Part shown: one piece after another, positions 1-64,000 of the stretch
Position numbering within the stretch: position 1 is the first letter of the stretch
Layout of the letters: every line of letters begins with the position of its first letter
NCBI GenBank assembly: GCA_964187785.1
Contig: OZ076409.1
Span: 55,802,001-55,866,000, forward strand
Reading direction: 5' to 3'
DNA length: 64,000 bases
Source: Amphiscolops sp. MND2022
Taxonomy: Eukaryota
Position numbers and translations under genes: made by a program
The notes under the pieces: model-generated
The model's input: the letters and a program-made list of their open reading frames with translations, nothing else
Databases searched by the model: none
Told to the model about the DNA's origin: nothing

Positions 1-308
1 CATCAAAATCGTATGGCTGGGATGTGAGAAACATAGCCAAATTTAGCCCAAAAATGGCCAAAAAAAAACAGTCATTTTTCGATTTTTTTTCGATTTTCTC
101 AAAAACTGTCCATACGATTCGAACGAAACTTTCTACAGTTATTCTACACCATATTAGAGTCCTATATGTGCAATGGCATCAAAATCGTATGGCTGGGATG
201 TGAGAAACATAGCCAAAACTAGCCCAAAAGTGGTCAAAAAAGGGCCATTTTTCGACTTCAGAAGGAAAAAGACCTAAGCCGACTCCTTTACCGCACATGC
301 GGCTCTGG
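1..308 (+). mobile_element. 3' end of a Helentron/DINE-1 (HINE)-like non-autonomous element with ~176-bp internal tandem repeats
   Basis: The unit catcaaaatcgtatggctgggatgtgagaaacatagcc occurs at 1 and 177. The end reads CCGACTCCT (subterminal IR), then the CCGCA-CA-TGCGG stem-loop, then CTCTGG followed by TT. The same end recurs at ~28705-28733 and, reversed, at ~32180, ~32513 and ~34012. Confidence 0.6.
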
Positions 309-330
309 TTTAATGTATTTTTATTTTCAG

Positions 331-1190
331 TTGGATCCTCAGAACCCGGGGTTGAAGGAAGGAGATGCTTGGCCCGCCCACCCCCAAGATACGTACGGCC
401 TGGAGAAGCTGTGCAGTGAAGAACTGGGCCTGGCTTATAAACGAGACTTCGGCTTTGACTTCCGCTCAGCCCGATTCCACAATGTCTACGGCCCCAGAGG
501 CTGTTGGAATGGGGGCCGCGAAAAGGCGCCCGCTGCCTTCTGCCGAAAAGCAGTTTGTTCTGATGTCGATTTCGAAATGTGGGGAGACGGTAGGTAAACC
601 GAAGGAGCTATTGCGATGAAAAGCCTATATTTCCTTTTCGAAATTTAAATCTATAAAATCAGTAGTTTTCATTTTCTGAGGAGACAATATCGAATGTTTT
701 CTAAGCAATCAATTATCCAACTGGACTTAGCTTTATTTGATATCTGTCACTGAATATTGTTTTTTTTCCAGGTGAGCAAACCAGAAGCTTCGTTTACATC
801 GACGACATAGTAGAGGGTGTAAAAAGGATAATGGACGCCCCTTCTCTGGACGTAGTTCTAAACTTGGGCTCAACTGAGATGATCAGCATGAACAATTTTG
901 CCAAAATGTGCCTGGAATTTGCGGGAAAACCGGGCTTGCCAATCAGACACGTGCCTGGACCCGAAGGAGTCAGAGGGAGGAACAGCGACAACACATTGAT
1001 TAAGGAAAAATTGGGCTGGGAGCCCAGCACTCCCTTGAAAACAGGAATGAAAAAGTTGTTCGACTATGTCAAACAGGCGATGGAAGCTGAAGTTCTTGCT
1101 GGCAAAGTTAAAGACCTGTCTGAATACAAAGTGTCGAAGATTGTCCAGCAAACAACCGATAGTCTCGATGCCATGGTACCTTCTAACTAA
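331..1190 (+). CDS. GME: GDP-mannose 3,5-epimerase-like (extended SDR) gene, last two exons (331-589 and 772-1190); the 5' part lies outside the window
   Basis: The spliced translation gives AWPAHPQDTYGLEKLCSEE (YxxxK), RFHNVYGPRGCWNGGREKAPAAFCRKA, MWGDGEQTRSFVYIDD and PGPEGVRGRNSDNTLIKEKLGWEPS, all typical of GME. There is an acceptor ttttcag at 330 and a phase-1 GT..AG intron at 590-771 that joins the frames. Confidence 0.9.
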
Positions 1191-2696
1191 AAAATGCATT
1201 CCAGAAAAACATCGAAGTCATTTTGACAAAACTATTCCAGAGGTACCGGGAAATTATTTCTGTTTAAAAGCTGAGAAGTGTTACGGTTGTTCCTTGACAA
1301 AATATTCCTAAATCACCTAGCCAAATCCGCATTTTATATACAAATATTTTAAAAGAAGCATTTTGAAGTTTGTTTTTCAATTCAAGTGTTTGGTGTCTCT
1401 TTTTACATTTCAATTTTGCTGTTTGTCAATATTGTATTCTCTGATTCCGAATGGCCTTCATTGTTTGAATTGATTTAATACATTATCTGCACCCGTTAAT
1501 TAGTTTCTTTAGCACCAATGATTTTCGTAGTTCGAAGATTTTTCATCACTCCATGGTCATGTACCATGTTGAGCACTCCCTGCGAATCTGTGCAGATATG
1601 TACAGATCCTGACAGACATTCCAGGATTTGTCAAAAATTAACTATACGAAAATGACCGATACTATAACGTATTTCGAGCTAGCAGCAATTACAAAAACTA
1701 CTCCGGCAAACTATGTTCCCGGAATATTACAACAACAGCACTTTATCAACACCTCTACCAACCCAGAAGACCGCAGCGTGTCTAATTTAATCCGCCAAAA
1801 CGATGTCAATGTGGCAACCGGGCCTCTCAAAGTTAAAAATTTCTTCTGAACAGTTCAAGTGAAATGGATGAATTACCGTGTATAACCGAACAATACCGAA
1901 CATTCTCTAGTCACTGAAATTGCCATGATGGTGACTAATTTTCCTGCTCGAGCGTTTTGTGTGATGGAGAGTTTCACGTGACTGAGCCTTGATCAGCGAA
2001 AATCATTGGGAAAGTAGTTGAAAAAGCAAAAGAATGCATTGCTTAGAAAGTCCCGAAAAATTTCTCTAAAAATTTACCTAAGAAAATCTTTGAAAATCTG
2101 TACAGTGGCACGATCCTTACAGATCCTCCAGGAAAGAAGACTCACAGATCTGTACAGATTCTGAAGGAAAGCTTCCTCAGGAAAGATTTTGAAGGATGGG
2201 ATTCCAGTTTGATGTTTTCATGTGTGTACTAAAATAACAGTTGGTATAATTTCTTTGCAGTGTAGATGTTTTTGAAAGTTTCTAGCGGGTTTTTTCACGT
2301 ATCAGGAAAATTTTGTCGATCAAAGCAGCACTTGTTTGGAACACTTTGCCACTTTGCACGAGAAAAAGAGGATTTTATTTATTCAACTCATGTCGAATAA
2401 CATTGCTGGAATTTCAGCGAACTTTTGTTGTGAAGTTTAATGCCCGGAATTACATTGAACCATTTTTCGGTTCGCCGGACTCCTGCACTGAAAGTTCATT
2501 CAATTACAATGTCGGAACGAAAAACAGCTTCTTTTGAAAATAGTGTAAAGATGTCTTTTTCGCCAGCAACGTACGACAAACTTAGTTTTTCGAAACAGCA
2601 TTCTATCTGTTTCTTGGAGAATGAGTTAGCTTCGAATTTTCAAAGAAATTGTAACATTAATTTGAGGTGCTTTTACGACTTTTTAAATATACTATG

Positions 2697-3016
2697 TGTT
2701 TTAAAGTAGCTCGAGTGGTTTTCTAGGCGAAAGCGTTTAGGTTCAATTCATTTATTGATATTCTATTTCACACAATGACAAATAATGGATGAACATTGAT
2801 TTATATTAGAGGAGAAATAATTCAACCTTTTTCCATTCCCGTTTTCTCTCTCATCAGTAGGTTTCCTTCTCTCTCTCCAGAATATTGTTCCCGTCTCCCT
2901 TTTGTTGGGTATTTCCATTTTTCTCGAATTTTCTTTTTTGTCCAATCATGTTTGAGAATACCATTCCTTCTGAATATCTTCATCCTAAAATAATACAAGT
3001 CATGATGAATATCACA
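2697..3016 (-). repeat. 3' LTR (320 bp)
   Basis: Runs tgttttaaagtagc...gaatatcaca. By eye it matches 16655-16975 except for about 2 substitutions and 1 indel. Confidence 0.96.
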
Positions 3017-3657
3017 GTCGGGCACTTTTTTGAAAAAGCGGTACCATCTAGCGAATTTGAACCATTTTTTTTGGCAAAAGTTTTGAATCGTGCCACAGTC
3101 CACCTGGAAGTCATGGGAGCATGCATATGTTTTTTTAGAGTATTTTTTTTTCGAGATTTTGGTTTCGGTCAAAGATTTTTCAACTAGGTGAAATCCTTTC
3201 AGCACAATTGGCTTCATTCAGTCGAAAGGAAAATCTCATTTTTTTTGTTTTCCAAAAGCTTTTAAGTCATTTGAATGTACTTTGAATAATGAGATGTGAA
3301 GATTCACTAATGGGTTTTCGTTTTTAAAGTAATGATTTCTTTCAATTTTCTTCCTTCTTCGATCAACTTTGCTGATTTCAGTCAATTTCGGTAATGGGTT
3401 TTCTGAATAGAAATTTGAATAGAAATGCAGATAAGAAGATTTGTTTGAGGGCATTGGCTCCAGTAATTGGTTTTTGAATAATTGAAGTTGGGTTTTTGGG
3501 ATTGTTTGAGGACTCACTCTGTTCGGATGAAGGGATAAGCAATTTTCTTCGCTAATGGAATTTTGCTCTTACGAATATGACCTCTTGTTTGTTTTCCAGT
3601 CATGAACCCAATAATGGGCAAAGTTTATAGGGGGTATGGAGATTTTCAGAACACGCA

Positions 3658-3921
3658 ATGCTGAAAGTTTTGCTGATGTTGGTTTTCTGTTGTGTGGCGT
3701 TTGCTTGCGTGAAAGTCAAGGTTGACACTGAGGGTCGTTTGGAAGCCATATGTTGCCCAAATGGAACGTTTCTCCTCAGGGACGGTGTTCGAACCTCCTA
3801 TGTTGAAGGATGGGGCTCTTTGTGCCCGCCAGTCACAACTGCTGAAGTTGAAGCGGGCAGCGATGTTGCCAAAGCAGGCCGGCTTGTCGCCCTAGTTTTG
3901 CTGAAGGCCTTGCTTCAATGA
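3658..3921 (+). CDS. Antisense accessory ORF, 87-aa putative secreted or surface peptide inside the retroelement
   Basis: ATG start and signal-peptide-like N-terminus MLKVLLMLVFCCVAFA. Further Cys residues, an NGT sequon and a hydrophobic C-terminus. TATA-like tttatag ~30 bp upstream (~3624-3630) and AATAAA at 4080-4085. Confidence 0.5.
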   Translation: MLKVLLMLVFCCVAFACVKVKVDTEGRLEAICCPNGTFLLRDGVRTSYVEGWGSLCPPVTTAEVEAGSDVAKAGRLVALVLLKALLQ

Positions 3922-4144
3922 AGTCGACCTCGAATTGGCCAGAACAAGATTCAAAATGATGCGGTTGTCAACGAACATCATTTTCTTGTTTAGTTTAGAT
4001 GACTAGTTTAGTTGATTTTGTCGCTTACATTTTCTTGTTTGTATCACTGTATGTTGAGTTCACGTGAAGTTGAGTGAGTAATAAAGGCCTAGCGCAATTG
4101 GAATAGTTATTGCTACAGCCCTGTACAAGCTTTTCAGGATATGA

Positions 4145-5521
4145 ATGCATACTGCCGCGCACTGCATTGCATTAATCCAAACTGCTTTAACAATGACTAG
4201 TACGTATTGTATTGCTGATGCTGCTTCCCGCGACTACAGGGCCCACCGCGATGAAGTTAATTTCAAGTAAGTTGTTCATTTCTTTTCGAGTTTTGGGAAA
4301 CTTCTAGGATGAAATTCAAAAATATGGCTCCATAGCATTAAAGAATTTTGTTCGGAGATTAATGTGAACTAATTTTCAAAGTCATATGTAGAGTCAGATT
4401 GAAGGGCGTTCACTTTGAAAGTTGAGAAGTTGATCATTTTGTTCTGTTCTTACAGCGTTACTGACGCATCACAGTTGTCGGAAAAGGATGCTGCGTTGCA
4501 TAATTCTAATCAAAAACGCATTGAAGACATTTGGGAGTTTTTACGCGAGGGTTCTGCTATGTTCCGTCTGGGCGTTCCCTCTTTTGACATTGTCACGTTG
4601 CAAGAAGGGGAAGAATTACCATGTTTCCCAAGTGCTCCAACGAAGGTGATCGGAGGGAATGTTATTCAGCCTTCGCCGGATCTTGAAAAATTATCGAAAG
4701 AAAAGAATCTCACCCGACGGAAGTTTCTGAACAGGGTTATTGTAGAAGAAGACAATGGAGAGCGAGCGTGCCCTGTGCTGCCTGGTTCGACCATCTTCCT
4801 TGAATGTTACCTGCCCGCTGGAAAGGAGATGTTCAAGTACCAGAAATTCGGAGGGTCGCAGGAAAGACGTTTCACTGCAACAAGAGGCTGGTGGTATACT
4901 GCGTCCCATTTCGAACCAGCAATGGGTGAGAGTGTGAGTCAACTGTTGTGTTCCGGTGATGGTCAAAAGGTTCGGTATTGGTAATTCTAAAAAGAGCAAA
5001 CACAACCAACAGGTCAGTACAAGAAATTTTATTGGTTTTTTTTTCTTTAGTTTTGGTTAACCACCAATTGTGAGAGGACTGCCCGTCTCGCGTTGAACGC
5101 CTTCACCACTCTCAATTCTTTTCTGGATTTCCTCTCAAGTGAACCCCAGAGATGGTACAAAGGGTTCCGCTGGTGCCTGCAGAGACCCGGAGAGACTGTG
5201 TTGCTGCCTGCTGGGTCGGTTCATCTGGTTGTAACAAGGCCCCCCGGTGGCGATCAAAGCTGCTGGACCTTTCTGCCTGGATACATCGGCTGGATTGAGG
5301 GTGTCGACCGGGAACGATTAATGCGTTCCATGCGCTGTGATTTCCGCAGAGGCTTCGAAAAGACTCCTGAAGAGATGGCAAAGTTGAAAGGGAACCACTG
5401 GGGGAAGTTTCAGGAGCTAGGTTTGGGAGCAAGCGGAACTGGAACTGCTCAACCCATCAACAGCAGTAAAAAATCGAAGAAAAGGAAGCGTTGTAACGGG
5501 CGGTTCGTGAAATCAGACTAA
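4145..5521 (+). CDS. Antisense spliced JmjC-domain protein (predicted exons 4145-4266, 4456-4969, 5051-5521; 368 aa), putative Fe(II)/2OG oxygenase or histone demethylase
   Basis: Introns 4267-4455 (gtaagt...ttacag, phase 2) and 4970-5050 (gttcgg...ctttag, phase 0) give one open frame. Motifs are WYTASHFE (H-x-E at 4907-4915), GQK|FWL and LQRPGETVLLPAGSVHLVVT (distal His at 5222-5224), with C-terminal KKSKKRKR. An alternative in-frame ATG lies at 4193. Confidence 0.8.
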
Positions 5522-5595
5522 GTATACATTTTTTTTTGAATTTCATGTATTTTTTTTTGTTTTCTTCCTGCATGCAAAGTGGACCGTGAATGAAG

Positions 5596-7851
5596 TTAGA
5601 GCTCAGTGGCCTCTTGATCATGTTTTCTCAGCCTCGATAAATACTGCCTCAGGAATGTATATGTTGACTTTTTGTCGGCTGTTTCATTGAAATCGGATTG
5701 AATTTCCAAGGGTACGACCAATGCACATTTATGTAATGGGTGCTCAGGATGTGCTTGGAGAAATTCATAGTCTTCAGGTTTGACTACAGATACCGGCAAA
5801 GTTTTGATTTTACGCCCCTCGTGTAATGTTCGAAAAGGAAATCTTTTGTGTATTTTAATCCATTTATGAATAAGATGCGAATAGCCCCAATGAAGTGCGA
5901 TGCTAATAACGAAAGACAATAACCCAAAACACAAAGACCATTTCCAGGGAATGTACTGCCCAAATTTTGCGTCAAATTCTGGCTTCATGTGGCGTAACTT
6001 TGAAACAATAGGTGCAGCCAGTTTATGTAAAGCTTCCCGATCCGGTGCAGAAGTTTCCAGGAATTGAAATTTCGGTTGAATGTCATCAAAGACTTGCTGT
6101 TGCGCTTCCGCGATTGAACTGAAATGTGGTAATTCTTCCAATGGAGGAATCAGTTCGAAAATGTTTGCTAAAGGATCAGGTAAGGTTACGTCCAAACGAA
6201 TACTTGGTAATAACGCACAAGCTGATAAGTCCGATCGTAGTCTGATGTTATCTCCTGCCAGTTGTCGCCCGCATGCCAAGGTTAAGATGCAAACCCTGCA
6301 ACCAGGGTGCTCGATTCTTTCCAACGGATTGCTGCCATTGCTGGCGGTTTCCACCAACTTGTAATTCGAAGAAGCTGCCATTATGAGCCAACGTCCAAAG
6401 CCGATGTTTTGCGCTTTTTCTGCCCTTGGTAGTTGAATAATATCCATCTTGCACCGTTCGATTGCCATCATGTGGTCACTGTGAAAAAACAAAGTGGCCA
6501 GACATGAATGCTTTGACGTGTCGGTAGGAATAGCCTTGGTGCAAATTGAATACCTTGTTGAACCAATGCACAAATCAAGATCTTCGTCGTTGATGAGAGC
6601 AAGTTCCTGATTATCCATCGAAATGGCTAGGTATTTTGCCTCGGGTCTCCAAAGGAACGCTCTCCCCGACTGTCCATCTGGCATCGGTATTGGTATCGCG
6701 TGTAAAACATTTAGCACGGTAGTTCTCGAAGCCATTGGGATCGCAAGTGTAAGCATTAAACCAGCCTTTGTAGGTACAACATTCGTTACAAGTTTTGATT
6801 CGTAATATGAAAGAATTTCCTGTGGTGGTATAGCCAAAGTTAGGCGATCAGCATTTCCGGATTCTCCAAGATGAATAGTGGTCAGAATATGTCTCAATTG
6901 TTCTCGAGGAACCAAAGAAATGGGCAAATAATGGTTGATGAGCGGTGCGAGAGCATTTAAGATGTTGATTCGAAAAGCATATAGGGCTGCCCGGTAACTT
7001 TTAATGTTGGTGTATAAGGTTTGAAAAATACTTTGTAAAATGATTGAATGATGTCCGGTCTGCTGTCGAGTGTAGAGATATTGTAAACAATTTCGCATTT
7101 CGTTGGTATTGTTGCGAATGATAGCGAACTGTTTCGATGCTGCCTCCCAGTTTTTGTTTTGAGTGTCAATAATGACCTGTTGTTTTGCTCGAACATCACG
7201 TAACTCCCCTGAGACCATGAAAAATTTATCATTTTGCTCACTTGTTATAGTTTTGATTTCATCAGTGATGATGTTCACGTACTGATATGCCGCTTCAATG
7301 TTCTTCTGATTTTGTTTGATCCTGCCATCGTCGCATCCACCAAATACTGTCTTCAGTACACAAACAACCTTTGAGCCGGCAATGCCCACGCCTAAAACTG
7401 CAGCGGCTCCAGCCAATATTGCAGGTAAACCCCTCGTCTGCCTATGTAGTTGGGCAGAGTCAGTCCCCGAGTGTCTCAACAGGCTCCCAATTTCGTCAAT
7501 TAGATATTTTATATCGCCCTGTGCTTCCTTGTTTTGCTGTAATACCTCATTGGCGATCCATCTTAGACCAGAAGAGTGGTCCTCGAGATTGGTGAAGTTC
7601 AACGGACAGCCGTAGTTTTTATATGTCCATAATTTTTCGATTTCGTTCGAAAGGTCCATGTAGCGCTGTTCTATGACAGCTTCGTATGAAGGAAAAGGAA
7701 CCAAGATGTCGATTTTCACAAATTTTTCGGTGAGCAATATTTGTTGTTTCAAATTGAAGATGACACCCTGTTTCGTTTCGGCGGTCTGGGAGTTAGTACA
7801 GGCAGTTGGGAGTGTTTGTAGGATGAGAAGGGCTGTAATTATAAAAGTCAT
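5596..7851 (-). CDS. env: Envelope glycoprotein, class I fusion (F-like) protein, 751 aa
   Basis: Signal peptide MTFIITALLILQTLPTAC. R-x-x-R site RQTR (7432-7443) directly followed by the fusion-peptide-like GLPAILAGAAAVLGVGIAG. Heptad-like helical region, Cys-rich ectodomain and a C-terminal TM segment WSLCFGLLSFVISIALHWGY. Lies downstream of pol between the LTRs. Confidence 0.88.
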   Translation of the reverse strand: MTFIITALLILQTLPTACTNSQTAETKQGVIFNLKQQILLTEKFVKIDILVPFPSYEAVIEQRYMDLSNEIEKLWTYKNYGCPLNFTNLEDHSSGLRWIANEVLQQNKEAQGDIKYLIDEIGSLLRHSGTDSAQLHRQTRGLPAILAGAAAVLGVGIAGSKVVCVLKTVFGGCDDGRIKQNQKNIEAAYQYVNIITDEIKTITSEQNDKFFMVSGELRDVRAKQQVIIDTQNKNWEAASKQFAIIRNNTNEMRNCLQYLYTRQQTGHHSIILQSIFQTLYTNIKSYRAALYAFRINILNALAPLINHYLPISLVPREQLRHILTTIHLGESGNADRLTLAIPPQEILSYYESKLVTNVVPTKAGLMLTLAIPMASRTTVLNVLHAIPIPMPDGQSGRAFLWRPEAKYLAISMDNQELALINDEDLDLCIGSTRYSICTKAIPTDTSKHSCLATLFFHSDHMMAIERCKMDIIQLPRAEKAQNIGFGRWLIMAASSNYKLVETASNGSNPLERIEHPGCRVCILTLACGRQLAGDNIRLRSDLSACALLPSIRLDVTLPDPLANIFELIPPLEELPHFSSIAEAQQQVFDDIQPKFQFLETSAPDREALHKLAAPIVSKLRHMKPEFDAKFGQYIPWKWSLCFGLLSFVISIALHWGYSHLIHKWIKIHKRFPFRTLHEGRKIKTLPVSVVKPEDYEFLQAHPEHPLHKCALVVPLEIQSDFNETADKKSTYTFLRQYLSRLRKHDQEATEL

Positions 7852-7899
7852 TTTGAATTTTTTTTGTGAAATTTATTTCGAGGCTTACTATTCTTTCGT

Positions 7900-8274
7900 C
7901 TAGCCAGGGATGCCGCGGCAGGGCGGGGTGGGCACTCGTTCGTTTTGTTCAGAGCCAGATTGTGCAGCGCGGATGAAATTGGTTGGGGCTTTATACATTT
8001 TCATGAGCTCGGACTTAACAGTTTGGAAGCGGACTTCATCCCACATGTTGAAGGCTGGCTTGCGGAAGTTATTTGAATGCAGATACAAAGTGAATTCAAT
8101 CCATCTGGGGCTCATATATTCAAAGTTTACTACTTGGTTGTTATGTAATGTTAGTTCGAGGTTTCGGTTCAGCAGGCGAATACTTTTGATGGCATATACG
8201 GTGTCGTTATAAAGACAATTCCAGTTCATTGGCAAAGGGGTTTTGGTTAGAGGCATTTCAAAAGGTGTCAACAT
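7900..8274 (-). CDS. Orphan accessory ORF (~124 aa) between pol and env
   Basis: Open frame from ATG 8274 (MLTPFEMPL...) ending 48 bp before the env ATG. Protein-like composition within an AT-rich spacer; no recognisable domain. Confidence 0.45.
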   Translation of the reverse strand: MLTPFEMPLTKTPLPMNWNCLYNDTVYAIKSIRLLNRNLELTLHNNQVVNFEYMSPRWIEFTLYLHSNNFRKPAFNMWDEVRFQTVKSELMKMYKAPTNFIRAAQSGSEQNERVPTPPCRGIPG

Positions 8275-8679
8275 AAACAAAGAATAAATACAATGAATAT
8301 TTGTTTTTTAATTAATTCGATTAAATGAAGAATTGTGTGAATTTTGAGTAAATTTAAGCGGTAAAAGAATTATGAGTTAACTAGTTGAAATGAAGATGTG
8401 GTTATTTGCAACAAATTGTAAGTTAATGAGTAGGTTAATAGAAGTTATGAAATAACACTAAGTAAAAGAAGTGAATTGTTATTAAGTGTAATGAATAATA
8501 AGTTGAATTAAAAACGAATAATTTTAATGAAATGTGGTTGATAATGTACGTGAAATAAATAGGTAAAAGATTTGAAAATTTGGAGTTCAGAATGCAAGAG
8601 TCAAGTTTGTTGTTCGTGTAGAAGCAAGAAGTTCGTTGAATGAAGCGAATTTTTATTATTTTTTTTGTTCATCGAATTT

Positions 8680-9075
8680 GAGCCAATCAAAGCGCAGTAT
8701 TCATCTTAGCCAATAAGCAAGTACTGCAGCCAATTGTTAAGAGCTTGATTTCAGCTTCAATTGCCGGGAGCCAGTGAAAATGCCTTATTGGGCGTGATTT
8801 ATTCGGAATTTCGGTAACCAAAGCGAGGAGGGCGCACGATTGATTAAGCAGCAATGACATAAGATTGCATCCAATCGCTTTCACGACCAAACGACCCAAT
8901 GGATATATTCTAAGTCGTGTTTTTTTTTCAGCAAAATGAAGACTAAACACAGAGCACGATTGATTAATGAAGCAATGATTGGATAAAGCTCTCAATCGCC
9001 TAAGCAACTGTAAGAATGGTTTCATTTACTTTGCGCGTTTAACATGAGTGCATTGAGCAATTGATTAAGGACACA
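8680..9075. promoter_or_regulatory. Putative internal promoter/enhancer in the pol-env spacer
   Basis: Cluster of CCAAT/ATTGG boxes (AGCCAAT at ~8681, ~8709 and ~8728, with more at ~8787, ~8871, ~8897 and ~8978). Three copies of GCA(CG/)ATTGATTAA at ~8834, ~8954 and ~9057. Confidence 0.35.
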
Positions 9076-9090
9076 ATGTAATATAATGAC

Positions 9091-12000
9091 TCAATCGCTT
9101 CCACTGTCGTAACTAAGATGTTGACGCAAATTACCATCAATGAGTTTTTGATGTAAAAGTAAAGGCACTACCCGTCTATTATGTGTTCTGGTGTTTTGTG
9201 GTCCTGTCTGTTGTCTGATTCGGCTGGTAAGCGGTGTTGGAGATGATACTTTCCGAGGTGGAGATGGAGATCGACTTATTGAAGGTTGTTCGCCGGAACT
9301 TGAGTAGTCTGAAATGGAATTCTTCGGACTTCGAAAGTGAAATAATGTCGTTTGTTCTCCGTTTGCATCACTGTCATTCGCTGGCAGTGTACTAGCGTCC
9401 GAAAAGTTGTCAATATCGTTGGCGTCGAAAAGTCTCCCGAATTCAATTTCGGAATCTGAATCCGGGCCGATAGGTTGGTTTATGTTAACGTCATCGTTGG
9501 GAAAGTGAAGTATAACTGATACTTCCTCTTCTTGTTCGTTGATAGCGTGTATTTCGTCATGAACCAACAGAACTTCGGTGTCATTATCGAAAATAGATTG
9601 AATGATCTTCAATGCTTCTGAGACAATCGTTTTCGGGAACTGTTCCATCTGTATTGCAACTTGCTTCTTCGTTTGTTCGTGCAAAAATGTCTTCACATCC
9701 TTCAATCCTTGTCTGAAGGCAGGAAGCGAGAAACCGTCCAGCTCATGCTTCCTTACTACAATGAAAATAATGGACTTGCCTTCTATGGTGCGAACGATTG
9801 TGTCGCCTACGTCTGCCCTTCTGATGGTTTCAAGTAATGCGATAGGTTGTGTAGTGTTGGTTATTCGAAGAAGTTGCTCCAATGTTAAACATTGCGATAT
9901 GCAATAGACGGTCTCAAACGTTGGGTTGCATGTTGACTCCAATTGTTGCTGCAAGTGACTGATAGAGTTATACATTGTGAACTGTCTTGCTAGGGCAAAA
10001 CGATCGTCGCGTCGCAACGCGTACCTTCGAGTGGCGCCATATCTCGCATCATCGGAAGAAGTTTCGTCCGGGTTGTCGATCCGATAATCGGTAGTGTCGA
10101 TGACTTCGGGACCGTCTTCCATCAGAGTTGGGACATGTCCTTCCACTACAAAAGATTCACGGTCAATGGCGTCGTGAAACGTTGGTTCTGATGTTGTTTT
10201 GATAGGACTTGTTGGTAAAGAATCAGGTTGGAAGGTGATGACACTACGTTCCGAGGAAAATTGAATGTTTTTGGTGAGTCCTGGATCAGACACTGTCTTT
10301 CGTTGCTGGAAGATATGTTGAACTATTGCATTGTCGAATAACTCAGGTTCTGTATTTTCATTCGTCAAAGAGGCATCCGGAGCGAAATTTTGCTCATTGA
10401 TATCCGGCAAGTCTTCGACGTCAAATTGAGGTTGGCATGGTCTAAGACGCATTCGGTGTAAGCATTGAGTTTCGTTGGTACCAACTTTGCGCACAATGTA
10501 GTTCGAGTTGGTGAGAACCTTTTCGACACGATAAAGCGGTAACCATTTCAATTTCCCTTTGCTCAAAGGATCATTTTGTGTGACACTTTTCGGTTCGAGA
10601 ATTAAGCAGTAAGAATGAAGATCCAAGGGTGTAGCGTTCGCTTTCCTGTCGTAATATTGTCTATAATTATGATAAGCTGCAATCATCGATTCTTTAGCTC
10701 GTTCGAATGATGCAGTGGCTGCATCTTGCAATTCCCGCAAAACTTCGAAGTTTGCTGGTGCGGTTCTCATTTTTGCATTTTGGAATCGTAAATCCAATGG
10801 AGTAATCGGTGGGCGTCCATGGAAATGATCAGAAGGCGTGCACCCAATAGATGGATTATAGGTTGTATTGTGAATAAAAACAGCGAAATCCAAATATTTA
10901 TGCCAATTCGTGAAGCTCTCGTTTGAATTCAATTTGAGAATGTGTTTCAATGGTCCATGGCTCCTTTCCACTAAGCCGATGGACTGAGCATGCTTCAAAG
11001 TGCAATATTTTAACTGAACTTCAAGCTGTGCTGTCAAAGCTGTCATTAGAGTGGAAGTAAAAGCTGTTCCCAAATCGCAAATAATCATCCGTGGAATGTA
11101 AGCGTGTCTCAGGAAGATACTGATCAAGGCTTTGGCAACATTGTCTGATTCTCCTTTTGTCAATGCTACGGCAAACAAGTATCGAGAAAACACATCTATT
11201 GCAGTCAACACAAATGTGTGAGGAGATGCTTGTAGTTTTCCAACCAAGTCGATTTGCATCGTGTCTGCTGGGAAATTTCGCTCTGAAGCTACGGGTTGTA
11301 GAGGTGGTTTGAGAGACACTTGCTTGGCTTCTTTCGTTTGTAAACATGTGAGACAGTTCCTGATATAATCAGTGAGAATTTCGGTGAAATTAGGAAAATA
11401 GAAACGTTTCCGAAATTCTGCGATAGTGCGAGTTATACCAATGTGTCCTCTCCATCTGCTGTTGTGTATTCGGTATAGTAATTCTTTTTGTAGGTGTTCT
11501 GGTACACAAAACTGTTCATGTGATACTTTTCCCGTTTGATCGAAAAACTTGCGGTAAAGAACGCCATCTTTCAGCATAAGTCGTGGTAGTTGTTTGAAGT
11601 ATTTGAGTTCAGTCGTTTTGAGATATGCCGGGCTAGGAGTTTTGTTGGTACGTATCCATTCGATTACTTTCGAGAGTGATTTATCCTGTCTTTGTTCCGC
11701 TGCTAAGTTCAGTGGAAGTTCATTGTTCGTGAAATTGAAATCATCTAGCGGGTTGGGCGAGGCAAGTGCATTGACAGAGTATAATCCGTTCACATAGGAA
11801 TCTGTTGGCTCCTCATCCCAAGGAGTATGTTCTGCAGCTAAGAAATGTGAAATAGAGTTGTCAGGTGTGTTGACAACAAAATCAACGGTAACTAATTGTG
11901 TAGGTAGTCGGTCGGATATCTTCAATCGTAACTTTTCGTGTGGATTGATGTGTATTCGTGATAGATAGTCAGCGGCAACATTAGTGTTTCCTGGTAAGTG

Positions 12001-14502
12001 TCCTAAGACGAAATTGAAGCTGAGAACATGGTCAACAGCGCTCCAAAGTGAAGATGGTATCGTTTTAGCTTGAAAGAATCTGGTCAGTGCCCTGTTGTCA
12101 GTCAGAATCAGAATAGGGTTCTGAATTCCCCAAACTATATGGGCAAAAGTTTGTAAAGCGAAGTGTACTGCTAGAAATTCTTTGGCATAATTTGACAATT
12201 TCAATTGACTGGGTTGAAAGATCTTAGAACCAAAGGACACTGGTGCGTATTGTTTTCTGCTCGTTTTTGTGTTCGTGTCACATGTGTAATCGTCTACCAA
12301 CAGAACGTAACCCGCTGCGTAGAATGAAGCATCTGCCATGATTATATATTGTTTTTCGACTATTGGCAGGCGAAGGGTCATTTGACAGGCATTCTTCAAG
12401 TCTTGATTGAGTATCTCAAAAGTTTCGTGATGTTTGTCGGTCAATTGGAATTCATTCGTGGATCGCAGCAACTGGTAAAAAGGAAGTAGTTTTTCTGCAA
12501 GTCCGGGTAAAAACGCTTTGTAAAATTGGTAAAAACCAATCATTCGTTTGACTTGTCTCACGTTTTTGGGAATAGGCAAATCTTTTAGAAACTTTTCTAC
12601 CTTTTCGAGTGTTGGTGCCATACCCTCAGAGGTGATCGTATTGCCCAAAAATTCAATCTTGTCCAGACCGAATTGACATTTGTTTACTGACAACTTGAGA
12701 CCTGAGTTTCGAATATGGAGAAAAACATCGTCCAAATGGGCTAACATTTCATCTACTGATTTGGCTCCAAGTCCAATATCATCGACGTACTGGAAACATT
12801 TGTCCGCTGTTATGACTGGGTCAAGAAATTTTCGCATGTAGGAACTGAAGGAACTCATTGAACGGCTGAGACCCTGGGCCAATCTTGTAAAAGCGAAAGT
12901 TCGCGATGAGAAATTGAAGGCAAGCAGTTGTATCGACCTTTCATCTGCCAAAGGAATCGTGAAGTAGCCCTGAGATCCGTCCATTTTAAAAAAGATTTTT
13001 TTTCCTGCTAAGTGCGAGCTCGCATCGGCTAAAGTTGAAATCGGAAAATTATTGTTGTGATAATCTTTCGTTATCAAGTGGTTGATCTTTCGTAAATCAA
13101 CCAAGAGGCGTAATTTCCCGGAAGGTTTCCGCTGTGCGAACAATGGTGATGAATATTTTGAGAAGTCTAGAGGCTTGATTATACCGTAATGTTGGAGCAA
13201 TGCTAATTCGACGAAAAGTTCATCTTTCAAATGGAGAGGTGTTGGTGGCGATTGGCTATAAACTGGATCATCATGTTGAGGCGTTAAGGTAACTGTGAAG
13301 TCTTTGCTTTTGCCAATATCTAACCGGTGTCGGGCAAAAATGTCATTATATCTCACAAATAAATCTTCAACCCTTTTTCGGTCATCCATTGATAATATAG
13401 ATCCTGTCCAATCGAAGTCGTTCAAGAATTTCTTGCGATGGTTTTCGTTTGTGATTGGGTCCATTTGCTCCAATGCATTGAATTTTTTAATGGTATCGTA
13501 AATTGTTTTCTGAGGACCTTTCAGTTGTTCTGGGTGTGCACAATTTTCTGGTGTCGCATACCATTCATCGGTTGTGAACTTTCTTGTTTCCTGAGTATGA
13601 TTTCCCGATTGAGTTAGTGAAATTGAATGTGACAAGTTCCTCTGTTGTTTCTGGTTGGAGATGCACTGAATCAAATTGTTGTCTAACGGTGTGAGATATT
13701 TCGCCTGTTCGGGAGTTAAAATTTCGAATTTAGCTACGCACGTATTGCTGGTAAATCTGATCGGTATTTCTGCTAGATTGAGTGCGAGTGCTTTTACACA
13801 TCCGTTGGTGACCTTTGACAAGGAATTTGTTAGGAACAATTGGTATTTCTTTTCTAGGGTTGCGATTGGTGTTACCACCCCCACTGTTGATTCCGCTTGA
13901 GCTTTTTTGTCTGCTTCTAATATTAGTAGCGCTTCTTGATTAGGTTGTATGATGATGTCTTCAGTAGTGTAAAGGTCGATGATTGTTGGTTTGGCATTTG
14001 CTTTTGACGTCAGTGAGGCGTCGGATTCGTACTGGCTGAGTATGAAAGACATTTGTGGTGACGTGAGGCGGCGATTACGGACGTCAATAGAAAGTTCATA
14101 ATTATGAAGAAATGGAAAACCAAGTAGAATGCTGTTCAGTTTTGGAAAAACTAAAAACTTCTCTTCGAATATCAACTGCCCAATTTTGAATTGAATTGTC
14201 GCGGTAAAGAGAACATGGGCTTTTTCGGTATGTGCCATGAGAACATTGAAATCTGGAGGAGGTGATTGCACGATACGGACATCTGTTTGGGTTGAAATGG
14301 CGTCGAAAATTTCTTTTGGCATACCACTGGAAAAAGCTCCAGTGTCTAATACTGCTCTATAAACTAATGTACCGAATTGACAAGGAACTAATAATGCATT
14401 AGAGGCTGGTTCTGGTACTTTTAATGTAATTGGTAAGTCAGGTTTGACTTCCGGTGCATGCATTGATGTAACTGGTGGCTGTGGCGTTTTATTCAGTTTT
14501 TT
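9091..14502 (-). CDS. pol: Pol polyprotein (aspartic protease, RT, RNase H, integrase, C-terminal macro-like extension), entered by -1 frameshift
   Basis: Uninterrupted frame of about 1800 codons. Motifs: VLDTGA (protease); LRLLVDLRKIN, RLAQGL and YVDD (RT); ADAS, KEFLA and TDN (RNase H); H-x5-H...C-x2-C and the DDE core (integrase). Confidence 0.96.
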   Translation of the reverse strand, partial: KKLNKTPQPPVTSMHAPEVKPDLPITLKVPEPASNALLVPCQFGTLVYRAVLDTGAFSSGMPKEIFDAISTQTDVRIVQSPPPDFNVLMAHTEKAHVLFTATIQFKIGQLIFEEKFLVFPKLNSILLGFPFLHNYELSIDVRNRRLTSPQMSFILSQYESDASLTSKANAKPTIIDLYTTEDIIIQPNQEALLILEADKKAQAESTVGVVTPIATLEKKYQLFLTNSLSKVTNGCVKALALNLAEIPIRFTSNTCVAKFEILTPEQAKYLTPLDNNLIQCISNQKQQRNLSHSISLTQSGNHTQETRKFTTDEWYATPENCAHPEQLKGPQKTIYDTIKKFNALEQMDPITNENHRKKFLNDFDWTGSILSMDDRKRVEDLFVRYNDIFARHRLDIGKSKDFTVTLTPQHDDPVYSQSPPTPLHLKDELFVELALLQHYGIIKPLDFSKYSSPLFAQRKPSGKLRLLVDLRKINHLITKDYHNNNFPISTLADASSHLAGKKIFFKMDGSQGYFTIPLADERSIQLLAFNFSSRTFAFTRLAQGLSRSMSSFSSYMRKFLDPVITADKCFQYVDDIGLGAKSVDEMLAHLDDVFLHIRNSGLKLSVNKCQFGLDKIEFLGNTITSEGMAPTLEKVEKFLKDLPIPKNVRQVKRMIGFYQFYKAFLPGLAEKLLPFYQLLRSTNEFQLTDKHHETFEILNQDLKNACQMTLRLPIVEKQYIIMADASFYAAGYVLLVDDYTCDTNTKTSRKQYAPVSFGSKIFQPSQLKLSNYAKEFLAVHFALQTFAHIVWGIQNPILILTDNRALTRFFQAKTIPSSLWSAVDHVLSFNFVLGHLPGNTNVAADYLSRIHINPHEKLRLKISDRLPTQLVTVDFVVNTPDNSISHFLAAEHTPWDEEPTDSYVNGLYSVNALASPNPLDDFNFTNNELPLNLAAEQRQDKSLSKVIEWIRTNKTPSPAYLKTTELKYFKQLPRLMLKDGVLYRKFFDQTGKVSHEQFCVPEHLQKELLYRIHNSRWRGHIGITRTIAEFRKRFYFPNFTEILTDYIRNCLTCLQTKEAKQVSLKPPLQPVASERNFPADTMQIDLVGKLQASPHTFVLTAIDVFSRYLFAVALTKGESDNVAKALISIFLRHAYIPRMIICDLGTAFTSTLMTALTAQLEVQLKYCTLKHAQSIGLVERSHGPLKHILKLNSNESFTNWHKYLDFAVFIHNTTYNPSIGCTPSDHFHGRPPITPLDLRFQNAKMRTAPANFEVLRELQDAATASFERAKESMIAAYHNYRQYYDRKANATPLDLHSYCLILEPKSVTQNDPLSKGKLKWLPLYRVEKVLTNSNYIVRKVGTNETQCLHRMRLRPCQPQFDVEDLPDINEQNFAPDASLTNENTEPELFDNAIVQHIFQQRKTVSDPGLTKNIQFSSERSVITFQPDSLPTSPIKTTSEPTFHDAIDRESFVVEGHVPTLMEDGPEVIDTTDYRIDNPDETSSDDARYGATRRYALRRDDRFALARQFTMYNSISHLQQQLESTCNPTFETVYCISQCLTLEQLLRITNTTQPIALLETIRRADVGDTIVRTIEGKSIIFIVVRKHELDGFSLPAFRQGLKDVKTFLHEQTKKQVAIQMEQFPKTIVSEALKIIQSIFDNDTEVLLVHDEIHAINEQEEEVSVILHFPNDDVNINQPIGPDSDSEIEFGRLFDANDIDNFSDASTLPANDSDANGEQTTLFHFRSPKNSISDYSSSGEQPSISRSPSPPRKVSSPTPLTSRIRQQTGPQNTRTHNRRVVPLLLHQKLIDGNLRQHLSYDSGSD

Positions 14503-15476
14503 GGATTGTCGCTTGAAGTTGGTTGAAGTTCAGCGTTCTGGTCCCGTTGCTGTGGGTACGGAATACTAGATCCTCGTCGTGGCGCTGGTTTGCTCCAACA
14601 GTTTTGTTGCGTGAGACCATTCTTGCCGCAATTACGACAGAAAGGTCGTCTGTTGCCACCACGACCGTATCCTCGTTGGTAACCTCTTGGTCCACCTCGT
14701 CCATATCCACGGTAGTTGTTGGACGGTTGGTAGCCTTGATTGTAGTAACTCGAATTGTAAGCCATGTTTGCTAACTGTTGATCATACTCTTGCTGGTTCA
14801 ATTGAAGTGCTTGTGTGACAGATGTAAGATGAGTGAGCGCTTCGAGCACTGCGTTGTTACTTGGTTCAATTGTGACTTCATTGAAAGCTGTTTTAAGCTC
14901 TCCATCGGGTGCAGATATGGCTGCGCGCAGTCGTCGTTTCACAATTTGGCAAAGGGCATCAGTATCTGTGCCATCCGGCTCGCGAAGGAGAACTTTTTTG
15001 AGTTTGTGTGGCATTCCTTCGATGAACTGGTGTCTGACTCTTCTCGTGCGTTCGTCGGTTCGGTCCACGGCTGGTCCTACACCGTCAGGAATAGCAACCA
15101 ATGCAAGTCTTTGTAAGTCAGTCAAATAGTCATCTGGCTCCTCGGTTTGTGGATCAAATTTTCGATTTGACAGAAGTGCGTCTGTGGTAGCTTGTTTATC
15201 AGCTCCCGCATAACGATCTCTTAAAGCGGTGAGTGCTAAGTCAACGTCATCTCGGGTTGCTTCGGGTTGTGCTAAGTAGAAGTACAGTGCATTTCCAGCT
15301 AAGTGCAAATGAAGATAACGGGCACGCTGATTGTTGGCATCTGGTATGCGTGCTACTGCGAGGCTGGCTCTGAAAAGTCCTTCGAATTGGGTGAAGTTTT
15401 CCTAGGGTGTTCCGCTGAAGGCTTTGAGGTGGATATGTGGTCCGTTTGCAGGTGCAGCAGGCGCTGCATGTGCCAT
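14493..15476 (-). CDS. gag: Gag, with one in-frame TAG at codon 25
   Basis: ATG 15476 reads MAHAAPAAPANGPHIHLKAFSGTP*ENFTQFEGLF...YLHLHLAGNALYFY, in frame with the 271-aa ORF. Capsid-like helical region, RGG-rich stretch and a degenerate zinc knuckle CRNCGKNGLTQQNC. The stop is at 15402-15404. Confidence 0.88.
14496..14502 (-). other. -1 ribosomal frameshift slippery heptamer A AAA AAC at the gag-pol junction
   Basis: The gag frame ends CCA AAA AAC TGA. The -1 frame reads KLNKTPQPPVTSMHAPEV straight into the pol ORF. Confidence 0.85.
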
Positions 15477-16138
15477 TGTTCAAAGAAAATTTGTTTTTCT
15501 TCACTTGGTCGTCTCCTGTCTTGTACTTGGGGTCCGGGCAAAAATTTTTTGTTTGTTTCGGCCCGGTTATTTTATTTTAATAATTATTGGCTGCTGCTAT
15601 ACGAATTTGTTCGATAGAACAAATTCGATCTCAAAAATTTCGTCAGAATTGCGAAATTCGCACTCTGTGGCGAGATATTGAGCCCCGAAATTGCGATAAA
15701 AGATAGAATATGGTGGGGTCGACGTCTTTGATTTTGTTTTTAAGTGTGCTCTGGGAGCCTTCTGTCGCATGCGAGCCAATGAAAATAGCTGTTCTGGTTG
15801 TAAGAGCGCATCGCTGGGGTTATTCCTTTTTTCGATTTTTTTTTGACAACGTCGTAAAAAGATAGTCGCAAAATAGGTATTAGTTCAGCTGGTAATTATA
15901 AAGTTCTCAAAATTCGATGATAACACTTGGGTTTGTTTTCGTAGCGCGATGCAATGCGAAAACCCTGCGTTAGTAACCACTATCTGCAAAATCTGTAAAA
16001 ATGTGATGGCGAAAATAGATAAAGTTTTCTTCGAAAACGACTTGTAGTGCTAAGATGTAATTTTTAAATGGTAAAGATTTAACTTATACAATGGATGATT
16101 TCTTGTAGTATGGTATTCAACAAGTGTGTTTGGAAAGA

Positions 16139-16516
16139 CTAATTTTCAGCGTCGTTACACGGATCTGAATAGTTTCCCACATACTCAATTAGTTCTTCAA
16201 AAGTATGTATGCAATTGATATTTGGGTCCAAAAGTGGTTGATAGTTTATCAAGGCAGTTTCTAATTGTTGCCATACCGTAGTATATTTGTAAACGAGCTG
16301 ATGAAATACCTGGTGTGGTGCGTCGAAGGTGACTCCCAGTAAAAGGATAGGTTTTCCATATGACCAATAAATTCGTTTGATTAATAAATCCTCATCTGGT
16401 GTAACCCATAACATGTGAACTGTGTGAAAAGCGAATTCAGGATTCAAATAATCGATGGAAATTTCCATTTGTTCGGTCTGTTTAAACAACTATTTCGGTG
16501 GTTGTAGATCGATCAT
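16139..16516 (-). CDS. Orphan ORF0 in the 5' leader upstream of gag (~109-125 aa)
   Basis: Open frame 16139-16489 with an internal ATG (MEISIDYLNPEF). An upstream in-frame ATG at 16516 is separated from it by a TAG at 16490-16492. No recognisable domain. Confidence 0.4.
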
Positions 16517-16636
16517 GAATGTATTTTCGTTACAATAAATACGAGAAGTTTGCGATTCTTTCAAATTCGGAAAATTCCTTCGGAAAATTTTGATTGTTTT
16601 GTTTTTGCATTGGTGAAGGTGATGGAGAATATTAAT

Positions 16637-16654
16637 GAGGACACCTTGTCACCA
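16637..16654 (-). other. Primer-binding site
   Basis: TGGTGACAAGGTGTCCTC follows the 5' LTR immediately on the minus strand; TGG complements the tRNA CCA end. The priming tRNA is not identified. Confidence 0.75.
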
Positions 16655-16975
16655 TGTTTTAAAGTAGCTCGAGTGGTTTTCTAGGCGAAAGCGTTTAGGT
16701 TCAATTCATTTATTGATATTCTATTTCACACAATGACAAATAATGGATGAACATTGATTTATATTATGAGGAGAAATAATTCAATCTTTTTCCATTCCCG
16801 TTTTCTCTCTCATCAGTAGGTTTCCTTCTCTCTCTCCAGAATATTGTTCCCGTCTCCCTTTTGTTGGGTATTTCCATTTTTCTCGAATTTTCTTTTTTGT
16901 CCAATCATGTTTGAGAATACCATTCCTTCTGAATATCTTCATCCAAAAATAATACAAGTCATGATGAATATCACA
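16655..16975 (-). repeat. 5' LTR (321 bp)
   Basis: Near-identical to 2697-3016 and flanked by the PBS and the TSD. Confidence 0.96.
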
Positions 16976-17397
16976 CTATGTAAAGCAGATAGTGACAAAG
17001 CTGATGGATCCTGTGAGGCAGTCTTCTTACGAAAGGTGACTCAGATCAAATCTATTTGAAAACCTCTAGCAACTTCCAATTTTTTGAAACGAAATATTAT
17101 GAAGGTTGTGTTTAAAAGTTACTTCAAGAAGGGAAAGACAGAGGTTTCACGGAAATGTCTCAAAAAACTTTTTCTCAGTGAGTATCAGGAGGTATCTAAA
17201 GCTTCCCGATACTACTATCCATATTTTATAACAGAAAGTGATTGTTTGTAAAATATGTTCAATGTTTGCAAATACAGTCTTCCTGTTCTTCAAGATTTTG
17301 AAATTAACTAAACATTATCCTTTTGCAAAAACATTGCGCTACATCCAAATTGTGCAAGATCTTGCCAAATTCTTTCATGTGAAAAAATTTCAAGCAT

Positions 17398-17620
17398 TTG
17401 GGAGTCGGACAAACTTTCGACTACTTATGCAATCGTCTCGATTTTTTTTCTCCCGACCTTTCATTGAAAATTTTGAATTTCTCATGAACTGACCGTAAAA
17501 TCTCCATAAACATTTGCACAGTCAATAAACACCCAAAGGTGCTCCTGCTTGCGCAAAGGCGTCAAAATCGTATGACTGGGATGTGAGAAACATAGTCGAA
17601 TTAGCTCAAAAATGACAATG
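17398..17620 (+). mobile_element. 5' fragment of the Helentron/DINE-1-like repeat
   Basis: Starts tttgggagtcggacaaactttcgactactt and continues into the caaaatcgtatgactgggatgtgagaaacat unit. Confidence 0.5.
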
Positions 17621-19800
17621 GATGCTTCTGGGAGCGCATGGTGTTAGCTGCAAGAAAACGAAGAACGCGATTCTTGGAAGTAGGCGTTTGGCATTGCCAA
17701 AACATAATACCACCATATTCTTCGTAGAGCAATCTCTAAACAAGCACCCAATCATAACTGTTAGTGATGTTCCTGGAACCTAGAAGCGCTGACACTGAAT
17801 CATTTTACTGGGACGAGCTATGGTATCTGAACCGTTGATTGCGTACCTGATGCATCACGATATGTCAATTGTCAACGAGTGTACTAAGTTTCTCAAGACT
17901 ACAACGCTCTGATTTGGCAACGAACGCCTAACGAATATCTCTCCCGCTGGAAAGTGAGATTTATGTGGGCCAACGATGACGAGTGTGTTTTGGGAGTTGG
18001 GCAGCTTGTGTGGTTGATAGATGACTCAGTGAAACGATCAGAGTGAATATTGGCCACGGTCTTGGAAGTGTTACTCAGCCATGACGGCATCATCCGAGCT
18101 GCAATGATCAAGACATTAGATGGAGTCTTCAAACGACTAGAGATAGTGCCAGTATTCTATGAGTGTTTTTCAACGGAAAACAGGGCCGACAATGTTGGCG
18201 CCACGAAATTTGTTAACCCTTGAAAAGTTACTTTGTGAATCATCCGAACCCACAACCGAAATCTATCAATTGTATGTGAAGATACTGCTATAAGAGTGCT
18301 ACACAGAACTGAAATCATATCCGAACTCATGACCTTCGAATGCTAAAGATCACGACCTTTGAAAGTTTAAAATAATAAAAACGTGCTTACCGACGATTTT
18401 CAACGACCTTTTTCACATACTTAGCGATGACTCTGGAATCCAAAAATGGGCGCAGGCCTAACTTTATCCCCTCTACCCGATTCTGATGTTTGCTTTGGAA
18501 TCTGAGACAAAAATTTCGCAATATGCACCGGACAGCCACACCCTGTATTTCAGTAACTTGATGACTTTGAACCCGAAGTGCTTGGCAAAGTTTGAGAAGC
18601 AACTTAGAGCTTCGAGGTTCACGAAAATGCTGCGTATTGTGAAATTAAAAGGTGATAATCTTAAATTTTATTCATATTCTTCCGATAATTTTGTGTTTCA
18701 CTTTTTATTGATTGTTTCATGTAAAATATGGTGTCCGTCTCATTCAAAACTCTTTAGTGGATGCAAGGTAATGCTCACACGTTTGTTTTTGTTGTTATAG
18801 TTAGTAATTAGCATAATAAGTCGAAACGGTACAGATAAATTATGTTCTGACGTTAAAAGTTTTACTTTTGTGGCGTGATATTACACTTCCTGTGCACTTC
18901 GACAATGCCCAATGGCAAACCTGCGGTAACCCAACCTTTTCACATTCATATTGTTGAAGTTGCTTTTTTTGATACTACACACCACCACCAAAATTTCGAA
19001 GGATACGTCGATTGGGTATTTTGTATATTGACCCTAAAAACGAGGTTAATTTTGCTGATCTTCAATTTGAGAAATGTTTTGATCACAAATTGAACCCCGC
19101 ATACCTTAAAGGAAATGAACAAAGTAACGAAAATCGAACGATGTTTTGAATATGTTATGTACACAATGCATATTGAGTAGTTGGATTGGAATAGTAATCA
19201 GGTTGATAATAATTGGAGATTTTCTTGTTCCTTTCTTCACAGTTGAATATAGAACGTAGATTTTAGTCAAGTTAGGAGAATAATCGAAGTATTGCTTTTT
19301 CGAAGAAGAAATTGAAAAATGAGGAATTATCATCTTTGAAACATCTTGACTTGCGTGTCTTGACAAAGATTTTCCTGCAATCTATTTTGTTCTCTGTTTC
19401 GTTGGTGGACGCAGAGATAACCAAGAACCGGCAAAAGCTTGAATCGCCCAATATGGCGATTTGAGTCAGCTGTTACAACTATCGATACGATTTGAACGAA
19501 TTTTTTTACATTCTTTATACACAGTATCAGGATCCTTGGTGTACAATGGATTCAAAATCGTATGACTGGGATCTGAGGAAAATTGCCAAAATTGGCCCGA
19601 AAATGATAAAAACGAGCCACTTTTTTTGATTTTCTCAAAACTGTCTACACGATTCGAACTAACTTTTCTACAGTCATTCAACAATTTTTTGGAGTTCTAT
19701 ATGTGCAATGGCATCAAATTTGTGTGGCTGGGATTTGAGAAAGATAAGCCAAAATTAGCCCAGAAAAAACCAAGAAACAGCCACTTTCGTACTTTTTTCA
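17620..19800 (+). repeat. ~2.2-kb duplicate of 26445-28600 (BEL/Pao integrase tail, LTR and flank)
   Basis: Colinear similarity throughout. The minus-strand ORFs 17899-18132 and 26724-26957 differ by one residue, and similarity continues beyond the LTR. Confidence 0.85.
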
Positions 19801-20050
19801 AAAACTGTTGTTGCCGCCAAGAAGTTTAATAAGACTTGAAAAGTTACAGAACCGAAACCTATCAACTGTAGGTGAGCAAACTGCTATACGACTGCTATAA
19901 AATGGCCAGAGTCTTGGAAGTGTTCCTCAGCCATGGCGACATCATCCGAGCGGCAATGATCAAGACATCAGAAGGAGTCTTCAAACGACCAGCAGTAAAG
20001 ATAGTGCCAGTATTCTATGAGTGTTTTCCAACGGAAAACAGGGCCGACAA

Positions 20051-23000
20051 TGTTGGCGCCACGAAATTTGATAACCCTTGAAAGGTTACTGTGTGAATCA
20101 TCCGAACCCACAATCGAACTCTATCAACCGTATGTGAAGATACTGCTATAAGAGTGCTACACAGAATTGAAATACCATATCCAACACATGATAATCGAAT
20201 GTTAAAGGTCACGACATTTAAGAGTTGAAATTACTAACAAAGTGCTAACCGTTTTGCCAACGAATACTCAGCGATGGATGACTCTGAAACCCTGAAAAAA
20301 GAATGAGGGCCTAGCTTTGGCCCCTCTACCAGATGATGATACTTGCTTTGGAGTCTGAGACAAAATTTTCGCAATTTGTACTGGACAGCCCCACCCTGTA
20401 TTTCAGTAACTAGATGACCTTGAAGCCTATGTTTGCCTGTGTAGACATATGCCAATACCATGCTACCCACTCAAAATTCAGACCCTTCCGACAGTTAAAG
20501 TTTAAATGTCACTCCGTTCGAAGGTAGTTTTTGACATCACCCCATGTAATAACATAGGGAATAAACATATTCTTGAGGTTTTTTAAATTCTATGTCACTT
20601 CAAAGGTGCTGACAAATGTCAAGTAGACCCTAAAAGAGACAAAAGGCCTTGCAAAGTTTGAGAAGCAACATTGAGTTTCGAGTTTTTGCAAAATACAGCG
20701 TATTTTGACAAAAAATAGCGATAAGTTTGATTGTTTATTCATCTTTCGTCAATAATTTCATCTCTTTCACTTTTCATTAAATTGTTTATTGTAAAATTAG
20801 ATGTTCTTTTCATTAAAAACTCTTTAGTGGATGGAAGGTAAAGCTCACACCTTTTTTTGCTGTTGCTATGCTTAGTTATTAGCCTAATTTTATCTGCGAA
20901 AGTCTTCAAATACCGAGAAATGGATAGGATTTGTCACCTCGCTCAAGAAACGCGCCAAGGAAACTAACAACCTCACTTTATTTTTTCGATTACCGCCAAG
21001 GAACAAATGGCAAGCAACTTCAATGTTTAACCTGAATTTCCGTAGGCAGAGTGAAGTGTTAATTGCTATATGCAATCAACTAATGGAACCAGTGAAAACG
21101 AAGCATTCACAAGAAATTCAACATGTAAGCAGTCACGTTATGGCGAATGCAAGGATTCAGTGCTCCGCAAACTGTAAACATGTAGCTCTGATTCGATTTA
21201 ACTACGAAACAATTTTGAACGACAGATCGACGTTAATGGAGATGAGTAAATTGAAAGATAACCTAGCTTCAAAACGTGAAGAAAAAGAGGCCCAGAGGCA
21301 ACAAATACAATATCAAATTAGTCGACCCGACAGCTCTGTGAAACTCAAAGCGCCATCGACTAAACTTGTTGAAACATTAGACCTGTACAAAATTGAAACC
21401 GAACCAAAAATAGCTTTGGTTAAACCTGAATACCAACTCAAAGTGCATGAAGATATAGTCAAAAGGGATTATGAGGTACAAATTGTTCATGCAACAAAAT
21501 TGGACGAAGGATTATTGTGTTTGGAGAAAGCCAATGATGCGCCTTCGAGTGAAGGTAAAACGGATTTTGATTTCAATCCACCTGATCATTGTGACAGTCC
21601 ACAAAATGGTACGACGTCACTGATGATGTGAAATACACAGGATGACCGCGAAACAGAAGAAAAAGGTGCTGTAGGAGGAGCACCACTCGATGTAGCTCAA
21701 ACACCAGGGCGCTGACTCAACTCCAAAACCAGGTTTTTGGAGTTGCGTCAGCGCCTGGTGTTTGAGCTACATCGAGTGGTACTCCTCCTGCAGCCATTTT
21801 TTCTTCTGTTTCGCGGTCATCCTGTATATTTGACATCATCAATGACGTCAGAAACAGAAGTCGGAACAGAAGTCTGAAACACGAGTCGGAAACAGAAGAC
21901 GTCCATTCCTTCCGAAACAGAAGGCTTCCTCTCATTCTTCGCAAAGGTGTTTGGAGTTGGGAAGAACCCAAGGCAAAATTAAATTCAGCGGAAATGGACA
22001 ACAACTATTACTTCGTCAGAAGGAAAGAGACATTGCTGCTCGCAAGGAAACGAGACGACTCGAACTGAAACTCGAGGCAAGAGAACGTGAGACTCAGAAA
22101 GAAAAGATGGCTGTCGACAAATTGAAACGCCAAACTGAACTTGACTTGAAACGTAAACAACTTGAGGTCATAGAGAAAACCTCTTCTCACGGAAGTGTGT
22201 GTAGTTTCTTTTCGTTTCCCTTAAAGAAAGCCAAAACTTCAGATTGGCTGGAATCCAACAAGGACTACTTGCAGAGGTAGTCCAAAAAGTACTACAATTT
22301 TGGACTACCTGCAGACTCGAATTCCAAAAAAAAATTGACAGCAAAACTATCTTCAACTGCACAAGCTGATTGCTGTAATTCAGCGCGAAATAGGTAAAAC
22401 GGATGTCAGGAAAGCACTTTGATATGAAACTCAAGGAACCATTGATGTTCGATACTTTGAAGACTTTTTTTCCTTGACAATCTATAAAAGCAGAGCCTCC
22501 TGTCGCACATAGTTTGACGTTACCAATGACAAGTGTCTCCATGAAGTTTCCAGTTAGTGTTGGATAGTTTTCCGAAGATCCATTGGAAATGCCTGAGTTG
22601 TCTGGACAGTTCTTGGCAACAGTTGATCAAGTCGGGGTCGCAGATAGCTTGAAGATGAATTGTTCGAAAATTTTGGTTACTGGGAAAGCAAAAGCAGTTG
22701 GAATGGGTTACTCAGGAGCAATGTATCAAATGGCTTGGCTGACTCTGGAAACAATTTTGGACATCCTGAATTGATTGTCAATGCACAACTCAGAAAACTT
22801 TTTTCTTATTCCTTCATCAGACCCCAAAACTCACTAGAGATCATAATCTGCTCGCAGGTAGTCTCAGGATAAGTGAATGTGCTGAGTTAGTTCGTGTACG
22901 AAAGTGACCTCAGTTCAGAATCAGTGCTCAACAGCGTTGTTTGAAAGTTACCAATCGAGCTGAAAACCAAATGATTGAATTACTCGAGTCGCTTGTGCTC

Positions 23001-26000
23001 CAGAAGGCATTCATATGCAATTCAGCTCCACAAAGGACAAAAACAGGTCGAGTTTTGATAAAGAGAAATCACAAAACACTCCTTTAGCTGCTGCAATTGA
23101 AATTATTTTTACCTAAAGAGCTCCTGCTCTCTGAAAGATGGAGAGCACAAAGTCTGGCAGTGTGCAGCTTTCAAGGAAATGATTGTACAAGAAAGACAAC
23201 AGGAAGTAAAGAAGGCAAATCTTTGCTTCAGCGGCTTGAGGTCTGGTCACTGCATAGTGCAGTGCAAGTTCAACACAATCGCCTGTTGCACAGTGAAAAT
23301 AAAGAAACTTCTGAGATACAAGCTTCCAAGTCAGCAGGTTGGGTCAGAGTTTGGGTCAGATGACAGCTATTTCTTGCAGTGGCCGGATAATAATTGTGAC
23401 ACTACATCTGTTTAAAGGAAGTAAATCATATGACACCTTGGTGATATGTGACACCAGTTCGACACAATCATTTGTGTATTGAAAAAAAAAAGAATTAAGC
23501 ATGAGGAAGTGCTTAATGAACTGGTAAAACCGGAACTGCATTCACGCTTAATATTGCGGGAATCAATGGCACATAACAGATGGCCACTGAGAAAGCGAAG
23601 CTTCATGTATTGACACATGACCTGACAGATAATGTGACATTCCACGTTCATACTCATATTTATTATTACAGAAAGTCCTATGATTCTCATTAGCTGAAAC
23701 AGAATTGCGCTCGGTTAGCGGTTTTGCCAAACGAAAACATGGACTTGAAGAAAGTTCAGGTTGTGTTGGGCCAAGACAACTTCACTTGCTTAACACTCAG
23801 GCAACCAGAAAAGGGAAACGGAATGAGCCGTGGGCGGTCAGAACAAATCTTGGGTGGACATTGAGTGGTCCATTACTCAAGCATGAATTAGCAGACGTGG
23901 TAGCTACTGGAAATTGAGCAACCGATGAAGGATGAAGGTCTCAGCAGTCAACTAAAGTCATGGTTCAAGATGGAGTCATATGCAACACGATTTAATGGCA
24001 GCGGAGGCTCCAAAGACGACAGAAGGCATTGGAGCAACTGCAAAAATCCACCAAGCTTGTTGATGGTTGTTATGAAGTTGGCTTGCCATTAGCTGATGAT
24101 CAACGAACAATACAAAACTTTTTTTCCCGCTCATTCTCAATTTTGTTCATTGGAACGATGGCTTGAAAAGAAAGCCTCATTGATGCAGAAGTGCCAGGAA
24201 ACAATCAAAGTTGATTTGCAAAACAACATTGTCAGGAAGCTCAACTAGTCTGAGCTAGAGCAGGCAATGTACGAGATGCAGTAGTATGTACGCCACCATC
24301 CAGTTATCAACCGGACCTTACACCATAAAACTGAAAAGTTCAGATTTGTCTGCAACGCCGCAGCCTAGTACAAGAAGGAATCACTGAACGAAAAACTGCT
24401 GACTGGTCCAAATTTTGTTCAAAACCTCGTAGGAATAAACGTTCGCTTCCGTGGGCTCGTTGACATCGCGTTGATAGCGGACAATGAAGCCATGTATCTC
24501 CAGGTAAAAGTGCCCCCGACGGATTCCAAAGAGCTCATGTTCCTATGGCGGTAGAACAAAGACGATGAATTAAGAGCCTATAAAATTCCAATCATGTGCT
24601 TGGAGCCAAAAGCAGTCCCATCTGTGCGAAGTATGGAAAACTTGTTGAAGACTGGCCATGACAACAAATAAGCTCATCCAGTAACAGCCAAGGAAATTGA
24701 GAGAAACTTCTACATGGATGACTTTGTCTAATCTCATGAAACTGAGCAGGAGGCAATCCATTTTTACAAAGAATTGCCAAAAACAATGAATTTGCGTGTC
24801 TTGAAATTGATGAAATATATTTGCAGCAATGAGACTGGGACCGGAGCGACACCCGATACACGGACCGGTCCGAGGCGAAGAACAAAACGTTCAATGCTGA
24901 ACTTCTTACATCATCGGCACTGGGAACGAACTGGGTCGTGGATAGTGATTCAAAGGTTTCCAGTGGCACAGATAAAAAAATTCCATACGTTCATGGCTTC
25001 CGTTTTTGACCCTCTTCGACTTTTTGCTCCTTTTACTATGCGATATGTTGAACTAAAGTTATTGTGGAAGACAACTTGGTGAACAGCTGCCAGAACTGGA
25101 AAAACAAACTGATGCAGTTGTGAACAAAACATTCCACAGATGAGTACAAGAGCTGGAGCAATTACGAAGCATGTCATTCAGACGCAGATATTTCAATAGG
25201 AGCTTTGAGAAAGTCGACTTACATATATCTTGGAAAGCTTCATTGTGATTAAAGTTTTGTTGCCTGTTTAAGAATTGAAAATCACAATGGAGTCGAAAAT
25301 TCGTTTGTCATTAGCAAATGTCGCCTTGAAGAAGCAATCAAATCCTAAGCTCGAACTGCAAGCAGCTTTGTACTCGGTGCGATTGCGTCAGTTGATCGTT
25401 GAAGATCATGTTCGAATCGAATTGGACAATGAACGCATTGGACAGATTCAATTACTGTTTTCCAGTGGTTCCACTCTGCTAACAAAAATTGCAAGTCTTC
25501 GTTGCTAAAAAGTAGGTGACAACTTGAACCAGTCCACTGTGGAAGAATGGAGACACGTGGAAGGTATCGGAAACCTAGCGGAAATCAGTGCAAGATGATT
25601 GGCATCGTTTGGGTGAATTATTCAGTAGAAGATGTCATCAATTGGAAATGATTCAGCCAATACAAACGTTTGATGAATGTACTTGCTTATTGTCTTGAAA
25701 AGCTTATTGTCTTGGAAATCAAAGCAGTGACGTCCCAAAGCTATATCAGAGATTGAACTAGCAGTTATTGTGGTCTTGCGGTTGACTCAACGGGAAAGTT
25801 TGGGCAACTTAATTGGCAACGTGATGCTCAACACTGTGAGAAAAGTGAAGCACGATTTGCCTAGAGTGTATCCGTTTGTTAAGGAGCACGAAACAATTCG
25901 GTTTAAAGCACGATTTAACTAGTCAAATTTCAATTTTGAGATGAAGGATCCCTTCGTCGAAGCATGATATCGTGTTGCTAATGTTGTGGCAAGCTCATAC

Positions 26001-27628
26001 GGAGCTCATACAAAACCCTTGAAGGAACACAGTTTGTTAGAACTATTGTTCAGCAGAAACATTGGGCTCTTGGACTACGGATTACTTTAACTAGCAATAA
26101 AATTAGGAATTCCAGTGTCGAAAACTGAAGGTGCAGCCAATGCACCCTCATATGTCTAATTTAACTAAAATTTGGTATTTCGCCATTTCACAATGACGAG
26201 AGCTGTGCATTTTGAGGTGGTAAACGGAATGAACACAGGTACCTGTATCATAGCAATGACGCAATTTATGGCAAGAAGCGGCAAACCACTTACTATTATC
26301 AATGACAACAAGACAAATTTTGGAAGGGCAGCTCGTGAATTCAAAAAATGTGCTCAAGTGTGGGATCAAGCGCAAATTTAGGAGCAGCTGGCACAACAGA
26401 AGAGCTCTTATGGAAGCTCAACCTTCCTGGAGCACCGCATTTAGGATGCCTCTGGGAGCGAATGGTGCGTAACTGCAAGAAAACGAAGAACGCGATTCTT
26501 GGAATTACGCGATTGGCATTGTCAAAACATAATACCACCATATTCTTCGTAGAGCAATCTCTAAACAAGCACCTAATCATAACTGTTAGTGATGATCCTG
26601 GAACCTAGAAGCGCTGACACTGAATCATTTTACTGGGACGAGCTATGGTATCTGAACCGTTGATTGCGTACCTGATGCATCACGATATGTCAATTGTCAA
26701 CGAGTGTACTAAGTTTCTCAAGACTACAACGCTCTGATTTGGCAACGAACGCCTAACGAATATCTCTCCCGCTGGAAAGTGAGATTTATGTGGGCCAACG
26801 ATGACGAGTGTGTTTTGGGAGTTGGGCAGCTGGTGTGGTTGATAGATGACTCAGTGAAACGATCAGAGTGAATATTGGCCATGGTCTTGGAAGTGTTACT
26901 CAGCCATGACGGCATCATCCGAGCTGCAATGATCAAGACATTAGATGGAGTCTTCAAACGACTAAAAATAGTGCCAGTATTCTATGAGTATTTTTCAACG
27001 GAAAACAGGGCCGACAATGTTGGCGCCACGAAATTTGTTAACCCTTGAAAAGTTACTTTGTGAATCATCCGAACCCACAACCGAAATCTATCAACCGTAT
27101 GTGAAGATACTGCTATAAGAGTGCTACACAGAACTGAAATCATATCCAACACATGACATTCGAATGTTAAAGGTCACGACCATTAAAGGTTGAAATTACT
27201 AAAAAATTGCTAACCGGTTTTCAACGACCTTTATCACATACTAAGCAATAACTCTGGAACCCAAAAAAAGCGAAGGCCTAACTTTTGCTCTTCTACCCAA
27301 TGATGATGTTTGCTTTGGAATCTGAGACAAAAATTTCGAAATTTGCACAGGACAGCCCACTCTGTAATTCAGTAACTAGATGACCTTGAACCCAAAGTGC
27401 TTGACAATGTTTGAGAAGCAACTTAGAGCTTCAAGGTTCACCAAAGTACTGCGTGTTTTGAAATTAAAAGGAAAAATCTAATTTTTATTCAGATTCCTTC
27501 AAAAACTTCATCTTTCACTTTTATTGATTGTTTCTTGTAAAATATGAGGTCCGTCTCATTCAAAACTCTCTAAAGGGATGCAATGTAATGCTCACACTTT
27601 TGTTCTTGTTCTTATTAGTAATTAGCCT
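20051..27628 (+). mobile_element. Decayed BEL/Pao LTR retrotransposon
   Basis: LTR-like blocks beginning tgttggcgccacgaaatttg at 20051 and 27018 (a third at 18193), each after ggaaaacagggccgacaa. Broken coding remnants: LCFSGLRSGH knuckle, AVRTNLGWTLSGPL, NFYMDDF (RT), SVFDPLRLFAPF, PKLELQAAL (RNase H), TRAVHFEVV and APHLGCLWERMVR (integrase). Many stops and frameshifts; the LTR 3' ends are approximate. Confidence 0.82.
21613..21849. repeat. ~237-bp near-perfect palindrome (inverted duplication) inside the BEL gag region
   Basis: The arm gacgtcactgatgatgtg...caactccaaaacc is the reverse complement of ggtttttggagttg...catcatcaatgacgtc, with a few mismatches and almost no loop. Confidence 0.9.
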
Positions 27629-28279
27629 AAAAAGTCGAAAAGGTACAGACAACATGTTTTGACGTTTGAATTTATACTTTTGTGGAGTGATTTTACTTTT
27701 CCTGTGCACTTCGGCCATGCACTGCGGTAACTCAAGCTCTTCACGTGCATTGTGTTGAAGTTGCCTTCTCCGATATTACGCTTCACCACCATAATCTCGA
27801 AGGATACCTTGATTGGGTATTTTGTTTGACTTAAAAACGAGTATAAACTTGCTGATTTTTACATCTTCAAACTGAGGAATGTTTTGACCACCAATGGAAC
27901 CCCGAATACTTTAAAGGAAATGAACGAAGTTAGGAAATTCGAACGATGTTGTGAATTGTTATGTAAACAATGCTTATTGAGTAGTTGGATTGGAACAGAC
28001 GCTAGAATTCAGATTCATAATAATTGGAGATTTTCATGTTCCTTTCTTCACAGTCGAATATAGAACGTAGATTTTAGTCAAGTTAGGCGAATAATCGCAG
28101 TATTGCTTATTCGAAGAAATTGAAAACTGAGGAATTATCATCTTTGAAACATCTTGACTTGCGTGTCTTGACCAAGATATCCGTGCCAATCTATTTTGTT
28201 CTCTGTTTCGTTGGTGAGACGCAGAGATCACCAAGGACCGGCACAACCTTGAATCGCCCAATATGCAGATTTAAGTCAG

Positions 28280-28733
28280 CCGTTAAAACTATCCATACGA
28301 TTCGAGCAAAATTTTCTACATTCGTTATACACAGTATCATGATCCTCTGCGTACAATGGATTCAAAATCGTATGACCGAGATCTGAGAAACATAACCAAA
28401 TTTAGCCTAAAAATGACGAAAAACGGCCTTTTTTGGAGTTTTTTTTCAATTTTCTCAAAAACTGCCCATACGTTTCGAACGAAGCTTTCTACAGTCACCA
28501 ATATTGGACACTATGTGTGCAATGCCATCAAAATCGTATGACTAGGATCTGAATAACAAAGCTTTAATTGGTCCAAGAAACAGCCAATTTTGGACTTCCG
28601 ATTTTCTCAAATACTCTGTTTGAAAGAACTTTCATGGACTCTCACTACACCATTATACGGGCATAATACGTGCATAGCGAGTCAGAAGGAAAAAGATCTG
28701 AACTGACTCCTTTACCGCACATGCGGCTCTGGT
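28280..28733 (+). mobile_element. Helentron/DINE-1-like repeat copy with 3' end
   Basis: Repeat units followed by gactcctttaccgcacatgcggctctgg and tt. Confidence 0.55.
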
Positions 28734-29475
28734 TAAAATAAAATTTTAAAAGGCTTTTTAAAATGTGTGTTTGCTAGGTTAAACATGAAAGAAAGGCCTC
28801 ACCGCCTTTTTGGGTTTTTTGTCACTGTGCGAAAAGTTTTTGAAAAACTCAATTTTAGGTATGCCTGAGATCGAAAGTGAATTTCAGGTGTGGCAAGCTT
28901 CATTTGATTCGTCTAAGAAGCTGAACGAGACCAAAAGGTACCTCCCTTGGGTTTTCTAGAACTGTGTAATTCTTCGCAAAATTCACAGGAGTCTTGTCTT
29001 CTCTTTAATTTTTTTGAACTTTCAAGCCGGAAAATTTTCCGAGCCTAAATGGTTTTCTGCAATAAATGAATTTTTGCATGAAATATTTCTCGGAAAATTT
29101 TTAGGTTAAAATATCATTTTTCCAAACCATTGAGGTCGGAAAGTGTTTTTTCTAAAAGCGTATGTATGGAGAGAATGCACTGCGCCTGTTATTGATGTCT
29201 CAGTAAAGAACTCACCGTGGAATCCATGGCCGCCAAGATAAACAAAGAATTTGGCAAGATGATGCCATGAGTGCGAAGATGCTAGTGAGACGGTCAACAC
29301 CCCGGGTACCAGACTATTCAGAAGCAATCATTTTCATTGAATGTTTTTCACTTCAATGTTAGTTTGAATATCGTTTTTGAAGTTTTTAACATTCAGAAAA
29401 GTGTATTATGCTTCTTTCAAAAAAACAATGTCAAAAAAGTGTTCAAGTAACAAATTTCACATCACTGATTATTGG

Positions 29476-32400
29476 TTATTTTGAATAATTAGAGTTTGGA
29501 GCGTCAACATTTTGAGTTGTAACATAACTCTTCGACTTATCACCGCTTCGTACATAAGAATATGAGTCGTCACTAGAAGGACTCGGTCTCCGAGACGGCA
29601 AATAACTCTTGGCGTCAGCATCGTCAGTGAACATTTTAACAATTTCATCGAAAGGTTTGCCTTTGACTTCCGGAAGCTTGATCCACAGATAAATGATGAA
29701 GACTATAAGAAGGGCGAAAAAGATCATGAACACCCATCCGCATAGCTCCCCTATAGGCTATGGTTTGAATTGGTTTTCAAACGCTTTTTCGTCAAATTTC
29801 GATAAATGATTTTGGTACACCTTTCAATTGTCGTTTTTTAATGTTGAATATTGTGTCATCAATTACTTTGAAAAAAGTTCTTTACAAAATTTTGGTTTAC
29901 ATGTTGCAAATAACGCATCCATGTTGATTGGCTTTGAAGAACAATAAAAAACTTGCTTTCTACCAATTTTCAAGATACCTTTTAAAATTAAAATTGTCGA
30001 AAGAAAAATCGATCATTTGTATATCCATGCCTATCAGGGGAGGAAATCCAATGGCTATTGTGAAGTTGCAAAGCCAGTTGACGGCAGTCACAATCGCCAA
30101 AGCTTTGGGTCTGGACCGGGAGGTGAAGAGTTCCGGGGCAACGAGCCAGGGTACGGCTCCAACGCCAAAAGCGAAAAAAGCGACGTAGATGAAAACGAAT
30201 ACGGCGGCCGTGTATAACTCCGCATTGGATACAGCCACACCATGGCACTGCATGCCTTCTTCAACTGGCATATCGCTGAAAAGAATCGCCTCCACCAATG
30301 TGCATACGGCCATTCCTAAAACAGACACGTATTGAAAAACATTGTAGTATTATAAGTTGATAAAAAACTATGGGTTTTGATACTAAAACCAGCAGTTGAC
30401 AACTATTGGAGAAACATTTAGGTCAAAGGATGCAATGATTGGAAGAAAATGAGAGGAGTGAGTAACATTTTTTTTGGATTTTTCCCGCAAATATGTTTAA
30501 TCAAGCATCTTTCTGAGACTACCAGAGTCTTTCTGACTATAATCACCAGACTTACTGTTTCGATTTAAAGAATCCGTTGTTGAAAACTCAGTTAATTTAA
30601 TTAATGTAAACTGGCTTAGTTGGTTTTACAAGTTAAAATGTACTCAAAAATCATAACAAAAACTGAATTATGTAAATTTCCGTCCTTTTCGACCTGGGAG
30701 TCAACAAAAAATGAGAATTTGAATTTTTTGAATTTTTAGTGTTATGAAGAGATAACAACCCTAAATTACCATTGGGACGTATTCGTCCCAGTTAATTTCT
30801 GCAAACTTCCGAACGAACCAGTTGATCCTATGGTAAAGAAAACTCTTGAATAAAGTTTTTCAGACGATATTGCATTGCATTGCATGCCTTTTCACGGAAA
30901 ATTGACATGTTGTCTCTAAAATCGAGAAAACGGGACCAAAAAATCAAAAAAATCAGCGCAGACTTTCCGTTTTTTCAGTTTTTGTTTATGGCCACTTTAT
31001 CCCACTGGTATAGAGATTGGGTCAAAGTGGCCATACAATGTTTTGCTGAAACATGCTGAAATGCAGTCAGAAACACGAGGCGTGCAAAGATTAGGTGCAA
31101 AGTCCGGAGCCAGTGCGGCGAAGCCAGTGCGCTAGCGGACCCCAGCCCAGCAGTTCAAACATTGATTCGAAAAGACTGATACTCTTCTTTCGAACGCGCT
31201 ATAATTCGTTTGTCGGACCTGATTAGTTTAGGAGATATTGCAGTTTAAAGTTGAAGCACCAAATTTTTGAATAGATCCGGAATGTTGCTGGTCCATTAAG
31301 GGTTAACTTTCTTTTATCTCTGATGTGTCAGCGTCAAATCGTTTTCATGTACTTTTTCGGGATAGAATTGTTCATCCCAGTACTGACACCCCGTTTACTT
31401 GATCCCTCGAAATGGTTACTCAAGAAATCCCTAGTCGAGATGGCTTGAACTTTTAACATGCTGCATGGAAACTTGCAGGTTAATTTTCTACAAAACATGG
31501 AAAATTCAGGGATCATACATTTTGATCAGGGAAACATTTTGTAGGATTACAATGCAGCCTGCACTATTTGAATTAAAACTGAAAACAATTCCACTGCTTT
31601 ACCGCCGTGATCACTTTGTTTTCACGCTCAAGTTTCTCAAGTAAGTACCTTTCGTAATCGCCGTTGGTCAAATAGCATGTTTTAAACTTACAATGTGACT
31701 GAAGTTTTTTTGCAGAGAAATCGCGGTAAAATTGACGAGGCATGCTTTCAAAATTAAAACTGCTTTTTGATGAAACCTGCAAAACTTCGCGCTCAGAATT
31801 GCCGCCGAAGTGAGGATGCATCTTATAGATAGAAACCTTGATTAAAGTAAATAGAACCAATGAAATATTAAAGTATGACAGTTTCATTGAGAACTTTAAA
31901 AATCATAGAAAATTAGCTTGGTAGCCTACGAAAACTACAAACAGTTTCAATCAGGGTTGCAAGGACTGCCAAGGGTAACCCAGTTTTCAAAATTTTTCTT
32001 TATTACAGTCTAAAACACTGTATTCTGGTTGAAATTTACCTAAAATTATTATCCTATGCCTTCCTCTGGTTTCTAATAACGACTGTCAAGTCCAAAACGT
32101 TCATCGCTTGAATTCTGCTCCAGTTTTATGCACATAGTTTTGATTCGTGGATTATATGTATATAGAACTCTATATTGAACCAGAGCCGCAAGTGCGGTAA
32201 AGGAGTCTCAAACGGATTAAAATCTTGAAAACAGAGTACGTGCTTTGTCATTTGGTAAGTTTTTAACTGTTTAGGCTAGGTAATTTTTAAACTAGTTTAG
32301 GCCTAAATTTTTCAACTAGTTTAGGTTTTAACTCAGATCCCAGCCATACGATTCTGATGTAATTGCACACAGAGGGTCCTAATACCGTGTAGAATGACTC

Positions 32401-35400
32401 TAAAAATTCGTTCCAATCGAATTGACAGTTTTTGACTATCTTTCTCAGATTTCAGCTATCGGATTATGATGTTAGTGCACACATAGGGCCCTCAAAAGGT
32501 GTAAAATGACTACCAGAGCCGCATATGCGGTAAAGGAGTCAGCTTAGGTCTTTTTCCTTCTGACTCGCAGACATCCCAGTTATACGAATTTATTGAAATT
32601 GCACACATAGGTCCATATTATGGTGTAGAACGACTGTACTATATTTCGTTCGAATCGTATGGATAGTTTTTGCGAAAATCGACAAACGTCGGAAAATGAC
32701 TGTTTTTTGGCCATTTTTGGGCTAAGTTTGGTTCTGTTTTCTCACATTCCAGTCATACGATTTTGATGCCTTTGCGCATACAGGGGCCCTTATAGGTGTA
32801 GAATGACTGTGCAAAATTTTATGAAAATCGTATGGACAGTTTTTGAGAAATTTGAAATTTTCATGAAAGATTGGAGAAAAAAACACATCCCAGCCATACG
32901 AATTAAATGGAATTGCACAAAAAGGACGATAAAATGGTGTACAATGACTGCAGAAAATTTCGCTCGAATCGTATGGAGAGTTTTTCAGAAAATCGAAAAA
33001 AAAGTCGAAAATGACTGTTTTTTGAGCTTTTTGGGCTAATTTTGACTGTTTCTAACATTCCAGTCATACGATTTTGATGTTTTTGCGCATACAGTGGCCC
33101 CTTTGGGTGCAGAATTACTGTACAAACATTCGTTTGAATCGTATGGACAGTTTTTGAGAAAATGGAAAAAATGGAAAATGGATGTTTTTTGGCCATTTTT
33201 GGGCTACCTTTGGGTATGTTTCTCACATTCCAGTCATACAATTTTGATGCCTTTGCGCATGCCGGGGCCTCTTTGGGGTGTAGAAAGACTGAGCAAATTT
33301 TCATGAAAATCGAATGAACAGTTTCTGAGAACTTTGAAATTTTCATGAAAGGTCGGGAGAAAAAAAAACAAAAAAAACGACACGATCGCAGAAGTAGTCG
33401 AAAATTTTTTCCGGCTCCTAATAAAAAATTTCCTGCGAATCGTATGGACACTTTTTGACAAAATCGAAAAAGTCCAAAAATGGTCGTTTTTTGATCAAAT
33501 TTCCACTGATTTTGGCTACGCTTCTCAGATCCCACTCGTACGATTTTGATACCCTTGCACATACAGGACCCTAATATGGTGCAGAATCACTGTAGAAAGT
33601 TGCGTTCTAATCGTATGAAAAGTTTTTGAGAAAATCGGAAAAAGTCGAAAAATGGATGTTCTTTGGCCTTTTTTGGGCTAATTTTAACAATGTTTTCCAC
33701 ATCCCAGTCGTACGATTTGAATGCCATTGCACATATAAGACTCTAATATGGTGAAAAAGGACTGTAGAAAATTTCGTTTGAATAGTATGGAGAGTGTTTG
33801 AGAAAATCGAAATAAGTCGAAAAATGGCTGTTTTTTGGTCATTTTCGGACTATTTTTGGCTGTTTTTCTCAGATACCAGTCGTTGGATTTTGCCGCCATT
33901 GTGCACGCAGGAGCACCTTTGGGTGTAGAATGAAAGTGCCAATTCTTATAAAAATCTTAGGAATAGTTTCTGAGAGTTTCGAAATTTTCACTGAAAGGTC
34001 GGGAGAAAGTCCACAGCCGCATATGCTGTAAAGGAGTCGGCTTAGGTCTTTTTCGTTCTGACTCGCTCGAATCCCAGTCTTACATTTTTTAAATTGCACT
34101 CATAGGTCCATATTATGGTGTAGAATGACTGTATAAAATTTCGTTTGAATCGTATGAAAAGTTTTTGAGAAAATGGAAAAAATTGAAAAATTGATGTTTT
34201 TGGCCATTTTTGGACTACTTTTGGCTATGTTTCTCACATCCCAGCCATACGATTTTGATGCCACTGCACATGTAAGGACTCTGATATGGTGTAGAATGAC
34301 TAAAAAATTTCGTTCGAATCGTATGGACACTTTTTGAGAAAACCGAAAAAATTCGAAAAATGGCTTTTTTGGCCTTTTTTCGGCTAATTTTGGCTATGTT
34401 TCCCACATTCCAGCCATACAATTTCGATGCATTTGCTCACACAAGGGCTCCTTCGGGTGTAGAATGACTGTGCAGAATTTTATGAAAATCGCATGGACGG
34501 TTTTCGAGAAAATTGAAGTTTTCATTGAAAGGTCGGGAGAAAAAAACGACACACTTTCATAAGTAGTCGAAAACTTTTTCCGACTCCTAAAAAACAAAAA
34601 AAACGTCACGATTGAATAAGTAGTCAAAAATTTCTTGCCACTCCTACAAAAACTAGCTACATGATATGCTTTCTCGAGGCACAATCCAACTTTTTTTGAG
34701 AAAAAGCGCCTAAAAACTCCACAAACGCAAACATTTACCGAATTATAAGACCATCTTTGCAATTTTTATGCATTTTTATTATTTCCGTTGCATAGAAGTT
34801 ACGAAGCTCAAATTTTGAACAGTTAGTTTTCCAGTACACTTTTTGGAAGAGAAAATTGAATTTTTTGTTTGAAAATTTACCGAAAAAAAAATCAAAAAGC
34901 AAAACTATTCTTATCATGACGGTTTTGTGGTAAATTTTGTATGTTTCCAAAAATTTTGCGAATGAATACACCTAAAGTGCCAACACATGAACCTGTAAGC
35001 TATTCAGTACGCTTTCTAGAAAAGGAATCAGATGTTTTTCATTAGGAAAATCTGTCTAAAAATTTCAAGATTTTCTATAGTTTCAAAGTCCGAACAAATT
35101 GGGGTACCATTTTTGAAAGTTTCGATGGGTATGCATACGCATCGAAATTTTCAAATGGTACCCAATTTAGTTTCCTAACTTGTCGAATGTGTTGTTCAAA
35201 AATTGTATTTTCATATCGACGAAAACATCAATAAGATGATGAAATGCTGAATAATGTTTCAAAAAATGCTTACAGTTTCGAGCTGTTTCGTGGGTATGGG
35301 GTAATGTAGAGTCCAATTTCAAACCATGTAGCTGCATAGCATAGTTATACTCAGTGTACTATGGTTTGTTTTAGAAAAAAAGAAATACCAGAATCCAAAA

Positions 35401-38400
35401 AGTTAATATTTTGTAACTGTTTTGAACTATTATCGCAAGTTTGTCGTTCAATCAGTTTCAACAATACGTCTTCCTTAGAATATTTCGGGACGGAATATAT
35501 CCACCTTCTAAGCGAGCATCTTGTTAAATCAATTTGTCGATCAATTACCTTAGAGTTCGTGAGTAATTGATTTTTCTCCGAAACGTTCCGTGGTAGATAA
35601 TTGCTTTTAAAAACACTGTGATTATATTTTCTTCGGATGCGGGACAAAACAGCCGATTTCAAACAGGACAAAATCGCCGATTGGTAAAAATAAAAATCGC
35701 CGATTTTGTCAATTCGTAAGAAAGCAACCAAGCAATTAAACAATTATTGGATTATGCAACTTTGCTTCAAAACGGCATTGACCGATAAGCAAGTACCAGT
35801 TCGCGTCTCAGCATTCACTTTCAACCGCATGCAATTTCATGTCCATTTGAAAGTGTGAACGTGATGTGACTAAATATTGGTGATAAGAAATAGTTCGTAA
35901 AACACAATTGAACGCCAACAAACTTTGAAAGTCAATTGAACATTTGAAGTCATTTTTCGAGAACTTCAGTTACAATTAACAACTTAGAAAAGTGCTACTC
36001 CTTTAAAAGGTTGGTCTGATTCCTCTGTCACGCTCTTGTGGTTTCACGGGCATGGTTCTAATGTGGCTACATAAAAGAGCAGTTATGGGGAGTAGTGCGC
36101 CAACCTTCGGTACCCGGGGGAGGACGCAACCGGGTGCCCGTTAGTTGTAACTGATGAAAAATAAAGTCAATAAAATATTAAAATCGAAAATAAAATCAAA
36201 TTACATCTCAACAAATAGGAAGGCCGCAAATGAAAAGTTTTTTGAAATTACAAGATAAAATGGCAACATTGTGTGACATTCCACAGAAAAAGCTCAAAAT
36301 ATCAGTTTTTGCCGACTCGTAGCTCGAAACTAAAACATGGATTCTTTGATGCAAATCTTCAAGCTTGCGTTTTCGTGAGCAAATGTCTTCTCCGGTGTTA
36401 ATTTTCTCAACTTTGAGTTCCGCGTCTTTTTGGGAATCTTTGAATTGTGGAATGAGTTTCGCAATGCTGGGATGTTTGGTATTCACTGCAATATTGAAAA
36501 TTCGGTTCCACACTTCAACGTTATTGTTGGTTTTGTTTTTTTTTGTTATTACTGCATTGTAGACGCTCCATTCTTTAATTTCGAACCTGGGGGATCGTCT
36601 TCCAGATCCGAAATTGCGGGGCAATCCAATGTAGGTTTTTTCGAAGTAATCGAGAAATTCATTAGCATCTGCGTCAGCAGTGTTTTTGCGTATGCACTCA
36701 AAACCTTTCACGCAGTCGACTGGTGGGAGAAACTGCAGTGCAGCAGTCATTCTGACAATTTTGCGATATTCGTCTGCACTCTCGACTGGAAAATCTTTCT
36801 GTAATTCGCGTCTCAAGCTTTCAGCTTTATCGTGGCTTGATTGGGCACGATCTTTGATTTTTCTTTTAAACTCGCGAGCATTCACAGCATCTGCGTTGGG
36901 CGCATGGCAATGTTCTTTTTTCAGGATGGCAATATTTTCGATAATATTTATTCTTCCTCTGCAGTGTGCCTCGATGCAACCCAGGAAGTGCCATTTTTCA
37001 AAATACTACCACCTCCATAAAAATATCCATCCAGGACAGCAAGCTGCTTTCCTTTTTGACTGATGATGAATTTCATTTTGTAAACGAACGTGAAACTATT
37101 GCCTGGTGAAAGTCTGAACTCAAATGATTTCATTTCAGTTAATTTGGTTGTGCGGAAGTATCAATTAGCACTTTTATTTTCTTGCCCAATGAAACTATAA
37201 TTAGTAATTACTGCAAAGTAGTGCTATTAAAGCGGCCTAATAAAACTAGCTGTTAATTTCTTTTGTTTTTATGATTGACTTTTGATTTACTGCGTTGTTG
37301 TTTCTCTTAACTTTTGTTCTTTGTTCTGTTTTGGAAATCAGCTGTTTTGTCCCGTTTTGAAAATCGGCTGTTTTGTCTCGTTTCAAAATCGGCTGTTTTG
37401 TCCCGCTCCCATTTTCTTCGCTTGACTTTAGAAGGACCAGCGATAGGAGTGCGTAAGTTCGAATACCGCATAGAACTATTGTTTATAATTTCTGAGAATA
37501 AACCAAGACCAAAGGGTCCCTAATACCAACTGTTGAACTTGATTACGAAATTTAGTTTTGCCAGAAAGAGGGTCGCAGTTCCAATGTAAAGAGGGCTAAA
37601 CATTATGTACTTTCTACAAAAGAACTATTAGAAATATTTTATATTTTTCCTGATACATTTACAACGGAAAAACGTTTTCGATCCAGATTATTTACGTTAT
37701 ACCTTAATTAAATAAAAATCATCTTGCCAAGAAGAACGTGAAGAGTCGAATAAGGCCATTGCTGAACTTTTGCAATCTCTAGAAACGGTCAAAACTATTT
37801 AAAGCATTGAAAATTTAACTGGGGATTCCAACCAAAGGATGACGCGAGAGTTAGATTTAATCGTGGATACTGTTAATAAACATATCCAATAAACAGATTC
37901 AAGTTAATAAAGCAGATCCATGGCTGGATGCACTAAGACTGAATTAGATTTTCGAAAGCTTGTGAAGATTCTAGTTTCACTCGGTGGCTATTTTTGATCA
38001 GTTGTAAAACAGTCGATTGATATCAGTGAACCAGAAATGGACTAGAAGTCCATGAATGGAATGCCTTGGAGTATCAGTGCGAGAGTCACCGTCAAGAAAT
38101 TACGGGAATCCAGGGGCTCGTTGAAATAATACTTACCTATCAGTCCGATCAAAATAGACAACCTTCGGCCCAATCGGTCAATGGTATAAAAGGACACAAT
38201 TGTAATGAGCAGCTGTACCAAGCCCACTACTGCCACCAAGTACTTCGGCAAGTCAGGGGTATCCCTCAGGGTGGCATCGGGTATGACAGCGCGGAAAATG
38301 GGCTCCGAGTAGTAGATGATGGCGTTGATGCCGGAAAATTGTTGTGTTACCGCCAGCATGCATGCAAGTGCCAAAGCTCTTTGCAGGTACCTGGAACAAA

Positions 38401-41400
38401 AGCACGTCTCCATTGCTTTCAACTTCGCCGAAATTTTCATCAAACTTTTACTGGGTTGTATACTACTATTTGTTAGTAAAGTGATTTTGTTTCGTTACAT
38501 CATCAATATCAAAACTTGAATGGTTTATTGAAAATGTCTTATTTTTGTACTATCTATTATCGATATTTTCAGGTAGAAGCATTAGTTCCGCGATATAGAA
38601 TGTTTCAAACTAATTGCCTCAATTGTTGGAGACCTTGAATGGTTGCTTGAAAGCGAACACTCACTTGATTCTACTGAAATCTCTGTAGCTTACAGGTGGC
38701 TCTGCTTTATCTTTCTGATCATCAGCGAGCATGTCCCGCATTTCCATCTCCACCTGTTTTCGACCAGGGATACTTCAATTGCAACAGTGTGAACCAAAAC
38801 GAACAAAAGCAAACGTTAACTAGTGAAATTTCCATTAAATACTTGTTCCAGTTTTACTTCGAGCGCATTAGTTCGGGAAAACAAGCAAAAAACAGCGTAA
38901 TTCGGGGCAATTTTTTAAAAGGTACTTCAAAACCTCAAGGACACTTTTTGAAAAAATTCCTCAATCTTATAGTGCCAAAACAAGCTCGAAGGGGAACCCT
39001 TTTTGCCTGAAAAGGCTTGTTTCTAAACAAAAATACTTGCCTTTTTCCTGTTTATTACCAGAAACATCAAAAAAGCTAAAGCGCGACACTTTTGTGAATA
39101 AAACATTCTCGCAAAAAAATCACAGTGTCAAAAAAATCTTCAAAAATCGCAGTTTTGAAAAATTTTCATGGCCTTTTTCGACCGTATGTAATAATAGTAT
39201 TCGCGTAAGACGCCAAAGGTGACACAGTTTATAGCAACTGTGTTATATACATTGGTTGTCTTTAAAAAGTTGAGTTTTCATATTCGCAATAGGAACCGAG
39301 CGCGCTCAAATAAAGTTTTGACACTTTTTGAAGTTTGTATCCATTTTTAAAGGAAACTCTCAAATCAAGGACACAATAAATACTTAAGTCCTTGTTTGTC
39401 GAACTGTGTGGATGACCTAACCTACAAAATAAAAACTAATTCCTCATCAAACGTCATTAAAAAGGTCAGAATTTTTTTAGTCTTGTGCCATTTTGCGGTC
39501 ATTTCTCTAACTTACCTGCAGCAAATACCTTACTCCATAGCTAGTTATTTCACCCGGAGCCTTATGAATAATTTTTGGCAAAACGATCAATAAAAGTTTT
39601 CAACGTTTCCGATGAAAGTTTTATATCATTTTCATTTGAAACGCGAATTGATAACTTCATGTTTCAATGGGGAGCCTGCTGACTTTTCTAATAGGGGAAA
39701 AATTTTGGCGTTTGTAATAAGTTGGGATTATATTGTCACAGTTTGAAAAGTTCGAAACTTTTGACTTTTTGTTAGCTTCTTGAAGAGTTTTATCCACCTT
39801 TCTCCTCTGAAAAGCGTTTTCAATTGCCAGTTGTTTCAACGTTCAGGTGAATGGAAAATTTAATCTGAAAAAAAATCATGAAACGGGGACTTGATTTTAT
39901 GATTTTCTGTTTTAGTTTTTGTGGCCAATTTCAACCGCAGTTATCTATTCATTAAAATCTAACTAGTATTCAATTTATTCGTCCTTGAACAATTTGATTA
40001 TTTTAACAAAGGAAATATTTTGGTAATCTTACAAAAATTGCATTGAAAAATTCAAATTTCAATATTTTGGAGTTTTAGACGCTTCAGATTATTTCCTATC
40101 ACAAACTAAAAGTTCCTTTTTAGAAAAGCGGACAAGATAAATATTTACGGGTCGTTGGACAATTTTATCATGCTAATCAACGTTTTTGTTCAAACTATTT
40201 TAAAAAGTTGCTGAACAAGAAAACATTGCAGTGTTTTTTAGTCATTCCGGTGTGATTCTCTGCAATTTTTTCAGAAACAGTAATGCATAACTAGTTTTTA
40301 GGAGCCTTTTAAAATTTCCTATATGACAGTTTATTACAATTTTGGCGCCGCCAAAAAATCACGACGATTGTCAATTTTGAAATTTTTGTTTTTCCGTCAA
40401 CTTTCAGAATTTTTAGAGGCACTTTTCTAAAGTAACGAGGAGAAACAGGAGGATAAATACAGTGAATTTAAAAGCTAGAGCGTAAGTATCATAACAGATC
40501 AGTATCGTATCTTTTTTTCAGAGTGTATCTCATATACGCATTAACGTTACATGACATCATAAAAGTGGCAGGTAGTTCGATGTTCACTTTAATTGAATTG
40601 TTCATTTTGCCATTTCATGCCACATTCCCCTCCTTCCGGGATCTCCTAGGGGAACCATGGTTGTTGTGGGTTGTCCTTCATGATTCGTGGAAATGGGGTG
40701 AACGGGAATCGAGCTGGAGTGGTGAAAGTGTAGGCGTCTCCTAAACGTAAAAGATTTAAAAATATTCTACACCGCCTAATTTCACTACTCTTCGTGCTGA
40801 TTTTATCCTTTCGGATCTACGCGGTTCAGATTCTGGTTTTATTTGATTTTTTTTTCAACGTAAGAATTTTGTTCCGCCCTAATTTTTCCTGTTGTCCCTT
40901 CTCCTGGTTCGGCAGTTTCATTTCCAGTATCGGGCGTTGTTTGGCGGTGTATCGGTGTACCTTGAACGTCCGGTTGCGGTGGGTTATTGGCCCGTCCGGT
41001 GCTACATCCGACCTGTGCTGTGGGTGCCGGTGTCTGTTCCCGCAATCTTTCAATTTCTCGTCCGATCTCGGCTCTGAGATCTGTCTCTTCCGGATCTTCT
41101 TCTTCTCTGTCGGAGTCGGGATTGTCTTCTCCCGAGCTGGGGTCGGCGGTGTTGGATTCTCCACTAGATGAGTCGTATGCGATTATCCGCTTGTATTTCT
41201 TCTTTGTGGGCATTGTCGGGAGAGTGCGGCTGGTGCTGGGTCCTTCCTCGGCGTCGTTGTTGTTGCTGTCGAAGCGTCGGTGTGCTTCGCAGAATTTGCC
41301 GCTGCTGAATTTTCCGCACCTTTTGCACCGGGTGATGACCTTCTTCGGTTCGTCTGGTTTCCTTGGGGTTTGAAATTTTAAAGGTTTAGAAGCGAGTTTT

Positions 41401-44400
41401 TTGTGTATTGTCCTACCATCAGAGCTAGTGACAGTATGATCGGTCTCTTTTACTGCTGTTAGAGTTTTATTTGTTTTAAAACCGCATTTCATTGAGTTGG
41501 GTTTATTCTCTTTTTCCAAGAATTGGTGTTTTTTGAATTCCCGGCTTACCGAACGGTTTCTCTTTCGTGTATCGTTGAGCACCAGGTAGTCAGCCATTTC
41601 TCCTTCAGCGTCATTGATGGTGACTATTTGTAACTCTGTTGGTTGTGCTGAAATATAATTGGTTAGTGTTTTCTTCCAATTGGATAGTAGACATTCAGGT
41701 TCACCGATTATGTTGGTAAGTGCGGTGCGTGGTTTTGCTGCCTAAGTGCATTTGGAAAGGCGTCATATTTAATCTACTGTGTAGAGTCTGTCTAATTGTC
41801 TTGATGCTAATTGTACGCTGTCTTCGAATTTTAATCCGTCGGCCATATTCGCTCGAGTTGATGACTTAATTGTCCGTATCATACGCTCGACTAGGCCGGT
41901 ACCGGTGTGTAGGTTCGGAGTGCATCTTATGCGTTTTATGTTTTCATCCGTACAGAGTTTTTTGAATTCGCTGCTTTTGAAACAACTGCCTTTATCGGTT
42001 CTAACACTCTGTGGTGTCCCGTTGTTTGTGAAATATTCGGTTAAAAGTTTAAAACGGTCCGCGTATCCGCACTTTTACATCCTTGTGCGGTGGGCCACTT
42101 AATAAAACGGTCTACCGCTACTAAATGTAAACATCACCGCGTGATTTTGATTTTATTGGACCGGCGAAATCCAATTGAATCTCCTGATTCGGTTCGGTTA
42201 AAATTTCTAAATTATTTTCTCCGTCGACGGAATTTGTGTAATGATATTCTTACCTGCGGCTCTACAACTCGGGCATGTCTCTGCTTTTTCGTGTACGTCT
42301 CGGTTCAGGCCTGGCCACCAGAAGGCTTCGGCGAGTTGTTCCATTTTATTTTTGGAGACATGGCCGTGGTGCAGCATAGCAATGATGGTCGACCGCATAT
42401 TTTCCGGGATAACTATTCTGTCATTATAAAATAACAATCCAAATCAGGTTGACAGATGTAGACGGTGGGGGCGGTAGGGATAGAAGATGCTTTCCAGCTG
42501 TTGTTGTTCGATTGCGGCAATTGTGTTCAAGATTTTGACATCGCGTGCTGTCTCATCCACCAATAGGGGCAGGTCCATTGCAAAATCCTTTTCTGCTTTC
42601 TTTAATACATCTGCGGTCTTCTCATTTTGTTCTGGTTCTAACGTGTTCAGCTTGGCCGTCTGCTTCAGTCTAATGAGATTGACCGTTTCGTGTTTTTTGA
42701 ACCGTCTCAGTGCGTTGGTGGGGCATTTATCTTGTATTGTCCGGCTCGTCTGACTTTCGCCATCGAATTGATTATTGTTTGTCCAAGATTCGTTGTTGTT
42801 CTGCTGGAATTCTTGTAAAGGGGTCGTGTCCAGTGTTTCACAATAGTGAAAGAAACGATTGTAAATTTCGATGTTTAATTCAGCTATTCGTTTTCGTCCT
42901 GCTTGATTGGACCTGTATTCCTGAATTCTCTCGCTTTCCTTGCCCTTCCCCACTATTCGAGTCTTGTCCGGTTTCAGGATATGGTTTCTTTCGATCCATA
43001 AACGTTTCGTCTCCGGTGAGTGGCCTCTCTTTTTGAATATAAAATCCATATCGATTCCGTTGACCTTGTCCATTTTATTGTTTGACGACGGTGAAGTTTT
43101 GAATGAGTTTGGAATGCTGCTGTTTAGTAACGATGAGGCTTTAAGCAAATGAGTATTCCGATTTCGTTCGCGTATGTTAGAGTCGCTTTGTGATTGGTTG
43201 AAATTTTTTGTCGTATTGGTTCGTTCAGTGAATCGTTTTATGCTGCCGCGTTTTTGGTTAAATTCTAATAAGCCGTATATTTGATTAATGACGAACTCTT
43301 CTTCGGCTTCCGCTTCGGTTAATCCGTCCGCTTTGTTTTCTATATCGGCGATTTCGGTTGGTATGATCGGATGACGGCTCAAATAGTCCGTCAGCGGAAT
43401 GTTTTTGCTGGCCGTGTATTGAACATTAACGTCGAAATGGCTCAATCTATTCAGCCAACGCGTTAATCGCGCGCTGTATTGCTTATGAGCACGGTTCTTT
43501 TTCAACAGTGGTTGTAACGCCTGGTGATCTGTTAGCAAATTTACTCTTTTTCCAAACACAAAACACCTGAAGTATTCTAAACCCACAGAGCCCCTAGTAA
43601 TTCTAATTCATTAATTGCGAATTTCTTTTCACAATCAGTTGAAAATCTACTTGCGAATGCTACGGGTCCAAAAGTTTCACCCTCTTTCTGCCATAGTGTT
43701 GCGCCTAGTTCGGTATTGCACGCATCTGTGGTGATATAGTTTTTCTTCTGTGGGTCGAAGTGCGCTAGGCATGGGGCCTCTGTGATCTCTTTCATCAGCT
43801 TTTCGAAGTCTTCGTCTATCTCGGGTGTCCATTCCCATTTGATGTCCTTTCTCAAGAGTTTTCTCATTTCATCGGTTTTCTTCGATAGATTATTGATGAA
43901 CTTCGATAAGAACTGTATTGATCCCAGGAATGACTTCAGTTCTTTGACGTTTTTCGGGGCTTCTAGTTTAGTTATTGCTTCCGTTTTGTCCTTGATTGGT
44001 GTAACGCCATTTTGGTTGATATAGTAGCCGAGCCAGGTTATTTCCTTTTTGAATAGTTCTGTTTTCTTTTCGCTTGCTCGATAACCGGCGTCTTGTAGTT
44101 TTGACAAAACTTCTCGCAGTATTTTTTCATGGCCTTCAATATCGCCGTTGGTCACGCATATAATGTCGTCTAACCAGACCGGTGTTTTGAATTCCAACAC
44201 GGAGTCAATATGTTCTTGGAATACCGTAGGGATGTCGGATAAGCCGTAAAAACCTTTCTTGAACCGGTAATGTCCGGTAAATTCTCCCCCAATGATGGAG
44301 AATACGCAGTGTCTTGCGGCTTCTTTCGACACTTTGGCTTGTCCATATGCGTAATCCAGGTCGATTTTGGACATCCAAATATCCCCGTTTCCTTTAGTAA

Positions 44401-47400
44401 TTTTGGCAGAAATTTTGCTGATCAATTCTTCCATGTTCGGCATCGCAGCTTCTCTTTTTATACATGCATCATTCAGTTTTCGTGAATCCAAAGCTATTTT
44501 GACTGATTTGTCCTTTTTGATGGTGATAACTGCGGATGATACGAAGCAATTTTCAGTTGTTTTGTCAGCCTTTTCTAATGTCCTTTGTCTATTAATTTTT
44601 CTAATTCTTCACGGACAATTTTTTGGAAATGAATAGTGACCGGCCGTCCCTTCTGTTGGATTGGCTTGACGTCTTTTTTCAACTGAATATCGATGGTGAG
44701 ATCCTTGATAGTGTGGTTGTTTTTGAATAGATCTTCGTATTCGTTGATGATTCTTTTTCTTCTTTCGTCTTCTGTCACATTTGTTTTCTTGCTGCCTTGT
44801 AATCCAATTTCCAATTTATCAAGCCAGTCTAAGCCCAATATTGGTTGGGTGTTTTTGTTTTCTGTTATTAAGATTGGTAATATCTCTCTGCTTTTTTCTG
44901 TTTTCACTTCAACCATGGCTTCCCCCTTGAATTTTATTGGATTCTTGTTTACGTCCACAAATGTTTTTGTTGTTTTCTTCACTTCGGTCAAATCAATAAT
45001 TGGCGGGATAATTGTCAGTGGAGAGCCGCTATCAATAATGAATTCTATTGGCTGGCCGTGGACCAATAGGATAGTTTTATAGAAGTCGACTCGGTTAATG
45101 CCGTTTACGGATTGAATATGGTCCACTTCCGGCCATGATTCGGTATTACTGTCCGACGAAGCCGCTTCGGCTATCCCGTTCACGGTCTTGGATTTACAAA
45201 CCTTGGCAAAATGTCCCATCTTTTTGCAGTTGTTGCATTGTGCTCTCCATGCCGGGCAAATATGTTCCATGGACCAGTTTGGCTTTCCGCAGAAGCGGCA
45301 GTTTTTGTTCGATAATTTCCTTTTATCGTTGAATTGTGTCCTCCACTTCCGTGATTGGTTCGTATGTCCGATTAGTTCGGTGTATGTTGAACTGCTTGTG
45401 GAATCTTTTTTGGTTTTTTTGGTTTTGGGTTTTTTATCGCCGTACTTTCTGTTGTAGTTGTCGAGTTCTATGGTCTCCAATACCAATTGTATTTTCAGAG
45501 GGCCCTTTATGAATTTGTCATGGGCTCGTTTGTCTTTAATTGTGGCTGCAAATTTGTACGTGATAATTTCTTCTGCCGTTATATTCCCAAAGTCACACTT
45601 TCTCTCGATGTCCACGAGCCTCTTCCAATATTCATCTAAAGTCTCGTTATCATCTTGCTTCAGGTTGAAAAATTGGGCCCTGCTGTGGAACACGTTCCTT
45701 ACTGGGAGAAATGTTTTTTTGAACAATGTCAGTAGTTCTGGTAATTTGACATCTTTTATTTCTCGGCCCCATTGTCCTCTCATGATTTCATGTTTGGCTT
45801 TTGGGCCTAGAGCCCAGATAACGTCGCCTTTTATGTGGAATACCGTGTGGGGGTCCATGTATTCTACTCCTTCGTCGGTAATTTCGTCCAAATTTCGGTT
45901 GTACGTCAGAAGGATGTGTTCCCAAATTTGTTCCCACCACATCTTGGGGTTGGTTTTTGTAAGGTCGGTTTCTCTATCAGATAAGATAGGAATTTTGTAC
46001 TTGCTTTTTTCCACTCTTTCTGACATCGTTTGGTTGTTGATTGTCCGTGTTGACTGTTCCGAAGACATCGGTCTGTCCTCCGTGGAGTTGAGGTCAGTGT
46101 TATTATTGTCCATTGTTTTTCTTTCTGTTCAAGATGCTGACTGCGCCATAAAGTAACGAGGAGAAACACGAGGATAAATACAGTGAATATAAAAGCTAGA
46201 GCGTAAGTATCATAACAGATCAGTATCGTATCTTTTTTTCAGAGTGTATCTCATATACGCATTAACGTTACATGACATCATAAAAGTGGCAGGTAGTTCG
46301 ATGTTCACTTTAATTGAATTGTTCATTTTGCCACTTCATGCCACATTTTCGAAGAAACTGCGCACATCGTTTAGAAGAAGGATACCAAGTTCAGTCGTTC
46401 TAGAATGCCTACACTATTCTAATTCACAAACAAGTCACGAAAGATTCACGAAAAGAAGAGCATAAAAATATCAAATACTGGACAGTTTGGGATTTCTGGA
46501 TGAAGTTGGTTCATTCTGAGGTACATGCCTTCGTTCAAAAAAGCCAATTTTTCTCTCAAAATCACACTGCATGCCTTATTATGAAATTTGGAGTTTCTGA
46601 CACTCTAAATAACGAAATTTTTCAAATTTCTAACAAAAACTCGGCAAAAATTTTGATGTTCGACTTCGTTCGGGTCAAGTTGAGGTCGTTTTTCCAACAC
46701 AAATGTGTAGAAGTGTCTTCAAGAAAGGCAAGTGGGTAATGACTGTAATTGTTGTTGGACATTTTCATCATTGTAACCATCGAAAAATTTCAAAACAAAA
46801 AAGATAGTAAAAATGCATTAAACGTTTAAAAAACGTAATTTATTCTAATTTCCGACTCAAAACCACTTCAACATTCTCTTCCAAAAAGCTTCTCCACTGA
46901 TTTAAATATTTTCCTTGTCAATTTGAAATGTGGACGGAAAAAGACAATTAAAATTCACTTCATAGTTAGGTTTTTATAAGTGTTGGGCTATAAAAATAGG
47001 CTATAATAATTGCGTTTCATTTGATAAAGTGCCGACTTATTGGATTTTTCAAGACCGTCGCGAACTGACGTTCACGTTTTCGACACTTTTTTTAAAAGAC
47101 CAAAACCTTTTCCGCAAAGTTGGCTTCTTTAACTTTACAGTTAAGCGAAAGCGTTTTCCGACTCCCAAGAGTGTCCTCGTTTTTGGTTTTTGGCACTGTA
47201 TTTTTTTGCAAATTATAATTGTCCTCGAGCATTCAAAAAACTGCTTTTTTGGACCTTGAGCGGGAACAAATTTGGGCTGTTCCCTGCTAGTTTATACTTG
47301 ATGTTATTTTATTTTTACTAATTACCAAAAAGTATAACTTTATCATGGTCAATTGACTCTTCTAAATTGTATGATCATATCTCATCTTTTGTCATCCCTG

Positions 47401-49884
47401 TTCTCCAGTTTCATTCTGCGACCTGAGTTTGGCCAGCGATTTTCTGGCCTCTGCCGGGTTGTTTTTCTCAATGAGCATATACTGGGGGCTTTCAGGACAG
47501 AAGGGCAACATAATACATTGGAGCAGTCCAAAACACAGAGCCAACGTGAACAGATGCGGCCATAGATCTTAATCATGTTCACCTTTTGTGAATTTCTGGA
47601 CTTCTTAGTTTTACGATTCGCTGACAAACTTGTGGCGCAGTGGCAACTGCAAAATTCGAATTTGATATAGGTAATTCGATTGTTGATTACAGTGGACACA
47701 GCAGAATAATCATACTAACGAATAGTGAATAATACACTTTCTTTACTTTCTTTAGTTGGATTTGAACTTCGACAAAATCGAATATCAGCAGAAAAGTGGT
47801 TGTTTTTCAAGCTTTGGCCTCACGATTCAGCTCTTGCTTAATTGAGGAAGATTTAATAGATTATGCGAGGAACATATTTTGGGTCATTTTTGCCAATCGC
47901 CATCATGGACAATAAATGCAAGCAGGAAAAATGTTTTGTAACCTAGCTAGACCAGCGCTTAGTTGTTGAACAGTACAGTACTTGGACTGAAAAAAGCCTC
48001 ATTGAGTATTCAATTGTGTCCATTCTATTTTGACCCGACGATTACCTGTTCTAGTTTATTCATGACTTGCTTTTACTTTTAAACTGAGAATTCTCAAGAA
48101 TGTTGCTTCATGTATTGCCTTCCGAAAAGAGAAACGAGGGATTCATGTCTATCCATAGATCAAAATTTTTCAAACAGTTTTACGAGATTATAACAATCCG
48201 ATTTTAATCGGGCTTTCGTTTTGGTGTTGATTGGTTGTTTTTTAGGTCATTATCGTCTAATTATATCTCATGCAGTAGATATAGAAGAATGATGAACTTG
48301 GATCCAGAGCGATGCCAAAAGTCGAATGAATAGTCCTATTAATCAAACTCGTATGTTGAGTTCGAAGTGTTGTTTAGGTGTAACCATATAAAAAACCTCT
48401 GATATACCGTCAAAAGGGTAACTAGATGTTTCGAGACGAAAGCCAATGACAAACAACACCTTAGATCACAATTTGATTAATTTTTTGGAAGTAATTGAAG
48501 AGGGGTAATTTTGATGTTAACTATCATCCTGGTAATTAACCCATCGTCCTTGTAATTACTATCATTCAAATTAACCCCCTTGAATTTAGTAAGCTAATCA
48601 GCTAACTAGGAATCTACAAAAACTCGTCGAAAAGCAACTCGCCAAAAATATTATAGCAAAAATTTCGTCGGAAGTTACAGTAAATTTTTCAGCCAAGCAA
48701 AGTGCAGTGCTAATTTTGCGATCGTACTGTATTACGGACAAAATTATAACAGCGTAAATTATAACAAGACGAGAACGTCTAAAGTCGGCGCTATATCTAA
48801 GGATCAAAAAGCGCAAAACATTTTTTTGAAAAAAATTGAAATTTTCGAAAAACTATTTTCTTTCGGAAAATGTTGCACAGTGCCGAAAAATGTAAAAGGG
48901 ATTTATTAACATACATTCAGTTGCAAAATATGAAAAACCTCGAAGGGGGACCCTTTTGAGACATCAAAAAACTCGAAAAAAGTCGCACAGTGCCGATAAA
49001 ATCCAATGGGGAAACCTTTAGACTCGTCCGGTTTTGTAGGTTACCTTGAAAAAGTAGAAAATGAAAGGGGGACCCTTTGGACTAAGTTTTGCACTGGCCG
49101 GACTTGGCTTTAAATTCTGTAAAAAGTGGACCGATTAGTGTGAGGTCTGTGGTCTAAAGAAAAGAAAAGGTCACTGCTATAATTGGGAATTTTTCCTTAA
49201 CAGGAAAACGCGCCGACTAAAAATAAGACATTTCAGGCAATTATACAACGAGAAAAGCTATATTATGCGTAAAACTGAAAATTTCACACATGGAATAAGA
49301 ATAAATAATTCTAAATAAAATTTGTAAGAAGCGCTTTTCTGGTGGGTTACCAACAACCAATTGGTATTCAGTAACTTTTGGACAAGTTTGCTTATTAATA
49401 TTCGGCGAATTAATTTTCCACCCTTTAGTTTCGACGAGTTGCATTCGGCGAGTTGTTTTTGACAAGTTTTCCGCATACCGCTTCAACACATTAAAAAATC
49501 TGACTGCAAGCTGAATCCAATATTTAAAAGTTCTTGGTCTTTGAGTGTCCACAGTGACGCTATCAACAAAAAATGCCTAAGAAGTATTCTCTGCAACATT
49601 ACCAGAAAATTCAAAAACCTAGGTCTAAGGCTCAATCGAGGACAGCCTGGTTGAACAAATAATAAGCAGCCATGTGTAAAAAACGAACAATCGCGACTGC
49701 GAAATGAACACGATTGATAGACCTGGCCCACCCAGAATGGACTGGAAGCCAAGAATTTGGGCGACAAGGATACCAATGACAATTGTGAACTGAAAGGTAG
49801 TTCCTATTGCTCCCCGGATAGTTTTGGGCGATATCTCAGCCAAGTACATGGGGCACACTGAAGTTCCGATTCCGTTGTTGACTC
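29476..49884 (-). CDS. SLC2A/GLUT-like facilitated sugar transporter (MFS sugar porter), six 3' exons: 49884-49723, 47567-47423, 38772-38665, 38390-38137, 30315-30031, 29750-29476; 5' exons not found in the window
   Basis: Phase-compatible splice sites give PMYLAEISPKTIRGAIG, LPFCPESPQYMLI, QQFSGINAIIYYS, IDRLGRR, GVGAVPWLVAPELF, SRPKALAI, NWLCNF and KLPEVKGKPFDEI, which are sugar-porter signature motifs. Confidence 0.92.
32180..34645 (-). mobile_element. Cluster of nested Helentron/DINE-1-like elements forming a ~175-bp-unit tandem array
   Basis: Many copies of ctcacat(c/t)ccagtcatacgattttgatgcc. Hairpin termini ccagagccgca(t/a)(a/g)tgcggtaaaggagtc at ~32180, ~32513 and ~34012; opposite ends ttccg(a/g)ctccta at ~33410 and ~34580. 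Confidence 0.6.
35635..37410 (-). mobile_element. Internally deleted Mutator-like (MULE) DNA transposon
   Basis: Perfect 9-bp TSD ATTTTCTTC at 35626-35634 and 37411-37419. TIRs built from repeated gggacaaaacagccgattt units. Remnants of a FLYWCH-like N-terminus (SQKGKQLAVLDGYFY) and the MULE C-terminus (FLDYFEKTYIG, WSVYN, KTNNNVEVWN, HPSI) at 36208-37080. Confidence 0.88.
40428..46345 (-). mobile_element. Full-length but disabled Ty3/Gypsy LTR retrotransposon (5.9 kb) inside a transporter intron
   Basis: 197-bp LTRs at 40428-40624 and 46149-46345 with 3 mismatches, TSD TTTTC, PBS TGGCGCAGTC (46139-46148) and PPT ggaaggaggggaa (40625-40637). Coding: gag with two CCHC knuckles plus IIDSGS protease (44575-46113), RT WLDD (43577-44491), RNase H and integrase pieces split by frameshifts. 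Confidence 0.95.
48765..49225 (+). repeat. Short non-autonomous repeat with subterminal inverted repeat
   Basis: agtcggcgc (~48783) and gcgccgact (~49210) are reverse complements. Internal gcacagtgccga and gggggaccct motifs are repeated, with related motifs near 38970-39130. Confidence 0.35.
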
Positions 49885-51609
49885 CTAAAATAACAACAAA
49901 TATGGACAATCTTGTTCGTAAAAGTTATACATTATATCGGATATATCAAATCATACAACTTATTAGACACAACTTGAAAAGTTTCAAAAAGTCCAACCGA
50001 TGTAGGAAAAGAATCCTCAAACTTCTGACTTTCAGCATGACTAGCTAAGTCAAGCCACTAGGTACCCAGATCGAAACAATTCGTCAATCAAACTGACGGT
50101 CGAATTTTTTTGCAGAAAAGTGGACCTGGTTAAATCTAACATTTTTAAGATTCTCAAAAAAAAACGAAAAATGAAAAGCGCAAACCAAATCATTCTCACA
50201 AATAAATTTTATTCTCTCTGTGCAGAAGGATATGGCGCTGTTAGTTCTTGGCTAAATTATTTGCCTGTAATTAATTTTTAAATAATTCTGAAAGTATGTC
50301 AGAACAGTTTTTGTCTACATTTTTAAAAAACGGTAATTGTAAAAAATTTGACAGTAAACAGTTTCAGTTAAACGAATCATGCGATTCAAAAATGCAACCT
50401 CCATTTGATAAAAAAAAGGGTTAAAGCGGCCCAATTTTCTGCTTCTATGTTTGAAACTACTATTAATTATCAAGACGAAAGCCATTGATTAGAAATTTTT
50501 CACAAAACAAATAATGACTGGTTTCTGCTTTAATTTAGGCTCCAAAACCAAATTTCTAAACTATCATCGCGACATGCTTACGACCTTCAGAAATTGTCTG
50601 AACTAGTTGTTTTGCAGAGGACAGAGGATTGTAGACTAACAAACTCTAAACACTTGTCATTTACTTTGCTAGTTTGATGTTCGAGAACATATAACATTTT
50701 GTTAGATATAGAGATTAGGTGACGTTTAACGAATAGCAGTGTTTTTTATCAACAAAATTGAGGATCTTAACATGAAGCAGTAGCAAGACTTGTATTTACC
50801 AGTACTGGAAGTTTTTAACGACCCAGAATTCATGACAAACGCAATCAACGACATACAATTACCATATCAGCTAGATTCCGGCCTTGGCGGAAAGAACCTC
50901 TATTTTCCAAAAGAAAAGGTATGAGAGATTTCGGCATTGCATAAACGAAGCTACAACATTCCTATAAAACAGATCGTAATCGGTGAAATAACACCAACAG
51001 GAATCTAATGAAAAGAAAGAGCCAGGAATAATACAAGACGACTTCAAAGAGGATGCTGGGCCGTCAGTCTTTAAGAACATCACCAGAGCATCACTTAACA
51101 GGCACCCGGACCCAATTATAACGAATAAACTACTGCAACACTCATAGACTACTAAATGCTAAAGCGAAATACATACCATAGCCTTGGACATGCCTTCTGG
51201 GCCAAACAAGAATAAAACTAAACACCGGAAGAACATTGGCGAAAACTGGTAACACTGGAAAAAAACTACGATTTAAGAACTACAAAACTAAAGACCTGCT
51301 CATATCCAAATTCATCACCAACCCTAATGACAAAAAATTCTATGAAAAACTAAACAACATGGGGTATTCATCGATAAGGCAGAGATGTGCTTATCGACCC
51401 GAACGCCGGTGAAAATTTAAAACTTTACATACCCGCACAAGAAAATCAAAAAGTGAACCACCAAAAAAACGGGAAAAGATATCCAAATCGACTTCACGAG
51501 AAATATACATAAGAAACATTTTTACATCCTGCCCTTTTGTACTTGTAGTTGTAGACAAAAAAGCCGCTGGCTGGAGGACAAAGTTTGTGGCAGTAACAAC
51601 AGTGAAAAT

Positions 51610-53799
51610 CAGGGATGTTCAAAAATTAATTGCAATTAAATTTTTCTCGAATGTTTTTCGATACATTAATCGAAATCTTTTATTTTTTCGATTGATTAAT
51701 CTCGATTAACTGCGATTATTATTATATTGCGATTATTTAGTTCGGGAAATAAAAACATGTTTCCAACACCAAAATTATTTTCCTTTACAAACAATTCTTT
51801 TCACGGTATTCATATCCCCCAATGACTTGTTAAATTTCAGAAATATACGAAGCTCCAAATTCACTGGCAGCAAACGGCCTCGGATATCAGTCAAAACATA
51901 TCCCGCTGTACTGAAGAACCTCTCAGAAGTGTTAGATGTAGGGCGAAAAATTTTACAGTCGATATATGAGTTTTTTATCGATGGTCGTCGCTTTTTCTGG
52001 AGAATTTGTTTTGCGAAATTGGCTTCTGCTTCATCGTCTGGCTGAGTTGGGGACTGATTCTTTAGTTTCAACACCGACTCTTGTTCTCCAGTAGTTAATT
52101 CTTGATAGTTTTCATCCAGGATTTTGACCAAAGCTGATTCGAATGTAGGTGAGTGTAGAATAGTAGCAGTTGGGTCCAAGTATTTTTCGTCGTGGGAAAT
52201 CGTGTAATTGTGTCATCAAAAAAATATCGAACATCAGATAATGTAATCGATTCGTTTTGTAATATGGTATATCTGTCTCCACCCAGGGTTTTATTGAGTT
52301 TTTCGATTTCCTGGTTTTCATGGGGCGTTGGAAGTTGGTCTGCGAGTTCAGTTTCAAAATTATGCAAAAAAGAGTTTAGCTCCAAATACCGTTTTACCAT
52401 CTCAAACGTTCTGCTCCATCGGGTGATATTCCGTTGAAGTGGACGAAGATTAGTGGAAGTACGCAATTTTCAAGTTTTTCAATTTTCACATTAAAGCATT
52501 AATCTTGTCCAGTATGTATAATTTTGTCATCATCCAGAAATGATTTCACAGCCAGATTATATTGATGTGATGCACATCCAATCATTGGTACGCCCAAGTT
52601 AGTGCAAATACTCTTATTCGATGAGAATGGTTCGCAACAATGGTCAGCACGTCCTCTTGTATATTTCCCTTTTCGTTCTTGTCCGGAGCACAGGCAAATA
52701 CTGCAACAAAGTGTGTACTGCCTTTCGACCATCCGTCCATAAAAAGGACGAATGTATCTGCTAACTTTGTTTTGATCGTATCTTCTACTTTCTTGCCAGT
52801 TTCGGTCATATATTTAACCAAAGTGTTTCTCGATATTGGCTTCATATTAGAATACTTTTTCGTTTCTTGGTTCTCTACAATCGAAAATGGTTATAGTGAA
52901 GTTGTAATCCAGTCAACCCATACGTAAATGTTTGCATAAGTTGCTGTAGGAAATGAAATAACCCCTTGCGCAGGGCCTTCTTTTTTATAATTCCGTTAGT
53001 ATGGAAGGCATTATTGTGGTTTACCAAGTTTGTCCATCCACTACTTTGGATTTAGAAATTATGGCAGGACAGCTGCAACATTTCCATTTTCCGGCAACGC
53101 CAAACTCTTATTTTCAGGCTCTTCATTAAGCAAGCTAAGAGTGATGATATTCTGTGTTGTTTGCTGTATGCTACACGCACTGTATGACGGAGTGCCTGCG
53201 GGTGCAACTTCAATTCGTCGAACATTCAAATCGTCGAAAAATGCAAAGCTATTCAATTCGTCGAAAGAATTCCATATCAGCGATTATTTTCATTTGGTTA
53301 TATTTTGTGGCGAATAACATATTTGTTGTATGGCTCGGTCGCTTCGCTCCCTTCGCCAAGTAGCAACATTGAGGCATAGCCATATGGCACGTCGCTCCGC
53401 TTCGCTTCGCTCCTGCATTTAGGGCACTAGGGGTATGTGAACATATCTGACTACGTTATCGTAATTTTGAATGCTCGAATTTGATTGGCCGAAATCAATT
53501 CATTCCATTACGTCATACCATGGTCGCTCAATTAATACGTGTTCGACGAATTGAATGTTCGACGAATTGAAGAGTCCCCGTGCCTGCGAGCTGGAAATGC
53601 ATGAGTGAACACACACCAAACAAAATCGGAAAGCAAATCTTAGGGCGTCTTGATTTCTGATTGGCTGATAGAATTGGAATGACGCATAACAGAGGTAGTC
53701 TAATAATCGCAATTAATCGCATTTTTTAAAAGAATAATCGTTCTTTAAATTTTATTGGATTGATTAATCAATTGCCCGATTAACTGTTGAACACCCCTG
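51610..53799 (-). mobile_element. Decayed hAT DNA transposon
   Basis: TIRs cagggatgttcaa and ttgaacacccctg (12/13 match) with a degenerate 8-bp TSD gtgaaaat/ttgaaaac. Transposase fragments FMDGWS, GCASHQYNLAVK, ITRWSRTFEM and PTSNTSERFFSTAG (hAT dimerisation motif) are spread over several frames. Confidence 0.85.
53201..53579. mobile_element. Mutator-type MITE nested in the hAT element
   Basis: Perfect 9-bp TSD GTGCCTGCG at 53192-53200 and 53580-53588. TIRs are made of ttcaattcgtcgaaca repeats. Confidence 0.8.
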
Positions 53800-53860
53800 T
53801 TGAAAACCATCACGATCATTCTAGATGTTTATACAAGCGTATGTGGCGTACCGTTTTCAG

Positions 53861-54310
53861 CAGAGATTTGACGCTAATCGCTAGTAGCGCCGCTTTAGCG
53901 TTAGCGAGGGATTACATTAGCGGAAATTAGTTAGCGAAATACATATTATTTAGCGACCGCTTAGCGATGGCGTTTTCCTATTGATAAAGTTTCTATAACA
54001 ATGCTTGATTTTGCACCAAAGATTACATATATTTTATAAATTGTCTCTACATATACTGATTCCTCCCAAGAACTGTTATATATTATCATATTTATGTACT
54101 TTATTATGTTTTAAACATATTTTTACACAGTAAACAGTAATGAATTCTTTTTCGGATCGATTTTTAAACATAATAGGAATTGAACTTTTCACTATAGATT
54201 TTAATTAGCTTAGCGATTAGCGACTATCCATTAGTGAAGTTAGTGACTAGCGATATGTAATTAGCGTTAGTTAGCGATTAGCGAAAAAAAATTAGCGAGT
54301 CAAATCACTG
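53861..54310. mobile_element. hAT-type MITE with TTAGCG subterminal repeats
   Basis: TIRs cagagatttgac and gtcaaatcactg, 8-bp TSD gttttcag/cttttcag (7/8 match) and many ttagcg motifs. Confidence 0.75.
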
Positions 54311-56004
54311 CTTTTCAGATATCCATCTAGGGAGAATACCGAAATTACTGCAGCTCGCAAAAAAATTCCGCAATCAGTACCGCTCTTTTACATACTGACA
54401 AAGGACTAGTGAAAAGAACGATCCAATATTCGGAAAAACCAATTTTAGAAGATGGATGAGCACTCCGTGAATGTCAAAAATACATTTACGGCACAAAACA
54501 AATAAGAAAACAACGTTCGAACTACATTTCGGATGCACACCGAAATCCAAAGTATCCAATCTTCAGAGATTTTTTTCAGTTGACAAAAAGACTTTTATGT
54601 ATGCATGACCGGGAATTTAGTCCGAGAGAGCACCTACCGCGTCATTATGTCGAAAATGGAAAAAATGAGCGGCAATACAGAACAGCGAACACACACTTTC
54701 ACACAAACTGAGAAAGAGTCAATGACAGTAAGTGCGAGTAGAAATTTGCATTACTTTTTCATGAGGAAACCAATAAAACTCCTATCAAGAATGAGGACTG
54801 GTTAAAAAGAGGAAATAACAACCGAGGAACACGAGAAGACAAATTGCCTCAACCGTTAAATTGGCCGATAAACCCATCGACATGGACTTGAGCATGGTAT
54901 CAGACGACCAGTTCCACTGTTATTATAACAGTGACGAAAAACCAGTTCACACCAACATCGGAGACGAACTGCAAATACATGCCCGAGAAAACAAGAATTT
55001 TGCCTCGTAAACAGATATTATAGACAACGAACCAGCACTTCGGGTCGGAAAACCAAAACGATTGCCTTATACAAAACAAAACCCACAGACTCCCGCTATG
55101 TACCGGGATATTTTCCTCCTTCAATTGTCTAGCAGTAGACGCTCAATCGAAAATTTACCTCCTCTTTAGATATAACGTCCAAATTCGGATATAGTGCAAT
55201 ATTTTTGAAACTCCGCTTCCTCCGTATAGGAACACAATTAACTTCGGATATAACTTCAAAAGTTCGAATATAACGTGCTGAGACAAATGGGAGCGCTTAT
55301 TTTCGAAACTCCGCCTCCTCCAATATTAAATATAAGTAAAACGCAATATTAAATATTGAGTGGAATTGTCGCAGGCTGCCGCCTGTGACGGTACTTTAAT
55401 AACGACGACAGCGACAAGCCAAGAGACATTGCCCGGAACTTTGCCTACGTTTTGAGCAAGTATATTCTGTATTTCAAAACTTACTTTTAGTAACAATATT
55501 TGCTCTCAAACCATTACATTTTCCATTACGTTGCAGTTTATATTAGTCTGTTAATATTACGATTTGGGATAGGCCAAATCAGTTTGCTGTTGTATTTACT
55601 GTAGAATAGAATCAAAATGCAAGATTGATTTGATGCAATAACAAACAACAAGCAAGTTAATCGCGAGAAGGAAACGTGTTCAAGTGCGGAAACGCCCTTT
55701 CTCGGCGAGGTAACTTGCTGTACATTGTCAGCCAATCATATGGTTCCTTTTTGAACTATTGGCGCTTTTATTACATAATGGCCGAATAAGGCCTTTTGAC
55801 TTAACACAGTGCACGCCTGCTGGTACTTATGTCAAATGGCCGGTTCTGGCCAATTCATGCATTATAGTATTTTGTTGTCTAATTAAGCAAGTAATTACTC
55901 GGAGCTAACTTTCCAAGATTTGAAACTAAATTAAAGCATTTGTAACGCTTTAATGTCTGTACAATCTTAACCTAAAAAGATGGACGATTAAGGCCATCTT
56001 ACAA

Positions 56005-59000
56005 TGTCTCTTTGAAAGTTGTGTATTTTATGATTTTGGGCCCATTCCGGCCCTAACATGAAAGTGCGTTCTCATATATATTTGGATTGTATTGAAGCAA
56101 TATACACGTGATGATGCATTCCACTCTCAATAACTCGTGTCGGCACGTGCCTTTACTACACTCCGCTGTAAGGAATGTGAGCGGAGGCATTTGTTGACGC
56201 TTTGATATGATGTTTTAGTTAATAACTGATTTGATACTTCTGTCTTGATCAAATGACCTTTGAATGCCATTTCCTAAATGTCCCCTAATAATATGCAGTT
56301 GTCGGGACATTCTCTGTGAAGTAATAAATCACGTGATCCCATTTTTCTTGACTAGTTATGTAAAGTATGTGAATGTCATTCCCTCATGAGTATTTATACT
56401 GATACTCGGCCTGAGTGGGACCCAATTCATTTGAGACGCTACTAGTAAAGATTGAATTACAAACGGCTTCGCTGTTATTTTCCGTATCGAATAATTCATT
56501 GTTAATTCGGAACTGTTTCTATGCCTACTACTAGAAAACAGAAAAAGGCAAGAAAGTCAAGAGGACTCGAAATGCTGTCAGATATCGAGAACGTAGACAT
56601 TTTGTTAGGTGAAAATCACTTTAACGCAAGAGAGAGAGAAGGTAGTTTGAACAGTAACTTGCCTAGAAAGTCTAGAAGCTTCGCAAGCAATGAATCTGAG
56701 AATGAAAATGAAAATGTAGGTAGAAATCAGAGAAATGATCACTCTAGAACAAATACCGAATATGATCAAAATTCAGTTACAGCCAACTTTAGTGCTGAGA
56801 TTAACAGGTTGTCAAGTGAATTGAATTCCCGCATTTCACGGGAAATGGACGAGATGATGAATTCTGTGAGTGTTCAGATACAGAGGGCCATAAGCGACGC
56901 GATAAGCACTCAGGTACTTCCTCAAATCCAAAACGTTATTATGGCCGGATCGGGACAAGGGACCAGAAAAGGATGGGACGTTCCGGCTGAGAGACCGGAA
57001 CTGCCTTCCGAAGTTCAGCGAAACTTAAATGCAAAAAACAGCTTAAAAAATGAACAAGATGGGAACCAGTCAGACAATGATTTTCTTGGTTTAAATGTTC
57101 ATGACATAGTGACAGGAGACAACGAATCTCCAAATCCAGTAACTGAGTTTCTCACAGGACGTATCCCATCAAGAACTCATCTCAATCAGTCCTATGAGGA
57201 TATCAACCTTGACACGACGATCCCAGCTCATGAGAGAATTGCTACAGCTGCAGATCCTGACCCCATTACCAGATTGGCCGACGTCTTGACTACGATGCAG
57301 AATAGGCCTACGGCTCAACAACTCACAATACGCCCAGTCAACTCCAATACAATGACGTTCGACGGCAAGAGTGAGAAATTCGAGCTGTTCGAAGATCTAT
57401 TCCACACTATGATCAAGATGCAGCCAGAAATGACCGAGCAAATGAAAATTAACCATTTTCATTCACTGTTGAGGAAAAATGCTCTCCAGACGTTCAGAAA
57501 CACCAATTCGACAAATCGACAAACCCTCGAAGACCTACTAGTCATTTTCCGACGAAAATACGTCAAACCTGAATCACAGGCAACCGCCAAACATAAATGG
57601 CACCGCCTGATCTTTGACACCAATACGATGAAACTGCCTGATTTCCTTGAAGAATTGAATCAAGGGGAGAGAAAGCGTTTGGAGACCATGCGCAGAAAAT
57701 GATTGACAGCTTGCTCTACGCAAAACTGCCACCAAAACTGAAGCGGTCCGTCAACATGGCCAGATAAGAAAATGGCTCATACGATGAGATAGTTGCTCAT
57801 TTGGAGAGAGAATTGGAGCTTAACGCCCTCGAGGAGTCAGATGACCTACCAATGGCGACAATGACTTCCTCATCTGCCAAACCTAAAACTCCTCTGTCCA
57901 CTACGCAAATGTCAGACATCACTTGCAATTATTGCAAGGAAAAGGGCCATATGGTCAAGGACTGCGAAAAATTGAGAAAGAAGAAAGAGAAAGATGCCCA
58001 ACAAGGCAAACAAACGCAGAAAAGAACATATCCGGAGTGTGGCACTTGTGGCAAAAAGAACCACCCGGAGGAAAGATGTTGGCAAGGTGCCGGTGCACAT
58101 CTTAAGCCCAAACGCACTAGGCCCGAGGACTCAACTGACAATAAGCCCAACCCAAAGGCTCAGAAACCTCAGAACAAGCAAATATCATCAAGCTCTCAAT
58201 CCTCATCTTCTAACGATCAGTCAAAAAACTATCTTCGCCACGACTCTAATACAACGAACTAATATCTGTCCGACAACACATCAGATCGGACCCTCCAACG
58301 CAAACTTTTCATCAATACAATCAGCAATTGATGGGCTATCCCTCTGTTGTCTGGCAGCAGCAGATGGAAAAAGCCACCATCATCACCTACAATAATACCC
58401 ATTTGTTCCAGAAACCAATTCCTGTTTGGGATCCTGATTATACAACTACCTTTACAACCCGGTTCAGGCCCATTCCCCTGATCGATGATTACAATCCAAC
58501 ATACATCGATCCAGATTATGGCAGAGATCCCTATTGGGACACCGAGCTTTACAACCAAGATCTACTGCAATTTCAATAAGTCCTAGACGATATTGACCAC
58601 TAAAACGGAACAGTCCACGAGAACCCTCCAATTACCCATAACAAGAAAACACGAGCACTAATCGAAAACTGGCAAATGAATGATTGTACAAACCATCCAG
58701 TGTTCCCAAACCCATTGGGGACCGAAAATCCTGAAAACAGTGGTGAATCCACGCCACAATCATTATTAGACGAAAAACAGTTCCAAAATGTACTCATCAC
58801 CGGAGACGGTGAACCAGACTAAATACCTCTGTCAACCAACATTAACCTCAAATGCAAGAAACGCATGCTTTATTTCCCAATGGACTTTGGTGAACTGACC
58901 ATTGATGGATTAATAGACACTGGGGCACTGTCCAGTGCAATCCCTGAAATGGACCTCCGGAAAATCCGCCTCCTATCTGCACAATCTGTTATCCGAGAAG

Positions 59001-62000
59001 GTCCGCCTCCGAACTTCCAAATCATGGTCGCTAATTGGCAACTGGAAAATCCTAAGAGTACCATAGAGCTCAAATTCGAAGTTGGTGACATTGAGTTCCA
59101 TGAAATCTTTATAGTAATGGAACATTTGACAGGACCGATCATTGGACTAATGTTCCTTCAGAGAAATCATACAGTCTTGGACATGAGACAAGGAATCCTG
59201 AATTTCCCGTTCTTTTCAATGCAGCTTAAAACAGCTGATCACAAATACTCAAATGTCCTAGAACCAATTCTCAACCCTACTGAGATAACCATTCCACCAA
59301 ATGATAGAGTCCTAATCAGGACCAACTCCTTACTGTACCCTGAGAATGCGGTTACTGGGATTTTGCAACCGAGCGACCTTCTACATGAAGAAGGCGACAT
59401 CACATTTTGCCCAGCCTTGGTCACTCTGAATGATGGCAATATAATGATACCAGTGAACAACTTCACAGACCACCATTACAAACTCAAAAGGGACTTCATA
59501 TTGCCAATTTCTCAGTCATGACGCCAGAACAGATGAAATATGTCAAACCGGTAGATCCTGCATCCACCTGGCATCTCTTACAAAATGACCAAAAGCAGGC
59601 AGCCCACTATGTCAGCAGTCTCATCAAGACAAACAGAAATCCCAAAATTCTGAAAATTACTGGTTCCCAACTCCAGAAATTCCTGGAAACCCCGAGGAAC
59701 ACACTCCAATACAGAAACGAATCCTACGAGCATTACAGGCCTTACAGGTCCTGGAGACGCTCAACCCCACCAAAGATGAAGAATCTCGTGCAAAATTCCT
59801 AGAAAACTTTGATTGGAAAGACTCCACCCTTACTCCTGAAGGAGAAAATTGAAAAATTATTAGTGGAATACCATGACATCTTTGCACGACACAGATTTGA
59901 CATAGGCATGAATGAGGAATTCAAGGTGAAATTGACACCTAAGGACGATTCCCCAGCCCATAGCCAAAGCCTACCAGCCCCCATCAACCTGAAGTAGGAC
60001 ATCCTAGTCGAATTGGCCATGTTACACAAATATGGCATAATCACTACCCTACCATTCTCGAAACTTGCGAGTCCAATATTCGCACAAAAGAAACCGAATG
60101 GAAAACTCAGACTCTTGGTTGACTTGAGAAAAATCAACAACCTCATATCCGATGACTATATAAACAATAATCACCCTGTCAGTACCTTAGTTGATGCCGC
60201 CCACCACTTGGCGGGCAAGAAACTGTTCTGCAAATTAGATTGTTCGCAGGCATACCACTGCCTGCCGATGGCTGACCAACGATCGATTGAAATGTTGGCT
60301 TTCAACTTTGCCAGTCGCATATTTGCTTACAGACGTTTGGCACAAGGCCTTAGCTGGGCCTTCTCCGCATTTTCGAGCTTTATGAGGGAATACCTTGACA
60401 AAGTCATTAAAGCGGGTCAATGTGCCCAGTACGTGGACGATATCGGCATCGCAGCTAATGATGCTGACCACCTTATAACTAACCTGAGAGCAACCTTCAA
60501 GTGCATTCAGGAAGCAGGCCTTAAATCAACAATGCATAAATGTCACTTCGGTGCAAAAGAAATTGATTTTCTCGGACGGACAATTACCCCACAAGGCGTC
60601 AAACCCCAGAAACAGAATGTACAAAACTTTCTCCAAAAAACCAAATTCCCAAAGTCGAAAAAGGCTTTGCAACGCTACTTGGGATTCTTGAACTACTACA
60701 GAAATTATGTCCCAAGACTTTCAAAACGCCTTGCTCCATTCTACAAGATGCTGAAAAGTGACGAAATGGTCCTAGTATCGGAAGAATTTGTCCAACAATT
60801 TGAGGAGATCAACAAAGCACTCGACAAATGTTGCGACTTGGCCTTACAGCAACCCATTCCGAACAAGCAAATCGCACTAATGACTGATGCAAGTTTTGGT
60901 GCAGCAGGATACGCGGTCTTAATCGAAGATGACCCAAACTAGAAATTTACGTCACTCAGGAAATCGTATGCACCGGTCGCGTATGGATCAAAAACCTTCA
61001 CCCCAGCACAGATCAAAATGTCAATCTATGATAAAGAATTTCTGGCAATTTATTTTGCATTCAAAGAATTCGGACATATCTTCTGGGGTGCGCCGAAACC
61101 AGTCATCATCCTTACGGACAACAAAGCTGTCACGAGATTTTTCCAAACGAAAATAATACCCCCAGCACTGTGGAACGCATGTGACTATGTTATTCAGTTC
61201 AATTTTGTCATAGCGCACATCCCGGGGGCACAAAATACCGCTGCTGACTATTTGTCCCGATTGGAAGCAGATCCGAAGGACAAATTGGTGATGAAAATTC
61301 GCGAAGATGTACAAACACTACCAATCGAAATCAATGTCCAATCCGCAGGGGTGTCACAAGAAGAACAAATCTTCTACACCAATGACGACGATGAGACAGA
61401 AGAACAGTATTGGGCAAGAAAAGAAGCAATCAGGAAAAATCCACCAACTGATGAGCCCACTGTTACTATACAAACTGTTAACAAATCTGGTCAAGCAACA
61501 CCCCGATATACAAGTCCGATTGAGGAAGACGAACCAGATCATTATCGAGCAATCCAAAGATGCGGTACTACAACAATTGAAAGCAAAACTGCTTCATGAA
61601 GAGTATTCAGAAAATCTACTGCACCTGGATGCCCGATACAGACATTACGCAAACAATCTGGAACGAATTGTACTCAAGGACGAAATCCTGACAAGGCAAT
61701 ACTTTGATGAAACAGGGAACGTTTAATACCATCAAATTCTGCTGTCGCAACATTTACTCCAGGAATTGCTTCAGTCTCTTCACGGGACAGCGCACAAACA
61801 CCCTGGTATCTCAAAAATGTTGCAGGAAATTCGACAGAGGTATTACTACCCTAACATGGCTAAACACGTCAAAAAATGGGTAGAAGGGTGTGAAGAATGT
61901 GCAAGGGACAAACGAGTCCCCAACGCAACAATTACGCCTGAATTACTCAACTTGCCCGAATGGGACCTTGGACCTGAGGACGCCATGCAGATCGACCTAT

Positions 62001-64000
62001 TGCCGAATCTTCCCCTAAGTGGAGGATTTGAAAATGTCCTAACAGCAATTGACGTATTCTCTAGATATTTGTTCGCCTATCCTCTTACGGACGCATCGGC
62101 GATCAACGTAGCAAAAGCCCTCATTGACATTATGACTAAGCACGCATATTTACCGACAACACTTATTACTGACAAGGGTACTGCATTTACGTCCACGATC
62201 ATTGCGGAAATTACGCAAATTTTGGGCATAACACTCAAATGTGCAACAACAAAACACCCACAAACAATTGGGAAACTGGAGCGGACCCATGCCTCGCTGA
62301 AAACAAACCTCAAAATGCCATGTGGAGAGTACCGCCGACAATGGCACAAATACTTGCCACTAGCAGTACTAAATCACAACACTAGTTATCATGCCAGCAT
62401 CGGTTGTGAGCCGACGAGAGTATTTCATGGAAGAATTCCATATAATATCTTGGATCACAAGCTTGGAAATAATCCAAACGAGCAAGTCAACCCAACAACC
62501 GAATTTGCTGAAGAAATCCAAAACCGGACAAAAATCCTGATTGACAAAACAAAGCAGAACATTATGCAGTCGTATATCAAGTAAAAAGAATATTACGACC
62601 GCAAAGCAAAAGCTGCTCCATTAAAGGAGAATGATTACTGTTTCGTCTTACAGCCGAAAGCGGATCATCAAGGATCAAGAATCCCATTCCGCGATTATCG
62701 TTGAGTTGGACCATTTGTAATCCAAAAAGTCCTGCCTAATGAAAGGTATATCGTACGACGACTTAATACAAACAAAACTCAAATATTGCACTGAATTCGC
62801 CTCAAAAAGTTTGTCCCCAAGCAACCGCTTGAGGACAATTTCCGAGAACAGCAATTACAGCCTGATGAAGAGATTGTCATTCTGCAAGATGACTTATATA
62901 TCATAACGTGGGAAACAGACTTTGGCGAGCAGCTAATTACACGAGGACACAATCCTATTCCGACTAGCATGCCGAACGGCGAACGGCCGAATGCGGCAGA
63001 ACCGAGTCACAGTGACGTAGACGAGAACGAAGCGGATTACATAATCACGCGAGTAGAATTAAACAACGTCAATGCGACGCACAGCCAGAACGACCGCTTA
63101 AGTGATGACGTCACTAAAAGAAATGAAACTACTACAGTGACAGAAAATGAAGAATCTGATTGGCCGAATCTGGCCGTTTCCCCAAAAAACCAAGAAAAAC
63201 CCTTGCCGAATACCGCAGATAGACCGGAAAACGATGAAATTTTTTCAGAAAGAAACTTGGCGAATGAAAACGATACACAAAATTCTCCAAACAGGGGGGA
63301 TGATATTATCGTGCCCGAAATATCTGAAAACGATGCTAGAAATGAAAGTCTGAGCCCTAAAGGAGGGAGGTATAATCTCAGGCCTAATCCCAACCCAAAC
63401 TACTCAGAAGACTTCAGATACTAAGAATTGAATTTTCCCGCAAATGGGAGTTCTTTTCTTTATCTTTTGTGTTTTTTTTCGGCCCCTCTGACATCTTCTG
63501 AATAAATAATGGGGCATTCTAAAGGGTCCCTTGCAAAAGAGAATAAATATGGGACCAAGAAACCAAGAAACAAAATAGAAATAAATAAAACAGCAAAGAA
63601 ATTAACAAAGTTTACAGTCAGAGTGTACATATATACATATGTACAAATTACTACTTCGGCGACCCTTGCCTAGAGACACTCTTTACAGAAGAAGACGTGG
63701 ACTTGGTTCCAACACTACCAGAACGCTTTCTCTTCAAGCTACTAGGGATGTCCAAGGCAGGCTGCTTGCTTAAGGCACTGGACGACGCAGTCTCTTCCAC
63801 AGTCCTGACGCTGGCAGAAGGGGCAACAGAAGCAGCCTTGTACGACGATAACAGAGACTTATAAATCCGAGACCGCCCAAACGAATCGACAAAAGTCCAT
63901 GGATCGTAGTCGTTAGCGAAGGCGGCTCGTCCAAAATCCACAGATAAGAGCGAGAACTTTGCCAGGCTATCATCGCTGCTACAGTGGGCAACTGAGTCAG
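56005..64000 (+). mobile_element. Disabled Ty3/Gypsy LTR element related in pol to the 2697-16975 element; runs off the window edge
   Basis: gag at 56521-58262 (frameshifted; CCHC knuckle CNYCKEKGHMVKDC) and slippery A AAA AAC at 58223-58229. pol remnants to 63424: LIDTGA, KLRLLVDLRKIN, YVDD, TDAS, integrase H..H/C..C and DDE core, with several stops and frameshifts. The 5' LTR is only tentatively placed at ~56005-56461 because its partner is outside the window. Confidence 0.9.
63651..63998 (-). CDS. 3' part of an antisense ORF downstream of pol in the third Gypsy element
   Basis: The frame is open from the window edge (DSVAHCSSDDSLAKFSLLSVDFGRAAFANDYDPW...) to the stop at 63651. It has a Ser-rich tail containing LKRKR. 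Confidence 0.5.
   Translation of the reverse strand, partial: DSVAHCSSDDSLAKFSLLSVDFGRAAFANDYDPWTFVDSFGRSRIYKSLLSSYKAASVAPSASVRTVEETASSSALSKQPALDIPSSLKRKRSGSVGTKSTSSSVKSVSRQGSPK

Follow-up and report, generated by a model that had tools for sequence, protein, structure and literature searches.

It is unsettled how retrotransposons remain active in the face of chromatin silencing. A locus on contig OZ076409.1 of Amphiscolops sp. MND2022 bears on this question. Within the 64,000-nucleotide window, that is, the whole stretch of DNA that was analysed, lies a 14.3-kb env-bearing Ty3/Gypsy element (positions 2697..16975), which carries ORF0, gag, pol, a spacer, ORFx and env in this order on the minus strand, and a JmjC gene and ORFy on the plus strand, antisense to pol. 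We propose, with the balance standing about even, that this young multi-copy element encodes in antisense a likely nuclear lysine demethylase of repressive marks, which would keep the element transcribed.

Structure of the element

The termini and the non-coding parts of the element are located as follows.
2692..2696, no strand: left TSD, CTATG
2697..3016, minus strand: 3' LTR, 320 bp
8308..9090, no strand: non-coding spacer from pol to ORFx, in which the control ORF 8690-9025 is broken in most copies
16644..16654, minus strand: PBS, pairing over 11 nt with the 3' end of a host tRNA-Leu(TAG), CCA included
16655..16975, minus strand: 5' LTR, 321 bp
16976..16980, no strand: right TSD, CTATG

The LTR pair shows TG...CA ends and 318 matches, with two substitutions and one indel, and CTATG is present on both sides, which agrees with the roughly three differences in 320 positions and the perfect TSD of the original prediction. 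The gene order that it gave for both strands was also recovered in the ORF map. These LTR ends, the 5-bp TSD, the tRNA PBS, the PR-RT-RNase H-IN order and a reverse transcriptase (RT) nearest to Ty3 identify the element as Ty3/Gypsy. No clean polypurine tract was seen in the element. The spacer contains seven CCAAT boxes in 800 bp, where stretches of this length throughout the window have 0-12, and the regulatory role given to it in the original prediction is putative.

The gag, pol and env genes have the following features.
14493..15476, minus strand: gag, with an early in-frame stop at 15402-15404 (about codon 24)
14496..14502, minus strand: AAAAAAC, a slippery heptamer at which a -1 frameshift is predicted
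9091..14529, minus strand: pol, a single 1812-aa frame with protease, dUTPase-like stretch, RT, RNase H, integrase and a family-specific tail
13726..14013, minus strand: dUTPase-like stretch that separates protease from RT (Pfam PF00692, 20.9 bits against a 22-bit cut-off, E 3e-4)
9538..10005, minus strand: weak candidate for a macrodomain of the TARG1/DarG type, within the tail of pol
5596..7851, minus strand: env, an F-type fusion protein of class I with 751 aa, by predicted features and profile and structure matches

The heptamer precedes the gag stop in the window element and in all four sister families checked. Because of the in-frame stop at about codon 24 the window copy is gag-defective; at that site the stop is absent from the other nine young copies. 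It had been overlooked in the original prediction; the pol and env genes, which that prediction claimed to be intact, are indeed open in the window copy.

The top structure matches of the RT are 4ol8 and 7q5b from Ty3 (E 4e-32 and 1e-31), and the polymerases scoring next, which we take to be of the foamy-virus type, come close. The RT shares 57-66% identity with those of other Gypsy families in this genome, of which two have no env match; the RT tree took in only elements from this genome. For the pol tail, a single-sequence model reached pLDDT 49, the best structure matches were weak ones to C6orf130 (E 0.03), DarG (Z 3.3) and Poa1p (Z 3.4 with an rmsd of 5.2 over 92), and Pfam returned no macrodomain.

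The env protein has a signal peptide, an RQTR cleavage site (residues 137-140), a fusion peptide (141-159), long helices and a transmembrane segment near 640-656. Its model (pLDDT 71) matched respirovirus F with an E value of 1.6e-6, yet with TM-scores of only 0.2-0.3, and a comparison with baculovirus F gave E 5e-19; a single-sequence PDB search found no match, and the env profile reached only E 0.008. The signal peptide, furin site, fusion peptide, transmembrane segment and paramyxovirus-F fold are those of F-type env-carrying Ty3/gypsy elements (errantiviruses in the broad sense), in support of the intact env proposed earlier, which would likely mediate cell entry. A homologue search retrieved 27 proteins, all unnamed. 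No relatives of env were found in viral contigs, and among metagenome contigs one of 3.8 kb had an env match.

Copies and selection

Ten young full-length copies are present in the genome. They diverge from one another by 0.5-3.8%, are flanked by distinct TSDs and show 0-3 substitutions between the two LTRs of a copy; the decayed copy C1:44M was excluded from these counts. Recent activity, as originally predicted, is borne out by these numbers. The earlier note had named a lack of conservation of the accessory ORFs among copies as an observation that would speak against its overall reading, and all four (ORF0, ORFx, JmjC and ORFy) were found in all ten young copies. Among these copies, pN/pS was 0.22 for ORF0, 0.29 for ORFx, 0.27 for JmjC exon 2 and 0.17 for env, a sign of strong selection on a gene whose frame is open in seven of the ten, compared with 0.68-1.76 for four control frames. 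The element family is mobile and its cargo is under purifying selection. Four overlapping frames (3239-3568, 8690-9025, 15600-15884 and 15250-15492) were rejected as genes, showing no significant selection.

The three smaller accessory ORFs are:
16139..16468, minus strand: ORF0, 109 aa, in the leader; other families have relatives of it ahead of gag
7900..8274, minus strand: ORFx, about 124 aa from the first ATG, with relatives in other elements
3658..3921, plus strand (antisense): ORFy, 87 aa, with a predicted signal peptide, three conserved Cys residues and a hydrophobic C-terminal end

Like the JmjC gene, each belongs to a gene family common to many element families of this genome. Pfam gave no meaningful match for any of the three, and an Atlas search with ORFx no usable one; for ORF0 and ORFx, the aim at host defences that the original prediction gave to the accessory set is conjectural. 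ORFy is predicted to be a small cysteine-containing membrane protein. Among copies it occurs as three highly divergent allele classes inside a near-identical backbone, and because of this allelic diversity we consider it likely that ORFy, as a surface protein, would block or evade competing entry.

The antisense JmjC gene

The JmjC gene consists of three predicted exons separated by two GT-AG introns.
4145..4266, plus strand: predicted exon 1, the weakest supported exon
4456..4969, plus strand: predicted exon 2, with the H-F-E metal motif; its last residue is the K of G-x-K
5051..5521, plus strand: predicted exon 3, with the distal His and a basic C-terminal tail

In exon 1 the ATG is present in 14 of 14 copies and the GT donor in 13 of 14, and selection was significant in one of six pairwise comparisons. 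Exon 3 showed pN/pS of 0.25-0.45 against all four older copies; among the young copies it gave no selection signal (pN/pS 1.44, 12 variants) and is broken in two of ten. With exons scanned only separately, exon 3 alone scored 15.5 bits against Pfam PF02373 (cut-off 24, E 0.024). A profile from which the window gene had been left out scored its read-through at 58 bits, and each of 200 shuffled sequences at no more than 2.8 bits. Profiles of the family matched the structures of PHF8, KDM7, JMJD6 and KDM2A (E 1e-5 to 7e-3), and the HxD/E...H metal triad lies within the JmjC-profile match, as in JmjC 2-oxoglutarate dioxygenases. Neither the exons nor the intronless relatives gave a Pfam match to the PHD, CXXC or F-box companion domains of KDM2/KDM7.

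JmjC genes in other retroelements

Within this genome JmjC genes are also carried by several Gypsy lineages and by BEL/Pao elements, and the window gene has intronless relatives. Nineteen loci were examined, and in all 15 elements with readable orientation the gene is antisense to pol; its position varies (after env, before env or inside LTRs), whereas the orientation is fixed. All 15 element-type rows retain the HxD/E...H triad, two element-borne relatives exceed the Pfam JmjC cut-off, and five of six related pairs from other families showed pN/pS of 0.08-0.29. From 12 elements picked by RT similarity, five carry JmjC. Four 13-14 kb env families, equally young, have a different antisense gene, so JmjC is not required.

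In the JmjC tree (about 100 columns, midpoint root, without a host KDM2/7 orthologue) the retroelement proteins fall on one side of a branch (94/98), apart from five host rows. The JmjC grouping does not track the RT tree, and the JmjCs of the RT clade of the window element were rejected as one clade (p-AU 1.3e-5, for a clade chosen after an earlier tree had been seen). Searches with the window read-through found one homologue and those with the family profile 239, among which the 120 listed included one name, 'hypothetical protein'; a representative search gave 299 matches bearing neither name nor context, and ten proteins looked up yielded that same single name. P0123, P0146, P0151, P0153, P0170 and P0177 are distant relatives. 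No JmjC relatives were found in viral contigs and none of P0177 in metagenome contigs.

Proposed function and alternatives

In the proposed mechanism, a separate antisense transcript would be spliced and the opposite-strand genomic RNA would not; since the genomic RNA would stay unspliced on the other strand, the introns could survive retrotransposition. The protein would bind Fe(II) and 2-oxoglutarate, enter the nucleus through its basic tail and demethylate substrates of the PHF8/KDM7 type. PHF8 and KDM7 act on H3K9me1/2 and H3K27me2, so the targets would be H3K9me1/2 or H3K27me2. The cassette would pass between element lineages by recombination, and the JmjC cargo would likely help several unrelated element families to escape silencing. 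More tentatively, and at somewhat less than even confidence, we suggest that LTR elements of this host lineage share retroelement-specific histone demethylases, which are traded between Gypsy and BEL/Pao as an antisense cassette, erase repressive chromatin and are paired with a hypervariable surface protein as an entry-interference locus.

An active enzyme could instead be a JMJD6-like hydroxylase or a demethylase of non-histone targets (splicing, RNA, small-RNA-pathway or the element's own proteins), a reading that we find rather unlikely. The hydroxylase JMJD6 scores within about one to two orders of magnitude of PHF8 in profile searches, the protein lacks a histone-reader domain, and in plants one Gypsy lineage bears a 2-oxoglutarate enzyme that acts on RNA, AlkB (PMC9289625). 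However, the best and longest structure matches are to the PHF8/KDM7/KDM2 group, and the basic tail is present in the window protein and in Gypsy sister families, although it is weak (2-3 K/R in 10) in distant Gypsy and BEL JmjCs. It is improbable that the cassette is kept because it benefits the host, or as a passenger of long standing, and contributes nothing to the element's own escape from silencing: sister families without JmjC are also young and multi-copy, and three of the 19 JmjC loci have no element context in the stretch examined, but purifying selection acts across dispersed copies and families, and varied position with fixed orientation fits repeated retention by elements.

The element itself might be a genuine retrovirus, infectious and akin to Retroviridae, whose accessory genes are of the retroviral kind, as the largely open and strongly selected env, the dUTPase-like stretch and the near-equal scores of foamy-virus-type polymerases could indicate. 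Against this stand the RT identity to other Gypsy families found in this genome, including two without an env match, and the lack of relatives in the viral contigs searched, making a retrovirus very improbable. The element behaves as an env-bearing Ty3/Gypsy, a kind already known (PMC13524379).

Comparison with known systems

The ancient errantiviruses, env-carrying Ty3/gypsy elements (PMC13524379), share the LTR-gag-pol-env layout, a tRNA-Leu PBS, multiple near-identical copies and an env of the F type (signal peptide, furin site, fusion peptide, transmembrane segment), whereas the window element adds four ORFs on both strands. The words 'antisense', 'accessory', 'JmjC', 'dUTPase' and 'macro' do not occur in the main text on the errantiviruses. 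TelKA/Juno/Vesta of bdelloid rotifers (PMC5408684) likewise have a dUTPase between protease and RT, a paramyxovirus-like env in one lineage and enzymatic extra ORFs pooled among unrelated retroelements. Their cargo is a GDSL esterase or a DEDDy exonuclease as ORF3, whereas the window element has an antisense, partly intron-bearing JmjC and a variable membrane protein beside env.

The orchid AlkB (PMC9289625) likewise uses 2-oxoglutarate and Fe(II), has become fixed within one Gypsy lineage and is proposed to serve counter-surveillance; it acts on m6A RNA, is close to host enzymes and occurs in one plant genus, in contrast to the diverged JmjC family found here across Gypsy and BEL/Pao. Endogenised giant viruses of Amoebidium (PMC11244446) have domain-only, intron-bearing JmjC genes proposed to counter host chromatin, but these are KDM4-like and borne by giant DNA viruses, whereas ours are in LTR retroelements and nearest to PHF8/KDM7/JMJD6. 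Plant Retand (PMC11963269) has conserved antisense ORFs from pol to the 3' LTR and differs in encoding TRP28 and lacking env. Planarian Burro (PMC6431247), a large Gypsy element of an animal, also combines env with domains that modulate the host, but has them fused into one polyprotein; JmjC or Jumonji is absent from the texts of both papers. No JmjC-carrying LTR element was found in the main texts of the open papers searched, nor were element-encoded histone-mark erasers found there for LTR elements.

Implications

Because the JmjC candidate is small, single-domain and has intronless relatives, its direct expression and assay are feasible, and nature supplies a comparison in the sister families with and without JmjC. 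Being always antisense, the cargo illustrates how genes with introns can be maintained by an element whose replication passes through RNA. With the rest of the element nearly identical among copies, the three ORFy alleles suggest that selection acts at the cell surface, and this would speak indirectly for a cell-to-cell phase. If the proposed function is true, the element would carry an animal retrotransposon-encoded enzymatic anti-silencing system.

Structure and recent activity of the element

The element occupies the minus strand, with the predicted exons of its JmjC gene antisense to pol (predicted product, 368 aa):

2697-16975, minus strand: complete element
4145-4266, plus strand: JmjC exon 1
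4456-4969, plus strand: JmjC exon 2
5051-5521, plus strand: JmjC exon 3

The LTRs (320 and 321 bp, ends TG...CA) differ by two substitutions and one indel, with the target duplication CTATG on either side, in agreement with the original prediction of about 3 differences in 320 positions and a perfect duplication. The primer-binding site shows an 11-nt match to the 3' end plus CCA of a host tRNA-Leu(TAG), and no clean polypurine tract was seen in the element. Tandem tRNA-Leu gene arrays with mixed anticodons and ~200-220 bp spacing are present on a host contig (L120-L122; G000 C11:6.07-6.11M). Both pol and env, predicted to be intact, are open in the window copy. Pol is a single 1812-aa frame with reverse transcriptase (RT), RNase H and integrase matches above cut-offs, and a dUTPase-like stretch just below cut-off lies between protease and RT; the best solved-structure relatives of the RT are those of Ty3. 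AAAAAAC precedes the gag stop in the window copy and in all four sister families checked, which would fit a -1 frameshift between gag and pol. The window gag carries an early in-frame stop at 15402-15404, absent at that site in the other nine young copies.

When the 1.07-Gb host genome was searched with the LTR (40 of 82 candidates scored), the scored candidates included ten paired full-length copies, that of the window among them (13.97-14.28 kb, 0.5-3.8% apart). Each has its own 5-bp target duplication, and the two LTRs of a copy differ by 0-3 substitutions; one more copy, which is decayed, was excluded from the counts. The frames are open in ten (ORF0, the leader ORF upstream of gag), seven (gag), five (pol), ten (ORFx, between pol and env) and seven (env) copies, and JmjC exons 1, 2 and 3 in ten, ten and eight; three copies have all eight open together. 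Distinct duplications, near-identical LTR pairs and open frames indicate that the family has been transposing recently. This count upholds the predicted recent activity, and the predicted accessory genes also withstood comparison among young copies, ORF0, ORFx, the small antisense ORFy and JmjC exons 1-2 being kept.

Elsewhere in the window are host gene pieces with NAD-dependent epimerase / GDP-mannose dehydratase family matches (223-1190) and two more Gypsy-type elements with broken frames (40400-46350 and 56500-63420), the latter falling within the studied element's own RT clade. A satellite-like repeat of ~170 bp occurs in both orientations at 32300-34900, with further copies at 1-260, 17440-17620, 19400-19790 and 28200-28590.

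Envelope protein and pol tail

Env carries a signal peptide, a hydrophobic fusion peptide preceded by RQTR, a TM segment and long helices. Its model (pLDDT 71) matched paramyxovirus F structures with low TM-scores (best E 1.6e-6), as well as F-type proteins from baculoviruses and further invertebrate viruses, with E down to 1e-19. It is an F-type env of the kind that PMC13524379 describes in Ty3/gypsy elements across animals. Env may be fusion-active and the element infectious.

The pol tail was found only in the studied family and its older relatives. Both fold searches ranked TARG1/DarG-type macrodomains top for its single-sequence model, which was poor (pLDDT 49), and Atlas gave a Macro lead with a value under 0.9; a macrodomain of this type is a possible lead.

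Selection on the accessory frames

We compared pN/pS among the ten copies (distinct variants per codon, simple counts uncorrected for shared ancestry or multiple hits). ORF0 had a value of 0.22 (p 0.005), ORFx 0.29 (p 0.006), JmjC exon 2 0.27 (p 3e-4) and ORFy 0.57 (p 0.005); env stood at 0.17 and pol at 0.29. The four frames used as controls ranged from 0.68 to 1.76, significant in none. JmjC exon 3 showed no selection signal among young copies (1.44 on 12 variants) and 0.25-0.45 against each of four older copies (p at most 0.009), while exon 1 was significant in one of six comparisons.

In two other elements that were examined, a relative of ORF0 precedes gag; relatives of ORFx precede env in two elements and sit within long repeats in a third. 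At L098-L099 (G000 C13:10.10M), 3.4-kb direct repeats hold one ORFx relative each, and an endonuclease VII ORF lies inside the element. Domain searches, and for ORFx an Atlas search, gave no assignable function for either ORF.

ORFy (87 aa) is predicted to have a signal peptide; it also has cysteines that are conserved, and one end is hydrophobic. A profile search found a relative, antisense and adjoining env, in 15 fetched related elements, six of which had contributed to the profile. Three allele classes exist within the family, differing by 35-36% or 14% in this region and by under 2% in pol, and the window allele recurs in an older copy whose pol differs by 7%; divergent alleles in a near-identical backbone, one shared with an older copy, point to recombination of a long-kept polymorphism. 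In view of this diversity of alleles, ORFy may act at the cell surface, where it would block entry or evade it.

The JmjC gene and its relatives

Splice dinucleotides of the predicted JmjC introns are retained in all ten young copies and most older ones. The window read-through scored 58 bits on a profile made solely from other sequences (200 shuffles, at most 2.8). Family profiles match PHF8, KDM7, JMJD6 and KDM2A, and the H-x-E...H triad is complete in the window protein.

Among 12 elements chosen by RT similarity alone, five (two families) had a JmjC match and ten an env match. A JmjC search led to further loci. In some Gypsy elements an intronless JmjC separates pol from env; in a distant Gypsy lineage, whose RT is 27% identical, the gene lies either within LTRs of 3.8 kb or behind env; and BEL/Pao elements carry it in their LTRs or next to pol. 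JmjC was antisense to pol in all 15 loci with readable orientation out of 19; in one of the other four a nested insertion obscures the arrangement, and the remaining three are without an element in the fetched stretch. Five of six pairs of JmjC relatives from other elements showed purifying selection.

In a tree of 32 rows, a branch with support 94/98 sets 15 element-type sequences, with ten database sequences interspersed, apart from five host sequences and from two sequences that come from repeats bearing SET. JmjC of the window clusters with those of the distant Gypsy lineage (98/96), and a single clade for the seven JmjCs of its own RT clade was rejected (p-AU 1.3e-5); the alignment is short, the tree is midpoint-rooted, and the clade was tested after an earlier tree was known. 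This conflict fits exchange of JmjC genes between element lineages, resembling the shared ORF pool of rotifer elements (PMC5408684). No host KDM2/7 orthologue was recovered among the 150 of 775 candidates scored.

JmjC is not essential, since four env families that are just as young have a different antisense gene in that position. This multi-exon gene with a GGECFFSS motif (L053:8901-9794, L055:9030-9829, L061:9290-9694 and the corresponding part of L058) belongs to JmjC-less env-bearing sister families, with weaker matches in L096 and L100; it has no Pfam match, and its motif resembles an OTU deubiquitinase active site. The alternation suggests a swappable enzyme slot adjoining ORFy. Two Gypsy sister families without an env match (L059-L060, L063-L064) have different long ORFs in antisense, reaching 456 aa, likewise without Pfam matches.

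Two further multi-copy JmjC families (L081-L084; G000 C1:6.28M, C1:26.45M) make up about 50 of the 62 matches from the 150 of 775 candidates scored. At the two loci examined, SET-domain ORFs lie nearby, with a BRCT-like ORF also near one, and no gag, pol or LTR match was found. They may be endogenous viruses, or else DNA elements of large size, that combine a histone writer with an eraser.

Proposed mechanism and comparison with known elements

The element is real, and by every feature testable here it belongs with, and works like, F-type env-carrying Ty3/gypsy elements; the retrovirus reading of the original prediction, taken as membership of Retroviridae, is improbable. It would replicate as a Gypsy retrotransposon, with env likely giving cell entry. 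The JmjC gene would be transcribed separately from the antisense strand and then spliced, a position that would keep its introns beyond the reach of splicing on genomic RNA, and its product would be a nuclear enzyme removing repressive histone methylation. We give this joint reading about an even chance. The domain content, with no reader domain in the window protein, does not place it in the KDM2/7 family. A JMJD6-like activity on non-histone targets is the main alternative, and a less probable one.

Published work offers precedents in AlkB carried by Gypsy elements (PMC9289625), the antisense ORFs of Retand (PMC11963269), transposons with chromatin domains (bioRxiv 10.1101/2021.11.30.470311) and parasite-borne JmjC (PMC11244446). 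The literature searched, a scope excluding subscription papers, Repbase and supplements, held no JmjC-carrying LTR element. F-type env in Ty3/gypsy elements, enzyme cargo and antisense ORFs are known, and what this family adds, as the feature without a precedent in that literature, is a JmjC gene on an LTR element.
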